Source of the DNA: Candidatus Cloacimonadales bacterium
Lineage (GTDB): Bacteria; Cloacimonadota; Cloacimonadia; Cloacimonadales; DAONDQ01
Assembly: GCA_963662275.1 (NCBI GenBank)
Contig: OY759316.1
Location: 2,592,001-2,656,000 of the forward strand
DNA length: 64,000 nt
Direction of reading: 5' to 3'
A program made the translations under genes and the position numbers. The notes beneath the pieces are model-generated. The model had not been told where the DNA came from. It saw only the letters and a list, made by a program, of their open reading frames with translations, and searched no databases. Shown one piece after another: positions 1 through 64,000 of the stretch (within the stretch, counting starts at the first letter, position 1; every line of letters begins with the position of its first letter).

Positions 1-282
1 CGATATTCATCTATAAGAATATCCCTGTTCACCTACAAAGTTTCAATCAGATATTGTAAAGTCATGTTTACTCTTAATAAAATTTCAATTGTATTAAGAG
101 GTTCTGTAAATAGAATTTAATCGAATATAAGCAGGAAATACAAGTTAATTTAAGAGAATTTATCAACCTAATGCAAGGAGTTTTAATAATATTACATGAA
201 AGAGATTTGAATCAACTTCCCTCTTGACAACCACAATCCTTTATCCCTAATTCAAACGATAATCGAATGCTGGAGTGTTAAA

Positions 283-933
283 ATGATACCTAGAATCAAG
301 ATATGCTGCATCGCTAGTATCGAAGAAGCAAAAATGGCAATTGCCTATGGAGCTTCAGCAATCGGGCTGGTTGGCAAGATGCCCAGTGGTCCTGGAGTAA
401 TTGATGACGCATTGATCTTTAATATTTCGAAAGCAGTTCCACCTCCAATTGCCACATTACTGCTGACAAGCGAAACAACAACTGCCAAGATCATCGAACA
501 TCACAGAATCACACAAACCAATACTATCCAAATCGTTGACAAACTGACAGAAGGAACATACAGGCATTTAAGAGAAGCACTTCCGGCAATAAAACTTGTC
601 CAGGTAATCCACGTAATCGATGAAAGCTCCATCGATCTGGCAATTGAACTGTCCGAGTCTGTTGATGCTATTTTACTGGATAGTGGTAATCCATTCCTCG
701 AAATCAAGGTTCTTGGTGGAACTGGAAAAGTCCATAACTGGAAGTTAAGCAGGCAAATACGGGACAGTATCAATATACCTGTTTTTCTGGCTGGTGGATT
801 GAACTCTGAAAATGTAAGACAAGCCCTTGAAGAAGTAGAACCTTTCGGTCTTGATCTATGTGGGGGTGTCAGAACTAATGGGATGCTTGATGAAAAGAAA
901 CTGGCAGAGTTCATGAGGATGGCACAAGGTTAG
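283..933 (+). CDS. trpF: Phosphoribosylanthranilate isomerase
   Basis: 216 aa; 'IKICCI', 'ILLDSG', 'GGTGKVHNW', 'FLAGGLNSENV', 'GLDLCGGVR' match PRAI motifs; GGAG RBS upstream. Confidence 0.88.
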   Translation: MIPRIKICCIASIEEAKMAIAYGASAIGLVGKMPSGPGVIDDALIFNISKAVPPPIATLLLTSETTTAKIIEHHRITQTNTIQIVDKLTEGTYRHLREALPAIKLVQVIHVIDESSIDLAIELSESVDAILLDSGNPFLEIKVLGGTGKVHNWKLSRQIRDSINIPVFLAGGLNSENVRQALEEVEPFGLDLCGGVRTNGMLDEKKLAEFMRMAQG

Positions 934-961
934 GTGTTAGGTGTTAGGTGTTAGGTGCTAG
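930..961. repeat. Heptamer tandem tract (TTAGGTG) x4
   Basis: ttaggtg ttaggtg ttaggtg ttaggtg ctag, beginning at the trpF stop codon. Confidence 0.85.
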
Positions 962-969
962 TGAATACA

Positions 970-1018
970 AATCCCATCGGGATTAAAGATACTAACGCTC
1001 GGATTTCAATCCGGTGAT
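970..1018. repeat. REP-like dispersed palindromic element (second copy at 22638-22685)
   Basis: aatcccatcgggatt...taac...ggatttcaatccggtga resembles atccccgtaggga...taac...ggattttaatccggtga. Confidence 0.6.
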
Positions 1019-1098
1019 TTGACTGAAGAGACCTCAACAAGCCCCAGCGGGACGACAGATTTCATAGGATATCTCTTGACTTCGAAAATATATAGTAA

Positions 1099-1246
1099 TG
1101 TAGAGTAGGACGCCGTTCCTGCTAAAACGTAAAACATACTTCAGGAGGTTATTATCTTTCAGCATAGCATCCCAAAAGTATGTGGGACAGATGACATGTG
1201 TCATGCTCTAGAATGATATTCAGCAGGAACAGCGTCCTACTCTACA
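1099..1246. repeat. REPIN-like inverted pair of GTAG-type REPs
   Basis: tgtagagtaggacgccgttcctgct (1099-1123) and agcaggaacagcgtcctactctaca (1222-1246) are 25-bp inverted repeats with 1 mismatch. Confidence 0.85.
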
Positions 1247-1257
1247 AGGAGATATTT

Positions 1258-4200
1258 ATGATTCGTTATATTCCCCCTTTCATTCTTAATAATTATGAGC
1301 AAAATGTTCTGGAAGGTTCCTTGGATGCTTATGTTTTACTGGTGGATATAGCTGATTTCACAAAGATAGGAACAACCCTGCAAAAAGAAGGAAAACAAGG
1401 TGCTGAAGAGCTTAGCCGTTTCCTGGATATTGCTTTTTGTAATCCAATTGAAATAGTGAGTCAACACGGCGGCTTTATCAGCATATTTGCAGGTGATGCC
1501 TTTTGTGCCATCTTCCCGGATTCTAGAGCAGAGAATATCATCTCGGTCGTAAATTCCATCAGTTCTTTCTTCCTGGAACAAAGCACATTTAAAACTCTTT
1601 TGGGTGAATTTGATCTGAAAGCCAGGCAGACTATCTCTTATGGCAATATCGATTGGCAGATATTCGTGAATGAACTTCAAAATGAATATGTATTCTCCGG
1701 TGATACACTGAAGGAAGTTGCTGATCTATCCTCAAACAAAGAAGATGTTGTTTTCTCAGAATCAGCAATGCGTAATATTGGTGAATCATCTTTTGAAAAA
1801 TATGAAAATGGTTATCGAATTACTAATCAATGCATAATAGATGAACATAAACCCCATGAATTTCAATACTCTTCTACAACTAAATCTAATTTTATCAATC
1901 CCAAGTACAAGACTGAGGTCCCACAAAACGAAATCCGCAGTGCAGCTTATTGTTTTGCCAATTTGGAGAGAATCGATTTAACAAAGAGAGAAGAATCCAT
2001 TGCAATGATCCAGAAGTTGGCAGATAAATACGGTGGTTTCGTTAATAAGTATGATGCAACGGATAAAGGAATGATTGCCATTATTCTTTTTGGCTTGCCT
2101 AAAAGCGATGGTAAGACCTTGGAACGTATCTGCAGTTTCTCTTTGGAAACTGTAGAGTCTATCTCCGGTATTGCTTTGGGGATTAGTTGTGGAAGCGTCT
2201 TTGCAGGATATACAGGCAGCGGTGAAGTCAAGGAATACACAGCCTTAGGTTATCCAATGAACCTGGCTGCAAGATTGATGAGTAAAGCAAGAACCGGTGA
2301 AGTGCTTGCCGATACCTTCCTCTGGCAGGAGATGCAGGTACATTACGATTTCGACTATCTTGGCTCATTGAACTTGAAGGGCATTGCCCAACCACTACGC
2401 TATTACCAGCTCAGTCGTCCTTCCAAGGATAAAGCCTGGCACCAGGAAAGTAGGTTTGTTGGTAGAGATGAGGAATTAACTCAGATCAGGAAAACTCTAG
2501 ATCACAATTTAGAGACTAAAGCAAATACGATCATTTACGTTGCCGGTGATGCAGGAATCGGTAAAAGCAGATTAGTGAAAGAAACGTTGGCAGTATATTC
2601 GGCTAATGCATTTCATAAGTTTTTTATTACTTGTGATTCCATCCTTCCCAAACCGCTGGAAGCGAGCAAGCAGATCGTTCGTACCTTTTTCTACTATAAT
2701 CCCCAGATGCCGCAGGAAGCAGGTATTGCTATGTTTAAAGGGTTGTGGCTCTCCCTTGCAATGGGTGATGCTGAAATGCAGCGTATTGAATCGATTATCG
2801 CTTCCCTGCTTGGTTATGAATGGGAAGGTTCGGTCTGGAGCATCCTGCCACCTGAAGATAAACCCAGCCAGTTGAAGAATGCTTTTATCCGGTTTATGGA
2901 ACAACTGACAAGGACTAAACCTGTCCTCATTCACCTCGATGATGGACAATGGATTGATGAAGAGAGCAAGAACTATCTGCAATCCCTCAGCGAAAAAGAG
3001 ATCAGTCCTATCATGATTGTCAATTCCTGCCGTTATCTTGATAATGGAGAGAAAGCTGACTTAGGGCTATCGCAATACAGAGAAGTGGATATTGATTTGA
3101 ATTCACTCTCTGACAATACCAGTTTAGAATTAATTAGCACTTCTTTACGATTGGAACATGTACCTGAAGAAACTTCGAATCTCATCATCACCAGGGCAAT
3201 GGGAAACCCCTTCTTCATTGAACAGCTCACTTCCTATCTAATGGAAAGCGGCTGTATTAATGACAAAGGCATCATTTCAGGTGACGTAGGTTATCTCAGT
3301 TCCTTCAGCATCAGCGATATCATCAGCAGTCGTATTGACAGGCTTACAGAGCAGGTACGGGAATGTATGTTCAATGCAAGTGTTCTTGGTATGCAGTTCA
3401 ATGTGAAAGTACTCACTCAAATGCTGAACCATCAGATAGATAATGAACTGGAGATAGGCACAATAAACCGCATTTGGAAAGATTTGGATGAAATACGCTA
3501 TATCTTCTCGCATATTCTCATCAAAGACGTTGTCTATCAGCGTATGATGAGTGAAAAGCTGCAAATTCTTCACCAGACTGCTGCCGAATCTATGGAACTT
3601 GTTATTGCCGATAAGCTGGATGAAAATGCAGAAGAAATTGCGCATCATTTTGAGAAGGGGAATCAGATGCTGAAGGCGGCAGAGTATTATGATAAGGCTG
3701 GATGCTGGTTCATGGATAAGTTTGATTTTGCACACTCATCCGCAAATCTTATCAAAGCAATTCAAATTAGAGAAACATTTATTGGATTAGAGCATTCTGA
3801 TACTGCGAAATCACTTTTTAGTCTTGCAAGCTTGTATCATTCCCAAGCTAAATATGACCAAGCAGAAATATACTATTTGAAAGTTTTGGCAATTCAAGAA
3901 AATGTGCTTGGTACAGAACATCCTGAGGTGGCAGAAATTTTGAATACGCTAGCAGGTTTGTATGGTGACTTGGGCAAATTTACCGAAGCTGAGCTACTTT
4001 TAATGAGAAGTTTGGAAATTTTCGAACGTTCTCTTAAAGAAAACTACCCCATAAAAACAACTACACTAACTAACTTAGGGTGGTTTTATGAATATCAAAG
4101 TAATTATGATCAAGCTGAACTTTATCACATAAGAGCCTTGGTTCTCCAAGAGAAGATACATGGTAATACTCATCCGGAAACTGCTGAGACTCTATTAAAT

Positions 4201-4794
4201 CTGGCAGCGTTATACACAAAACAAGGAAAATATAACGAAGCCGAACAACTTTTACTTAGAGCTTTGGAAATAAATGAAAATATTCTCGGACTAATGCATC
4301 CAAATACTGCTGAAACTCTAAGTAACCTAGCATATCTGTATCGTTGCCAGGGTAAATATAAAGAATCGGAATTGCAATATTTACGGACATTAGATATAAG
4401 AAAAAATGTGTTTGGAGAAGATCATCCCTATACTGCAAGAACAATATTTATGTTAGCTTCATTATTCATGTCTCAAAGAAAATACAACCAGGCAGAACAG
4501 CTTTACCTTAGAGCAAAGGATATCAGAGAAAAGATGTATGGTACTTACCATCCATCAACAGCAAACAGTTACAAGTATCTTGCTATTTTGTATAAAGCTC
4601 AAGGACTATTCGATAAGTCAGAATCATTATTTTTAAAATCTCTGGAGATTAGAGAGAAAGTAATGGGTGTGGAAAACCCATGGACGAAAACTACATTGGA
4701 AGAGATAATTGATTTATACGAAAAAATGGGACAGCCAGACAAAGCAGCAGAATACAGAGCCAAACTTGATGAAATACAGAAAAAAGAAGACTAA
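1258..4794 (+). CDS. Class III nucleotidyl cyclase (tandem domains) - STAND/AAA NTPase - TPR protein
   Basis: ATG 1258 after AAGGAG; 'LVDIADFT', 'FAGDAF', 'DKG...FGLP', 'EYTALGYPMNLAARL'; Walker A GDAGIGKS, Walker B LIHLDDGQW, 'GNPFF'; C-terminal 42-aa kinesin-light-chain-type TPRs (G..HP.TA.TL.NLA). Confidence 0.88.
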   Translation: MIRYIPPFILNNYEQNVLEGSLDAYVLLVDIADFTKIGTTLQKEGKQGAEELSRFLDIAFCNPIEIVSQHGGFISIFAGDAFCAIFPDSRAENIISVVNSISSFFLEQSTFKTLLGEFDLKARQTISYGNIDWQIFVNELQNEYVFSGDTLKEVADLSSNKEDVVFSESAMRNIGESSFEKYENGYRITNQCIIDEHKPHEFQYSSTTKSNFINPKYKTEVPQNEIRSAAYCFANLERIDLTKREESIAMIQKLADKYGGFVNKYDATDKGMIAIILFGLPKSDGKTLERICSFSLETVESISGIALGISCGSVFAGYTGSGEVKEYTALGYPMNLAARLMSKARTGEVLADTFLWQEMQVHYDFDYLGSLNLKGIAQPLRYYQLSRPSKDKAWHQESRFVGRDEELTQIRKTLDHNLETKANTIIYVAGDAGIGKSRLVKETLAVYSANAFHKFFITCDSILPKPLEASKQIVRTFFYYNPQMPQEAGIAMFKGLWLSLAMGDAEMQRIESIIASLLGYEWEGSVWSILPPEDKPSQLKNAFIRFMEQLTRTKPVLIHLDDGQWIDEESKNYLQSLSEKEISPIMIVNSCRYLDNGEKADLGLSQYREVDIDLNSLSDNTSLELISTSLRLEHVPEETSNLIITRAMGNPFFIEQLTSYLMESGCINDKGIISGDVGYLSSFSISDIISSRIDRLTEQVRECMFNASVLGMQFNVKVLTQMLNHQIDNELEIGTINRIWKDLDEIRYIFSHILIKDVVYQRMMSEKLQILHQTAAESMELVIADKLDENAEEIAHHFEKGNQMLKAAEYYDKAGCWFMDKFDFAHSSANLIKAIQIRETFIGLEHSDTAKSLFSLASLYHSQAKYDQAEIYYLKVLAIQENVLGTEHPEVAEILNTLAGLYGDLGKFTEAELLLMRSLEIFERSLKENYPIKTTTLTNLGWFYEYQSNYDQAELYHIRALVLQEKIHGNTHPETAETLLNLAALYTKQGKYNEAEQLLLRALEINENILGLMHPNTAETLSNLAYLYRCQGKYKESELQYLRTLDIRKNVFGEDHPYTARTIFMLASLFMSQRKYNQAEQLYLRAKDIREKMYGTYHPSTANSYKYLAILYKAQGLFDKSESLFLKSLEIREKVMGVENPWTKTTLEEIIDLYEKMGQPDKAAEYRAKLDEIQKKED

Positions 4795-4804
4795 TCGAAA
4801 AACC

Positions 4805-4828
4805 TCATTTCGACTTCGCTCAATGACC
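4805..4828. repeat. Palindromic dispersed repeat (tcatttcgacttcgctcaatgacc); relatives at 31597-31646 and 51007-51040
   Basis: Imperfect hairpin between convergent genes; the shared 'cat.tcga...(c/g)aatgac' frame recurs at the other sites. Confidence 0.5.
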
Positions 4829-4857
4829 GGAATCATTTGCGCAAGCTTTGGAAAAAT

Positions 4858-6816
4858 TTACTCAGTTGTAGGCTGTTCCTCAGCATTGAGAATCACAGTG
4901 AAAGTGGAGCCCTCACCAAGTTTGGAGGTGACCATTATCTTGCCCTGCAATTGTTTGACATACGTATTGCAGAGACCGATACCAAATCCAGTACCGCTTT
5001 CGGCGTTTGTTCCCTGTTTCAGCTCGGGAGTTCCCAGGAGGAGGTTTTCCATTCCCCTTGCGGAAATTCCAATACCTGTATCAATGATCTCGATTCGTAC
5101 TTTATCATGCTCTTGGCGGATTCGGACAGTCACAGATCCTTTTTCCGGTGTGAACTTTATGGCATTATGGATGAGATTGCGGACGATCGTGTGCAGGCAG
5201 TTTTTTTCAGCCATTGCCAGGACTTCCGGTTCTCCTTCGTATTTAAGATTCATGGACTTTAGCAGAGCAGAACTTTTATACATATTGATGCAATCATTCA
5301 CGATAGGAACGATGTTGAGCTTCTCAATCTGATTCAGGTAGTGCTGCTGTTTATTACTCCAGGAAAGCATATCGCTCAGTAGGTTACCGGTATTGCTAAG
5401 TGAAAGTGTCAACTCCTTCAGTAAATCATCTGTTTCTTCCTCCGGGAAGTCTTTCATTTGAATCATATTGAGAAACTGAACGGAAGCCAATACCGGTCCT
5501 CTGACATCATGGGAGATCACAGAAAACAGTTTATGCATCAGTGCATTTGAATTTTCCAGATCTGCATTCACCATATTCAGTAGGGTCGATTGTTCAGAAA
5601 TCAATGTATTGAGGTTGGTGAGTTCTATATTTCTTTGCCTGTAGATTTCCGATTGTTCTTCGATCTTTTTTCTATAGTAATCAGCTTCCGACTTTGCGAT
5701 CAGTATCTTGGGATTATCTTCAAGGATAAGAGAATACATTTTCGTAGATTTGTGCAGATATTGATAAGCAAGCTCGAATTTATTCTGCTTTGCGTAGAGT
5801 TTGCTCAGAAACTTACTAGAGCCTTGGATCACATGGAGTGAGTTTATCTCAGTTGCCAGTTCATAAGCCTTCAAACCGTATTCCTCAGCGATAGCTGTTT
5901 CATTTGTATCATAAGATAACCACGCCAGCTTCACAAGCATTCCGGAAAGAGCTATTTTATCATCACCTTCCTCAAACAGGATGCGCGCCTTATGGAAGTA
6001 CTCAAGGGCTGGGGAAAATTTTTTTTGTCTATACAAAATGTTCCCCATGTTGGCATAAGTATTGCCTATTTCAAGGTCGTTGGCAAATGACTTCTTCAAC
6101 TCCAATGATTTATTGGCATAATCCAGTGCCAGATCAAACTTGCTCAAATCATCATAGACCATGCTCAGGTTACTGTAAGCGAAAGATAAGTAGCGGTAAT
6201 TCTTAGTATTCTCAAAACTCAGTGCTGCTTTATTGTATAATTCCAGGGACTTGTCGAATTGCTTCAATTTCATATAAGAACTTGCCAGGTTGAAGAAATC
6301 GGTGGCAGTTTCGGTTTCTCTACCTAATTCTTCATCGATCTTTAAACATTGGTACTGGCATTCCAAGGCTTCCCTGTGACGGTCAGTCATAGAATAGGAA
6401 ATGCCAAGATTGTTGTAGATATCTGCCTGGGTCTTGGTGTCAGTGATTTCCGTAAGAAGATTTATCCAGCCTTCAATTGCTTTCAAATAATCTGATCGGA
6501 TGGCGCTGAGAATACAGATGCCATTCACTGCTTTAACTTTAAAGGATTTGTCATCCACATTCTTACACATCTGGAGGGAAGCTTCATATGCTTTCTTAGA
6601 TCGTTCAAAATCACCGATTTTAGCACAGGCATCACCTAACCCAAGATGCAATTTAAGACACGTTTCCAGTTCCATATTACTGACATCTCCAGCTAGAAGA
6701 TCACTGATATCTGTAATCAGGCTAGAGATTTGCTTCTTATCAAGTTTGTTAATACTCGTACAAGAATCAAGTGCAGCTTTGATTTGTGGACTAGTTTCAA
6801 GAATTTTGTTGTTCAT
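4858..6816 (-). CDS. TPR-repeat sensor histidine kinase (no TM segment seen)
   Basis: N-terminal TPRs; H-box 'VISHDVRGP', N-box 'RNLIHNAIKFT', G1 'DTGIGI', G2 'GTGFGIGL', G3 'GEGSTF'; ATG 6816 preferred over TTG 6843. Confidence 0.9.
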   Translation of the reverse strand: MNNKILETSPQIKAALDSCTSINKLDKKQISSLITDISDLLAGDVSNMELETCLKLHLGLGDACAKIGDFERSKKAYEASLQMCKNVDDKSFKVKAVNGICILSAIRSDYLKAIEGWINLLTEITDTKTQADIYNNLGISYSMTDRHREALECQYQCLKIDEELGRETETATDFFNLASSYMKLKQFDKSLELYNKAALSFENTKNYRYLSFAYSNLSMVYDDLSKFDLALDYANKSLELKKSFANDLEIGNTYANMGNILYRQKKFSPALEYFHKARILFEEGDDKIALSGMLVKLAWLSYDTNETAIAEEYGLKAYELATEINSLHVIQGSSKFLSKLYAKQNKFELAYQYLHKSTKMYSLILEDNPKILIAKSEADYYRKKIEEQSEIYRQRNIELTNLNTLISEQSTLLNMVNADLENSNALMHKLFSVISHDVRGPVLASVQFLNMIQMKDFPEEETDDLLKELTLSLSNTGNLLSDMLSWSNKQQHYLNQIEKLNIVPIVNDCINMYKSSALLKSMNLKYEGEPEVLAMAEKNCLHTIVRNLIHNAIKFTPEKGSVTVRIRQEHDKVRIEIIDTGIGISARGMENLLLGTPELKQGTNAESGTGFGIGLCNTYVKQLQGKIMVTSKLGEGSTFTVILNAEEQPTTE

Positions 6817-7399
6817 ATTTTTTACCTTATCAAGAAAATACAAATGACAATATTTAAGTCAAGGGAATTTAATCCAAACAATACAATGCTTCAGCATATT
6901 GAAAGTATACACGACCCAACTGGGGAGCGATAAATACACCAATAAAATGAAAATGCAGTAATCTGTTTTGCGGCATACTGAGAGATAAATAATCTACTCT
7001 CCAATTCTTGCTATCTTTCTCCCTTGTTTATACCTGATCAAATGCAAGTCCAAACAGGAATAAATTGTGGCATATGAGAAGTATCTCTATCAGACAATAT
7101 AACAAAGAAGAAGAATGAGATTAAAAGCTGATTCATAATGTAATTGAGTCCTGAATCTCGATCGTATTTAAAAGACTCTATATTATATTATAGTACTTGT
7201 TAAACTTCAGCAAAGTTTAAGATTCATATGGAAAATCAAGTATTTTATATAACAATAAATACAGTAATAATTTACTTGACTATATTCAAATGTATTTGTA
7301 AAATTGACATGTTTAAGTAAATTATTGAAAAATTCGTAATCAATTGAATTCAAGAATTATACTTATCCAAATTCATAACCCATATCAAGGAGGAAAAAA

Positions 7400-8704
7400 A
7401 TGAAAGTAATCACGATCAGTTTTTGTCTGCTTCTACTAGTTTTTGGCTTATCAGCGTTAACTCAAGCAATTGATTTCAACAGTACAAGTGATTTATCGAC
7501 TTATTTTAATCCTGGACCTGACAATGATTTTACAAACATCAGTAATAATGGTATTGGTGATACCGGATGTGTGCAAGTCTCCTATTTAAATATGGGTGAG
7601 ACAAGAGTATATACTATGAAAACGGGATTGAATATTAACCAGATTGATACTCAATACACAATTAGTGCGTATTTTTATAATTCTTCCAATGGCGGTTATG
7701 CTGGTTTAGGTTTTTCCACTGCAAATTCAAACATTAGTGGACCTGCCTGTAAAATTACCTCTTCTCCTGCTGTTGGAATGCAATTTTACGGTTCTGGGGC
7801 TACCTTTTATAATAATTTGATTGGGCTTTACGGTGGTAGCTATTCTCCAGATATAGCCATGCCATCATGGTTTAGATTGCAGTATATTATCACTCCCAGG
7901 GGTGCTGGCTTATATGATGCAATGTATGTACTTCACCGATTTGATAATGCCGGGAACGTAATTTCATTAGTGTTTTCCCAAAGTACATCATTCACACATC
8001 TGACACTTGCAAATGGAATGGTATATCCATATTTTGCTATAGATGGTCATAGATTCGACTATATTGATAATTTTGGAGTAGCAACTCCTAATGATATCGA
8101 ATTACCTGTTACATTATCATCTTTCACAGCAACTGTTACTTCACAGATGTTAGTAAACCTGCAGTGGATTACGGAATCTGAAACCAATAACCTTGGCTTC
8201 AACATCTATCGTTCCAATAATTCCAACATCGAAAACGCTGTAAAACTGAACAGTGAGATTATTAACGGAACGAATACTACTACACAGCATAATTACAATT
8301 TCACTGATCCTGAAGTTGAAAATGGCTTAACCTATTATTATTGGATCGAAAGTGTTGATTTTAATAATGATTCGCATTTCAGTAATTATGCAACAGCTAC
8401 AGTCACTGGAGCGAATGTTCCTATTATTCCACAGGCAACCGCTTTGAAAAACGCCTCCCCGAATCCTTTCCAATCAAACAGCAATACCAAGATCGGATTT
8501 GATGTAAAGTCCGGTGAAATAGCGACTTTGACAATTTATAATATGCGCGGACAGGTAGTACAAAATTATACACGTTCAGAGGGAAGCCATGAAATTACTT
8601 GGAATGGACGTGATGCCCAGAATAAAGCATGCAGCGCTGGTGTTTATCTCTATAAGTTAAGTTCACCCAGTAGCTATGTTACAAAAAAGCTAATTCTTCA
8701 ATAA
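7400..8704 (+). CDS. Secreted protein with C-terminal FlgD-Ig/T9SS-type sorting domain
   Basis: Signal peptide; 'LPVTLSSFTA...LQWITESETNNLGFNIYR' Ig/FN3-like module; 'PNPF...IYNMRGQVV...WNGRD...AGVYLY'; AGGAGG RBS. Confidence 0.8.
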   Translation: MKVITISFCLLLLVFGLSALTQAIDFNSTSDLSTYFNPGPDNDFTNISNNGIGDTGCVQVSYLNMGETRVYTMKTGLNINQIDTQYTISAYFYNSSNGGYAGLGFSTANSNISGPACKITSSPAVGMQFYGSGATFYNNLIGLYGGSYSPDIAMPSWFRLQYIITPRGAGLYDAMYVLHRFDNAGNVISLVFSQSTSFTHLTLANGMVYPYFAIDGHRFDYIDNFGVATPNDIELPVTLSSFTATVTSQMLVNLQWITESETNNLGFNIYRSNNSNIENAVKLNSEIINGTNTTTQHNYNFTDPEVENGLTYYYWIESVDFNNDSHFSNYATATVTGANVPIIPQATALKNASPNPFQSNSNTKIGFDVKSGEIATLTIYNMRGQVVQNYTRSEGSHEITWNGRDAQNKACSAGVYLYKLSSPSSYVTKKLILQ

Positions 8705-8720
8705 CAAATTTCAATCATAA

Positions 8721-8753
8721 AAAGGGTAGGCGAAAGTCTACCCTTTCTCTTTT
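8721..8753. terminator. Intrinsic terminator, probably bidirectional
   Basis: aaagggtaggc-gaaa-gtctacccttt hairpin with A/T-rich flanks between convergent genes. Confidence 0.75.
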
Positions 8754-8779
8754 ACTGAAACGCTGAAAAGACAAATATT

Positions 8780-9811
8780 TCAGAACTGCAAATCACTTCT
8801 CCCAATGCTTTGCAGGGCTTTGTTGCAAATCTCAGGGAAGTTCTGGGGATTTTTCAATGTTTCAAACACAACATCCTTCCCAAAACAGTCATGGATAATA
8901 CCCCAAAGATCATTGCCGAAAGTATATAATCTGTAGTGTACTAATTTGGGTATATCCCCAAGCTTTTGATCTTTTGTCAGTGAATTTCTCCAATACTCGT
9001 CAATATGTTTCTCTAAATCTTCTAATGATTTAATTTCCTGTTGCCTGATTCTTCTAATAGTCTCTTTAAATTGTATCATCGTGTTATCAAAATCATTGTT
9101 TAGATACTTCCATGTAAAGCTATCCAATCCTATATTCTTAGGTCCGTCGTATATGGCTTTCGATAAGATACCTTCAGCATTATTACAATATTTAACTGCT
9201 AATCCCTCTCCGGATAAATACAAATAAAACATAGATTCGAGTGATAATGTATTGATATCCATTTCTTTAAAGATTACATTCCACCCAACATGATGCACTT
9301 CATGAGCAATTGTAGAATACAAATCCTTTGATGATTTCTCTTTGATCAGTTGAATGAAATCAAAATGCATTCCATTTCCATAAACATAGCCAAAACTAGG
9401 ACCTAATCCGATCGTAGAAATAAATCTCATTTCAGGGAGTTGGATATCGTCAGGTAAGCCTTTTAAAGCATAATTGATTTGCTCTTGAAAGATAGATTTC
9501 TTAAATATCTTGGGTAATTCTTTTTCCTTAGCATCATACAATTCCAAATTAGCCAATAAATATTGATAATATTTATGGTGCCACTTCAATCGTCCATTAC
9601 TAATATGATCCTCATCCAAGTTGGGTAAATCAAGAAAATATGAAATGAATTCTGCTTCAGATATTTTATTTTTGTATCGTGATAACTCAAACTGATAGTC
9701 TTCATGATTTAATAATTGACGAATTTCTTCCTCTTTTAAATCTCCAGTTTTCAGCTTATGACACAATTGAAGCATCTCAAGAATACTTGAATAACTTATA
9801 CTGAACTCCAT
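8780..9811 (-). CDS. Putative Zn-dependent metallopeptidase (HExxH, DUF5700-like)
   Basis: 'TIAHEVHHVG' followed by 'SGEGLAV'; GAGGAGG RBS. Confidence 0.6.
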   Translation of the reverse strand: MEFSISYSSILEMLQLCHKLKTGDLKEEEIRQLLNHEDYQFELSRYKNKISEAEFISYFLDLPNLDEDHISNGRLKWHHKYYQYLLANLELYDAKEKELPKIFKKSIFQEQINYALKGLPDDIQLPEMRFISTIGLGPSFGYVYGNGMHFDFIQLIKEKSSKDLYSTIAHEVHHVGWNVIFKEMDINTLSLESMFYLYLSGEGLAVKYCNNAEGILSKAIYDGPKNIGLDSFTWKYLNNDFDNTMIQFKETIRRIRQQEIKSLEDLEKHIDEYWRNSLTKDQKLGDIPKLVHYRLYTFGNDLWGIIHDCFGKDVVFETLKNPQNFPEICNKALQSIGRSDLQF

Positions 9812-9910
9812 ATCATTATCCTCCTCTGATAGCGATCATGCTAATAACATATCGATAAATAGCTTTCTCGTCAAGGACTTTCTGGGAATCATTTCCATAT
9901 CTGGAAATAT

Positions 9911-10759
9911 CTAGAAAATCAGGGATGTGATACTTTCTTTTTTGAAGCCAACTGATTCATAGAGTGCAACAGCAGGCTTTGCAGAGTAGTAGACATGAAG
10001 ATAGATAGGATTTGTATTGCATCTTTGCAAGTACCGCAGTATTAGCTCTTTGCCGATTCCTTTACCAACATGGTCGGGATGAACACACATGCAAAATAGG
10101 TAGTTTTTAATATCACCAATTACTAAGCCATTACAGCTTCCTATGATTTCACCTTTAAGCCTGCAAATCTCAGTTATTTTGGGATGCGGTACTTCTTTAA
10201 AATTCATAATTTGCGTCTTCCAATTACTACTCATATAAGGTTTATCCTGGTAAAAGCACTTCTGATGAAATTCTATCAATTCTTCATAATTCGTTATCTC
10301 ATTTTCCCAAGTAAGTCCCTTATTCTGAAATTGTATTTTTGATTCATTTTCACGATATTCTCTGCAATACTTGATTGTATAGTCCTGTATTTTGATAAAA
10401 TCCCTCAGCAATGATGTCAAATCCATACTGTCGAATTTCTTCATGATGACAATATAAGAAATCTGTTTGTCCGTATTTTTGAGGTATTGGATATGTTCTG
10501 CAAAGTCACATACATCTTTTTCAGTTAGGCAGGCATTGATATAGTAATATAGAAAGATGACACTATTTTTTACCTTGAAGTAATAGAAACCCATTACAAG
10601 TGCCTGCTTTTGAAGAATAAACAACTTCTCTTCAGTATTGATGATTTCTATAATTTCTTCTTGATAATCTGTTTTTGAAAAAGAGGAGGTAACCAGGGAG
10701 GCTTCATTTGCAGCAAGGTCTTTCAAAGGGGTGATCTTAATCATAGCAATTTCTACCAT
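9911..10759 (-). CDS. GNAT-family N-acetyltransferase (C-terminal domain)
   Basis: 'CVHPDHVGKGIGKELI' motif A; 'PAVALYESVGF' motif B. Confidence 0.8.
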   Translation of the reverse strand: MVEIAMIKITPLKDLAANEASLVTSSFSKTDYQEEIIEIINTEEKLFILQKQALVMGFYYFKVKNSVIFLYYYINACLTEKDVCDFAEHIQYLKNTDKQISYIVIMKKFDSMDLTSLLRDFIKIQDYTIKYCREYRENESKIQFQNKGLTWENEITNYEELIEFHQKCFYQDKPYMSSNWKTQIMNFKEVPHPKITEICRLKGEIIGSCNGLVIGDIKNYLFCMCVHPDHVGKGIGKELILRYLQRCNTNPIYLHVYYSAKPAVALYESVGFKKESITSLIF

Positions 10760-10927
10760 CGTAACTCCTCATCTATAACTGATACTGATTTAAGAGGCAA
10801 ATCATTATTTTATTCTTTATTTAATGATTTTTTATTGTCAAATTTTATTAATTATTCCGTTTTGATTTTTTTGAAACGCTCAAGCTTAATATATTGTTTG
10901 TAAATACGCTTTTATGAAGGAGCCTAT

Positions 10928-12154
10928 ATGTCATCTGAAATGATCTTGAAGATAACATCCTGTCTAGATGAACTTTGTACAAAATACCCCGACAGATCTG
11001 TTGGCAGTGCCGGTAATCATCATGCGACACGTCTCTTTCGTAAAATAGCATCAGAGTTGGGTTTCCACGTTGAAGAACAAGCCTTTGATTGTCTGGATTG
11101 GCAGGATGGTGAAGTTATTCTTCAATGTGAAAAAAATAATTTCAATGCTTATGCTTCTTCTTATTCAAATGGCTGTAACATAGTTACTGAACTCGTTGAA
11201 GCAGATACAATTGAAAAGCTGGAATTGCTAAATTGTGAGGGCAAGATTCTATTCCTGCATGGAGAACTAACTATCTCCCCCATTATGCCTAAGAATTTCG
11301 TGTTCTATAACCCTGAAGAACATCAGAATCTCATCGCTCTGCTGGAATCAAAAGAGCCTGCAGCTATCATCACTGCTTCCGGGAGTTGCCCTGAGTTGAC
11401 TGGTGCCATCTATCCCTTCCCCGTTTTTGAGGATGGTGATTTTGATATTCCATCCGTATTCATGACTGATACAGAGGGAAACAAACTTTTACCCTATGCA
11501 GGACAGAACTTCATATTGAAATCACATGCCTGTCGCAAGAAAACAAAGGCTAAGCATATCGTTGCCGGAAAAGGAAATCCTAATGCCGGTAAAATTGTCA
11601 TCAGTGCGCATATCGATACAAAGAAGGGCACACCGGGTGCTTTGGATAACGCAGGCGGGGTTATCGTTCTTCTCATCCTAATGGAATTGCTTAAAGATTA
11701 TGATGGAAATTTTCAATTGGAATTTGTACCTTTCAATGGTGAAGATTATTATGGTGTTCCAAGCCAAATGCTCTATCTCATCGATAATCAGGATGCATTG
11801 GATAAAATAGCAATGAATATCAATCTTGATGCAGCAGGTTTGATTGGTGAACGAACGGGTATCTCCTATTACGATGTTAGGGATGAATTGAAAAGAAAAG
11901 CTGAATCTATCTTCTCAGATGAAACGCACTATGTTGAAGCTGAACAGTGGTACCAGGGCGATCACATGATCTTTGTGATGAATGATGTTCCTGCCATTGC
12001 CATATCGACTGAGAATATTATGAAAGTCCTATCTGAAGTGGCTCACACAAAAAAGGATATACCCGGACTAGTTGATCCTGCAATTCTGTTGGATATTGCT
12101 TTGAAACTGAAAGAGCTGATTACAGCTTTAACGCGATCAAATGATAGCAATTAA
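10928..12154 (+). CDS. M28-family aminopeptidase with PA-like insert
   Basis: 'SAHIDT', 'GALDNAGG', 'NGED', 'NINLD', 'GDH', 'HT..D'. Confidence 0.85.
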   Translation: MSSEMILKITSCLDELCTKYPDRSVGSAGNHHATRLFRKIASELGFHVEEQAFDCLDWQDGEVILQCEKNNFNAYASSYSNGCNIVTELVEADTIEKLELLNCEGKILFLHGELTISPIMPKNFVFYNPEEHQNLIALLESKEPAAIITASGSCPELTGAIYPFPVFEDGDFDIPSVFMTDTEGNKLLPYAGQNFILKSHACRKKTKAKHIVAGKGNPNAGKIVISAHIDTKKGTPGALDNAGGVIVLLILMELLKDYDGNFQLEFVPFNGEDYYGVPSQMLYLIDNQDALDKIAMNINLDAAGLIGERTGISYYDVRDELKRKAESIFSDETHYVEAEQWYQGDHMIFVMNDVPAIAISTENIMKVLSEVAHTKKDIPGLVDPAILLDIALKLKELITALTRSNDSN

Positions 12155-12200
12155 ACGTTAAAAAATCGAGATGTCTTCGACAAAAAGAATGATTATTTTC

Positions 12201-13373
12201 TTATTTCAACAGCAGCATCTTCCTGATATTGGTATTCTTACTATCGACTTTCAATCTGCAGAAATAAAGACCGCTGCAGACACACTTGCCTTCCTCATCT
12301 AATCCTCCCCAAAGAAGATTGTGCGTGCCTGCAGCGTATGACATATCTGTTAATGTTTTCACTTTCTGTCCTTTCATATTATAGATTGTAATTTCAACTT
12401 GAGATTTGTTAGTTACATTAAAGCTAACAGTCGTCTCTGGATTGAAAGGATTTGGGTAATTGGTTAGCTGATCATGAGTAGTGAAAACACTCGTCTGATC
12501 ATCGATTCCTGTTGCCAGGGATACTCTTACCCAGTCACCTGCGATATAGTAAGTTAACAGAATGGAATGGTCTCTTGAATCATACGTGGGATATACGAAG
12601 TGATTTCCGGCAAAGATCAATGTCGGAGCTGAAGAGAAATTGGCATCTTCCCGATATAATCCTAATAGATAATAACCAGCGATATAGTAAGTACCATCTA
12701 CATCCCTGACGATACCGTCAGGATTGTTAAGTGTGGTTGTTGCTAGTGTTGTAAATGTGGAATCGGAAAGACTCACTGCATAAATATGACTATTATAAGC
12801 ATCACTGATGACAACAATGCGGTTGTTCTCTCTTTCCAGTAAAATGCCATTGGGTTTCACCAAACTATCGTTCGCCACGAAAGTCCAGTAAGAGTGATCA
12901 CTGATTCTATACTTGTAAATTGTATTCAGGCTTGGACACGAGATGAAGAGATGCCCCAATGAATCGGAAGCAATACTTGATAAATACTTTGTACTTTCTC
13001 CAGCAAAAGTGAAATTTAAAATCTGTTCATCTGTATTCAGATCATAGGCTATTAATTTACGTCCATTCCCAATCCCAAAGACAGTATCTCCCACGATTTC
13101 CATCCCATCAACAAAACCCGCATCCTGATCTAAATAAGTTTGATTTCCATCACTATCTATCTGTACTAGCGCTCCACCTCTTCCATTGGAAACCAATAAG
13201 CGATTACGAACAGCATCGATAACAATCTTTTGAGGGTGACTGAGTAGATTTTGAGCCTGACTGAGTTGAGGAATTGTTAAGCAGATTAAGACGAAAATTA
13301 GCGTAATCATAGGTTTCATATTTAGAATTTTTTGTATCTTTTCCGAACCTTGAACATCTTTCTTTTTCTTCAC
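12201..13373 (-). CDS. Secreted SMP-30/gluconolactonase-like beta-propeller with FlgD-Ig/T9SS-type CTD
   Basis: 'KPNGI', 'NPDGI' propeller motifs; CTD 'NYPNPFNPETT...IYNMKGQKVKTL...SGLYF...KMLLLK'; start GTG 13373 (AAGGAG RBS) or ATG 13319. Confidence 0.7.
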   Translation of the reverse strand: MKKKKDVQGSEKIQKILNMKPMITLIFVLICLTIPQLSQAQNLLSHPQKIVIDAVRNRLLVSNGRGGALVQIDSDGNQTYLDQDAGFVDGMEIVGDTVFGIGNGRKLIAYDLNTDEQILNFTFAGESTKYLSSIASDSLGHLFISCPSLNTIYKYRISDHSYWTFVANDSLVKPNGILLERENNRIVVISDAYNSHIYAVSLSDSTFTTLATTTLNNPDGIVRDVDGTYYIAGYYLLGLYREDANFSSAPTLIFAGNHFVYPTYDSRDHSILLTYYIAGDWVRVSLATGIDDQTSVFTTHDQLTNYPNPFNPETTVSFNVTNKSQVEITIYNMKGQKVKTLTDMSYAAGTHNLLWGGLDEEGKCVCSGLYFCRLKVDSKNTNIRKMLLLK

Positions 13374-13401
13374 GCTTTGACTCCTTGCTTCCTGTTGAGA
13401 T

Positions 13402-14043
13402 TCAATTATTTTTAATCGCTGACATGAATAGATCTAAATACTGATAATAGAATTTCTCTTCATCAAAAACATCCTGGATTTGCTTGGTCTTTTCCGGACT
13501 GAAAGCTACATTCAGGATTGTCCTTAAAGTATATGCAAAGTACTTATCCAGGTAACCAGCATCAATGTTACCCCGTATGCTGTGATCCTGAATTCCTAAT
13601 TCAAATGCATCCCTAACAATGGCAATGATCCTATCGAGAAGATGGTCGAATTGATCATAAAGCTCCAACTCTATTTTACTCTTATCCAGTGAGTTGTAAT
13701 CTTCATACAGATGCAGCTTGAAGTATCCCTGGTTCTGTTTATAGAAGTGATAATACTCTTCACCAAAAGCATAGATTTTAGCATAGCCCGTGCTCTTTCT
13801 ATTCATTTTCTGGCTTAGTAATTCATATCTGCTTCTCATTCCCTCCAAGTGAATATGCATGAAGAGTTCTTCCTTGCTTTTTACGTAAGTGTAGAGTGTT
13901 GATTTGCTGAAACCTGCTGTTAAGGCAACTTCATCAATGGATGTATTTTCGTATCCTTTCTCAAAAAACAGCCTCTTTGCTACTTCGATAATAAAGTCTC
14001 TTTTCAGTTCTGCTTGTCTTTCTTTCAAACTTAACTGTTCCAT
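13402..14043 (-). CDS. TetR/AcrR-family transcriptional regulator
   Basis: 'LFFEKGYENTSIDEVALTAGFSKSTLYTYVKSKEELF' HTH; ATG 14043 after AGAGGT. Confidence 0.92.
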   Translation of the reverse strand: MEQLSLKERQAELKRDFIIEVAKRLFFEKGYENTSIDEVALTAGFSKSTLYTYVKSKEELFMHIHLEGMRSRYELLSQKMNRKSTGYAKIYAFGEEYYHFYKQNQGYFKLHLYEDYNSLDKSKIELELYDQFDHLLDRIIAIVRDAFELGIQDHSIRGNIDAGYLDKYFAYTLRTILNVAFSPEKTKQIQDVFDEEKFYYQYLDLFMSAIKNN

Positions 14044-14082
14044 AATACCTCTATTTTGTGAAATACTACTTACAGTTCTATA

Positions 14083-14103
14083 AATCGTACTCACGGTACG
14101 ATT
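14083..14103. promoter_or_regulatory. Candidate TetR operator abutting the -35 box of the tetR promoter
   Basis: Perfect inverted repeat AATCGTAC-n5-GTACGATT next to minus-strand TTGACA (14103-14108). Confidence 0.6.
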
Positions 14104-14253
14104 GTCAAGGGAATACTTGTAAAATATGTTTATGTTTCAAAAGTAGGAAATCATAATAATAAAAATTGACATCATAATAACAAATACAGTTTTTGTTAAA
14201 GTAATAGATAAATTTTGTTTATCGCTTTTGGGAAAATGAATAAGGGTGGGTAA

Positions 14254-16134
14254 ATGGCAGATACTTTAATTGATTCAGTATTATTGGATTTTTTTCTAAC
14301 ATCATCAGATCCCATTATTCCAATGGATAATGTCCATTTGATAAACGAATTCCTGTCAGCAAGCGATAATGAAGAAAAAACGGAATTAGCACAACGTTTA
14401 ATGATTCAAACCATACGTAACCTCGGTTTTGAAACACGCTGTATTGAAAGAATCCTACAGGGATATATCACTTCACTTTTAAAAGTAGATTACGGGTTCC
14501 GCTGGATAACAAAAGACTATCGTTCTCATTTTCTGCATTCAGTCTATAATTATCTTACAGGTTTGTATTTAATGCGACATGATTTTCTCGGGAATATTCT
14601 TTTCTCTAAAATTGATTTTGAAGCTCTCGACAATATTTATACAAGTCCATCTTCTGAGTTACTACATTCATATCCTCGATGTGATTATGAAAAATTCCAC
14701 AAGCGTTGGGCGATTGCAGCATTTTTCCATGATATTTCATATTTATCCCAAATTAGCTACAATGCAATGAATAAGGAAGCTAAGCACAATTTTCAAACGG
14801 ATAATCAAGTGTTTTCTGTAAGTTTACCACATTTTGAAGATAATGTCCATATTGATGAGACATCGCAAATTAAACATCACTTAAGTGCATTAGTGAACTT
14901 AATTCCTCCATATTTGTTACAACATAATGCCCTCGATATTATTAGCAGTCGTATAGCAGGCAGGCTCGGGACATTCGAAAATGCAGATATCAGGAGATCT
15001 TTAAAAAGAATAATTAAAGAGAATTTTAAAGGAGAATATGGATCACACGATATTTTAAGCGGTCTGTTTGCAATTAAGAAATATTACTATGAATTAAATT
15101 CATATTTTAATAGTACAGAAAATCCGATAACTAGTACAGAAAAAATACAAATCATTCAAGAAATGAAGGATTTTACAGATGCAATCAGCAATGCAGCTCT
15201 TCATCATTATGATAAATATACAGTCGGAATTTTCGAACCAACCAAAAAAGAAAAGATTTCCTGGAAAACATTACCATTATTGTATTTACTGATTCTTGTA
15301 GATGAATTACAGATCTGGAATAGAGAATTAGTATGCGAATTCAAACCAATTGTTTATTATGATCTACAAATAAATGATACTGCATTAAGTGATTGGTTTA
15401 AGGATAATTGGACAAATATGCTCCTGCGTTTTGTTCAATCATATCAAAATATTGACACTACAAAGTCAATGACCTTGGAAATACCTTTTACGAAAAATAT
15501 GCTTAAGCAAATAGATTCATTGAGAAGATTAGGTACACATGATCAATGCAAGATTACTAACCTAATTGAAAATTCTAATTATTCTTATAAAATTTATAAT
15601 GGGAAACTATCAATATCTTTTGTAGTTTGTCCAGTATTAGCACAATTAGAGAATGTGATTAATTTTGAATTATCGAATTATGAAGTTTTACGAATTAAGA
15701 GTGTTCTCGAATCCAGTTGGAAAGAATTTAGTGCAAATCATCAGACATATTCACTTTTCATGGAATATCTGATGCTTTTTGAAGATTTGCTTGAGGAGAA
15801 TAATACCAATAAGGCTTATTCTATTAATAAAAACAATCTAATCAATAAATATCTCGTTAAATCTGACAAATTATATACACAATTAATTTCCTCAGATCAA
15901 CTGTGGATACCTATCGAATGCATAACTTTCAATCATATGAGCAGCTTTGATTCTTCCCATTTAGAGCAATTAGAATTAATGTATGATGGTAAAACTACAC
16001 AAAATATACAATCAATCATGGATCATTGTCTCAATGATTTTAAAAAACATATATCAATTAAAGGAATAAATAACCAGGCTCTTATTCATATCGTAGGTAA
16101 GATAAGAAACATTATTCAAAATTTTATAGCATAA
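14254..16134 (+). CDS. HD-superfamily metal-dependent phosphohydrolase-like protein with uncharacterised C-terminal half
   Basis: 'YRSHFLHS', 'WAIAAFFHDISY' (HD at 14728-14733), 'SHDILSG', 'AALHH', 'LLILVDELQIWNR'. Confidence 0.65.
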   Translation: MADTLIDSVLLDFFLTSSDPIIPMDNVHLINEFLSASDNEEKTELAQRLMIQTIRNLGFETRCIERILQGYITSLLKVDYGFRWITKDYRSHFLHSVYNYLTGLYLMRHDFLGNILFSKIDFEALDNIYTSPSSELLHSYPRCDYEKFHKRWAIAAFFHDISYLSQISYNAMNKEAKHNFQTDNQVFSVSLPHFEDNVHIDETSQIKHHLSALVNLIPPYLLQHNALDIISSRIAGRLGTFENADIRRSLKRIIKENFKGEYGSHDILSGLFAIKKYYYELNSYFNSTENPITSTEKIQIIQEMKDFTDAISNAALHHYDKYTVGIFEPTKKEKISWKTLPLLYLLILVDELQIWNRELVCEFKPIVYYDLQINDTALSDWFKDNWTNMLLRFVQSYQNIDTTKSMTLEIPFTKNMLKQIDSLRRLGTHDQCKITNLIENSNYSYKIYNGKLSISFVVCPVLAQLENVINFELSNYEVLRIKSVLESSWKEFSANHQTYSLFMEYLMLFEDLLEENNTNKAYSINKNNLINKYLVKSDKLYTQLISSDQLWIPIECITFNHMSSFDSSHLEQLELMYDGKTTQNIQSIMDHCLNDFKKHISIKGINNQALIHIVGKIRNIIQNFIA

Positions 16135-16149
16135 TTATAGGAGGATAGC

Positions 16150-19100
16150 ATGGGAACTACGAAAATCTTGAAATATAATCAGGAAAGTATAAATTTTCTG
16201 AGAAGCTTGGAAGAGCATGTAAACAAAGCATATACTACTGACAGAAACTCTACAGCGAAGGAAAATACAGGAAAAATCAAGGAACTTCAAAGAAGACATG
16301 TTGGTTGGACTATGATTTCTTTTGAAGACGATTTTGTTACTAAACTTACTGAAATTCGATTAAATCAGGCAGAAACTAATAATGAAGAGGAAAAAATAAT
16401 TAATGAAATTGATCAATATCTATTGATGCTCTCGCTGTTAGATAATATCTTTTATGGCTATCCTTCTGAAAGATCAATGGAAGATTGTAATGGCAAGCCA
16501 ATTAATAATCACCTAAATAATTGGGTAAGAACATTTTATCATCTTACGCTCATAAATAACAAGGCAGGAGATGATGTAGATAAAAAAAAGGCACACGCAT
16601 ATGAAATTCAAATTTTAATCAAGGATTTTATATCTATACCAAAGGATTTTGCCAGTTCCTATTTTGGGTACGATACCGGGATATCAGGTTTAAACCAACT
16701 CTTGATGGGTGGTTTTCTACTCCCTGAGGACAGTACTGCAATGATAACAGTAGATGGTGAGTCTGGTGTTGGTAAAACAACTTTTGTGGTAAATTTAGTC
16801 TGTGCTATTCTGAAAAATTGTGGAGATACTGTTTTTAAACACAATAGAGATACAATAATACACAAACATGCTGAAAGACTTCCCATATTCATCGATTACT
16901 TCATATTAGAACAGTCTTATAATAATATTAAACGATGCATAACCAACTTTAACTTACTACCCATTCTGAAAGATACCCATGACGTGGTAACAGCAAATCC
17001 AATTGATCCAAAGGATACTGTTTATTATGCTGAAGAACTTGATGGTCTTCTTAATATTTGCCAGAAAAACTCAAGAAAACTTGTTATGTCAATTCACCCT
17101 GTCCCTATGTGTTCTGCCGCAGATTTACTTCAACAGGTTCAAAAATGTGAAGAACCTTTTCAAGCAAAAAGCGTACTTGAAGATAGACACATCATTGTAA
17201 TCGATTCAATCAATGCAGTTTTGGATATGGATATTGAGCAATCTAAATGGCGACAGGTATTACAGGCATTACGCTCTATACTTGGTGGAAAGAAATCTAA
17301 ATGCCCAAATGAAGGAAAAAATAAAAAAGAAAACAATACAATATTGATCCTAACTCAAGAAAAAGACCCTTCCAAAAAGGATACAATGGTTGAGTATTTC
17401 TGCGATGTCGTCATGGGGTTTGAAAAGAAAAATATCAACGGTGAATACCTTCGATATATTGAATTGATCGAAAGCCGTTTTCAGGATATGTGTTTCGGAA
17501 GACATCCCTTCCATTTTTCAACTAAAGGGCAAGCTTCCTTTGGGATCTACCCTTCAGCCTCTGCTTTAATGGAATTAATTCCCAACCAATTAAAACAGAT
17601 TCAGCCAGATAAAAAAACACTTGAGTTTGGAATAAAAATCGATGGAATCCTGAAATTCTTTGTGAATACCCATTTGAAGAATAGCGGCATGAAACCATAT
17701 TTTCTTAAGAATTCAGTCAGTAATCTCAATGGCGAAAAAGGATGTAATAAATCTGCATTTTCAAAGTTCTTTACACTAAGTTCATATCGGGATGAAAGAT
17801 GGATATCCATGTCTGAAAGAGCATTTGAAAATGATCTTTACGAAACAGAAGTTACAGATAAGGAGTGCTATCATGAAATGAATTATTCTGAAAAAGAAGC
17901 TGACAAAATATGGAATGAAATAAAAGAAATGAAACCATATCCAAAATCTTATAACCCTGCAAATCCTTCGGAAACTGAAAAGCATTGTAATCCGATAGAT
18001 AAAGCAATCGGGATGATTGTAAAATTTGGGGAAAACTATGAAGAAAATGAACATGATGTGGTTATTGATGCACCTTGGGGAAAAGTAATCATACCAGCAA
18101 ATGCATTAAAAGTAGAACCTAAATTCTGGGGGAGAGTATCAGATGTTATTTGTCATTTTGAAGTAAAAAATTTCTCTGAAGAATACTATCTTGAACAAAT
18201 CATGGATGTCATTCGTGCAATAGAATCATATCATGTATATGAAGAAATCCCTAAAACTTTTGAGAACTTGCTTAGAAGAATGAAATTATCAAGGATATTG
18301 TGGGAGAAGACTAGTTTACGAGAACCAGAAGTAGAAGCAACTCCTAATAATGTGGAATTTAGCCCATCGTTTGCTATTTATAAAGATAAGGACTACATTA
18401 ATGATAATTCTAATGTTAAAGTAGAAGATAGGAATATCTACAATTCATCTATTTTCTTCTATCATGAATCATTACCAATCAAAGTAAGAAGGTTGGTGTT
18501 GGATAATACAGAAAACCTGATCGATATTTTCAAGCAAATCGATGCCCAGGATTTTATCACAACCATTACTCATTTCGGTTTGGCAAAGGGAATTACGATC
18601 TTAATTGTCAATCAAGTCGGTAGGGGATCTCGCAATCAGATCAATGACATTTGCAATGCCATTGCTGATAATATTTTTGAATTCCAGAGAGAATACTTTT
18701 GCGGAGGCTGGTATTCAGTACTTCATATCAAGCGATCATCAAACAGTTGGCATAATCGAATGTACTATAACATTTATAAAAGGCACGATGAGCTTTTGGA
18801 ATTGCAGGATACATTTTCCTTTATATCAAGTTTTCATAATGAACTGAAGGAGTTAATACCAATTCGTCTATTTCTCCCTGGAAAATCACAAGCTGAAATT
18901 GATATGTATGCGAATCTATCTATTGCCTTAAATCCTTCAAATAGAGATTTTCCAGATATGAATTATAGTATTGAAAGAGATAAGAGATTACCATATAAGG
19001 ATTCACACGAACAGTGGCATACATATCTGAAAGAAATGATCATCTACAGTATGACACATCCGCAAGTGGAAGTAATTAAGGCAAGTGATCCATTTACGGA

Positions 19101-20448
19101 CATTTCTATTATCATAGAAGATGAAAGCGTTAAGGATGCTTTGACGATTAGTTGTATTCCCGGTCACTTAATCAAAAGGTATAAGACAAATTTACTCAGG
19201 CTTACAGATTTTATCAATTTCAGTCCTCGGGACAACCAGCTTCCTTTCATTGATAATGCGGTTGATTTCATAGCTGATACTTGGATGGAAATTGGTAATC
19301 TCAATTCTACAACACCCAACGGTAGATTCGGCAAGACTCATTACTACCTTAAACCTTCCTCTCTTCAATTTATCTCTAATGAGTCAAATAGAGACAATTG
19401 TCACTTTTCCTGGATAGAACCTGACCTGCTTTTTAACCCTGTGATTGATATCAGCCATCACAGTGATTCTGATGTTCAAACAGCACATGCTCTTGCCTAT
19501 CCTTTTTATATCAATCCAAGGTTTGATCTGATAATCCGCCATAAAGATGCTAAAGATGCTAAAGATGATAAGGTGAAATATCATTTCGGTTCGACAACGA
19601 CAGAAGATTACTTCACATTTTTCATGGAGCTATTGTTTAAGAATAGGTCTATTAGGAATTCCGTGGCTGAATTTATAAGCAATGCAAGTGAATCAAGTAT
19701 AGGATATCAAATAAATGATATTCCTTTTGCACAGAAAGATACAGAGGATATTACAAACCATACTTTTATTTCCAGAAACTGGTTTTCATCACACCAGCAA
19801 TTTATTGATATTTTAAAAAGCAATTTATCCCCAGAAGAATTTAGTAATATGTGTTTTAAATATATCGTTCCAAAAGTATTCTCTTATTCAACCTGGTATT
19901 TAGGCGTACCACTTAATAGTCCGCGAAAAGACAGAGCCTGTGAGATTATTGTCAAAATGACTGAATATCATGATTTAGCGAATTTCCAACTGAATGGCAT
20001 CGGTATTCAATTGGGAAATTACGCTTTCAGGGATGAATGTTATAAATATTACCCTCATTTAGCATATCATGAAATTCTAACCGGAATAGGGAACATCCAT
20101 TCTTTCCGTGATAATGCAAATCATAATAGTACCGGTATTCCTTTGGCTTCCATGGATTGTTTTTATGAATTAATTACTCCCATTGGAGGTTTGCTGCAAA
20201 ATGTACATCAAATGCTCAAATCCACTATGTCATCTTGTCCTTTGAATAGCGATCTAATATCAAGGATTATTGGTCAAATTACTAATATTTTCACAGCATA
20301 TACCTCGGACAATTTATGTAATGAATGCTATTTCAATTATCTGACAAATATAAATAGAGAAAAGTTATCTCGACGAGCCTGTGATTGTTGGTTAGGTGCG
20401 TTATTCGGTTTAGTACAATCAGATTGTCCCGAGGAAAATAATTGTTAG
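16150..20448 (+). CDS. Large KaiC/RAD55-like double RecA-fold ATPase with solute-binding-protein-like C-terminal region
   Basis: 'TGISGLNQLLMGG', Walker A GESGVGKT, 'YFILEQ', Walker B 'IIVIDSIN', 'EYFCDVV', 'RYIELIESRFQ...GRHPF'; second degenerate domain 'GEKGCNKS...RRLVLDN...IADNI'; AGGAGG RBS 15 nt after the upstream stop. Confidence 0.7.
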   Translation: MGTTKILKYNQESINFLRSLEEHVNKAYTTDRNSTAKENTGKIKELQRRHVGWTMISFEDDFVTKLTEIRLNQAETNNEEEKIINEIDQYLLMLSLLDNIFYGYPSERSMEDCNGKPINNHLNNWVRTFYHLTLINNKAGDDVDKKKAHAYEIQILIKDFISIPKDFASSYFGYDTGISGLNQLLMGGFLLPEDSTAMITVDGESGVGKTTFVVNLVCAILKNCGDTVFKHNRDTIIHKHAERLPIFIDYFILEQSYNNIKRCITNFNLLPILKDTHDVVTANPIDPKDTVYYAEELDGLLNICQKNSRKLVMSIHPVPMCSAADLLQQVQKCEEPFQAKSVLEDRHIIVIDSINAVLDMDIEQSKWRQVLQALRSILGGKKSKCPNEGKNKKENNTILILTQEKDPSKKDTMVEYFCDVVMGFEKKNINGEYLRYIELIESRFQDMCFGRHPFHFSTKGQASFGIYPSASALMELIPNQLKQIQPDKKTLEFGIKIDGILKFFVNTHLKNSGMKPYFLKNSVSNLNGEKGCNKSAFSKFFTLSSYRDERWISMSERAFENDLYETEVTDKECYHEMNYSEKEADKIWNEIKEMKPYPKSYNPANPSETEKHCNPIDKAIGMIVKFGENYEENEHDVVIDAPWGKVIIPANALKVEPKFWGRVSDVICHFEVKNFSEEYYLEQIMDVIRAIESYHVYEEIPKTFENLLRRMKLSRILWEKTSLREPEVEATPNNVEFSPSFAIYKDKDYINDNSNVKVEDRNIYNSSIFFYHESLPIKVRRLVLDNTENLIDIFKQIDAQDFITTITHFGLAKGITILIVNQVGRGSRNQINDICNAIADNIFEFQREYFCGGWYSVLHIKRSSNSWHNRMYYNIYKRHDELLELQDTFSFISSFHNELKELIPIRLFLPGKSQAEIDMYANLSIALNPSNRDFPDMNYSIERDKRLPYKDSHEQWHTYLKEMIIYSMTHPQVEVIKASDPFTDISIIIEDESVKDALTISCIPGHLIKRYKTNLLRLTDFINFSPRDNQLPFIDNAVDFIADTWMEIGNLNSTTPNGRFGKTHYYLKPSSLQFISNESNRDNCHFSWIEPDLLFNPVIDISHHSDSDVQTAHALAYPFYINPRFDLIIRHKDAKDAKDDKVKYHFGSTTTEDYFTFFMELLFKNRSIRNSVAEFISNASESSIGYQINDIPFAQKDTEDITNHTFISRNWFSSHQQFIDILKSNLSPEEFSNMCFKYIVPKVFSYSTWYLGVPLNSPRKDRACEIIVKMTEYHDLANFQLNGIGIQLGNYAFRDECYKYYPHLAYHEILTGIGNIHSFRDNANHNSTGIPLASMDCFYELITPIGGLLQNVHQMLKSTMSSCPLNSDLISRIIGQITNIFTAYTSDNLCNECYFNYLTNINREKLSRRACDCWLGALFGLVQSDCPEENNC

Positions 20449-20614
20449 AAGTTTTTGATAAAATTCGATGCTCAAACATAATTTAGATAAATACTAGTAC
20501 CTTGATAAGTATCACTTTACACTAGATTGGGGAGTCTCTGTATTGTGTAAACTATCTATCCTTTGCATCAGCAAGCATTTCATGAATTTTCTATACACTT
20601 GGATTTTCGGAATC

Positions 20615-21955
20615 CTAATTAAGATGCATGATTTTACGAACCTGAGTTTCCTCTCCTTGTATAGTTTTCAGGAAATAGATACCAGATGCCAGATCTTTTT
20701 CATTAATGTTCAATACCTGGTTGGGAAAAGCATCTACAGATTTAACAAGTTGACCTTTTAAATTATACAGGCGTAGAGTCACACTAGTGTTTGATCTGCT
20801 CTTGATCATCAAATGCAAATCAGTTGTAAAAGGATTTGGAAATACGGTTACTGTCATCCTCTGAACAGAAGGAATATTACTATCATCATTCAATGTTGGA
20901 GGTTGCCATGTAGTGGTAATCCGTTGCTCATATTCAGGGACAGAGTTATTCAAATGATAAGCTGTTTCCACAATTTGGTTACCGTCCTGTGAAACAGCAA
21001 ATTCCTTTGATTGATAATTTACCCAATTCGGATCTGAAAAAGTTTGGGTAGTGATGGTGGATAGATGATTATTTTCATAAGTAAAGAGCAATTGATTTTG
21101 CATTAACCAATCATGGTCATACCAGCTCTGATCAAGAAGATCATCAATCAAGGGAAAACTCTGATTCGATAAAATCCAATCATAAGGGTTATCTGTTTGT
21201 CCAATGATATCGTTGATAGAGCCAACAGACACTTCCAAGCCTTTTCCAAGAGTTATTGGTAAAAGATGGGAAATCAAATTGATGAACGAAACACCGGTTG
21301 TTGCATCGTTCGAGTTATAAACCCTGGTCACATTCTCATAATTTACCCAATTAAGTGAGTCCTGTGATGTCAGAATCAATTCGCTAATTATCCTACCTCG
21401 GTTATCCAGTTCAAAAGAACTCTTTTTAAATATAGAGGTTTGAAAGCCAGGTTTCCAGGTATAAACTGTATCCAAATCCTGGTTATTATAGAGGATTCCC
21501 ATGCGAAGATTATCATTGAATATCCCCGTGAAGATGTCCTTATTTGCCAAATTCAGGGCAACGATTCGATTTTCAGAATCATACGATACTCTTAACCGTT
21601 GCACTGGATTCATTGGGGTAATATACACCATAGCATTCGTTACATAATGATGAGTAGGTTCATAACTGAATACAGTTTTGCTATTAATTATCCAACTACC
21701 GCTATTAATATCCCAGTTGTAGGTCAGAAGACTATCCACCGAATTGGTGACTGTGTCATTATAATAAAATTCATCCCTGGCATTTATATGCCAGCCGAAA
21801 TTATCGATAATCTCACGTACCTGGCTTAAAACCAGAGTATTACGATAATTATCTTTGACACCTGATTTCACAGCGATGCCAGAGAGATTATTACTGATGG
21901 AAAAAAATAATGTAGGAATAACAAGAAAGCTCAAAAAAAGGTAAATATTCTTCAC
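20615..21955 (-). CDS. Secreted protein with T9SS-type C-terminal sorting domain
   Basis: GTG 21955 after GGAGG; signal peptide; repeated 'W.N...' motifs; CTD 'VFPNPF...LYNLKGQLV...LASGIYFL...RKI'. Confidence 0.72.
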   Translation of the reverse strand: MKNIYLFLSFLVIPTLFFSISNNLSGIAVKSGVKDNYRNTLVLSQVREIIDNFGWHINARDEFYYNDTVTNSVDSLLTYNWDINSGSWIINSKTVFSYEPTHHYVTNAMVYITPMNPVQRLRVSYDSENRIVALNLANKDIFTGIFNDNLRMGILYNNQDLDTVYTWKPGFQTSIFKKSSFELDNRGRIISELILTSQDSLNWVNYENVTRVYNSNDATTGVSFINLISHLLPITLGKGLEVSVGSINDIIGQTDNPYDWILSNQSFPLIDDLLDQSWYDHDWLMQNQLLFTYENNHLSTITTQTFSDPNWVNYQSKEFAVSQDGNQIVETAYHLNNSVPEYEQRITTTWQPPTLNDDSNIPSVQRMTVTVFPNPFTTDLHLMIKSRSNTSVTLRLYNLKGQLVKSVDAFPNQVLNINEKDLASGIYFLKTIQGEETQVRKIMHLN

Positions 21956-22075
21956 TAATGGTACCTCCAATCTTTAATAGATTGACTTGATTGGAAATAG
22001 TATGAATGTTGTCAAGTAATTAACTATCGCAATATCAAATAAGAAATCATTCGGTTATCGGGAAGTATATTTATT

Positions 22076-22522
22076 TCAATCAGCGAACAAACTGGAAATT
22101 TTTAAACGAAGGATGTGTAAATCTGGAAAACAAATGAGGAGATAGTGGTCTATTACGAGGAAGTAAGCCCAGAAACTGATAGGTCCAAGCCTTTTAGGTA
22201 GAGCAGCATGAAATTTTGGAATAATTGATGGTAAACTTATCTGTGATTGCTGTTTTCCCCAAAAAGCGGTTTCATCGTTATGTGCTTTGGTTTTAATTAT
22301 ATGCTTACCCTCGGGGTATTCACTGATCAAAGGATTGGATGGAATCTCCTTTTTCCTTTTCGAAGGCAGCCAGGCATACAACTCCTCTACTCTACTTATC
22401 AAAGATAAATGTGCTTTCAGAGCTTTAATGGCTTTCCGTAAATCCTCCAAATCTCCGATAGTCTCTGCTTCGCTCCAGAGTAATATATCTTCATTGTCAA
22501 AAGCCAGATGCAAAGCTATCAT
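22076..22522 (-). pseudogene. Probable truncated remnant resembling the N-terminus of an SNF2/DEAD-type helicase
   Basis: 'MIALH...LLWSE...AWLPS...PSNPLI' resembles helicase N-termini from memory; has AGGA RBS and upstream TTGAC but no helicase motifs follow. Confidence 0.35.
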
Positions 22523-22601
22523 ATGAAAATCCTTTATCGAGTAAGAAGAAAGCTCTATTATGACGAGGAATAAACGTCAAGAATTGATTCCTCTATGTAA
22601 T

Positions 22602-22632
22602 TTCGAACTTCGAACTTCGAACTTCGTACTTC
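22602..22632. repeat. Heptamer tandem tract (TTCGAAC) x4
   Basis: ttcgaac ttcgaac ttcgaac ttcgtac ttc. Confidence 0.8.
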
Positions 22633-22782
22633 CCATGATCCCCGTAGGGAAGAAACATATTAACACTGGATTTTAATCCGGTGATATGATAAATGTGATC
22701 TAAAGGTCTCTCCGGAACGCTGTTTTCAAACGGCTATGCAGGTTTTAAGGCGCATTGCCATGACCCCTGCTCTGCTTGAATT

Positions 22783-22820
22783 CAATCCGTAGGATGTCAC
22801 TCTGTTAGCCCAGGAAGTCC
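22783..22820. repeat. 38-bp dispersed repeat (second copy 48824-48861)
   Basis: caatccgtaggatgtcactctgttagcccaggaagtcc vs caatccgtaggatgtaattctgctagcccaggaagtcc, 3 mismatches. Confidence 0.85.
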
Positions 22821-22960
22821 GTTCTCTGAACTGCAAATCTTCACTCTTCCATCTTCGAACTCCAAATCTTCAATCATCCATTTTCAATCTTCAATCAAAG
22901 CACTCTACTCTCCTCTCTTTCTTGGCTCTACAGAACCATAATTGAACCCCTTAATTTATA

Positions 22961-23059
22961 CCAGTTTCAATCTAGTTTCAATCCTGTTTCATTCCTGTTT
23001 CGTCAAATAGGATAGAGATTGGTAGGGGATTGGTAGGGGATTGGATTTTGATTGGTAGT
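22961..23059. repeat. 11-bp periodic tract that inverts orientation mid-way (related tract at 48991-49056)
   Basis: ccagtttcaat/ctagtttcaat/cctgtttcatt/cctgtttcgtc then aaataggatag/agattggtagg/ggattggtagg/ggattggattt/tgattggtagt. Confidence 0.75.
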
Positions 23060-23454
23060 GTCTTTGGGGTTCGAATTGTGATTATAACTATTCCAATTGA
23101 GGTTTCTGTTTCAGATGCAGAGAATCAAACTCTCTCGAAAAGATGGGCGTACTTCCGCACGCCCCTACTGCCACCCTCTCTTCATCTGAAGGGAGAAATG
23201 GGTCAGTGTGGATATTTCGGAGTGAGAGAGCATAGTGTACGCTCCAACAGAGCCACGTCTTCGGAAAAATAGAGCCACCTAATTCGGAGATGAGAGCCAC
23301 TCTTCTATTTTCAATAATTAATACAGGTAATATACAAAAAAATAAGCTATAACTAATCTTTTTGCGACGGCTGCCGTGAAGTGAGGCCGTAGGCCGAGCG
23401 AAGCGGCAGCCGTCGCCGGGAAAGTTGTAGTACCATCCCAAGTATTAACTATCG

Positions 23455-24201
23455 TTATTCTTTCTTAATGCCATTGCGTTCTCTCATTGACACTTTACCA
23501 TCGATAAAAATAGGATAGGAATCGTGTATAATCCGGTCAAGGATGGCATCGGCAAGGGTTTCCTGACCAATCTTCTCATGCCATCCTCCGGTTCTGAACT
23601 GAGAACAGAAGATCGTTGATGAGTGCTGATGCCTCGCTTCGATAATCTCCAAAAGATCTCTTGCCTCTTGTTCTCTGAGTGGTGTCAGCAGCCATTCATC
23701 AAGTATCAGCAGTTTGATCTGCTTGTATTGTTTTATGACTTTCTTAAAAATACCTTCACCTCTGGCAACTGCCAGGTCATCCAGCAATTCGGGAAGTCGT
23801 ATATATCTGACAGGATAATAGTTCCGGCAGGCTGCTATCCCGAAAGCACAACCCAGCCAGGATTTCCCGTTTCCTGATGCTCCCATAATGATTATATTCC
23901 GATTTTCGCTGATGTAACTGCAGGTTGATAAACGGATAATCTCAGATCGATCCAGCTTTCTGTCATCATGATATTCTACGTCTTCAATACTTGCCTGGCT
24001 GAACTTCAAGTTTGCCTTCTTAATTAGCCTCTGCAGTCTGTTATTTTTGCGTCTGGCCCATTCAGCATCTACGAGCAGACTGAAGCGTTCTTCGAAAAGC
24101 AAATCCTTAAATGCACCATCATGTAATTGCTGGCAGAAAGTATCAGCCATAGCACTCAAATGCATCTCGTGAAGCTTATTGACTGTTGATTGGCTGATCA
24201 T
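23455..24201 (-). CDS. istB: IS21 helper ATPase IstB
   Basis: Walker A 'GASGNGKS', 'LLILDEW', 'ADAILDRI'; 4-bp overlap with istA. Confidence 0.95.
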   Translation of the reverse strand: MISQSTVNKLHEMHLSAMADTFCQQLHDGAFKDLLFEERFSLLVDAEWARRKNNRLQRLIKKANLKFSQASIEDVEYHDDRKLDRSEIIRLSTCSYISENRNIIIMGASGNGKSWLGCAFGIAACRNYYPVRYIRLPELLDDLAVARGEGIFKKVIKQYKQIKLLILDEWLLTPLREQEARDLLEIIEARHQHSSTIFCSQFRTGGWHEKIGQETLADAILDRIIHDSYPIFIDGKVSMRERNGIKKE

Positions 24202-25742
24202 TTATTTTTCCTCCCGTAGTAGTCTGCACCTCTGGTAATACCAAAATCAGAAGCAGGATCATTCTTTGCAGTCTCTGCCGCATTATTGATCTTATCAAAA
24301 CCCGTCTTGAGTATGGTTTGGATATTTTTATAACCGGGATTGGGTGTATAAGATAATGCCCTTTGACATGCACTTTCGAGCCTCTGCACAGAATACCTGT
24401 CAGCTGATTTCAGAAGTGCCATACAGGAACGGTATCCCTGCTGTTCAACACGATAGGATGCCAGAATAGACTTAATTACGATCATCGTATGTTCCCCTAT
24501 TTCCTTTGCCCAGGAGATAAACCTCTCTGCATTCCATTCCTGATATTTCTGATGCTGTTCAGGCATATGTTCAGGGAGTGTCTGATACTGACCGGGATGA
24601 CCAAATTTCCTGACATGGGAAGCGATTCTGTTGGAGTTATAGAAAACCTCGACAACTCTGCTTGTGATGCGTACATCCACATAGTATTTTATGTATTCAT
24701 AAGGAACCGAATAGTACATCTTATCCACGCTTATATGATAATTGAACTGTACTGTTGCCTTTGACCAGGCAGCAAGCTCATATGGCGACAATGACAATGG
24801 AATAAGCATGGGCTGTTCTTCTGCCTGAAAGACACTTTCTCTGCTTCCTTCTTTCTTTTGAAAGGGCTTGGTATTGAACTCTCCCAGTTTTTCCCTGATT
24901 GACATATTGAGTTCATGAAGCGAAAAGAATGTCTGGTTTCGCAAGGCAGCAATGATCCAGGTTGAGATGACTCCAACTGTGCCTTCTGCACTGGGCTTAT
25001 CCTTTGGTCTTCTAACTCTGGCAGGTATTACCGCAGTATCGTAATAAGCAGACATTTCTCCATAGGTTCTGTTGATAACGGGAGTATACCACGACACATG
25101 GTCAACTCCCGTCTTAAGATTATCAGGAACAAGTATTTTAGTAACTCCATTAAAGTACTTGAAGCTATTTATATGAGCCTGAATCCAGCTTTCCATATTC
25201 ATGGAAAGAAAGGCTTCCACATAGGAATAACCACTGTACGGGAGGGTTGCTACAAAAACATAGGCTTTGATCGGTTCACCGGTAATGTTGTTTTTGATGG
25301 CGGCAGTCTGTCCAGCCCAGTCCACTTCCAGCTTTTCTCCTGGTTTGTGTTTTATTCGCATGGTTGCTTTTGTCTTTTGTGAGTAATCATGGTAATGTTT
25401 GCAAAATTGCGTATACTTGTAGGGAATAGCCTGATTATTCCTGCATCCCTCAGAGTATTCATGCCAGAGTAGCGACAGTGTTACACCACTCTTGGCAAGT
25501 TCCTTGTGTATGTGTTCATAATCAGGCATCTTCTGCGGGTTTGACGATAAGTAAGCCGGAAAGAGCTGCTCTTCGATCATCTCATTTGTTAATGTATCAG
25601 GAAGCGGCCATTCAAGGCTCTGGTCTGTTGCCCTTTGAATGATCATCGACACGTTATTGCGGGAACAGGATAAACTCGCCGCTATGCCTCGTCTGCTTAT
25701 TCCCTGGCTGTGTAAGCGAAGGATCTCTCGGTAATTGGTCAT
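24198..25742 (-). CDS. istA: IS21 transposase IstA
   Basis: N-terminal HTH; DDE 'EVDWAG', 'VPDNLKTGV', 'PKDKPSAEG'; ATG 25742 after GGAGG. Confidence 0.95.
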   Translation of the reverse strand: MTNYREILRLHSQGISRRGIAASLSCSRNNVSMIIQRATDQSLEWPLPDTLTNEMIEEQLFPAYLSSNPQKMPDYEHIHKELAKSGVTLSLLWHEYSEGCRNNQAIPYKYTQFCKHYHDYSQKTKATMRIKHKPGEKLEVDWAGQTAAIKNNITGEPIKAYVFVATLPYSGYSYVEAFLSMNMESWIQAHINSFKYFNGVTKILVPDNLKTGVDHVSWYTPVINRTYGEMSAYYDTAVIPARVRRPKDKPSAEGTVGVISTWIIAALRNQTFFSLHELNMSIREKLGEFNTKPFQKKEGSRESVFQAEEQPMLIPLSLSPYELAAWSKATVQFNYHISVDKMYYSVPYEYIKYYVDVRITSRVVEVFYNSNRIASHVRKFGHPGQYQTLPEHMPEQHQKYQEWNAERFISWAKEIGEHTMIVIKSILASYRVEQQGYRSCMALLKSADRYSVQRLESACQRALSYTPNPGYKNIQTILKTGFDKINNAAETAKNDPASDFGITRGADYYGRKNK

Positions 25743-25955
25743 TGCATTGACCTCCATGAATTGATTTACACTGATACAGTGCATTAATTCATGTTGGTTT
25801 TTTCTTTCAAAATAGCAAGGTGGCTCTATTTTAGCGAAGACGTGGCTCTAAAACTCCGTACAAGTGGCTCTCATTTAGAATATTATTCAGTCAGTGATAC
25901 GAGATCAAACCAGATTGCATTAGAATACAAGTTCAGAGCATTGCAGTCTAACTTT

Positions 25956-27601
25956 CAGGCATCCCCCCGTAATTTTCTTAACAATTAGTTTAGAAGCGTT
26001 TATAGTAACAGTCAAACGTTTTGCCGACTTTGAAAATCTGTTTAACATCACTGGTTGGTCAAAACTCCTAAACAGAAACTAGTGCAATTTGTAATTTACG
26101 GTAAACAGAAGAGTTGTGTTTTCACGGTAAAAGCAAAAAGCAGGTATTTTAATAAAACTTATAAAATTATGTGAGAAAATAAGATAACTATATAGAATGT
26201 CCATAATAAAACTGTACAAAAAAAGTGTCTCCGATCTTTTGTTCAAGCACTAAACCAAACCTAAGAAGGAGACACCCATGATTAATAAGAAGCAAATCAA
26301 AACCAGAGAAACCTTGCAAGTAAAATTGTTACAATTTCTGAATAATTTTAGAGAAACGCAATCTCTACCTGTGTATAAGTTCATACAGGATATCTGCTTA
26401 GGGATACTGAAAAGTAAATCTGTAATTATGCTCCAAATAGCGAAACAGCTAAATGAACCAATCACGGTTAAAAAGCTCTGCGAACGTTTCACCCGACATT
26501 TGAATAAGAAGCCCTTAGGAGATAAGCTGCAAGCGGAAATAATTAGGCATCAGTGCCAGGGTTTTGATGATGAGACAGGCATCATAGTTGATGAAAGTGA
26601 TATCGTAAAAACCAAAGCCAAAAAGATGGAGGGATTGCAGAAGGTGCGTGATGGCAGCACCGGCAGTCATGATCAGCAGGGCTATGCATTGCTGAATATA
26701 ATTGCCTATCAGGCAGGCAGTACAGGCTATGAGATAAAACCCATCAGTTCAGACCTGATAGCCCGAAACATGGAACTGGATAGCGTCTCTCAGATCATGG
26801 AAGACCGGCTAGTGGGGATTATTCTTGCAAGTGGTAACCGTGGAGTAACTATTTTCGACCGTGGCTTTGACAACCGAAATCTATTCAGCTTTCTGCATGA
26901 ACATGGACTAAGCTATATCATCAGATCAACAGGTGAAAGAAGTCTTATCATGGATGGCTGCGAACAGAACTTCATGGCAGTGGCAAAGACAGTGAAACTC
27001 GATCATACATTCAATCTGCAAGAATCAGGACAACAGATAAAATGTGGTTTAACGCGGGTGAAGCTGCGTTTGAATCCTTACCCTGTAAAATACCCTGATA
27101 CTACAGATGCCTGGCTTATTGTTGCACAGTTCAGTCCCGATGCTAGTGGCAGACAGGGATATTTCTATTTCATCTGCGACTTTCCGACACAACCTTATCT
27201 GACGGAAAATGCTATCATGGAGAAGGTTTTGCGGATGTATCGCATACGCTGGAAAATCGAAGAGGTCCATCGCCATATCAAGCAGGAATATGGTTGGGAA
27301 AAGATACAACTGAAATCATATACCCGTCTGAAAAACATGAACCAGCTGCTTCTGCTAGCTATGTGCTACCTGTATTCTCTGAAAAAGTATGCTGGCGTAT
27401 TTTTAGATGCCTTCCCAAATCTTATGAAATACTCAAATAAACAGTGGAAGCAGATATATGACTTTGTGTATTATCGTCTGTCAATGCTGATAGAGATGTG
27501 TTTTGCCACCGTGACAAGGTACAGGCTCAATCCTTTTGCAGGAAAATGGCTGGATAATCAGCAGCTAAAAATTCCTGGTTTGAAAAACGGGGGGATGTGA
27601 G
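25956..27601 (+). mobile_element. IS4-family-like insertion sequence, intact
   Basis: Terminal IRs caggcatccccccgt / acggggggatgtgag; 11-bp target duplication AGTCTAACTTT at 25945-25955 and 27602-27612. Confidence 0.88.
26278..27600 (+). CDS. DDE transposase (IS4-like, YREK motif)
   Basis: 'IIVDESD', 'IFDRGFD', 'YRIRWKIEEVHRHIKQ'; stop codon lies inside the right IR. Confidence 0.9.
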   Translation: MINKKQIKTRETLQVKLLQFLNNFRETQSLPVYKFIQDICLGILKSKSVIMLQIAKQLNEPITVKKLCERFTRHLNKKPLGDKLQAEIIRHQCQGFDDETGIIVDESDIVKTKAKKMEGLQKVRDGSTGSHDQQGYALLNIIAYQAGSTGYEIKPISSDLIARNMELDSVSQIMEDRLVGIILASGNRGVTIFDRGFDNRNLFSFLHEHGLSYIIRSTGERSLIMDGCEQNFMAVAKTVKLDHTFNLQESGQQIKCGLTRVKLRLNPYPVKYPDTTDAWLIVAQFSPDASGRQGYFYFICDFPTQPYLTENAIMEKVLRMYRIRWKIEEVHRHIKQEYGWEKIQLKSYTRLKNMNQLLLLAMCYLYSLKKYAGVFLDAFPNLMKYSNKQWKQIYDFVYYRLSMLIEMCFATVTRYRLNPFAGKWLDNQQLKIPGLKNGGM

Positions 27602-27657
27602 AGTCTAACTTTTCCTTGACAGCCTACATCTTGGACAGGAGCTTGCTTTTTTACCGT

Positions 27658-27734
27658 CGGGATGTAGCGCAGCTCGGTAGCGCGTTCGGTTCGGGACCGA
27701 AAGGTCGCTGGTTCAAATCCAGTCATCCCGACCA
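27658..27734 (+). tRNA. tRNA-Pro (anticodon CGG)
   Basis: 77 nt; acceptor cgggatg/catcccg; anticodon arm ttcgg-ttCGGga-ccgaa; T-loop ggttcaaatcc; encoded CCA. Confidence 0.96.
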
Positions 27735-27837
27735 TTTTTTTAAGCTCGAGTGCTTTGCTTCACTGCTGTGAAGTAATATGACAGATATGTTAGTAACAGT
27801 TTAATTTATGTTCTAGATATGTATGAATTGATTGTTT

Positions 27838-27928
27838 AGTAGGATCGGAATCCTACTCCATGAAAAGATTTAAGTAGGAACGGCGTCCTACTCTACGAGA
27901 AGACAGCAAGAACGGCGTCTTGCTTTAC
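27838..27928. repeat. Three same-orientation REP copies of the 1099/1222 family
   Basis: agtaggatcggaatcctactcca (27838-27860), agtaggaacggcgtcctactctac (27873-27896), agcaagaacggcgtcttgctttac (27905-27928). Confidence 0.8.
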
Positions 27929-27946
27929 AACGCAATAAGAGGTAAC

Positions 27947-29791
27947 ATGTCCGAATTGCAGAAGCCTGAGATCAAGCTGGAAGTAAGGAAGAACCTGAAG
28001 AAGCTTCTCCCCTATATCTGGAAGGACAAGTACCTTTTCCTCTTCGGGCTTATCGCCATGATCATCACTTCCGGCATGAGACTTTTAGACCCTCTTATCC
28101 TGGCTCATATCATTGATTACAGCGTTCCCAAGCACAACATGAAGGATATGTTCACCTATGCCGGATACTTCATTGGTGTGATAGCCTTATCAGGCTTACT
28201 ATCCTATATCCAGATCATCCTGCTCTCTCGATTGGGAATCAAGATCATTACTGAATTCAAAGGGCATATCTTTGATCATTTATTAAAGCTGCCAATTTCC
28301 TATTTTGATAAGAACGCCGTCGGTGAGATCATCGCCCGTGTAGAAAGTGACAGTGAACGCGTTCGCATGCTCTTCACAGACTTGTCCGTAGCGATATTGG
28401 GTAATATCATTTTCTTCATTGGTATCTTCAGTGTGCTGCTTGTTAAGCAATGGAAAATCACATCACAATTGATTGTACCACTTATCGTTATCATCGTTCT
28501 TTATTCATTTGTCATTCGATATTTGAATAAGTTCTATAAGCGTTCTCGTGTCCTAAATGCGGATATCACTGCCAAGCTGACAGAGTTTTTACAGGGTATG
28601 CCCATTATCCAACTGTTCAATCAGCAGAAGCGAATTACTGCAAATTTATTCAAATCCAGCAACGAAAAGAAGGATGTGGATATCAAGGCTTCTTTTGTGG
28701 AATATGGCTTCCAAGGGTTCTTTTTCTTCGTTTTTAACATACTTTTCATGATACTCATCATCTTACTCTCGGCACCGAAGATCATCGCCCATACTATGAC
28801 GATTGGAACTCTCATCGTGTTTACGCAATATATCGCCCGTGTGATCTGGCCTCTGATGAATATCTCGGAGAACATCACCAACATCCAGAGAGCTTTTGTT
28901 TCCCTGCAGCGTATCTTCTCCATTACTGAATTGAAGACAGAATATGAAACCCTGGAAGGGAATGCAGAGCCGGTCTTCAATCATTCAATCGAATTCAGGA
29001 ATGTCTGGTTTGCCTATGATGAAAATGAATGGGTACTGCAGGATGTGAGCTTCTTCATTCCCAAAGGCGGAAAGATTGCCCTCGTTGGAGCTTCCGGTAG
29101 CGGTAAGACAACCACAATTAGTCTTATCTGCGGTTTCTACCGAATCCAGAAAGGTGAAATTCTGATTGATGGTGTGAATCTCTACAGCCTGGATATGAAA
29201 AAATGGAGACAGAAACTGGGATTGATTCTCCAGGATATCTATCTCTTCCCGGGTAACATTTTAGAGAATGTACGCATCTACAATGATGAGATAGATCAGT
29301 TGCAGGTTGATAAGGCAATTCGATTAGTGCAGGCACAGGACTTTGTGAACCAACTGCCACATGGCTTATACTCAGAGCTGGCTGAAAGAGGACAGAATAT
29401 CTCTCAGGGAGAAAAGCAGCTTATAAGCTTTGCTAGGGCGATTTGCTTTGAACCGGAAGTCGTCATTATGGACGAAGCAACTGCTTCCATTGACCAGCTC
29501 ACGGAATCCCGCATCCAGAATTCATTGCACACTATGCTGGAAGACAAAACGGCTATTATCGTGGCGCACCGGCTTGCTTCCATACTGGATTCAGATGAAA
29601 TACTCATGTTTCATGAGGGTAAGATCATCCATCGGGGAAATCACAATGAATTGTTAGAAACATCGATAGAGTATAAAAGACTTGTAGAATTGCAGTTCTT
29701 ATCAAATACAAATGAAGAGAGTTCGCCAAACCAAGAAGAATTGGCGAAGCGGAATTCGCCAAACCGAGAAGAGGATGCCAGCCATGAATGA
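27947..29791 (+). CDS. ABC exporter fused permease/ATPase, heterodimer subunit 1 (MdlB/YheH-like)
   Basis: TMD plus 'GASGSGKT', signature 'ISQGEKQ', 'IMDEAT', 'AHR'; ATG 27947 after AGAGGT. Confidence 0.9.
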   Translation: MSELQKPEIKLEVRKNLKKLLPYIWKDKYLFLFGLIAMIITSGMRLLDPLILAHIIDYSVPKHNMKDMFTYAGYFIGVIALSGLLSYIQIILLSRLGIKIITEFKGHIFDHLLKLPISYFDKNAVGEIIARVESDSERVRMLFTDLSVAILGNIIFFIGIFSVLLVKQWKITSQLIVPLIVIIVLYSFVIRYLNKFYKRSRVLNADITAKLTEFLQGMPIIQLFNQQKRITANLFKSSNEKKDVDIKASFVEYGFQGFFFFVFNILFMILIILLSAPKIIAHTMTIGTLIVFTQYIARVIWPLMNISENITNIQRAFVSLQRIFSITELKTEYETLEGNAEPVFNHSIEFRNVWFAYDENEWVLQDVSFFIPKGGKIALVGASGSGKTTTISLICGFYRIQKGEILIDGVNLYSLDMKKWRQKLGLILQDIYLFPGNILENVRIYNDEIDQLQVDKAIRLVQAQDFVNQLPHGLYSELAERGQNISQGEKQLISFARAICFEPEVVIMDEATASIDQLTESRIQNSLHTMLEDKTAIIVAHRLASILDSDEILMFHEGKIIHRGNHNELLETSIEYKRLVELQFLSNTNEESSPNQEELAKRNSPNREEDASHE

Positions 29792-31538
29792 GCATATTCG
29801 TTGGATAGGTAAACGCTGGTGGTCTAACCGGTATTATATCTTTTTACTGCTGCTAATGACATTGGTCAGCTCAGCAGTGGCGATCGGTTATCCTTTCCTT
29901 TTCAAGAAGCTGATCGATGTGCTCAATGCTATTCTTCTCCATCCAGACAAGTATCCGAGTCCGATGAAAGAAGTGTATAAAATATGCTGGTTCTTCCTCT
30001 GGGTAGGTGTGGCACAATTTATCTCCGCTTTCTATCCCGCAATGCGTGCATATATGAATCAGTACTTCGAACATCACTTGAGAATGGAGTTCTTTACGTA
30101 TTGTACGAAAAAGGATTACAAATTCTTCAATCACTTCCGTACAGGTGATTTGGTTACTCGCTTAACCAATGATTTGAGTGACTTCCCAAAGATCGGCTGG
30201 TTCCTCTGCTCCGGTATTTTCAGAGCACTGAGTTCCTTTTCCAGTATCTTTTTTAGTCTAATCGTCATGTTCAACCTGCATTGGAAACTGACCTTGCTAT
30301 CTGTTGCCCCATTACCCCTGATGATGGTGATCTTCTACATTACTTCCAATCGTCTGTATCAGAACTTTCAGAAAAACCAGCAGGCAATCAGTAATATCAA
30401 TAGTCAATTGGAGATGAGCTTTTCCGGTGTAAGAATCATTAAGTCCTTTGTCTGTGAAGAGAAGTATCAACGGTTTTTCAATATCGCTCTTCAGAAACGT
30501 TTCAAGACTGAGATGTCCGTTATCAAGCTGAATGCCGTTCTCGGTTTGATCTACCAGTATATTGGCTACATAGCACAGATATCTGTGATCGTGTTCGGTG
30601 GTTACCTTGTCGTGAAAGGTGAAATTACCGTTGGTACCTTCGTAGTATTCTATACTTATCTTTCCATGATGATCTATCCGCTATTGGATTTACCCCAGCT
30701 CTTTGTATCCGGCAAGCAGGCATTTGTTTGCATCGACCGCCTGGAAGAGATGAAGGACTTCCCCACTTCCTATACTAGCGAAACAGGTTTAAAGAAGATA
30801 GATCATTTGGAGTCCATAGAATTCAGGAATGTGAGCTTCCAATATAATGAGAAAACAAATATGATCCTGGATAATGTATCCTTCCGTTTAGAAAAAAGTG
30901 AAAAAACACTGATACTCGGAGCAATCGGTACTGGGAAATCAACAATACTGGGATTGATCACAGGTATTTTGAAACCCGAAGCAGGCGGTATATTCGTGAA
31001 TGACATGCCAATTGAAGATATCGACCTGGTTTCCCTGCGTTCCAAGATAGGTTATGTTCCGCAAGAACCTCTGCTATTCACAGGAAGTATCAAGGAAAAT
31101 ATCCATTTCGGCAATGAAGCCCTTGACCAGGAATGGTATGATAAAGTACTGCATGCTTCTCAAATGTATGAAGAGATAGAACAATTCAAAGACAAGGACG
31201 AAACCTTACTTGGGCAGCGTGGAGTCAGTGTGTCCGGTGGTCAGAAACAGAGAATTGCCATTGCGAGGGCATTATCACGTCAGCCTGAGCTGCTGATATT
31301 TGATGATATTACAGCCAGCCTGGATGCTGATAATGAACAGAAACTCTGGAATGATATTCTACAGATATACCCTGATGTGACCTCCCTGATGGTATCGCAT
31401 AGGTTATCAACTCTTCGATATGCGGATAGTGTGATCTTCCTTGATTCAGATCATAGACTTGTGAAGTCATCGCATGAAGAGCTCCTGGCAAATGATTCAG
31501 CCTACCAGACATTCATGCTGGAGCGGGAGAAAACGTAG
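29784..31538 (+). CDS. ABC exporter fused permease/ATPase, heterodimer subunit 2 (MdlA/YheI-like)
   Basis: TMD plus 'GAIGTGKS', 'VSGGQKQR', degenerate Walker B 'IFDD', 'SHR'; ATG 29784 overlaps the upstream stop. Confidence 0.9.
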   Translation: MNEHIRWIGKRWWSNRYYIFLLLLMTLVSSAVAIGYPFLFKKLIDVLNAILLHPDKYPSPMKEVYKICWFFLWVGVAQFISAFYPAMRAYMNQYFEHHLRMEFFTYCTKKDYKFFNHFRTGDLVTRLTNDLSDFPKIGWFLCSGIFRALSSFSSIFFSLIVMFNLHWKLTLLSVAPLPLMMVIFYITSNRLYQNFQKNQQAISNINSQLEMSFSGVRIIKSFVCEEKYQRFFNIALQKRFKTEMSVIKLNAVLGLIYQYIGYIAQISVIVFGGYLVVKGEITVGTFVVFYTYLSMMIYPLLDLPQLFVSGKQAFVCIDRLEEMKDFPTSYTSETGLKKIDHLESIEFRNVSFQYNEKTNMILDNVSFRLEKSEKTLILGAIGTGKSTILGLITGILKPEAGGIFVNDMPIEDIDLVSLRSKIGYVPQEPLLFTGSIKENIHFGNEALDQEWYDKVLHASQMYEEIEQFKDKDETLLGQRGVSVSGGQKQRIAIARALSRQPELLIFDDITASLDADNEQKLWNDILQIYPDVTSLMVSHRLSTLRYADSVIFLDSDHRLVKSSHEELLANDSAYQTFMLEREKT

Positions 31539-31542
31539 CAGA

Positions 31543-31701
31543 AGGTTATAGGTTATAGGTTCTAGGGGCTGGGTGTTAGATAGTAGATTTGAAGATCGGT
31601 TCATATCGATACAATTTCTCCTGCGTCGAAATCACTCAATGAACCGTATCTTTTATCCTTCTCTGAACCTGATACCTGTGACCTGACACCTGAAACCTAG
31701 C
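31543..31701. repeat. Composite element: (AGGTnnn) tract - central palindrome - complementary (ACCTnnn) tract
   Basis: aggttat aggttat aggttct... (31543-31591); cggttcat...atgaaccg (31597-31646); acctgat acctgtg acctgac acctgaa acctagc (31667-31701). Confidence 0.7.
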
Positions 31702-31793
31702 TTGATGAAAATAATTATTGACTGAAAACATGATTCGAATTTCAAAAACCTCTAGAGAATAGATTAAACATACTTCCAAAAGGAGTTCGTTAA

Positions 31794-33635
31794 ATGAAGA
31801 AAATATCCATTATCGTTCTTATGCTGCTATTTATATTCGCAACAGTAGTATTAATAGCACAAACACCAAAGAAAGCAACTACAACGAACAAGAGTACAAC
31901 CGGTAAGAGCACTTCAAAAAATACTGCCACAACTGCCAAGAAACCAGCTTCACGACAGGTAGTAGGAACAATTGGTACGAAAAAGATCTATCTCGATGAA
32001 TATAAGACAATGTTGACTAATTATAATCAATATTGGCAAAACAGGGGTGAGAAGATCACACCTGAATCAAAGAAAAAGTTTAATAATCAGTTATGGGATG
32101 AATTAGTCGCCAAAGAAGCCTACAACAAAGATATCAAAAAAAGAAACTTAACAGTCACTCCGGTGGAATTAAATGCACGGACATTATCCAATCCGCCCGA
32201 ACAGGTAAAATCCATTCCGCAATTACAGACTAATGGTAAATTCGATATCTCGAAGTATAAAATGGCTGTCGAAAAAGATACTGTTTTCAAGAAAAACGTC
32301 CAGGCTATTATCATGGATTCATATCCTTATGAAAAACTGTTCAATACGATCAAAGCACAGGTCAAGATCAAACCGGATAGTGTTAAAAATGATTTCATCG
32401 CCAAGAATGACAAAGCCAGTGCCAAGATCATCAGTTTTGATTGGCATACTATGAAGAATATCACGGTTGCTGATTCCGAAATGATGTCCTATTATCAGAA
32501 AAATCTGGAAACTTATAAACGCAATCCTGCTCGCATCGTTAAATATATCAAAATCACAAATGAACCTTCTCAAGCAGACACTCTTCTGGCAAAGACAAAA
32601 GCTGACAGTCTCTACCAGAGATTAGTAGCGGGAGATAGCTTTGAAGAATTAGCTAAGAAATTCTCACAAGATCCTGGTAGCGGAGCAAAAGGTGGAGATT
32701 TGGGTTATTTCACTAAAGATCGCATGATTCCTGAATTTTCCAATACTGCTTTTGGTCTTGAACCTGGTAAATTCAGTGCACCTTTTTCAACTCGCTTTGG
32801 CTGGCATATCGTCAAAACATTCGATAAGCGGAAGAATGCGCAAGACCAGGATGAAGTGAAAGCAAGCCACATCCTGATCAAGTATGAAGCCAGTGCAGCA
32901 ACGAAGCTGGCAAAAGAAGTGCAAGCTACACAAATATATGAAAAAGCAAAAAAAGAAGGTTTAACAAAGGCGATAGAAGGTACTACTAATGTAATACAAA
33001 CAACAGATGAATTTTATGCAGATGCGAAGTATGTGAATGGAATCGGTTCAAACGAAGCTTTAGTAAAAGAAGCTTTTAGTAAAGGCAAGGATGCCTTGCT
33101 GGAAATGAGCACCAATCCTGCAGGGGAAAAAATACTAGCAGAAGTTGCTGATACTATGGGAGTTCATTATCTTACTTTCGATTCTCAAAAAGTAGATATC
33201 AAACGTAAACTGGAGCAGGAAAAGAGTATGGCAGCAGCCAATAAAATGGCAGCAAAATTCTTCCAGGATTTCGGTCCTGATAAATACTTGGAACAAGCCC
33301 AAAAGGATTCTCTAATGATCATAGATGCCAATGATATTACGATCAGTATGAGCATTCCTCGTATCGGTAATAACAAACCCCTATCTGAAGCAATCTTTAA
33401 GACTGAAGTAAATAAGTATACATCCCTTATCACTACCGAAAAGGGAAATTGGATTGCCTATGTAACAACCAGGACGCTTCCGGATATGAAAGAATGGGAA
33501 AAGAAAAAGAGTACTCTGATCAAAGAAGCTCGAGAATCGGCTGAACAGCAACATCTATCCAAGTGGTATATGGGCATTAAGAATTCGGTAACTGTTGTTG
33601 ATAATAGAAAGAATTACTTCGATTTAAAACAATAA
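31794..33635 (+). CDS. Exported parvulin-type peptidyl-prolyl isomerase/chaperone (PpiD/SurA-like)
   Basis: Signal peptide; 'SFEELAKKFSQDPGSGAKGGDLGYF...MIPEF...TRFGWHIVK', 'ASHILI'. Confidence 0.9.
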   Translation: MKKISIIVLMLLFIFATVVLIAQTPKKATTTNKSTTGKSTSKNTATTAKKPASRQVVGTIGTKKIYLDEYKTMLTNYNQYWQNRGEKITPESKKKFNNQLWDELVAKEAYNKDIKKRNLTVTPVELNARTLSNPPEQVKSIPQLQTNGKFDISKYKMAVEKDTVFKKNVQAIIMDSYPYEKLFNTIKAQVKIKPDSVKNDFIAKNDKASAKIISFDWHTMKNITVADSEMMSYYQKNLETYKRNPARIVKYIKITNEPSQADTLLAKTKADSLYQRLVAGDSFEELAKKFSQDPGSGAKGGDLGYFTKDRMIPEFSNTAFGLEPGKFSAPFSTRFGWHIVKTFDKRKNAQDQDEVKASHILIKYEASAATKLAKEVQATQIYEKAKKEGLTKAIEGTTNVIQTTDEFYADAKYVNGIGSNEALVKEAFSKGKDALLEMSTNPAGEKILAEVADTMGVHYLTFDSQKVDIKRKLEQEKSMAAANKMAAKFFQDFGPDKYLEQAQKDSLMIIDANDITISMSIPRIGNNKPLSEAIFKTEVNKYTSLITTEKGNWIAYVTTRTLPDMKEWEKKKSTLIKEARESAEQQHLSKWYMGIKNSVTVVDNRKNYFDLKQ

Positions 33636-33644
33636 ATTCAATAG

Positions 33645-33676
33645 AAAAGGGAAGGTCATTCAACCTTCCCTTTTTT
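33645..33676 (+). terminator. Intrinsic terminator
   Basis: aaaagggaaggt-cattca-accttccc-tttttt, 10 nt after the stop. Confidence 0.85.
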
Positions 33677-33681
33677 ATTGA

Positions 33682-33898
33682 AATGTAGGGGTCAGCGTCA
33701 GCAGTCCCATCCTTTATAGAACGAACTTAACTGAAAATCAGTTTTCGCTACTGAAGATGAAAATGTCGGTTTGAAGTCCATTTGCCCTTTTTGTCAGCTA
33801 TTCATTGATACATAGCTAGGGCAATTGAACTCCAAATCCTTAGTTTTAATGTCAAGTATGTAAAACAGAAAGGGTCTGCTGATGCGGACCCCTACATT
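33682..33898. repeat. REPIN-like inverted pair of a second GTAG REP family
   Basis: aatgtaggggtcagcgtcagcagtccc (33682-33708) vs gggtctgctgatgcggacccctacatt (33872-33898): 27 bp, 3 mismatches; nested IR ttgaagtccatttgccct / agggcaattgaactccaa. Confidence 0.8.
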
Positions 33899-33902
33899 GC
33901 AC

Positions 33903-35294
33903 TTATAAATTCTCGATCAATTTCAGTGGTTTTGAAGCCGTTGCCTGGTTAATCCCATCCACAGAGATTATTCCCAAAACCGGCTTTCCGATCGGTTGTC
34001 CATTTTCTTCCTTAAAGAATTCTACTGGTATAAAAGCAGAGATGCATGCCTCTTCTGTATCAGCCTGGTCAAGAATATGCATCATATAGGGAGATGAATA
34101 TAGCCAGCATAATCCAATTGCAGCAATTCCAGAAGGTTCGTTCACACTCTTGCGCTTTGAATCAATTAACAGTCTTTTCTCCAGTGGCGCGTTGGGAGAA
34201 TTGATACTGGAAGTAACAGTACCCATGCGTTTGCCATGAATATATACACTTCTACCTACTACAATACCTTCAGAAATCACGATTGCCATCTGTTTTTCTA
34301 ACCCTTTGGCTATTTCATTATCCAAGACTTTCTTCCCTACAAAATCTGCTTTATTCATATCAATTGCAGCATCAAATAAGGGTGCTCCCGTGGGAGTATG
34401 ATAATTATCATATTCCTGTCCCATTAAGGGAAGCCCGAAATCTCCAGCGGATAAACGGTTTTCATCCCGACCACCCAAACCAACAAGCAAACCGTCAAAT
34501 TCAAGTGCCTTCAGGACGATCTTCTTGAAGTGCTCTTCAATGAGTTCAACCGGAATATAGAGTTCCCAACCCCATCGATTGGTATAACCGGTACGGCTGA
34601 TGAAGAATTTCTTTCCCTGTAATTCGAATTCATTGAAAGTAAAGAAATTCATATTCTTTTCAGGATTTGATCGATTTCGAAGTACTTCGCTGCCATAAAT
34701 GGATTTAATTAATTTATAGGATAGAGGTCCCTGGATATCGATTTTCACGAATCTATCTGAAATATCCTGGACATGAACATCTTCACCTGGTTTCAAAAAG
34801 GATAATATATGATCAGCATCAGAAAGAAACTGCTTTTCTTCTCCATGATCATCAAGACCTTTCCCTGTTAAATCATGTCCCGCATTGATTACTAAAATGA
34901 ACCTGTCTTCCTTAACGCACATAACGATTAGATCATCTCGAACAGTCCCGTTCTCATTTAGCAGCAAAGAATATTTACAATGTCCTATTTTCATTTCATC
35001 GATACGAGCAGGAAGCACGCGATTTAACAATGAACAGGCATCTTTACCTGTAAATTCAACCTGTGCCATGTGATCAATGTTGTAAATAGCGACTTTGTTG
35101 ATTGCCACTGATTCTTCAAGTACCGATGTTAGATAGTTCACTGCCATGTCATATTGACCAAAATTGCTTCTCTTTACCGGCTCAACGGCTCTGTCAAATT
35201 TCTTGGAAAGCAATTCCTGGTACCATTTTTCTTCCAGATCATACAGGACAGTCTTTCGTGGTGAATTTGGTATATCAAATCCAATTTTTCCCAT
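33903..35294 (-). CDS. Aminomethyltransferase-family protein (GcvT-like)
   Basis: 'IDHM', 'YSLLLNENGTVRDD', 'VINAG', 'IQGP', 'ISRTGYT...GWEL', 'GLGGRDENRL', 'FVGK'. Confidence 0.8.
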   Translation of the reverse strand: MGKIGFDIPNSPRKTVLYDLEEKWYQELLSKKFDRAVEPVKRSNFGQYDMAVNYLTSVLEESVAINKVAIYNIDHMAQVEFTGKDACSLLNRVLPARIDEMKIGHCKYSLLLNENGTVRDDLIVMCVKEDRFILVINAGHDLTGKGLDDHGEEKQFLSDADHILSFLKPGEDVHVQDISDRFVKIDIQGPLSYKLIKSIYGSEVLRNRSNPEKNMNFFTFNEFELQGKKFFISRTGYTNRWGWELYIPVELIEEHFKKIVLKALEFDGLLVGLGGRDENRLSAGDFGLPLMGQEYDNYHTPTGAPLFDAAIDMNKADFVGKKVLDNEIAKGLEKQMAIVISEGIVVGRSVYIHGKRMGTVTSSINSPNAPLEKRLLIDSKRKSVNEPSGIAAIGLCWLYSSPYMMHILDQADTEEACISAFIPVEFFKEENGQPIGKPVLGIISVDGINQATASKPLKLIENL

Positions 35295-35401
35295 GTCATC
35301 TCCTATGAATTTATATTGTAAGTATTAAAATCCGAAAAAACGCTCTTTCTTTTTCTTAATTGATTAACCTATTATTAGTGAGTTATCATATACTGATCAG
35401 G

Positions 35402-36238
35402 TTATTGACCCAAGTTGAGAATGACATTCGGAAGATTTGAATTTTTAGTAGCACCACCAACCATGATTGTTGTTGGAACTTTTCCCCCGGTTTTCTCCCA
35501 TGCAGCAATTAATGATCTTTGTACCTGATAGTTTTCCCATTCTAAAAGCTCTTTTGTAATAGAGAGTTGTTTCAATCTATTAGATTCGGCAATACCCCTT
35601 GCTTCAGCAACTAACTTTGCCGCTTGTGCCGTGCTTGTTCTAACTTGGTTTTCAGCAGCTAATGCTTCTTGTGTGGCAGTCTGCTTTGCTTCAATTGCAC
35701 TTTGGAATTCTGGATTATAGGCAAAATTCACAATATTGAAATCGTCCAGAATTACATCCGCTGTTAACAATCTTTTAGCTAAGGAATCTCGAATATCAGT
35801 TTTTACCATTTCGCGGTAATTTACCAGGTCTGGAGCATTATATCTTGCTGTTGCTGCCTTGACTGCTTCTTGAATCTTAGGGTCAATAATTGTTTTTTCA
35901 ATATCACCTTTGATAGTTTGATATACGATATTGGCTCGTTTTGGGTCAATATGGTAGTTCAGCGCAACGGTTGCAGAAATGACCTGTAAGTCTTTTGATG
36001 CAGCGCTGCAGTTAAGTTCTACTTTGGTTGTTTGAACGTTAATGGGAACTACTTTCTGTATGAAGGGAATGATGGCGTGTAATCCTTCCCCAAGAGCAGT
36101 ATCTCCTACTTTTCCCAAACTTACGAGAACTCCCCTTGTTCCTGGCTTTACGATCGTGAAAGAATGAAAAACAATACTGATACCAACAATGACTAATAAA
36201 ATACGGATAGCTAAATGAACGATTTGCTTTGTAATCAT
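35402..36238 (-). CDS. SPFH/prohibitin (band 7) family membrane protein
   Basis: N-terminal TM; 'VKPGTRGV', 'LGEGLH', 'SKDLQ', 'FQSAIEAKQ.A.Q.A'; ATG 36238 after AAGGAG. Confidence 0.9.
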   Translation of the reverse strand: MITKQIVHLAIRILLVIVGISIVFHSFTIVKPGTRGVLVSLGKVGDTALGEGLHAIIPFIQKVVPINVQTTKVELNCSAASKDLQVISATVALNYHIDPKRANIVYQTIKGDIEKTIIDPKIQEAVKAATARYNAPDLVNYREMVKTDIRDSLAKRLLTADVILDDFNIVNFAYNPEFQSAIEAKQTATQEALAAENQVRTSTAQAAKLVAEARGIAESNRLKQLSITKELLEWENYQVQRSLIAAWEKTGGKVPTTIMVGGATKNSNLPNVILNLGQ

Positions 36239-36638
36239 GTTTTTCTCCTTATCTTTATTGGGGTTTTGTGATATCAAATCCCATGATCCATTATAAACAT
36301 AATGATAATATGCATATTACTTTACTCCGATTTGTAAGGACATATTCAATATCTAAGATGAATTTACTATTGTCAATTAATTGTTTGTAAGTTGCATTTT
36401 TTTTTGTAACACCTTCTTCAGGGGGTTGTGAAGTGAATGAATAAAAGTATTATTTCGAACAAGTATCACGTATATAATTTAGCATACTTACAGCATACAT
36501 TCTCTACCCGTAAAGCATCCATAAAGCATCCTTTAAAAGAATATGATTCTTTCATTAATTTTCAGATGAATTTACTACATATCTTTTACTTTTCTGTTCT
36601 TTATTTGTAGCTTTCAGCTTTTGATTAAGCAAATCAAT

Positions 36639-37559
36639 TCAATTTTTAAAATGTGGAGCAGCCACAGTAAATCTACTTAACATATCTAAAGTCATTTGAT
36701 AAATAGTATTCTGATCATCGTTTTTGATTAAAAACACGTTATTCTCTTTGTCGATGGCAAATGTAAGCTTCACGGTCTTTCCTGATTTATCAGTTATTGT
36801 CACTAGCGCTGCTGGTTTTCGGAAATATTCCTCATAATCATTCCAGCGATTATCAATAAATTGATAGGTTCGCAATGAAGTTAGGGCATTAAAGAGCTTA
36901 CCGGTATATGTGTTTCTTGGATTAAGCTGAAATTTATTACTCGCATCTTGATAGTACCAGGTTTGATTCTCCAGTATGAACCTGTATGAATTGCTTACGT
37001 ATTTGACATCTATCTTTGCTAGATTTTGTAATATTACAGGAACGATAATAGGTGATCTCCACATGAAAATGGAAGGATTGATTGCTTCAGAGATATTGTC
37101 TTTCAATTGATATATTGATTTTGATCCGGGACGACGAGCATAACAGAAGCTAGAATTAAGGCTTTTTCCAACATAGACTCGATCCAGGAGATGCGACTTA
37201 TTATCGTAAATAGAAACAATCACAGCTTCATCGGGTGTAACCTTGTATCTATCCTGGTTTTTCGTATCTTCTGACATCGGTGTTTTAGTTACTTGAACTT
37301 TTAACGCTTTCGAAAAGAAGAGCTTAATCTGATCTGAACTTACTTCCCATTTGATTGGATTGGATAATATCCATCTACCATTAATTTTCTGGATGGTCAC
37401 CTTTTCATTCTTGGATTGGAATTCAAGCTTGGCAATGCGAGTAGAATCAATATCAAAAAAAGATATTTCCTTTTCTGTTCTCTGCTCATGTTTCATATAA
37501 TAGAAGATAGCAAACAAGATACCTAAAATGATCAGTAATTGAATGGTTTTCTTAAACAT
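36639..37559 (-). CDS. DUF4340-like protein of the Gld-type ABC module
   Basis: N-terminal anchor; duplicated 'I.K...W...P' domain; directly follows and overlaps the gldG-like gene. Confidence 0.7.
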   Translation of the reverse strand: MFKKTIQLLIILGILFAIFYYMKHEQRTEKEISFFDIDSTRIAKLEFQSKNEKVTIQKINGRWILSNPIKWEVSSDQIKLFFSKALKVQVTKTPMSEDTKNQDRYKVTPDEAVIVSIYDNKSHLLDRVYVGKSLNSSFCYARRPGSKSIYQLKDNISEAINPSIFMWRSPIIVPVILQNLAKIDVKYVSNSYRFILENQTWYYQDASNKFQLNPRNTYTGKLFNALTSLRTYQFIDNRWNDYEEYFRKPAALVTITDKSGKTVKLTFAIDKENNVFLIKNDDQNTIYQMTLDMLSRFTVAAPHFKN

Positions 37560-39162
37560 AGCGTTCTTTAATCTCCGTTCTGCGTTTTTTTTCATAACGA
37601 TTACGAATGATACCATAAAAAACCAGGAGTAATGATGGTAATAGAATATTGAGCCATTTCGCTAAGATTCGAATATTAGGTTCTATCCTGGCAATTTCCA
37701 CAGAATCTTGAATTCCCATTCTCCTGGAAATCCAGGCAGCAATACTGAGTTCACTGGGTATGAAATTACGGGAACGAATTTCTATCATAGATGTATCTTT
37801 TGCCAGAAAATCAATAGAATTCAGAATGAAATTAATGTTATTTGGAATTTGTCCGCCTGCAGTTTCAACGATAAAATCGTTATCAGCAACCAGGATGATC
37901 TTACTCTTATTCGTCTGTGGCAAAAAACCATCAGCTTGTTTTGAATCTACATTTTGAAAATTACTCTGAAAAGTACCTTCGTATAATGAAGCTAAAACCA
38001 TGGGAGAACCAGACAACATACCGATTGCCTTCTTATTCATAAAACGCTGGATATTGATATCATAGTTCGGACCAACGACTTGTCCTGAATTATGGGATGA
38101 CATCAATAAAGGAGTCATTTTAATCCCTTCTTTGCGGAACGAAGTATTTACCGGTGAAGCAAAGAAAAATGCTATCGTATTCAGATCCTTGGAGATGATA
38201 TTCTGTTTATTCACATTATTGATAATCGGAATCAATGGATAATTCATGGGAATATCGACCGTACTCATCCCCTCCCTTGTTCTCAACTGGACGGTTCCGG
38301 AATTGGCATCTGTAACAAGTACCGGCATAATATCGATTCCCCAATTTCTCATCATTCTAAATATGTTAGAGCGGATAGGTTGAACAATCTGATACTCGAT
38401 ATTCACAAATATCCTATCCTGGAAGAAAAGGATACTCCCCCCATGCATGAGGTATTGATCTATATTGAATTGCTGGAGAACTGATATGGAATCCAAAACC
38501 CCGGTAAAGACCAGGACATCTGCATTGAATGATTTCTTCAAATCAGTATTAAACACATCATAGTTCTGACTGAGTATCCTGTCTAAAGTTTTATATGTTT
38601 CCTCAGTTGAAAGAGAATCCTGGAATAGAGCCACACTTGTTAGTTTTGTTTTTAACAGTCTTCTGATGAGACTCGTGATATTGTTTTCCAGACCTTCCTT
38701 TTCCTGAAGTAATGGAATAATCTCAAAATTCCCCTGGTATTCAAAAGACAAACCCATATATACTTCTCTGATTTCCATCTTATCGTTTTCAAGCACCTGT
38801 ATTCTTGCCGGATATATTCTTTCCTTAGAAGCTTCTGTTTTCAATCTTTCCGCATCACTCGGATCAATGAATTCGAATTTCAATTTCCCTTTGGAATAAG
38901 CTTGATAATCACTCAGAATATCTTTTACATAGCGGGCATTATCAGCATATTTATTGGGTAAATTCTTTGAAAAGTATGCTTTAACAACTAAATTGTCCTT
39001 TAAGGAATCAACCGCTTTTTTACTGCTATTCGAAAGTGTAAATACATGTCCCTTTGAGAAATCAAAACGATGAAATAGAGATAGTGAAATTAGGTTTAGT
39101 AAGACCAGGATTCCAATCATAATTCCAAAATTAAGGAAGAGTGCTTTATTTGTTTTTTTCAT
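37552..39162 (-). CDS. gldG: GldG-like ABC-associated auxiliary protein
   Basis: 'RFDFS...FTLSNSSK', 'AYFSKNLP', 'FEFIDP', 'ADNDF', 'N..FILNSIDFL...IRSR'; N- and C-terminal TMs. Confidence 0.75.
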   Translation of the reverse strand: MKKTNKALFLNFGIMIGILVLLNLISLSLFHRFDFSKGHVFTLSNSSKKAVDSLKDNLVVKAYFSKNLPNKYADNARYVKDILSDYQAYSKGKLKFEFIDPSDAERLKTEASKERIYPARIQVLENDKMEIREVYMGLSFEYQGNFEIIPLLQEKEGLENNITSLIRRLLKTKLTSVALFQDSLSTEETYKTLDRILSQNYDVFNTDLKKSFNADVLVFTGVLDSISVLQQFNIDQYLMHGGSILFFQDRIFVNIEYQIVQPIRSNIFRMMRNWGIDIMPVLVTDANSGTVQLRTREGMSTVDIPMNYPLIPIINNVNKQNIISKDLNTIAFFFASPVNTSFRKEGIKMTPLLMSSHNSGQVVGPNYDINIQRFMNKKAIGMLSGSPMVLASLYEGTFQSNFQNVDSKQADGFLPQTNKSKIILVADNDFIVETAGGQIPNNINFILNSIDFLAKDTSMIEIRSRNFIPSELSIAAWISRRMGIQDSVEIARIEPNIRILAKWLNILLPSLLLVFYGIIRNRYEKKRRTEIKERYV

Positions 39163-39170
39163 TACTCCCC

Positions 39171-39884
39171 CTACTTCCCTTTTCGAGAGACAAGCATAAG
39201 TGTAGCAAATCTTAGAAAAAGGATAATCAAAGTGAGGAAATAGACCAGATCACGGGTATCAACAATTCCTCTGGAAAAATTATCAATATGATAACCAAAA
39301 CTCAAATATTGAATTATCCCTGCAATTGATCCAGGCATGAGCATGAGTATATATTGCAGGACAAAGAAAAAGAATACAATAGCAAAAGAGATAATAAATG
39401 CGACAATTTGGTTACTATGAATAGAAGAACCAAATACTCCTATGGCACAATATACAGCCCCCAGCAGGAATAAACCCAAATACCCAAAACAGATAGCACC
39501 ATAATCCAGGTTCTGTCCAAAAAGCATGATCGTGAATAGATGTACAAAAGTGAATATCAATCCAACTATCAAAACTGATAAAGAAGCAAGATATTTACCC
39601 ATAATAATTTGGCTTTCTTTTAATGGCAAAGTAGTAAGGACTTCAAGGGTTCCGCTATTCTTTTCCCTGGCAATTAATCCCATGGTAATTGCAGGTAAAA
39701 AGAAAAGATATACCATAGGCAGAATGTTAAAAAGTCCTCTCATTTCTGCTTTGGCATTGAGGAAAATTGAAGATGTAAAGAACCAGGCATTCAACACTAA
39801 AAAAACAACAAGGACAATGTATGTTGCGGGAGAATTGAAAAAAATGCGGGTTTCTTTTTTAGCAATGATGAAAGTCTTATTCAT
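39171..39884 (-). CDS. gldF: GldF-like ABC-2 permease
   Basis: 'KKE...FFNSP..Y', 'PAITMG..A.EK.SGTLEVLTTLP', 'GKY', 'NQIVAF', 'RGIVDTRDLVYF'. Confidence 0.78.
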   Translation of the reverse strand: MNKTFIIAKKETRIFFNSPATYIVLVVFLVLNAWFFTSSIFLNAKAEMRGLFNILPMVYLFFLPAITMGLIAREKNSGTLEVLTTLPLKESQIIMGKYLASLSVLIVGLIFTFVHLFTIMLFGQNLDYGAICFGYLGLFLLGAVYCAIGVFGSSIHSNQIVAFIISFAIVFFFFVLQYILMLMPGSIAGIIQYLSFGYHIDNFSRGIVDTRDLVYFLTLIILFLRFATLMLVSRKGK

Positions 39885-40833
39885 TTTCAACTCCCGGTTG
39901 AATTAGTGCTGGAGTCAAAGTCAATCCATGAAAAAGATCTTCAAGTGACAGTTCTTTACGATGCATTTCCAAAATAATCCAGTCATGCTTCATCGCATAT
40001 TGAAATATCTCACGTCGAGGATCAGTAGATTCCAAGTATTCAAGTACAATCGTATGTAATTGTCCATTTTCCAAGTGCTCAAGCAAATTGCATTCAATAT
40101 CCTGAATGATTTGTTGGATTTCAGGATTCATGGCTTCAAATTCAACAGTTAGTATGGTCTTTCCAAGCCTTGAAATCTGTAAATCCTGTTGTTTTCCATC
40201 CGCAATGATTTTCCCTTTATTAATAATCAGTATTCTATCTGCAACCGCTTGAATTTCCTGTAAAATATGACTGGAGATGATAACTGTCTTTTCCTTGCCA
40301 AGATCTCGAATAAGTTCCCGAATTTCAATAATCTGGTTTGGATCCAAACCTGATGTAGGTTCATCTAATATAAGATACGCTGGGTCATGAAGAATTGCTT
40401 GCGCAATACCTACTCTTTGCTGGTAGCCTTTTGATAAGGTCTGTATAGTTTGAGATATTACTTCACGAATACCGCATTTTTCAACAACATAAGTTAAGCG
40501 CTTTTTAAATGCTTTTTCAGATAGATTTCTTATTTGAGCAATATAATGCAAATAATCAAACACGCACATATCTTCATATAGCGGATTCTGCTCCGGTAAA
40601 TAACCCATCTGGGAACGAATCTCCAGTGAGTTGCCTTCCATGGTCAGATCACGAACAAGAATCTCTCCAGAAGTCGGTTCCAAGAATCCTGTAAGCATTT
40701 TTAAAGTAGTAGATTTTCCTGCGCCATTTGGTCCTAGAAATCCTACGATTTCACCTTCATGAACTTCAAAGCTGATATGATCAACAGCTCGAATTTCTCC
40801 ATAATCTTTGACGAGATTACGTATTTGAATCAT
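39877..40833 (-). CDS. gldA: GldA-like ABC ATP-binding protein
   Basis: 'GFLGPNGAGKST', 'LSKGYQQRVG', 'ILDEPTSGLDPNQI', 'SSHIL'. Confidence 0.8.
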   Translation of the reverse strand: MIQIRNLVKDYGEIRAVDHISFEVHEGEIVGFLGPNGAGKSTTLKMLTGFLEPTSGEILVRDLTMEGNSLEIRSQMGYLPEQNPLYEDMCVFDYLHYIAQIRNLSEKAFKKRLTYVVEKCGIREVISQTIQTLSKGYQQRVGIAQAILHDPAYLILDEPTSGLDPNQIIEIRELIRDLGKEKTVIISSHILQEIQAVADRILIINKGKIIADGKQQDLQISRLGKTILTVEFEAMNPEIQQIIQDIECNLLEHLENGQLHTIVLEYLESTDPRREIFQYAMKHDWIILEMHRKELSLEDLFHGLTLTPALIQPGVENE

Positions 40834-40970
40834 CTATTTTCTCCTGTCCTATCATTAGTTATCCATATGCAAAAGATATTCCGAAGTACATTACATAGAG
40901 CAGGATACAGATCCGGTTAGTAATAAACCGGAAAAAAGTAGGATCAATATCCTGCTTCACGCTTTTATAC

Positions 40971-41000
40971 AAAAAAACCGCAACCGAATAGATTGCGGTT
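40971..41000 (-). terminator. Intrinsic terminator after the TolC-MFP pair
   Basis: Minus strand aaccgcaa-loop-ttgcggtt followed by a T run. Confidence 0.7.
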
Positions 41001-41016
41001 CAATATTTAGACTCAA

Positions 41017-42156
41017 TTATTCCATATGCCCCTGCATTATAAATTTGGATGCATTTAAGGCACTTTTCTCTGTCAGTGAAATCGTCTGTCCTTCTTTCAA
41101 ACCGTTAACAATCTCAACATTCTCTAAATCATTAATTCCTGTTTTCACATATGTCGAGTCAGAAATAGCTCCATTTTTAACCAGATATACGATATCCTGA
41201 CCTTTATCATCACTGAAAATAGAACGAATGGGAATAATCAGAACATTCTTTAAAGTCTTTGCATTAATCGTTACATTGGCTGTCATACCTGGGCGAAGAT
41301 TATGATCCGTGAGTTCCAGTTGAATCTCAATAGGGAATACTTTGGCATTATTATCGAGTATCGCCATAGCTGCTATCTTTGTGACTTTCCCGGCATAGTC
41401 CTTATACGGGAAGGCATCTACTTTGATCACAGCAACTTGTCCTACTTTAAACTTATCAATATCAACTTCATTGATGTTGGAAGTTACAATCATCTTATCA
41501 AGATTTGCCTGTTTCATGATAACAGTTCCTTCACCAAATCCGGAATTACTCGATGTAACCATCTCCCCTACCTGAACAAGTCTCTGAATGATAGTACCGG
41601 TAGCTGGAGCCAAAACATGGGTTGCTTTTCCTGAAGAATCAATTTCCTTAACCAATTCATATTGATCATTGGCTTGTTTATAGCTAATTTGCGCAGAATC
41701 AAGTTCATCCTTGGCAGCGATTACATCATTTGAAGATATATACTTTTCAGCAAGAAGCTTCACTTTGTTATCATAATCTCGTTGCGCATTTTTCAATCGA
41801 ATTTCACTCAGTTCCAGATTACTTCGTACATTGGAAATTGTATTAGCCTGGTTATAGTCAGGTTCTATGTCCGCAATAATATCACCCTGTTTCACGATTT
41901 GGTTTTCATCGACATAGAACTTAATAATCTTACCGGAGATCCTGGATTTGATTTGAACGATACTGATTGGCTGTATCTCACCTGTGACTTCAAGTACATT
42001 TGATATATCACCTTTCTTCACAACATAGGTTTGAATCTTTGGTCCAGCACTGGATATCTTCTTTTTTGCCTTATTTTTAACAATTATGCCCAAAGTAATA
42101 AGTGAAGCAATGATTACAACGATAATGATCCAAATCATTTTCTTCCTGAATTTCAT
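41017..42156 (-). CDS. Efflux periplasmic adaptor (MFP, MacA/YknX-like)
   Basis: N-terminal TM; 'SGKI..FYV...VKQGD', 'APATGTI', 'NEVDI', 'LRPGMTANV', 'VEIVNGL'. Confidence 0.9.
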   Translation of the reverse strand: MKFRKKMIWIIIVVIIASLITLGIIVKNKAKKKISSAGPKIQTYVVKKGDISNVLEVTGEIQPISIVQIKSRISGKIIKFYVDENQIVKQGDIIADIEPDYNQANTISNVRSNLELSEIRLKNAQRDYDNKVKLLAEKYISSNDVIAAKDELDSAQISYKQANDQYELVKEIDSSGKATHVLAPATGTIIQRLVQVGEMVTSSNSGFGEGTVIMKQANLDKMIVTSNINEVDIDKFKVGQVAVIKVDAFPYKDYAGKVTKIAAMAILDNNAKVFPIEIQLELTDHNLRPGMTANVTINAKTLKNVLIIPIRSIFSDDKGQDIVYLVKNGAISDSTYVKTGINDLENVEIVNGLKEGQTISLTEKSALNASKFIMQGHME

Positions 42157-42186
42157 GTGATACCTCTCCATCCGCGGATTTCTATT

Positions 42187-43431
42187 CTACCACTTACCCA
42201 TGATCTGTTTCGATAACAACAGATTCAATTGTTCTTTTGTTTTTAATAAAGTATAGTAATCTGCATTAGTAGATAACTTGGCGTTTAAGTCATTTACCTG
42301 TGCCTGGTCCAAATCAAGAAGACTGATCAGACCTAATCTGTATTTTTCTTCAGCAATTCTTAAATTCTCGTTAGCCTGGTCTTTTTTTCTTAACTGCAAA
42401 TGATAGGAACCTGTTAAATACTGAAGATTGCGCTGGATAGTATAGTAATTTGATTTAACTTGAACTTTAGCATCCTTCAGGTTAATTTCTGAGAGTTTTA
42501 AAGTATTAGAGTAACGGTGGTAATCTTCCCCATGCCTGAAGATATTCCATAATGAATAACTCGCTGTTATAGAAATCGTATATTGTTTTCTTAACTGGGT
42601 TGTATTCGCAGGATCTCTTAAGTTTGATTCACTGGAAACACTAGCAGTTAGTGTCGGAAGATAATTGATTTTCTGCTGGTTCAAAGAAAGTTTATCCCTT
42701 TTTATCTGCTCATTCACAAGCCTGACTGTCAGGGGAGAAATATCCTTATCCAATGGCGTGATAACATTATTCAATGTATCGACGATTGGTAAACTCAGGA
42801 TAGGTTCTGCGAATTCATATCCCTTATCTTCGACCATGAGTTGAGTGAAGAAAGCTTGTCTTTGATTATTTAGCATATTCTGGGCATTCTGAAGGTCAAT
42901 TTGCGCATTGATACGGTTAATATCTGCCTGGTTTAAATCATAGGAAGATTTCCTTCCCTGTTCACATTGAATCTTAGTATTTAAATAAATTCTTTCCTGT
43001 AAAGCAACATTAGCCTGTTGGATTTCAATTGTCTTGATAGCAGAAAGAATATCCAGGTAGGCAGCGAAGATATCATACACTAATTGCTTTTTGGATTGTT
43101 CATAACCTAGTTTTGTGCTCTTCTCATCTAACTTGGATTGCCTATAATTAAATACTGATGGGTCATTCAATGCCAATGACTTTGATAAGGATAAATTACT
43201 TCTACTTGAAGAAGTATTTCTCTGGTATGATTGAGTATAACTCACATCAGCATCAGGAAGGGCATTATAAAGTGCAGATCTTACTGCTGCATGGGAATTA
43301 TCAACCTCAATCGCTTTTGTTTTCATTACCGTGGCATTTTTTAATCCTGCTTCTATCATTTGATCGAGCGAATACTCCTGTGCCCAGAGCAAACCACCAA
43401 GCATTGTTAAAAGTATTAGATATCTTTTCAT
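42187..43431 (-). CDS. TolC-family outer-membrane efflux protein
   Basis: Signal peptide; duplicated OEP halves 'YLP', 'KYRLGLISLLDLDQAQ'. Confidence 0.85.
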   Translation of the reverse strand: MKRYLILLTMLGGLLWAQEYSLDQMIEAGLKNATVMKTKAIEVDNSHAAVRSALYNALPDADVSYTQSYQRNTSSSRSNLSLSKSLALNDPSVFNYRQSKLDEKSTKLGYEQSKKQLVYDIFAAYLDILSAIKTIEIQQANVALQERIYLNTKIQCEQGRKSSYDLNQADINRINAQIDLQNAQNMLNNQRQAFFTQLMVEDKGYEFAEPILSLPIVDTLNNVITPLDKDISPLTVRLVNEQIKRDKLSLNQQKINYLPTLTASVSSESNLRDPANTTQLRKQYTISITASYSLWNIFRHGEDYHRYSNTLKLSEINLKDAKVQVKSNYYTIQRNLQYLTGSYHLQLRKKDQANENLRIAEEKYRLGLISLLDLDQAQVNDLNAKLSTNADYYTLLKTKEQLNLLLSKQIMGKW

Positions 43432-43684
43432 TTGATCCTCATTCTTTATTCACACGTATTATTAGAACCTGTTACGCATTATATTTCTTTGACAAGGCAA
43501 TTACTGTGAGCTAGATTTCAAGTCAAAGAATATTTTTGATTGCTTTTGCAAGATTTCCATTGAAGTTCTTGACAAAGAACTGGCAACAGAAGATTGAAAT
43601 CGATGGATTAAATATCAGTGATGGATAATCTGTCATATTATGTCCATAATATATGGTATTAATGCAGACACCTTAAGGAGAATT

Positions 43685-46600
43685 ATGAGATACTTTGAAA
43701 ATGTCATAAAGCGAAACCGCTCTCGTTTCAATACAACCATCATTATCAGGTTTTGCTTATTTGCATTTATCATTCTGTCGTTCTTTTTCTCATTATTTAT
43801 CACCTTGTTCCATTTTATTACGAATCATAATCCTGAACTTTTCATTGTCTCATCATCCATAAAAATACTCATCCTGATTACGATCGTTTATTTGTTTCTA
43901 TCATTTAAAAAGAAATTAATCCATTTACGCAAATCCGCCCTTTATCTTGATACATATAATCAAGATAAAGCAGACACATATCAAAATGCATTCGAATTAC
44001 TACATGAAGATCAGTATTTTGATTCTCATATTTTAGAACGTATTTACGCAAAAGCTGATGCTATTGCCATCCAGCAGAACCAGCCTGGATTCAAGATTAT
44101 TCCATCAGCTCTGGTCTTTCCCCTAATCGCATGTTTTCTTGGCATATTAATCCTGGTATCTTTTCAATTCAATCAAATTATACCAGCAATGTCCTATTTC
44201 AAGACAATCACACCCCCCAAAGTCCTGCATAAAACTTATGTTGAATTGAAACCGGGAAATCTGACAATTGGTAAAAATCTTAACGTTACAATTGAAGTAT
44301 CGAATCCCGAACAGAATGTTGAACATCGTTTATTTTATAAATTGGATAAAGATTGGCGTGAAATAGCCCTACCCGCGTATCGGAAAACGTTTGAGAACCT
44401 GGATTATTCATTTACTTATTTTGTGAAAACACCGTATGCGACTTCAGATACATTTCAGATAAAAGTCATCGATATGCCAGCTTCCAAGCATATTCTTCTG
44501 CGGTATCATTACCCCGCCTATACGCAGTTAGCTGCTGAAACCGATAATCTCAGTAACGGGAATATTAAGGCTTTAGAGGGCACAGAAGTTTCCATTTATC
44601 TACAAGCTAATGTACCTTTGAAATCATCATCCATCAATTTTGGTGATGGTTCTTCTCTGCTCATGAAGCGAATTGATTCGACGAACTCAACAATATCCTT
44701 AACTATCCGTAAGTCGGATACTTACTATCTCAAATTGACTGATATGCTGGATCGAATTTCTGACCCAATCCCGAAGACGATCTCGATGTTGGAAGACTCA
44801 CCGCCGGAAATCAAATTTGTTTATCCGGGACAGGATACTCTCCTGACTCAAAACATGCTCCTGCCAATGCGTTTATTTGCTGCTGATGACTTTGGATTGC
44901 AAGACCTTGCTATTAAGTATAGTCTCAATAACGAGCCGGAAAAGACCATTCCCTTGAAAGATCGTTTTACCGATAAGATGATTAATTTCGACTATATCCT
45001 TGATCTTACCGGTGCTAATTTACTGCCTGGTGACGCTGTTACATATTATGCAGAGATTCGCGATAATTCTCTCAAACATCATGTTTCTCAAACAGCGAAA
45101 TTTAGAGCTAGATTCCCTTCCATCGAAGAAATCTATAAAGAGATTGAACAAGAAGAACAACAGAAAAAGGATGCTCTTCAAAATACTTATGAAAAGAGTA
45201 AGGATCTCCAAAAGGAATTGGAGCAAAAACGTCGGGAAATGATGAAAAAGGATAAAGTGGATTGGGAAGATAAAAAGGAATTGACTAATCTTGTAGAAAA
45301 ACAGGAAAAAATGAATAAACAAGTAGAAAACCTAGCACAAGATTATCAGAATCTCATAGAAAAACTCCAGAATAACCAGGCTGTTTCTCCAGAGACTTTG
45401 CAAAAAATGGAAAAGATAAAGGAATTGATGAAGGAAATTTCTAATGAACAACTCCAGCAGGCAATGGATAAAATGAAACAGGCAATGGATAAAATGGATC
45501 CGGATGTCTTGAAAAAAGCCATGGAAAATTTTAAGTTCTCTATGGATGATTTCACGCAAAAACTTGAGCAGACCATCAGTCTCCTGGAAAGCATTAAAAA
45601 GGAACAGGCTTTGGAAAAAGCGCTGCAAATCGCCCAGGAAATGGATAAACTCCAATCTGATGTAAATAAAAAGACGGAATCGACCAAGGAGCAAAACCAG
45701 GATCTTGCGAAAGCTCAAAAACAGATACGTGAAGAAATGCAATCTCTGAAAGATCAATTGGATAAATTCAATAAAATGCTGGATAGCAATAAAGATAAAT
45801 CTATGAAAGAACAGATGGCGCAGTTGCAGGAGCAAATGAAAAACGATGATATGGAACAGGATATGGAGCAAAGTGAACAATCTCTGCAAAAGAACCAGCG
45901 TTCAGAAGCCTCTAAAAGCCAAAAAACAGCTTCCCAGAAAATGAAGCGTATGCTCTCCAAGATGAGTGATATGAAAAGCATGATGTCAGGTAGCGGTATG
46001 CAGGAAATCACGGAAGCAATGCAGCGAACAATTCGTGAATTGCTCATCTTTTCACAGCAACAGGAAACTACAGCTTCAAAATATACGAATAATCCATATG
46101 CAATCCTCAAAGATGAAATTGCTATCTCTGAGGGAATCCGAATTGCTCTCGCAAAACTCTATTCCACTCCGCAGGTCTTAATGTTCTTAAGCCAGAAGTT
46201 CTTCATGGATGTAAATTTTATTCTCCAGTCCTTCAGATCGTTATTTTCTGATATCAATGACGCCACAACTGTCAAGATTCCCGAATACTTACCAAATATT
46301 CAGAAAGGTATGAACTTGACGATCTATGACCTGATGCAATCTGTAAACAATATGCAGCAACAGCAGGGACAAGGTGGAGCAGGAATGCAAAGCATGATGC
46401 AGATGATGCAGCAGATGGGGCAGGAACAGATGGCGATGAATATGTTGACTCAGTCGTTAATGCAGCAGATGGGACAAAATGGAAGAATGTCACAAGAACA
46501 AATGCAGCAAATGCAGAGATTAGGTGCTGACGAGCAAAGATTGGCGGATAATTTGAGACGTGCCTTACAAAATGACCCTGAAGCTCAGAAACAAGGAAGT

Positions 46601-46945
46601 TCACTGCAACAGATGGCTGATGAATTAGAATCCATTGCCCGGCAACTGCAATCCAATCGCATCGATCAGCAGCTTGTTGATCGCCAGGAACGTATTTTAT
46701 CGCGTCTTTTAGATGCGCAGAAATCCATTCATAAACGAGAATTCAGTAATAAACGACAAGCTGAGACGAACGCAAATCAGAATTGGCAGACCCCGGAAGA
46801 AATTAAACTTCGCTATGATGAAATGCGCAGGCACGCTCTTCAGCAGAATGACTTGAGTTCTTATCCTAAAGAATACCAGGAAGTTATACGCGAATATCTG
46901 AAACTGCTTAATGAAGATATGAATAAACAGGGAGAGAAGAAATGA
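43685..46945 (+). CDS. Large membrane-anchored Ig-like + coiled-coil protein (DUF4175-like)
   Basis: Three N-terminal TMs; 'YPAYT', 'D.PP.I', 'ADDFGL'; long Q/M/K/E-rich coil; 'YPKEYQEVIREYLK' tail; ATG 43685 after AAGGAG. Confidence 0.65.
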   Translation: MRYFENVIKRNRSRFNTTIIIRFCLFAFIILSFFFSLFITLFHFITNHNPELFIVSSSIKILILITIVYLFLSFKKKLIHLRKSALYLDTYNQDKADTYQNAFELLHEDQYFDSHILERIYAKADAIAIQQNQPGFKIIPSALVFPLIACFLGILILVSFQFNQIIPAMSYFKTITPPKVLHKTYVELKPGNLTIGKNLNVTIEVSNPEQNVEHRLFYKLDKDWREIALPAYRKTFENLDYSFTYFVKTPYATSDTFQIKVIDMPASKHILLRYHYPAYTQLAAETDNLSNGNIKALEGTEVSIYLQANVPLKSSSINFGDGSSLLMKRIDSTNSTISLTIRKSDTYYLKLTDMLDRISDPIPKTISMLEDSPPEIKFVYPGQDTLLTQNMLLPMRLFAADDFGLQDLAIKYSLNNEPEKTIPLKDRFTDKMINFDYILDLTGANLLPGDAVTYYAEIRDNSLKHHVSQTAKFRARFPSIEEIYKEIEQEEQQKKDALQNTYEKSKDLQKELEQKRREMMKKDKVDWEDKKELTNLVEKQEKMNKQVENLAQDYQNLIEKLQNNQAVSPETLQKMEKIKELMKEISNEQLQQAMDKMKQAMDKMDPDVLKKAMENFKFSMDDFTQKLEQTISLLESIKKEQALEKALQIAQEMDKLQSDVNKKTESTKEQNQDLAKAQKQIREEMQSLKDQLDKFNKMLDSNKDKSMKEQMAQLQEQMKNDDMEQDMEQSEQSLQKNQRSEASKSQKTASQKMKRMLSKMSDMKSMMSGSGMQEITEAMQRTIRELLIFSQQQETTASKYTNNPYAILKDEIAISEGIRIALAKLYSTPQVLMFLSQKFFMDVNFILQSFRSLFSDINDATTVKIPEYLPNIQKGMNLTIYDLMQSVNNMQQQQGQGGAGMQSMMQMMQQMGQEQMAMNMLTQSLMQQMGQNGRMSQEQMQQMQRLGADEQRLADNLRRALQNDPEAQKQGSSLQQMADELESIARQLQSNRIDQQLVDRQERILSRLLDAQKSIHKREFSNKRQAETNANQNWQTPEEIKLRYDEMRRHALQQNDLSSYPKEYQEVIREYLKLLNEDMNKQGEKK

Positions 46946-48681
46946 AGCGATTGATTTGTCTCTATCTCCTATTGTTTTTCATTTTAACCCTATTCGCACA
47001 ATTCAACGAAAAAGAAATCCTTTTCAAGCAAGCCCAGGATATGGTTCAAGCCCGTCGCTTTCAGCAAGCAGTTGCTATCTACCAGGACATGCTGATCAAA
47101 TATCCTGATGATTACACCGTTGTCCTGAACCTAATCAATACATACATACAGAGTTCTAGCATTGATAAAGCTTATGAACTCCTGAATACAAAAAAAGACA
47201 TCATGCCGTCAGATGTATTTTCTCAACAGAAAATCTATCTGTTAGTTCAAAAATCGAATTTTGAAGAAGCTTATAGATTCGCTCTTGATTATCTAGATAA
47301 GAATCATAATCAAGTAACTTTATACCGGACAGTTGCTTCTTATTTCGAAATGAAATCGCAGTTTGAAAAAGCGATACAGATCTATACCTTGGGGAGGCAG
47401 GTTAGCCATGATGAATCATTGAATTCTATGGAAGTTGCCAATGATCTATTTCAACTGCGTGACTATCGGAATGCGATTCCTGAGTACTTCAAACTATTAG
47501 CCAAAACACCATCCTATTCATATTACATTGCTAATCAACTGCAGTTTGTATTAAAAGACGATCCGAAGCAAATCAGCATAATTGCCAGGGAAGTTGATAA
47601 ATCTTCCATTCCGGAAGCTAAGGAAATCTATGCTCGGAGCCTGGTCATTGTAGGTAATTTTCAACAGGCATTGCAAATCTATCGTCAATTAGACCCGGAG
47701 AAACTAGTCTTGTTTGCTGATGAACAATATACTGCTAACCGAGATTCATTAGCTCTTATGGCATATAATGATGTATTGCCAAAAATCGCTGATCCTGCCA
47801 AAGCAGCAGATATATTAATCAGACAAGCACGTATCTACATTGTAACCGGCAATATTCAACTGGCTGAAACAAACTTGAATCTGGTTATCAATAACAAAAC
47901 CATTCAAACTAACCCAAATCGATATAAAACAAGATCAAACCGACAGGCACGTGAACTTATGGCTGAGTTGCTTATCCAAAAACAAGGTCCCAGCCAGCAG
48001 GTCATTTCCTATCTGAATGATGCGAAGCAATTTGCTTTTAATGCGGCAGAAGCCGATGAAGTCGAATTCGAAATTATCCAGTATCAAATCATGAATGGCT
48101 CATACGAGGATGCAAAAAATCGACTGGTGACAGTTCTCAAAAAAGAAGACTCGGGATCATTCATCTACAAGAGGGGTTATTATTATTCCTATCTGATTGC
48201 AACTATGCTAAATGACCCGGCTGCAGATTCTCTATTGAATGAATGTATCATTGCCACACCTGAAAACCAGAATACTAATGATGCTCTTTATCTTTCTTTT
48301 ATCATTTCGGGTTTAAAAGGAGCAAATCGGGAGTTATTCCTTCATGCCTACAGACTGCGCAAGCTGCACCAGGATTTACAGGCAATTGCTGTACTGGATA
48401 GTGTATATAATAGTACAAAAGATGAAGAAATTCGCATTCTGCTGGGAGATTGGGCATTACAATCCAGACAATACAAAATGGCGCTAGCAACTTTTTCATC
48501 TACGTTCAAGGATACAACTCTCAAAGAATATGCTGCCTTGCAATTAACGAAACTCGCTGAATCTAATCAAAATGAACAACAAAAGCTAACGATAGATTTC
48601 CTGAAAGGTAATCCGGATAGTGTCTTTTCACCCGAATTTAGGCAATTACTAAGCGTTCCTTCTGAATCCCCACCACAATAG
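46942..48681 (+). CDS. Exported TPR-repeat protein
   Basis: Signal peptide; helical TPR-like repeats; start overlaps the upstream stop by 4 bp. Confidence 0.7.
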   Translation: MKRLICLYLLLFFILTLFAQFNEKEILFKQAQDMVQARRFQQAVAIYQDMLIKYPDDYTVVLNLINTYIQSSSIDKAYELLNTKKDIMPSDVFSQQKIYLLVQKSNFEEAYRFALDYLDKNHNQVTLYRTVASYFEMKSQFEKAIQIYTLGRQVSHDESLNSMEVANDLFQLRDYRNAIPEYFKLLAKTPSYSYYIANQLQFVLKDDPKQISIIAREVDKSSIPEAKEIYARSLVIVGNFQQALQIYRQLDPEKLVLFADEQYTANRDSLALMAYNDVLPKIADPAKAADILIRQARIYIVTGNIQLAETNLNLVINNKTIQTNPNRYKTRSNRQARELMAELLIQKQGPSQQVISYLNDAKQFAFNAAEADEVEFEIIQYQIMNGSYEDAKNRLVTVLKKEDSGSFIYKRGYYYSYLIATMLNDPAADSLLNECIIATPENQNTNDALYLSFIISGLKGANRELFLHAYRLRKLHQDLQAIAVLDSVYNSTKDEEIRILLGDWALQSRQYKMALATFSSTFKDTTLKEYAALQLTKLAESNQNEQQKLTIDFLKGNPDSVFSPEFRQLLSVPSESPPQ

Positions 48682-48739
48682 GCTTTTTAAATCGAATAGA
48701 TAAAGACAATCAAATCCAGTACAAAATTCACTTTCGTCC

Positions 48740-48813
48740 AGTAACTCCGCATTTACGCGGTTGTAGAGTAGCTCCGCTTTTACACGGTTGTAGAGCTGGA
48801 TGCCGATCATGCT
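48740..48813. repeat. 27-bp tandem duplication followed by a degenerate REP of the 1099 family
   Basis: agtaactccgcatttacgcggttgtag / agtagctccgcttttacacggttgtag, then gtagagctggatgccgatcatgct. Confidence 0.75.
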
Positions 48814-49093
48814 GTCTGCTATACAATCCGTAGGATGTAATTCTGCTAGCCCAGGAAGTCCTTCCTGGGTTGAGCGATGTAAGAGGAATAACCGCCTGCA
48901 GCTTGTGCTGCATGAGTCCATTAGGACGGCACTATTTGCCGTATTCTCCAATCACTTAATACATTCCTCATTATATATACCTGGTCAAAACCAAATTTAA
49001 ACAAATCCTAATCCTGTTTCATTCCAATTTCCCGAAACAGGATTGAAACTGGTATAATATACGTGGAATAATAGTGGACTTGAATTCGCAGAA

Positions 49094-49155
49094 GTAGAGA
49101 CGCCCAAGTTGGGCGTCTCTACAAGGGGAGGATAGACACATGGGTCTATCCCTAC
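49094..49155. repeat. Two adjacent GTAG-type palindromes
   Basis: Perfect 14-bp arms gtagagacgcccaa-g-ttgggcgtctctac (49094-49122); ggatagacacatgggtctatccctac (49130-49155). Confidence 0.85.
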
Positions 49156-50798
49156 CTTACTACCGTTATCTTCTGTTTCTGCTGTGCTTCACCGCTGGTA
49201 AATACACACACATAAACCCCTGATGAAAGATCATTTAAATTGTAAATCGCAGAACCTGATTTGGCTTGTTCTGCATTCATAGTAAACGACTTGACTTTCT
49301 GTCCCCGGATATTATAAATTTCGAAGGTAGAAGCTCCCCCCTTGGGAAGGGGGGTAGGGGGGTCAACAGTGAATCTGATGTTAAGTTCAGAATCCCAAGA
49401 CTGCATCGGATTCGGATACAACTGCAGTTTGGAGATAGCAGGTGTATTTGTTTCATCAGCATTGGGTGTTGGGTCATCCAGTTGCGTGTTTCCGGCATAA
49501 ACAAATACACGACCAGGTGTAGGAAAAGCTGCATAATCAAAAGGTGCCGAAATGGCAGCATCGCAGCAACCATCTCCATTGTAATCGCCCATAGTCAGGC
49601 AGAAGCCATACATGTCAGTTTCCACATCAAGATATGGTGGTGTCAAATGCAGATCGGGACCTCCGTTCATGGGAACACCTCCTATCCACAGGTAGGCGTC
49701 TCCATAACCGCTAAACTGGGTGACACTGGTGCCCATCAGATCATCTGTGCCATTACCATTCACATCACCATGACCAAAACCATCACCACCAGCATCTCCG
49801 TTATAAGGTGGTGATATATTCACATAGTTTGTTCCATTAAAATCAGGTCCTCCAAAAACTAGTATGGCATTCGAACCCCTAAATGCGGTCACGATATCTG
49901 CATGACCATCACCATTTACGTCACCTGCTGGATAGGCGAAAGAATTCCTTAGATTTGAATCATCTGCGACCACTAAACTATCGCTATATATTCCTGATAA
50001 ATTGCCATAATAAAGAACAATCCTATGAGTTGGATTACTGTTTGAACCATATCCATATCCGAGATAAAAGTCATCTATACCATCTGCATTAACATCACTT
50101 ATTCCGCAGATATCAGCGTTATCCTGGACATTACTAATTTCATCAAATACTGTATTTAACATACCTCCACCATAGGTAATACCAATCTGGATCTGATATG
50201 GATAACCATGTCTAAGCGTAATATATCCGATATCAGCGAAACCATCGTGATTGATATCACCTAAACCACGAACGTGACAAAAGGTATTATCCCATTCCTC
50301 CCTCGGGAAAGTGAGTATATAATCGGGAACAGTATCGGGATTCGCACCGCCGTAAAAGACGCAGAGCTGGAGATTAAAAGCCTGGCTATTGGTTCCTTCA
50401 TACATCGATGCCCTGAATAATGTCAGGTCATCTATCCCATCACCATTCATATCGCCCGCATTGCACATGGAGTATGAAAGTCCATATTCTATCTCATGGT
50501 GACCGGTGATTTCCATTTCAGGCACATTATCAAAATTGGGACCGCCAAAATAAAAGTATAGTTTACCATATGGATATGGTGGATAAGAAGGTGTATAACC
50601 TCTGGGATCCCAATTAGGTGATGCAATAACTAAATCATCGTTGCCATCTCCATTCCAATCAAGAGTTGTCATGATTAATCCCATTCCGAAGAAATCATCT
50701 TCCCCTGTCATAGTGGTCATAATATCCATGTGGTTCAAGGCAGGGAGAATGCTGGTGAAAAGAAGAACAGCTAAAACAACTAAAATACCTTTATCCAT
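49152..50798 (-). CDS. Secreted FG-GAP (integrin-like) repeat protein with T9SS-type CTD
   Basis: Signal peptide; repeated 'GD.NGDG.DD'; CTD 'LYPNP...IYNIRGQKV...LSSGVY'. Confidence 0.85.
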   Translation of the reverse strand: MDKGILVVLAVLLFTSILPALNHMDIMTTMTGEDDFFGMGLIMTTLDWNGDGNDDLVIASPNWDPRGYTPSYPPYPYGKLYFYFGGPNFDNVPEMEITGHHEIEYGLSYSMCNAGDMNGDGIDDLTLFRASMYEGTNSQAFNLQLCVFYGGANPDTVPDYILTFPREEWDNTFCHVRGLGDINHDGFADIGYITLRHGYPYQIQIGITYGGGMLNTVFDEISNVQDNADICGISDVNADGIDDFYLGYGYGSNSNPTHRIVLYYGNLSGIYSDSLVVADDSNLRNSFAYPAGDVNGDGHADIVTAFRGSNAILVFGGPDFNGTNYVNISPPYNGDAGGDGFGHGDVNGNGTDDLMGTSVTQFSGYGDAYLWIGGVPMNGGPDLHLTPPYLDVETDMYGFCLTMGDYNGDGCCDAAISAPFDYAAFPTPGRVFVYAGNTQLDDPTPNADETNTPAISKLQLYPNPMQSWDSELNIRFTVDPPTPLPKGGASTFEIYNIRGQKVKSFTMNAEQAKSGSAIYNLNDLSSGVYVCVFTSGEAQQKQKITVVR

Positions 50799-51040
50799 TG
50801 GTACTCCTTATTTCTACAACCCACAGAATATAAAATATAATATTTATACGTAATTTTCATTCCATTGCTAGTTTTATCCAGTATCTTGCCGGATAGTATC
50901 CATTTTCTCTTTAGTCTATCACGTTTTTGTTAATTGCATAGCTGTTTCTGGGGCGCCATCTATCTGATGGTGCTACGTGCTCTTTTAGAGGACGTATTCT
51001 CTTCACCGGCATTTCGATGGGGAAAATCACCGGATGACGG

Positions 51041-51150
51041 ATCATGTTAAAACATAATAACGGCTGAAGCAGTTGATCCAACGACTGAAGATCATGTTAA
51101 AACATAATAACTGCTGAAGCAGTTGATCCAACGACTGAAGTTGTTGCTAC
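51041..51150. repeat. 50-bp tandem duplication ending in a GTAG-type REP
   Basis: 51041-51090 and 51091-51140 differ at one base; minus strand begins gtagcaacaacttcagtcgttg; another GTAG hairpin at 50951-50976. Confidence 0.9.
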
Positions 51151-51157
51151 GGTGCTG

Positions 51158-54052
51158 CTATTTCAGTAGCAGCATCTTCCTGGTTATGTTTATCTTATCC
51201 GTTTCCAGCCGGTAAAAATAGATACCAGAAGATACTTGCTTGCTATTATCATCTTTCCCGTTCCAAAGAATTGAATAAGATCCTGCTTGTCTGTTGTCAT
51301 TTACAAGTGTCCTGACTTTTTGACCTTTGACATTATAAACACAAAGAACAACTTTGGAAGTCTTTGCCAGGGAATACTTGAGTGTTGTTTCCGGATTAAA
51401 CGGATTGGGATAATTTTGTTCAAGCTTGTTGGTAGATGCAATCGGAACTGTAGAATCATTATTTCCAACAGGTTCATTGAATTTATTCATGAGAATATAC
51501 TCAACAAATTGTTTTGCTTGAGTTTGGTTCATGTTCCACAAAGGAAAACTTAAAACTACAGTATTATAATCTTCTCCAAAATACCCGATACCCACATCTG
51601 TACCATTCAAAATTCCTTGCGAAGCAGTATTCGCATAATCAGACCCGTAAGTATAGAGCACTTCCCCACCAGGAGCTGCAGCAAGACCTTCAATTTTAAA
51701 AATATGGTGATTCAGTGCAGCCGCTGATTTAAGACTATCAACCCTCATGGCAGGATAATCGATATTACTTGGTATAGCATATTTAAATCGCGCTGAAGTA
51801 GAATAGCTAACTCCTGAAATTTTAAACATATCATATAGGAAATCTCCGGTTACAAATGTCTTGGGATAAAAACTGTTCAAATCCCATGCATAGGTTGGCT
51901 GATAAGTAGATATCAGGATATTTCCCCCATACCCGAGGTATTCCTGTAATGCACTTCGGGAAGGATATGCTTGCTCAACCCCTACAGCCGTATTGCAGTG
52001 CCAAATGATCGTCGAAAATGCCCCGAAATCAGCCAGTTTAGGCTGAGGATCAACTGTCAGATCGTAAAGCGTTCTTCGATAATCACTTAACAATTCATTA
52101 TAATAATCATCCACTTGGACATCTGAAGGCTGAAGATAACTGGAACCACTCCCATTGGCAGTGCCATCAACAATCAAAACACCCTTGTTCAAAGAAACAG
52201 CTCGCGAATAGATCTGCTCAGAAGCATTACTGAGGTTACCTGCCAAATCTTCAGTTTTCACAGTGTAATAGTAATACACTCCATCTTCTACAGCATTATC
52301 CACATAGGATGCGTTTGTACATAAGGAAGGATTGATCAGTGTTCCAAGTTCTCCTGCTGTTGTCGAACGATAGATACGATAACCGACAATATCCAACTCA
52401 AGATTGGCTTCCCATGATAAATCAACCTGGTGCAATACCGGGTGATCGATTAAATTTGTTGGTGTTCGTGGAATCATATATGGGACTGCTTCCTTCACTG
52501 TAATAATACTTTCGAAATTGGCTGAATTCAGACAACTAAACCCAATATGATATTGCGTGCCTGAAAGAAGACCTTCCACAATTGTTTGTGTTCCATTTAC
52601 TGTAATTGTTTGATTCCAGACCTCTGTTGAATCTGCGACATATACTTTATATTGGGTAATGTCTTGTTCAGGAGAAGGTTCCCAGCTTATTTTCAAAGAA
52701 TTACCCAGTCCGGTATCTTGGATTTGGAAATCCGTAATAGGGTATGGCATACTTGACATCGTAGCTCCACAAGCTACAGAACTCTTTATGACCCTGGAGC
52801 AGAAATCCATGTCTAAATGGATGAATAAATCATCACCGGTATGGTAGAAAGGCGAAAAATCCAGTTCTTCGAAATATATCGAAGGAATACCATGTAACCA
52901 AAAATTATATGAATCTGATCCGGCGCTATCATATAATCCTCTAATCGGAACAAGATCCGTATAGGTTGTTGTCATATTTCCGGCAAATAGTGTGTAAGAA
53001 TCGAAACCCGTATATGGCTGTAAAAGAACATAATCGGAGACATAATTATCATCGTGAGTTGCGATCATATCATGATTGATCATCAATTTGACCTGGGTTC
53101 CGTTAGTTAATAAGTCTTGAACATAAGCCTGGCTTCCCAGTAATCCCATCTCTTCACAGGCAAAGGCAACAAACCGAAAAGTGCAGGCAGGTTGGTAATT
53201 CATCAGTTTAAAGACACGTGCTGTTTCCAGAACTGCTGCAATACCACTTGCATTATCATCAGCACCCGGACAGTTAATCAAGGGATCTGCAGTACCGAAT
53301 GAAATATTATCATCGCTATGAGCACCAATAATGATATTCTTCTCGGGCGTAGTAACACCAGGTAATGTAGCAACGACATTATACTGTGGTATATCCTCGT
53401 ACAAAAAAGTATTGATCACAACATCTGTATAACCCATCCTAAGGAATTGATCCCGAATCCAGTTATCTACTGCGGGATGAGTGACCGCTGCGTAAAAGCG
53501 TGTCCCGAAATCCTGCAAATGCTGAATGAATGATCCGATACTGTCAGGATTCACCTGGTTTACCAGATCCTGGATTTCAGTTCTTGATTGAAGATTTGAT
53601 ACAGGAGCCTTCATTTTCTGATTCTGATAATATGAAGGTACATTTGTAAGTGGAATTGCCATGTAACCGGTTTGAAATAAAAGTGATTTGATATTTGTAT
53701 TCGTCTTAACCAAAATCTGGAACTCACTCTGCCAAAGTAAAGTACCCCAGGCAGAATTCCATTTTATGGGTTTATGCGATTCGGATGTGATAATATAGGT
53801 TTGCGATAAATCCATATTATGATCTATGATCGAATAAGGTATCCTACTCAAACTGGCAAGTTTACCTGAATCAATACCGATGAAAAGAATATCTCCATTT
53901 CTATGATAAACCGGTAATTTCAATTGTTCAAAAGCATTATGATTTGAGATTTGAGTTAGATCGATCTTGACCAGGATTTTCTGGTTTTGTGCAAATAGCG
54001 GGATACAGATGAGTAACATTACAAAAAAAAGAAGTGAATATTTAAAATTCAT
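51158..54052 (-). CDS. Secreted M28 peptidase with FN3 domains and FlgD-Ig/T9SS-type CTD
   Basis: 'IIGAHSD', 'GADDNASG', 'EEMGLLGS', 'NHDM', 'SD', 'YHT.DD'; FN3 repeats; 'QNYPNPFNPET...RKMLLLK'. Confidence 0.88.
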   Translation of the reverse strand: MNFKYSLLFFVMLLICIPLFAQNQKILVKIDLTQISNHNAFEQLKLPVYHRNGDILFIGIDSGKLASLSRIPYSIIDHNMDLSQTYIITSESHKPIKWNSAWGTLLWQSEFQILVKTNTNIKSLLFQTGYMAIPLTNVPSYYQNQKMKAPVSNLQSRTEIQDLVNQVNPDSIGSFIQHLQDFGTRFYAAVTHPAVDNWIRDQFLRMGYTDVVINTFLYEDIPQYNVVATLPGVTTPEKNIIIGAHSDDNISFGTADPLINCPGADDNASGIAAVLETARVFKLMNYQPACTFRFVAFACEEMGLLGSQAYVQDLLTNGTQVKLMINHDMIATHDDNYVSDYVLLQPYTGFDSYTLFAGNMTTTYTDLVPIRGLYDSAGSDSYNFWLHGIPSIYFEELDFSPFYHTGDDLFIHLDMDFCSRVIKSSVACGATMSSMPYPITDFQIQDTGLGNSLKISWEPSPEQDITQYKVYVADSTEVWNQTITVNGTQTIVEGLLSGTQYHIGFSCLNSANFESIITVKEAVPYMIPRTPTNLIDHPVLHQVDLSWEANLELDIVGYRIYRSTTAGELGTLINPSLCTNASYVDNAVEDGVYYYYTVKTEDLAGNLSNASEQIYSRAVSLNKGVLIVDGTANGSGSSYLQPSDVQVDDYYNELLSDYRRTLYDLTVDPQPKLADFGAFSTIIWHCNTAVGVEQAYPSRSALQEYLGYGGNILISTYQPTYAWDLNSFYPKTFVTGDFLYDMFKISGVSYSTSARFKYAIPSNIDYPAMRVDSLKSAAALNHHIFKIEGLAAAPGGEVLYTYGSDYANTASQGILNGTDVGIGYFGEDYNTVVLSFPLWNMNQTQAKQFVEYILMNKFNEPVGNNDSTVPIASTNKLEQNYPNPFNPETTLKYSLAKTSKVVLCVYNVKGQKVRTLVNDNRQAGSYSILWNGKDDNSKQVSSGIYFYRLETDKINITRKMLLLK

Positions 54053-54198
54053 GATTCCTCCTTAATATATATCGAAAACAACATACATTCAAATTGATAG
54101 CATGATATAAGTCAAATATTTTTTTAAATTATTCCTTTGACATACAACACCGCATTTTTTTCTTTTATTCATAATAAAATCGACTGGAGGAGATCATC

Positions 54199-55095
54199 AT
54201 GTTTCCAAATGAAACGCTACATTTGTTAAACGAAAGAGCGAGTTTAAGAAACTTTGCGGACAAGGAAATTGAACAGGAAAAAATCGATTTGCTCATGCAA
54301 ACTGCCTGTAATAGTGCTTCTGGGGGAAACCTGCAACCGGTTTCTATTATCAAAATACAGGACAAATCAGTTCGTACTAAATTAGGTGAAATGTGCTGGC
54401 AGCCTTATGTTGGCAAAGCACCGCTGAATCTTCTCTTTTGCCTTGATCTTCATAGGAATGAAGTTATTGCTCAAGTCGGGGAAGCCCCCTATACTGTAAA
54501 TCATGCATTCAGACATTTTTGGATTTCCTTCCAGGATGTCATTATCTCAGCACAAAGTGTTTGCACAGCAGCGGACGCACTTGGTTTGGGTTCGTGTTAT
54601 ATAGGTACTATCGCTGAGTATTTCGATGAATGTGCAGAAATGTTCTCCCTTCCTGCTCATGTTGTTCCTGTTGTATTAGTAGTGATCGGATATCCTGCTT
54701 CCAAGCCCGGAATCCGTAAGAAATTCACACCTGATGTCATGGTACATGATGAAAAATATCACGATTATGATCCAATAGCATTGTATGAGAAATATATTGA
54801 ACGTGAGGGAAAAAGAGAATCTGCTTTTTCTGATAAGCAGCTAGAGACTTTCAATGCGAACTACCAGGCAGTGAATGGAAAAATAAAGGCGGATGAATTA
54901 ATCACTAAAATCAAGGAACGTGGCTGGCTCACTCCGATTCAGTACGTCTTTGGATTACATTACCATGCTGCTACTATGCCATTAAGTAATCTGAAATTCC
55001 TGGAATGTCTCAAAAAACAGGATTTGCATTTCTTTGAAGAATGGCAGCCAATGGATGAGAGTGCCCTTGACTATTTTGAATTTGAAGAAGAATAG
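54199..55095 (+). CDS. Nitroreductase-family flavoprotein (NfsA/FRP-like)
   Basis: 'RASLRNF', 'ASGGNLQP', 'ALGLGSCYIG', 'IGYP', 'HDEKY'. Confidence 0.88.
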   Translation: MFPNETLHLLNERASLRNFADKEIEQEKIDLLMQTACNSASGGNLQPVSIIKIQDKSVRTKLGEMCWQPYVGKAPLNLLFCLDLHRNEVIAQVGEAPYTVNHAFRHFWISFQDVIISAQSVCTAADALGLGSCYIGTIAEYFDECAEMFSLPAHVVPVVLVVIGYPASKPGIRKKFTPDVMVHDEKYHDYDPIALYEKYIEREGKRESAFSDKQLETFNANYQAVNGKIKADELITKIKERGWLTPIQYVFGLHYHAATMPLSNLKFLECLKKQDLHFFEEWQPMDESALDYFEFEEE

Positions 55096-55146
55096 TTGTA
55101 TTTCATTGTATCCAATTGCAGGTGTATAGCTGAAGATATGTGAATC

Positions 55147-55404
55147 ATGAAAACGGGTAAAATCATAGATATTGAATGCCAATGCGGTTTCAAACTCTTT
55201 CGCTATTTCAAGGCAGGTAAGGGTAGGATCATCAAATGCTTTATCAATAGGATGGAAACAGATTATGTGGGGCTGAAGGGTGTTGAAACTTATTCAAAAC
55301 CCGTATGCCCTCAATGTAGTAAAGAATTGGGTATTATCATGATGATACACGGTGAACCAGCCTTAAAGATTAATCATGGTACGATTAAGGATATCAGGAT
55401 TTAA
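55147..55404 (+). CDS. Small putative Zn-ribbon protein
   Basis: 85 aa with 'CQCG' and 'CPQC'. Confidence 0.55.
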   Translation: MKTGKIIDIECQCGFKLFRYFKAGKGRIIKCFINRMETDYVGLKGVETYSKPVCPQCSKELGIIMMIHGEPALKINHGTIKDIRI

Positions 55405-55429
55405 CTTTCCTGATCTGATTCCTGCCATC

Positions 55430-57088
55430 TCATTCCAATTTGTTGCTTACTTCCTGATTATCATCATCCGGAGCAATGACAACTTGATTCCTGCCATTTT
55501 CTTTTCCGATATAAAGTGCTTTATCTGCTTTCTTCAGGCAAAGATCCAAGTCCTCATAATCCGCATAGCAACAAACACCTGCTGTAAGAGTTACGTGAAT
55601 CACCTGTTGTTGGAAAACACAACTCCCGCTTGCCAGGGAAGATCGTATCTTTTCACCAACGATCTTGCCACCATTGGCATTTGTTTCAGGTAATAACAAC
55701 AGAAATTCTTCTCCACCCCATCTTGCCACATAGTCCTGTTTACGGACAGAATCCTTTATGACATTAGAAATAAAGATCAAAACAAAGTCCCCAGCATCGT
55801 GACCGTATGTGTCATTAATATTTTTAAAATGGTCAATATCGAGCATAATCAACGTAAAAGGTTTTTGATTACGTTCATAGGCAACTTGCGAATACTTGAT
55901 TTTTTCCAGAATATCGCGTCTGTTCGACAGATTTGTCAAAGGATCTCTACGAGCTAATAAATCCAGGGTTTGATAGGCATTGGAGATTTCTGCATTCTTT
56001 ATCCTAATTTGGGCATATGCTTTTTTGAGAGCTTTATTTGCTCGTGCTTTCAGAAGATACAGTAAGTAAAATAAGAAAGTGATTATCAAGAGCAAGAAAA
56101 CTAAGATTGATATAGATCTGTTTTTGGTTTTTTGCTTTTCTAATGTAAGCTTATCGATCATCTTGTCCTTTTCCAAGATGGATATCTTTTTTTCTTTTTC
56201 AGAAGTAATATGCTTTTCTTTCTTTAATTCTATACCGATTACATTAGTAACTGCTTTTTCTGTTAATAAAGCCTTTTCTGTCCTTGCTTTTTCGAGTTGT
56301 AGTTGAGTTGCTTCGCTTTCCTTTTTTTCTTTTATAGCATCGAACTGGAGTTGCATTTCCTTCATTTTCTTACGGTTTGCCTTAGTAAAAAGAACATGTA
56401 ACGTATCTGAGGATGAAGAATACAACTTATAATAATACAAAGCCTTATCTTGATTCCCCAGAGTTGCATAAGTTTTAGATTTAACAAGATATTCCTGTCT
56501 CACTTCTTCTTGGAGGGCTTCTTCAGCTTTTATTCCTTTCTGATAATAATCAAAAGCAGTTTGTGCTTTCGCCAGATACTTAGCTACTACGGCAAGAGAA
56601 TAATAAATTTCAGCCAGTCCTTGCTTTTCGCCGTTTTTCAATTTAATCTGAAGTGCTCTTTGGTAATAGTCAAAAGCATCTCGATTCCGGGCTTTGTCCT
56701 CATAGATCCTGCCGATGTTATCCAGTGTTGACGAGTAGCCTTTCACATTCGGATTTGCCTGATATTTTTCAACTGCAGCAAGATCATATTCCAGGGCATT
56801 TTTCAGATCATTCGCTTGATAATACAAAGCTCCTATTTTACCAAGAACATATGCTTCATCTTTAGCATCTTTGTTCTTCCGTGCCAGATCAAGAGCAAGT
56901 TGTGCATAATCTAGAGCAAGCTTTGGTGAAGATTGAATATTCGAATCAGATAATTTGCAGAGAATTTCTACTTTTCTGTCTTCAGACGCTGTTTTCAATT
57001 CTTGTTTCAATGCATTAAAATCTTCTTGAGCAAATAACAATAAAGGTAACCCGACAAAGAACAACAACAGCCAATTTCGCATCATCAC
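55430..57088 (-). CDS. Membrane-bound TPR-sensor diguanylate cyclase
   Basis: Signal peptide, TPRs, one TM, 'DPLT', 'DIDHFK.INDTYGHDAGD', I-site RKQD and 'RWGGEEF'; true start may be ATG 57085 or 57082. Confidence 0.92.
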   Translation of the reverse strand: MMMRNWLLLFFVGLPLLLFAQEDFNALKQELKTASEDRKVEILCKLSDSNIQSSPKLALDYAQLALDLARKNKDAKDEAYVLGKIGALYYQANDLKNALEYDLAAVEKYQANPNVKGYSSTLDNIGRIYEDKARNRDAFDYYQRALQIKLKNGEKQGLAEIYYSLAVVAKYLAKAQTAFDYYQKGIKAEEALQEEVRQEYLVKSKTYATLGNQDKALYYYKLYSSSSDTLHVLFTKANRKKMKEMQLQFDAIKEKKESEATQLQLEKARTEKALLTEKAVTNVIGIELKKEKHITSEKEKKISILEKDKMIDKLTLEKQKTKNRSISILVFLLLIITFLFYLLYLLKARANKALKKAYAQIRIKNAEISNAYQTLDLLARRDPLTNLSNRRDILEKIKYSQVAYERNQKPFTLIMLDIDHFKNINDTYGHDAGDFVLIFISNVIKDSVRKQDYVARWGGEEFLLLLPETNANGGKIVGEKIRSSLASGSCVFQQQVIHVTLTAGVCCYADYEDLDLCLKKADKALYIGKENGRNQVVIAPDDDNQEVSNKLE

Positions 57089-57323
57089 CCCTTTTTAATG
57101 CCATTTAGATTCGACTAAAATGTGTCTTTTTCTTAATTTTAATTTCTTCTTAAAAATAATCATGTCAAGGATTAATTCTGAAGACAGTTAGTTACCGACT
57201 GTTGAACGAAGCTGCAAGCAGCAGTACCGTTCGCAGTAAACTCGTGTTTCATGCATTTAAACTATTGATATACTGAACCCTCACTAAAAGCATACTTACC
57301 CCCAAAATTAACTGGAGGTAAGT

Positions 57324-58196
57324 ATGGAATCATACGAAGTTCGCTTTTTAGAGTGCCTTGATCTTCGAGGCGTGTCCCGAGAGACAAAATACAATTACAT
57401 CAGACAAGTCACTTCTTTAGCATCATATTATGGTCAAGACCCCGGCACACTATCTATTGAACAGGTAAGAACATATTTTGTCTACCTGCATAACGTCAAG
57501 AATTATAGTCCTCAGAGTTTAAAATCAGCCTATTATGGCATCAGATTTTTTTTCATCCATGTTGTTGGTTTCAGGCAAGAGGATTTTACCTTTTTTAAGG
57601 CAAAGATTGAGCACAAACTTCCTGTGATTCTGACCACAGACGAAGTTAGAATGCTTATCTCCCGCATTCATACTTATGATTATCGACTCTTACTGACTCT
57701 TACCTATCAATGCGGATTAAGGATTTCGGAAGCAGTCAAGATTAAAATAGCCGATATCAACCGGGAATTGATGACCATCACGGTAAGGCAATCCAAAGGC
57801 AACAAAGACAGGTCAATACCTCTGCCTGAAAAATTGTATCAGGAACTCCGGGAATATTGGAAAACCCATCAGAACAGACAGCTTTTATTCCCGAGCAGAA
57901 GCACCAGACAGGCTGATATTAACAGAATGACAACCTCGAACCAGATTTCTGTCCAAACTCTTCGGTCAGCTCTGAAGTCAGCCTTAAAGGAGACACGCAT
58001 CCCTAAGCATGTAACCTGTCATACACTCAGACATTCTTATGCCACACATTTATTGGAAGCAGGTGTCAGTATCATCATCATCAAAGACTTGCTCGGGCAC
58101 GAAAGTCTTAGAGCGACCATGGTATACGTGCATTTGACTAACGTTTCCCGAGAGCAGTCATGTAAAATCATCAATGAACTGATGAATAAGATGTAA
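57324..58196 (+). CDS. Tyrosine recombinase/integrase
   Basis: 'GLRISE', 'KGNKDR', 'HTLRHSYATHLLE', 'LLGH', 'TMVYVH'. Confidence 0.93.
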   Translation: MESYEVRFLECLDLRGVSRETKYNYIRQVTSLASYYGQDPGTLSIEQVRTYFVYLHNVKNYSPQSLKSAYYGIRFFFIHVVGFRQEDFTFFKAKIEHKLPVILTTDEVRMLISRIHTYDYRLLLTLTYQCGLRISEAVKIKIADINRELMTITVRQSKGNKDRSIPLPEKLYQELREYWKTHQNRQLLFPSRSTRQADINRMTTSNQISVQTLRSALKSALKETRIPKHVTCHTLRHSYATHLLEAGVSIIIIKDLLGHESLRATMVYVHLTNVSREQSCKIINELMNKM

Positions 58197-59339
58197 ATGG
58201 ATTTTAGCAGGATTCTCAAAAACAACCTGTCCGAGTATCTGGAAAAATATGGAAACCAGTCACCGGAAAGCCATTTAAGAGCGATCAGAGATATTCTCCT
58301 TTGCCGGACACCTGAACTGGGCGGAGAAGTCTATTTATGCCAGGAATGTGCGGAACTGCATTATTCCTATCATTCCTGCAAAAACCGTCACTGCCCGAAG
58401 TGTGGCCGTAATGATTCAGCGAAATGGCTGGAAAAGCAGCTTGCCAAACTGCTGCCGGTTAAGTACTTCATGGTAACTTTCACCATACCCCGGGAACTGC
58501 ACAAAACATGCCTGTCAAATCAGAAACTGCTTTATGATCTTCAGTTCAAAGCATCATCTGAAGCCTTAAAGACATTGCTTTCAGATCCCAAATATGCCGG
58601 TGGCGTTTCAGGCTTTACCGGGGTACTTCATACCTGGACAAGGCAGCTTGAATATCATCCTCATATTCATTATATAGTCCCCGGCGGAGCTTGGAATAAA
58701 GAACGAAAGGAATGGCAAAAAGCAGGCAATAAGTTCCTGATTCCGGTCAAAGCTCTTTCGGTGATTTACCGGGCAAAATTCCGTGATTTGCTTCGACTGG
58801 AAAATCAGCATCTGTTTGGTCGGATATCCCCGCTAGTCTGGCAGCAAAAAGAGTTTGTCACAGACTCCCGACCCGTCGGAAAAGGTCGGGAGGCTCTGAC
58901 TTATTTGGCCAATTATGTGTATCGGACCGCCATCACCAACAATCGCATCCTTTGGGAAAAGGACGGGCTGGTAACCTTTAAATACAAGCCGGCAGGTTCA
59001 GCTAAATTCGCCTTTAAAAGCGTCGACTCCGTGGAGTTTATCAATAAGTTCCTGATGCATGTTCTGCCGCAGGGATTTCAGAAAATCAGATACTACGGAT
59101 TTCTCAGTCCGGCGGCAAAATCTGTCTGGGAGATGGTCAACAGCTTTTTCCCAGCAAAGTCCGATTCTAATGACAAGAATCAGACAGCTAAAACTTTTGT
59201 AATTCCCAAATTTGAAAAAGACCTCTGCCCTAATTGCAAATCAAAGATGACACAGCATGCTTCAATTACCGGAAAACCAAGATCACCGCCTTGGTCGCTG
59301 TTGTTTTTGGCAAATTGCTTTGATGGCGGTAAACTGTAA
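58197..59339 (+). CDS. IS91-family rolling-circle transposase
   Basis: Zn finger 'CQEC...SCKNRHCPKC', HUH 'YHPHIH', 'YLANYVYR' (YxxxY), 'HVLPQGFQKIRYYGFL'. Confidence 0.92.
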   Translation: MDFSRILKNNLSEYLEKYGNQSPESHLRAIRDILLCRTPELGGEVYLCQECAELHYSYHSCKNRHCPKCGRNDSAKWLEKQLAKLLPVKYFMVTFTIPRELHKTCLSNQKLLYDLQFKASSEALKTLLSDPKYAGGVSGFTGVLHTWTRQLEYHPHIHYIVPGGAWNKERKEWQKAGNKFLIPVKALSVIYRAKFRDLLRLENQHLFGRISPLVWQQKEFVTDSRPVGKGREALTYLANYVYRTAITNNRILWEKDGLVTFKYKPAGSAKFAFKSVDSVEFINKFLMHVLPQGFQKIRYYGFLSPAAKSVWEMVNSFFPAKSDSNDKNQTAKTFVIPKFEKDLCPNCKSKMTQHASITGKPRSPPWSLLFLANCFDGGKL

Positions 59340-59945
59340 GTTAATTTTACCGACGGGATTGTCTTGCCTAAATTATAGAAACAACCGAAATATTACAGGC
59401 AATTTGCTAAAATACTTGAAAACAATATCAGCCCATACACAAAAAGTCTGATCTCAAAGTGATTTGATAACTTCTGAAAAGAAAATCATCTCTTCCATTG
59501 GTAAAAGACTCTGCTAAAATTGTAAAAATCCAATTCAACCCAAGAAATCTTCAAAAAGCAATTTCCAAATACATATTCAAAATCACCCTGCTACTTGAGC
59601 TTGTTCAACAGCATATCCAATCATGTCTATGATGGGAAATGCTTATTATGTTAGATCCTGAAGTTTGTAACTTTAGGAGGCTGATGAGTCATTGGGTTTC
59701 AAACCCAACAATATAACAGCTTACAAAGCTATGGTACAAAATAAAATGACAAAAAATACCTATTGATCTCAAATTTGAATATAACGGTGTGAATCTGAAT
59801 TGTGAAATGGGATTCCATCTTCAATTTTCCATCTCATATTATGAAAGTTCTTAATTGACAACCGAATTGGTTTAAGCCCTCATAATAGCAGAAAAAACTT
59901 GAAAATAATTACCAATTAAACATCAACCTAAGAAAAACAAAGAAA

Positions 59946-60000
59946 GTCTAGATAATGCTTAGATGATCCCTAGATGAAGCCTAGATGAAGTCCAGATAAT
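59946..60000. repeat. 11-bp tandem tract x5
   Basis: gtctagataat gcttagatgat ccctagatgaa gcctagatgaa gtccagataat. Confidence 0.75.
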
Positions 60001-60411
60001 TTTATTAGAGCTAATTGTGTGCCGGAAGGGTCGAATTTCCATTCTGGATGCGGAATGAGATGATGTATTTTTAGAAGATGTTGGAAAGGTGTTAATGGTT
60101 AATTTGGGTTATGAAAATCTTCCATCTTCCATTTTTCATCATACCTTTGATAAGTATTCCATTCTGAATGATCTTATACGATTTGAGGAGGGTGAATTTA
60201 TCCTCTATGTCGTTAAGTAGCAATAATCGATAATTGGAAAGAATATTTCAAAAAATTACTGCAAATTCTTCTTTTTCCTCTTTTCTGCTTCTAGATTTAG
60301 CTCGAAATGTAAAAGAATAAAAAAATGAACTTGACATCAAACACGAAGTTGTTAATTCATCTTCTTTATGAGAATAAATCACGTGAAAGGCATACAATAT
60401 AGGAGATAGTC

Positions 60412-61722
60412 ATGTTAGTAAGATTTTCTGTACAGAATTTTCTCTCATTTGGAGATAAAGCTGAATTGGCGATGTTTGCATCAAGAGTGAAAGCTCATCC
60501 TGAACAAGTTTGTAATTTGAATATCAAGCCTGTTTCAAAGTTGCTGAAATTAGCTTTGATTTTTGGACCGAATGCCTCCGGGAAATCGAACTTGGTTAAA
60601 GCGATGGATTTTGCTAGAAGATGCATTGTTGGAAAACCTGGTTTCTCCAATATAGATACAACCTATTTTAAACTACAAGACCCCATTGAATCCACTGCTA
60701 GTAACTTTGACTTTGAAATTCTGGTTGATAAGACACTCTATAGATATGGGTTCATTTATGATAAGGATACTTATCCGTCAGAATGGTTATATAAAATTAC
60801 TAAAAGTGGATATAGCCCATTATATGTTAGAAATGCTAATAAAAATGAACGTAACATCGAATGGGATGACAAACTCTTTAAAACGAAAAAAGACAGGGAA
60901 TTCTATAATTTTGTGAACAAAGGAGTTCCACACACTCAGCTTCTGCTATCGGAATTAGGAAAGAAGGAACTGGAATTATTTCTACCTCTATATCAATGGT
61001 TTACGAAATTGATCATCATGTACCCCAAAACAGAATTTAAGAATTATCCCATGATTTTTCGCAAACCTGAATTACAGAATCTCTATAAAGATATGTTTAG
61101 TAACTGCGATACTGGAATAGAAGGAATAGACTTTGAAAAAACTGAATTCAAAGAAATTGAATTGCAGCTTCCCGACCAGTTACTCAAGGATATGTTACAG
61201 GATATCCCTAAAGTGGATCATACTTTAGTATCTTTAAATCTGCCTAAGGGAAGGTATCTTTTAGAATATGACCATATGAAACCGACCCTATATAAGCTTC
61301 TCTTTAAGCATGTTATCAAATCTACTGGAAGAGAAGTGAAATTCGATTTCCCTGAAGAATCAGATGGAACATTGCGCTTATTTGATCTGATTCCTTTATT
61401 GGGAGACACAAAAAATGATAGAGTTATTGTCATTGATGAGTTAGATCGTAGTTTACATCCTCTATTAACAAAAAAACTGATTACGGAATGTTTGAAGATG
61501 GGGCTGAATAATCAATCTCAACTAATTGCGACTTCTCATGACTCCAATTTACTGGATACAGATATCATCAGAAGAGATGCAGTTTGGTTTGTCAGAAAGA
61601 CGGCAGATATGTCTTCAGAAATATACTCCTTAGAAGAATTTAAACCCAGAAATGATAAAGAACTTCGGAATGCGTATTTGGAGGGCTTATATGGTGCAAC
61701 TCCCATTTTCAGAAATTGTTGA
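60412..61722 (+). CDS. AAA_21/AbiEii-type ABC-like ATPase (RloA/AbiLi-like)
   Basis: 'FSVQNFLSF', 'IFGPNASGKSN', 'ESDGTLRL', 'VIDELDRSLHP', 'QLIATSHD', 'RRD.VWF', 'YLEGLYGATP'. Confidence 0.88.
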   Translation: MLVRFSVQNFLSFGDKAELAMFASRVKAHPEQVCNLNIKPVSKLLKLALIFGPNASGKSNLVKAMDFARRCIVGKPGFSNIDTTYFKLQDPIESTASNFDFEILVDKTLYRYGFIYDKDTYPSEWLYKITKSGYSPLYVRNANKNERNIEWDDKLFKTKKDREFYNFVNKGVPHTQLLLSELGKKELELFLPLYQWFTKLIIMYPKTEFKNYPMIFRKPELQNLYKDMFSNCDTGIEGIDFEKTEFKEIELQLPDQLLKDMLQDIPKVDHTLVSLNLPKGRYLLEYDHMKPTLYKLLFKHVIKSTGREVKFDFPEESDGTLRLFDLIPLLGDTKNDRVIVIDELDRSLHPLLTKKLITECLKMGLNNQSQLIATSHDSNLLDTDIIRRDAVWFVRKTADMSSEIYSLEEFKPRNDKELRNAYLEGLYGATPIFRNC

Positions 61723-62353
61723 TGAATTAGATTTTAAAACGCAATTTCAAAGAAAATCCAAGTTCAGGGAACCCGTCCTTTTCCTTATCGCATGCGAAGG
61801 AATCAAAGATGAGCCAACATATATCAATGAGTTTGTGAAGTTCTATCACATTGATCAAGCCAGTGTTAAAATCGCTGAAAGAAAGCCAGGAGATAGAAGT
61901 TCGGATCCTTTGAGCATCATTGAGATTTTGAGCGATAATTTAAAGGATATCAAATCGATCAATATCAAAAGATCAATACATCCCTGGATATTAATTGATA
62001 GAGATGATCGATTAAAAGAGACTCTTGAATCAGCTAAGAGATGCTGTGATGAACTTGGTTATAATATTGCATTCAGTTGCCCGTGCATAGAGCTTTGGTT
62101 TTTACTCCACTATAAAGATATCAATAAGTTGGATTCAAATCTGAGAACTAAATTATTGAATTCCCAAGCATTAAAGAAATACTTAATTAAGAACCATTTG
62201 GATTTGCAGACTAACTTAAGCTCGATGTTCCTTAATACTAATGATGCAATTCAAAGAGCAAAAGAAATAGATTATATCACAGTCGATTTCCCAGCAACAC
62301 ATTGTACAAAAGTTTACCGACTTATTGAGAAACTGTTGGAGTTGATCGATTGA
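61691..62353 (+). CDS. RloB-family protein (AbiLii-like, TOPRIM-like)
   Basis: 'LIACEG..DEPTY', 'IDRD', 'SCPCIELWFLLHY', 'AIQRAK', 'TKVYRLIE'; ATG 61691 after GAGGG, overlapping the ATPase end. Confidence 0.85.
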   Translation: MVQLPFSEIVDELDFKTQFQRKSKFREPVLFLIACEGIKDEPTYINEFVKFYHIDQASVKIAERKPGDRSSDPLSIIEILSDNLKDIKSINIKRSIHPWILIDRDDRLKETLESAKRCCDELGYNIAFSCPCIELWFLLHYKDINKLDSNLRTKLLNSQALKKYLIKNHLDLQTNLSSMFLNTNDAIQRAKEIDYITVDFPATHCTKVYRLIEKLLELID

Positions 62354-62478
62354 TAAATAAAGCTAAGTTTGGGAGGTGCTTCACGAAAATCATCGAAAAT
62401 TGTTGCAACGAATTATGTTGCATAGAGATAAGAAATAAAAAAGTATGAAAAGAAAACATAAGAATAAATGGAGTTTAC

Positions 62479-64000
62479 ATGACAAATGACTATTTGAAAA
62501 TAATATCTGATGCTCCCTTAAAAAGTTTGAATGAGATTAGAAATGACAATCGGATGCTAGATTATAAATTATACGTCGAGAATATCTTTGAGCACATTAG
62601 AACTTATCAAGATAAAAGTAGTATCACCATAGGTATTGAAGGTACATGGGGATCGGGGAAAAGTACTATTCAAAATTTTTTAATAGAGAGAATCAAAACT
62701 TATATTACTGAAGAAGGTAATAAAGATGCATACAAAATTATTGAGTTTAATCCATGGTATTTTACAGATTGCTCAAATTTAATCAGTCAATTTTTCCAAC
62801 ATATGTCTAACACGCTCCAAAAAGAGAAGAAATTACTTGGTAAGGTTAGCAAAGGGCTAGAAGACTTATCCAGAGTGTTGAATCCAGCATCAACTATTCT
62901 TATGGCAACTCTACCTCATATAGGACTAATTGTTAAAGGTGCTGCAAAATACACACAACAAATGGCAGAGCAATTAAAACCCAAACAAAATGATATTTTT
63001 GAAATAAAAAATAAGTTAGAAGCACTTCTTTCAGATAAAATGCTAAAAACAAAAATAATTGTATTCATCGATGACTTGGACAGGATGCCTCAAAAAGATA
63101 TAAGGGCTATTCTTCAAATGATAAAATCTGTAGGTAACTTATCAAATATTATTTACATCATTTCGTATGATAGACAAATCGTCTCTTCAGCAGTTAAAGA
63201 AGAAAATGTAGATAGAAATGAATATTTGGAAAAGATAATACAAGCTGTTGTTCGGGTTCCTGTCCCATATTATGAAGATATTTATAATTCAATTCATGAT
63301 CATTTTCCTTCACATGATGCATATGATGAACATATGGATTGCCGGTTAAAAGGAGTAATTGATTATCTTGCAAGAAGAGGGATAACATATAGGCAGATTA
63401 AACAAATAATGAACAGGTTTTCATATCGAAGAAGATTTGATTTTAATTGCCTAAGTCATTATGATCTTTTTTTATTATCAATTCTTGAGGCATTGTATCC
63501 TAAAGTTTATGCGTTAATTTTACAAATAAAACCAATTAATTTTCATATCTCAAACACAGATGAATTTAATAGTTTCAGCAAACGCAAGCAAATTTTCAAG
63601 GATTCAGTTAATGAATTACCAGAAATGAAAAATGGAATTTATTCCGTTGACAGTAACCAGAGAGCTCCAATAGACAACTACACACTGGTATCTTTACTTA
63701 TTAAATCGTTACTCAATATAGATATCTATTCAAAAGAAGTTAATCCATATCAGGATAAGTTTAATTTTCAAACTATTGAAGAAAAAGCTCACAAATTTAG
63801 AATGTTAGATCATAATTACTTTGAATATTATTTTTCATTTAGTGATTTTCAAGATTGTACTTTTTCTACATATAAAGAAGTCCTTAAGGGTATTCGGAGC
63901 AATGATTTTGGAGCTTTAGAACCAGTAAATTCAAAATTTCTAATTGCTTTTTTGTTTCTATGTATATCCACTTTTGCAATCGATGATTTTGATGCCTATA
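62479..64000 (+). CDS. KAP-family P-loop NTPase (partial; runs off the window, absent from the ORF track)
   Basis: My translation from ATG 62479: 'ISDAP', 'TIGIEGTWGSGKST', 'EFNPWYF', 'IIVFIDDLDR', 'YLEKIIQ...VP'. Confidence 0.88.
   Translation, partial: MTNDYLKIISDAPLKSLNEIRNDNRMLDYKLYVENIFEHIRTYQDKSSITIGIEGTWGSGKSTIQNFLIERIKTYITEEGNKDAYKIIEFNPWYFTDCSNLISQFFQHMSNTLQKEKKLLGKVSKGLEDLSRVLNPASTILMATLPHIGLIVKGAAKYTQQMAEQLKPKQNDIFEIKNKLEALLSDKMLKTKIIVFIDDLDRMPQKDIRAILQMIKSVGNLSNIIYIISYDRQIVSSAVKEENVDRNEYLEKIIQAVVRVPVPYYEDIYNSIHDHFPSHDAYDEHMDCRLKGVIDYLARRGITYRQIKQIMNRFSYRRRFDFNCLSHYDLFLLSILEALYPKVYALILQIKPINFHISNTDEFNSFSKRKQIFKDSVNELPEMKNGIYSVDSNQRAPIDNYTLVSLLIKSLLNIDIYSKEVNPYQDKFNFQTIEEKAHKFRMLDHNYFEYYFSFSDFQDCTFSTYKEVLKGIRSNDFGALEPVNSKFLIAFLFLCISTFAIDDFDAY

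Follow-up and report, generated by a model that had tools for sequence, protein, structure and literature searches.

In the window, a 64,000-nt stretch of a Cloacimonadota genome, two adjacent genes encode a divergent HD/phosphodiesterase (HD/PDE)-like protein and a giant KaiC-like ATPase, and comparison across genomes supports the view that they form a conserved, self-contained two-gene unit. We tentatively propose, at somewhat less than an even chance, that the pair consists of a sensor-switch driven by ATP and an HD effector under its control, with conflict or defence (anti-phage or anti-mobile-element) as the most likely role.

Organization and composition of the locus

Gene 1 occupies positions 14254–16134 (+), starts with ATG and encodes 626 aa, as delimited from its ORF and homologues. 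Gene 2 (16150–20448, +) also starts with ATG and encodes 1432 aa, its extent being based on the ORF, a match to PF06745 and full-length homologues. The first-pass annotation had described two co-oriented genes 15 nt apart with a strong ribosome-binding site, and this is confirmed by the ORFs and by a Shine-Dalgarno-like AGGAGG at 16139–16144 (+), which lies between the TAA of gene 1 (16132–16134) and the ATG of gene 2 (16150), 5 nt ahead of the latter. The 6.2-kb pair is indeed wedged between opposite-strand genes, with a TetR-family gene at its 5' flank (13402–14094, −) and the gene of a T9SS-tail protein at its 3' flank (20615–21970, −). The stretch that separates gene 1 from the divergent TetR-family gene (14095–14253, +) is the presumed promoter region, and since its 35 promoter-like matches do not exceed the shuffled-sequence mean of 34.9, no promoter was assigned.

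The nearest transporter genes are ABC exporters (27920–31538), about 7.5 kb off, in agreement with the earlier observation that none is nearby, and the nearest sensor-kinase-like gene (4858–6843) is likewise about 7.5 kb from the pair. The AT-richness that had been noted by eye was also borne out, with a GC content of 32.9% for the pair (gene 1 30.2%, gene 2 34.0%) versus 39.05% for the genome, so that among 6.2-kb windows of the genome it ranks in the bottom 0.5%. At 3–7 kb downstream there is an intact IS21-type element as well as a DDE transposase.

Gene 1 founds a divergent family of HD/PDE-like proteins

Conserved motifs and the predicted fold support the assignment of the gene 1 protein to the HD/PDE superfamily. 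Its putative catalytic domain (residues about 23–363; 14320–15342, +) was placed from conserved columns, the AlphaFold (AF2) model and structural comparison by VIA-align. A ligand set of H..H / HD / H / HH / D had been read from the sequence, and all of these residues were found (H92/H95, H159-D160, H265, H317(-H318) and D350). Conservation among 22 family members is 90% or more for H92, H95, H159, D160, H317 and D350, and the four paired gene 1 proteins all have H265; the second histidine of the proposed HH, H318, is not conserved and drops out of the set, and D266 is not conserved either. Such a combination of H, HD, H, H and D ligands is commonly seen at two-metal sites. The family is further recognized by a signature of its own, R-S-H-x-x-H-S and L-I-L-x-D-E-x-Q-x-W-x-R.

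The AF2 model is confident (pLDDT 84.8, pTM 0.83). Compared by VIA-align with 48,161 chains, its best rows were YhaM, class I PDEs, HD hydrolases, SAMHD1 and HD-GYP at Z 9.3 to 6, YhaM tying for the top score (Z 9.3, 166 residues aligned), a value that the note supplied with the tool rates as middling for all-helical models. The alignments covered 126–208 residues with an identity of 5–14% to any solved chain. Among the best 50 rows, 28 are titled phosphodiesterase, HD, HD-GYP, SAMHD1 or phosphohydrolase, and most of the remainder (YhaM, PPX/GppA, YqeK, PhnZ, SpoT and SidE) we take to be of HD/PDE type. The HD fold expected of gene 1 is thus favoured by the confident model and by its top VIA-align rows, while a Foldseek search against the PDB returned nothing at E ≤ 0.001.

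At the sequence level the protein matched no Pfam family at E ≤ 1, PF01966 (HD) included, and no NCBIfam model, and its 23 relatives matched no Pfam family at E ≤ 0.01. Comparison by hhalign with a profile built from the 13 bona fide HD domains of the genome did not reach significance (probability 2.7, E 0.017); in that alignment the first histidine and the HD motif fall in register. Gene 1 founds a protein family for which Pfam, NCBIfam and PADLOC hold no model. In its predicted all-helical fold, its H...HD...H...H...D ligands and its best structural matches it resembles HD phosphohydrolases and class I PDEs (YhaM, PDE9A, SAMHD1/dGTPase, HD-GYP and YqeK), but differs from them in the lack of a Pfam HD or PDE match, in its low identity to solved chains, and in its own signature motifs and 230-aa C-terminal extension. 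This C-terminal region (residues about 400–626; 15451–16131, +) is found, according to the family alignment, where gene 1 is paired with the giant ATPase, and is missing from stand-alone relatives of roughly 400 aa. Residues 351–626 gave no Pfam match.

Gene 2 encodes a giant KaiC-like ATPase

The sequence of gene 2 supports the earlier description of one intact KaiC/RAD55-like domain followed by a degenerate one. The protein scored 47 bits against PF06745 (KaiC; cut-off 26.6), its homologues scored 55–70 bits, and the family profile retrieved KaiC chains from the PDB at E 3e-8. Full-length homologues are 33–65% identical. Domain 1 (residues about 170–470; 16657–17559, +) carries the Walker A motif GESGVGKT (203–210), the glutamate E254 and the Walker B motif VID (350–352). 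Walker A and Walker B are invariant in the family alignment, and this domain is best explained as catalytically competent. The second RecA/KaiC-like domain (residues about 490–905; 17617–18864, +) has a large insert, the motif LVLD (782–785) and a degenerate P-loop, GEKGCNKS (528–535), in which the second glycine is replaced. A fragment search gave a sub-threshold KaiC match within it (residues 775–852, 18.6 bits, E 0.0013), and hhalign of the two domains aligned the P-loop alone (E 0.0044, probability 7.8); it is probably a regulatory nucleotide-binding domain.

The regions that flank the two ATPase domains are an N-terminal region (residues 1–165; 16150–16644, +), poorly conserved with a family-wide identity of 0.07–0.24 per 50-aa block, and a C-terminal region (residues 944–1432; 18979–20445, +), delimited from the family alignment and containing four invariant cysteines (1264, 1337, 1390 and 1393). 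The first-pass annotation had seen a ligand-binding-like C-terminus. Language-model features of residues 960–1432 fell with SBP_bac_8/SBP_bac_1 clusters in the ESM Atlas (score 0.94), sharing 131 of 256 features in an unaligned search in which about 170 are typical of true family members. Three sequence and profile tests gave this claim no support: the C-terminus had no Pfam match at E ≤ 10 in five of five members, a PDB profile search gave no support for an SBP-like fold, and hhalign against a 30-sequence SBP_bac_8 profile gave a probability of 0.24. That the C-terminus may resemble a solute-binding-protein sensor is thus retained here as a lead.

Domain 1 is like that of the KaiC clock ATPase and its non-clock homologues in passing PF06745, in matching KaiC chains of the PDB, and in having Walker A, a catalytic glutamate and Walker B, and the putative second RecA-like domain after the first recalls the CI-CII tandem of KaiC. 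Unlike KaiC, the gene 2 protein is about three times longer, with a 165-aa N-terminal extension, a C-terminal domain of roughly 490 aa, and an insert of roughly 230 aa together with the degenerate P-loop in domain 2. The partner is here an HD protein rather than KaiA or KaiB, and KaiB (PF07689), already reported as missing from the vicinity, had no match in the whole 99.97%-complete genome.

Conservation and distribution of the pair

In all six distinct loci with context, gene 1 immediately precedes gene 2 on the same strand, so that the co-occurrence of homologues on which the original proposal depended is observed. These loci comprise two diverged copies in the source genome, three related Cloacimonadota genomes and one metagenome lineage. 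The two genes are separated by 15 nt in the window pair and in L006/G087 and by 8 nt in the second copy of the source genome (G000:C1:1125131-1131510; 66–68% and 62–65% identity), and they overlap by 19 nt in L007/G084/L010 and by 4 nt in L008/L009 and in G141, the contig of the latter ending within gene 2. Divergence between loci is alike for both, with gene 1 and gene 2 at 25–27% and 33–34% identity. No neighbouring gene is conserved, which indicates that the pair is self-sufficient.

The gene 1 family is tiny, with 24 matches among 1.84 billion representative proteins, and gene 1 is carried by 4 of 203 genomes and 3 of 57 genera of the order; it is absent from a 99% complete genome of the same genus. 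The paralogous pair also has a low GC content, within the lowest 2.7% of genome windows. The patchy distribution, the atypical GC content and the nearby IS21-type element and DDE transposase are best explained by a horizontally mobile or accessory pair.

Possible functions and relation to known systems

Under the conflict reading introduced above, the gene 2 protein would be a large cytoplasmic ATPase on a KaiC/RecA-type scaffold, expected by analogy to form a ring, whose N-terminal extension and C-terminal domain of roughly 490 residues would probably sense a trigger. Once the sensor region is engaged, the ATPase would change state upon ATP binding or hydrolysis and release or activate the HD enzyme, a putative divergent metal-dependent phosphoesterase of the HD/PDE superfamily, which could then cleave a nucleotide, cyclic nucleotide or nucleic-acid substrate. 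HD enzymes are known almost entirely as nucleotide or nucleic-acid hydrolases. From the operon structure we infer that the ATPase physically controls the HD enzyme, and propose with this an oligomer, a contact between the two proteins, a substrate, a trigger and a role in defence. The first-pass idea of a sensor-switch-effector module thus survives in its conserved pair, its HD-type gene 1 and its KaiC-like gene 2, while its ligand-binding C-terminus and its defence role remain tentative. No recognizable defence gene adjoins the pair at any of the loci, none of which lies in a defence island, contrary to the enrichment that might have been expected, and no homologues were found on the viral contigs and the plasmid and phage records searched.

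An alternative reading is a housekeeping signalling switch, in which the KaiC-like ATPase would sense a small metabolite via an SBP-like C-terminus and regulate the breakdown of a second messenger (cAMP, c-di-GMP, c-di-AMP or (p)ppGpp) by an HD phosphodiesterase for stress or nutrient adaptation. It would agree with the class I cyclic-nucleotide PDEs, HD-GYP and SpoT among the structural matches of gene 1, with the ESM Atlas lead, and with neighbours that across the loci are housekeeping or surface genes (DNA ligase, LptF/G, ETF, C25 peptidase, deoxynucleoside kinase, RecA and ABC exporters). Non-clock KaiC homologues have moreover reportedly been tied to stress resistance (10.1101/2022.01.26.477890). 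We nevertheless consider such a switch rather unlikely, as the family is very rare and patchy, the GC content of the pair is atypical, one genome holds two diverged copies, the loci share no neighbouring cyclase or other producer of a messenger, and the SBP-like C-terminus failed the Pfam, PDB-profile and hhalign tests.

Less probable still is a nucleic-acid motor coupled to a nuclease, with a RecA/KaiC-fold ring acting as a DNA or RNA translocase or helicase (as in RadA/Sms or DnaB) and the HD protein as a nuclease (as in YhaM or the HD domain of Cas3), for degradation or processing in defence or repair. The shared top score of YhaM would be consistent with it, and so would the KaiC family model, which also matches the RadA-like and RecA genes of the genome, and a weak NCBIfam match of gene 2 to DnaB (E 0.11). 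The six-ligand H, HD, H, H, D pattern of gene 1 is present also in Cas3 HD nucleases, and Cas3 likewise couples a metal-dependent HD domain to an ATP-driven P-loop motor. The motor of the pair is, however, of RecA/KaiC type and not SF2, there are no cas genes, and PADLOC, Cas3 models included, gave no match. Neither protein has a detected DNA- or RNA-binding domain, the DnaB match is not significant, and the KaiC-type matches are far stronger than the helicase ones. That two unrelated genes were merely co-inherited within one bacterial order without functional coupling is highly improbable: all six loci with context do come from genomes of one order or closely related metagenome contigs, but the proteins are just 25–34% identical between loci while every flanking gene differs, the genes overlap by 4–19 nt in three loci and are spaced by 8–15 nt in the other three, the source genome has duplicated the two genes together, and gene 1 has its long C-terminal extension in paired forms and not in stand-alone relatives.

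The pairing had not been recognized as a named system, and this holds, with no system of PADLOC-DB v2.0.0 matched and no description of an HD and KaiC-like pair found in the literature searched. Gene 1 gave no PADLOC match (sole row E 0.34). Gene 2 showed a sub-threshold match to mad8 of MADS only (PDLC04140, E 0.0056), and its relatives behaved alike (best E 3e-6, for the Aminicenantes-labelled P0007). This weak similarity is confined to the first, P-loop ATPase domain, and membership of the pair in MADS was rejected.

To our knowledge, KaiC-type ATPases have been described almost exclusively as clock and stress timers. The coupling of one to an HD enzyme in a conserved operon would mean a new design of ATP-gated effector switch that parallels STAND/NLR. 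Even without a defensive function, the pair would still be an unexplored signalling device in the Cloacimonadota, a phylum with few cultured members. The pair, at 6.2 kb, is small enough for direct testing by heterologous expression. A more far-reaching version of the conflict reading, which we regard as possible but doubtful, is an unrecognized immune or conflict class in which the switch is a giant double-RecA (KaiC-type) ring rather than a STAND, AAA+ or ABC ATPase. The ring would carry its own four-cysteine sensor, possibly SBP-derived, and gate new two-metal HD phosphoesterases, so that sensing of an invader or of an invader-made small molecule would lead to nucleotide depletion or nucleic-acid degradation.

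The pair could be a two-gene equivalent, based on KaiC, of the effector-NTPase-sensor scheme in STAND/NLR-like proteins such as Avs and bNACHT, with which it would have in common an effector that hydrolyses its target, a P-loop switch at the centre and, at the C-terminus, a large putative sensor. It is unlike them in that its NTPase is of RecA/KaiC type, the matches of gene 2 to NACHT, nSTAND3 and nSTAND_NTPase5 being restricted to the P-loop at 11–19 bits (cut-offs 27–34), in that its effector is a separate gene, and in that its defence activity is putative. The N-terminus is the usual position of the effector in STAND proteins. The same HD-like domain was found as the N-terminal module of one sequence, P0031, a NACHT and HEAT protein of 1264 aa (hhalign probability 98.7, E 3e-16), and the reading of the pair as a new effector switch is strengthened by this fusion.

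A conserved gene pair of low GC content

Gene 1 and gene 2 form a conserved pair. Both ORFs lie on the forward strand, gene 1 at 14254–16134 (626 aa, P0001; stop codon TAA at 16132–16134) and gene 2 at 16150–20448 (1432 aa, P0002), and the intergenic gap of 15 nt harbours the forward-strand motif AGGAGG (16139–16144) between the gene 1 stop and the gene 2 start. The flanking genes are on the reverse strand and encode a TetR-family regulator (13402–14094) and a protein that carries a type IX secretion sorting tail (20615–21970). The GC content of the pair is 32.9% against 39.05% for the 4.38 Mb genome, and only 0.5% of the 6.2-kb genome windows are as low. The layout proposed in the first-pass annotation, two co-oriented, closely spaced and AT-rich ORFs with opposite-strand flanks, is thus correct. 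The most hydrophobic 19-residue stretches of P0001 and P0002 have mean Kyte-Doolittle values of 1.43 and 1.63, respectively, too low for a membrane helix. A search of sequencing runs for the organism returned five DNA datasets from two studies and no RNA data.

The same genome contains a second copy of the pair (C1:1125131-1131510) in the same gene order with an 8-nt gap, which is 66–68% identical to the window copy in gene 1 and 62–65% in gene 2; its GC content is also low, within the lowest 2.7% of windows. By a pattern scan of one genome per species (185,579 species), gene 2 was found in two Cloacimonadota MAGs. Directly upstream of it were gene 1 homologues of 646 aa in L006 (BLASTP 2e-39, 15-nt gap) and 632 aa in L007 (BLASTP 7e-47, 19-nt overlap). 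A metagenome scan with gene 1 yielded three contigs, L008, L009 and L010, each with a giant gene directly downstream; L008 and L009, both with 635-aa and 1448-aa ORFs, were counted as one lineage, and L010 has sequence in common with L007. Among 203 genomes surveyed from the order of the window's genome, gene 1 was present in 4 (3 of 57 genera), namely the window's own genome, G084 (the L007 genome), G087 (the L006 genome) and G141, and gene 2 adjoins it in each of the last three. A 99%-complete genome of the same genus (G001) lacks gene 1. The pairing was observed in all six distinct loci with context, a count taken from a single order (Cloacimonadota, from the L006 and L007 titles) or nearby metagenome contigs and leaving out P0006 (ENA), P0007 (NCBI label Aminicenantes) and P0008–P0016. 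The flanking genes differed every time, and the proteins of the window copy are only 25–34% identical to those in other genomes.

Gene 1, a predicted HD/PDE-superfamily enzyme

P0001 had zero matches to Pfam, NCBIfam and PADLOC models. When 1.84 billion representative proteins were searched exhaustively with HMMER, using a profile built from gene 1 and its paralogue, only 24 proteins were found at E≤0.001, 13 of them at ≤1e-10 and 9 at ≤1e-30 (query included throughout). The other 23 matched no Pfam family at E≤0.01, bar an unrelated TIM-barrel domain in P0025. A further search of 8,000 candidates with a profile of the family alignment added P0031 and P0032 among the matches listed, and the family profile recovered a single chance row (E 0.2) from PDB sequences. 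In a 22-member alignment, R90, H92, H95, F148, R151, W152, H159, D160, Y163, H317, P341, D350, E351, Q353, W355 and R357 were at least 90% conserved, and H265 was invariant in all four gene 1 proteins paired with the giant ATPase; H318, the second histidine of the "HH", and D266 are not conserved in the family. The resulting H...HD...H...H...D pattern is that of HD enzymes with two-metal sites. Residues ~400–626 have no family assignment and are missing from the stand-alone relatives of ~400 aa (P0020, P0022, P0024, P0026, P0027 and P0029).

An AlphaFold model of residues 1–400, based on 27 sequences, reached a pLDDT of 84.8 and a pTM of 0.83. Foldseek found nothing in the PDB at E≤0.001. The VIA-align list from 48,161 chains was dominated by one superfamily, HD/PDE, with YhaM (Z 9.3, 166 residues aligned), PDE9A (Z 9.3, 199 aligned) and 2pq7, an "HD superfamily hydrolase" (Z 7.8), all at Z values below the ~13 under which, by the tool's own warning, matches of helical proteins may be unspecific. 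About a dozen other class I phosphodiesterases were listed, as were SAMHD1, HD-GYP, PPX/GppA, YqeK, PhnZ and SpoT, and among the best 50 rows 28 titles say phosphodiesterase, HD, HD-GYP, SAMHD1 or phosphohydrolase. Against a profile built from the 13 HD domains that Pfam recognises in this genome, hhalign gave no significant match (probability 2.7), and in this same alignment H95 and H159-D160 fall on the template's first histidine and HD motif. On motifs and fold list combined, we accept the gene 1 product as a predicted, very divergent enzyme of the HD/PDE superfamily.

The HD-like domain of gene 1 also occurs in other contexts. In P0025 it is fused behind an AP_endonuc_2 TIM barrel, and P0021, P0023, P0028 and P0030 (812–970 aa) combine it with regions without family.

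Gene 2, a giant KaiC-like ATPase

P0002 matched PF06745 (KaiC) with 47 bits at a cut-off of 26.6, its homologues scored 55–70 bits, and the gene 2 family profile retrieved KaiC chains from the PDB at E 3e-8. Domain 1 (residues ~170–470) holds GESGVGKT (203–210), E254 and VID (350–352), all invariant in the gene 2 family. A second RecA-like domain (residues ~490–905) begins with a G-I-K-I-D-G-I motif and continues into a P-loop whose second glycine has been substituted (GEKGCNKS in P0002, GDRGC[HN]K[ST] in relatives). The KaiC match of this domain stays under the threshold (18.6 bits at E 0.0013, over residues 775–852), and its alignment to domain 1 is limited to the P-loop. For these reasons "one intact and one degenerate KaiC-like domain", as the protein had first been described, is a fair wording: domain 1 scores above the cut-off and the second P-loop is altered. 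Membership of the second domain in the KaiC family is not proven. STAND membership of gene 2 was rejected, as the NACHT/nSTAND matches cover only the P-loop and are below cut-off. The Kai clock, MADS and Cas3 were also considered for the pair and rejected.

For the last ~490 residues, Pfam, the PDB-sequence profile and hhalign supported no family; against an SBP_bac_8 profile (30 relatives' ORFs) the hhalign probability was 0.24. An ESM Atlas feature search placed the region beside SBP_bac_8/SBP_bac_1 clusters (score 0.94, 131 of 256 features shared), and a possible likeness to solute-binding proteins is, because of the tool's own statistics, a lead and not a finding. The window's genome and its relatives encode 760–836-aa proteins with an SBP_bac_8 match (e.g. 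G000:C1:1894081-1895043 and 3909264-3910109), and the former also has ordinary solute-binding proteins of ~435 aa and ~360 aa. Four cysteines, C1264, C1337, C1390 and C1393 (codons 19939–19941, 20158–20160, 20317–20319 and 20326–20328), are invariant in five gene 2 C-terminal domains, a CxxC included, and may constitute a metal or iron-sulphur site. The match of a single member of this domain to WhiB was at chance level (E 0.22).

Possible role of the pair

These results support the view that gene 1 and gene 2 make up a self-contained operon, the HD phosphoesterase of the first acting jointly with the KaiC-type ATPase of the second, which has additional domains. The ATPase would form a ring and contact the HD protein, the C-terminus of gene 2 might sense a trigger, and the output of the HD enzyme would presumably be the hydrolysis of nucleotides or nucleic acid. 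Co-folding of gene 2 residues 1–480 with gene 1 residues 395–626 scored 0.00, which gives no verdict and was weighed neither way.

P0031 (1264 aa, Logan source) carries an N-terminal HD-like domain of the gene 1 family, followed by a NACHT NTPase and HEAT repeats. All motifs of the domain are present in its N-terminus (YRDHLNH, FHDIGY, DHG, LHN and LILVD), and hhalign aligned this N-terminus to the HD-like domain with probability 98.7 and E 3e-16 over motifs I–II. The N-terminal position in STAND proteins is normally that of the effector, and the fusion is an indirect pointer to a possible defence role. No recognisable defence gene or conserved neighbour was found in the six loci, where the neighbours included a TetR regulator, T9SS-secreted proteins, a peptidase, DNA ligase, LptF/G, ETF, a radical-SAM protein, a tandem deoxynucleoside kinase, RecA and ABC exporters, and the only PADLOC v2 matches for the pair are sub-threshold ones between mad8 and the first ATPase domain. 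The patchy distribution, the composition, the duplication and self-sufficiency of the pair, and the NACHT fusion make a role in conflict or defence, for which the first-pass annotation had allowed, the reading we tentatively favour. A metabolite-sensing second-messenger switch seems rather unlikely, and a motor-nuclease combination is less probable again. That the genes are linked by accident is very improbable.

The superfamilies of the parts and the effector-switch-sensor logic are already known; what is new is the combination of the two genes, the HD family of gene 1 and the giant KaiC architecture. Full-text literature searches found no description of an HD and KaiC-like pair, and KaiC or HD terms have 0 occurrences in the main text of PMC7159879 and PMC12803255, which treat the comparative genomics of NTPase conflict systems.

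Genomic surroundings

Mobile elements are found 3–7 kb downstream of the pair. An intact IS21-family insertion sequence (23249–25849) is bounded by 32-nt terminal inverted repeats (23249–23280 and 25818–25849, 94% complementary) and contains, on the reverse strand, istA (24198–25784), a transposase with a Mu-transposase C-terminal domain, and IstB (23455–24201). It is followed by a DDE_Tnp_1 transposase (26278–27600) and tRNA-Pro(CGG) (27658–27734). A search for a repeat of the tRNA-Pro 3' end as island delimiter matched only the tRNA itself, and no direct repeats flank the pair beyond chance-like matches of 18–32 nt. DNA of positions 7400–23400 has matches of only 31–196 nt in the same-genus genome G001, and an empty-site comparison was therefore not possible; no island boundaries could be defined from these three comparisons. 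No viral contig matched the gene 2 alignment or the six stand-alone gene 1 relatives, and tblastn with P0001 and P0022 gave zero matches in plasmids.

Several other features of the surroundings were observed. L006 has, ~530 nt downstream of the pair and in the same orientation, a gene (12830–14284) for a 484-aa protein that matches deoxynucleoside kinases twice; this gene is not conserved at the other loci. The window itself encodes an AAA_16 ATPase of 1198 aa, rich in TPR repeats and STAND-like in architecture (1198–4794), and, convergent to it, a TPR protein of 661 aa that terminates in a histidine-kinase-type HATPase_c domain (4858–6843). Stretches of 31–61 nt at ~22595–22645 and 23007–23067 match 12 different G001 contigs at 79–94% identity, pointing to a small dispersed repeat. 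A giant ORF beside the paralogous pair, from G000:C1:1132504 onward (L042 1505–13999), exceeds 4165 aa and is still open where the locus ends; its first 1998 residues contain at least 19 CHB_HEX_C_1/Fn3_assoc repeats.
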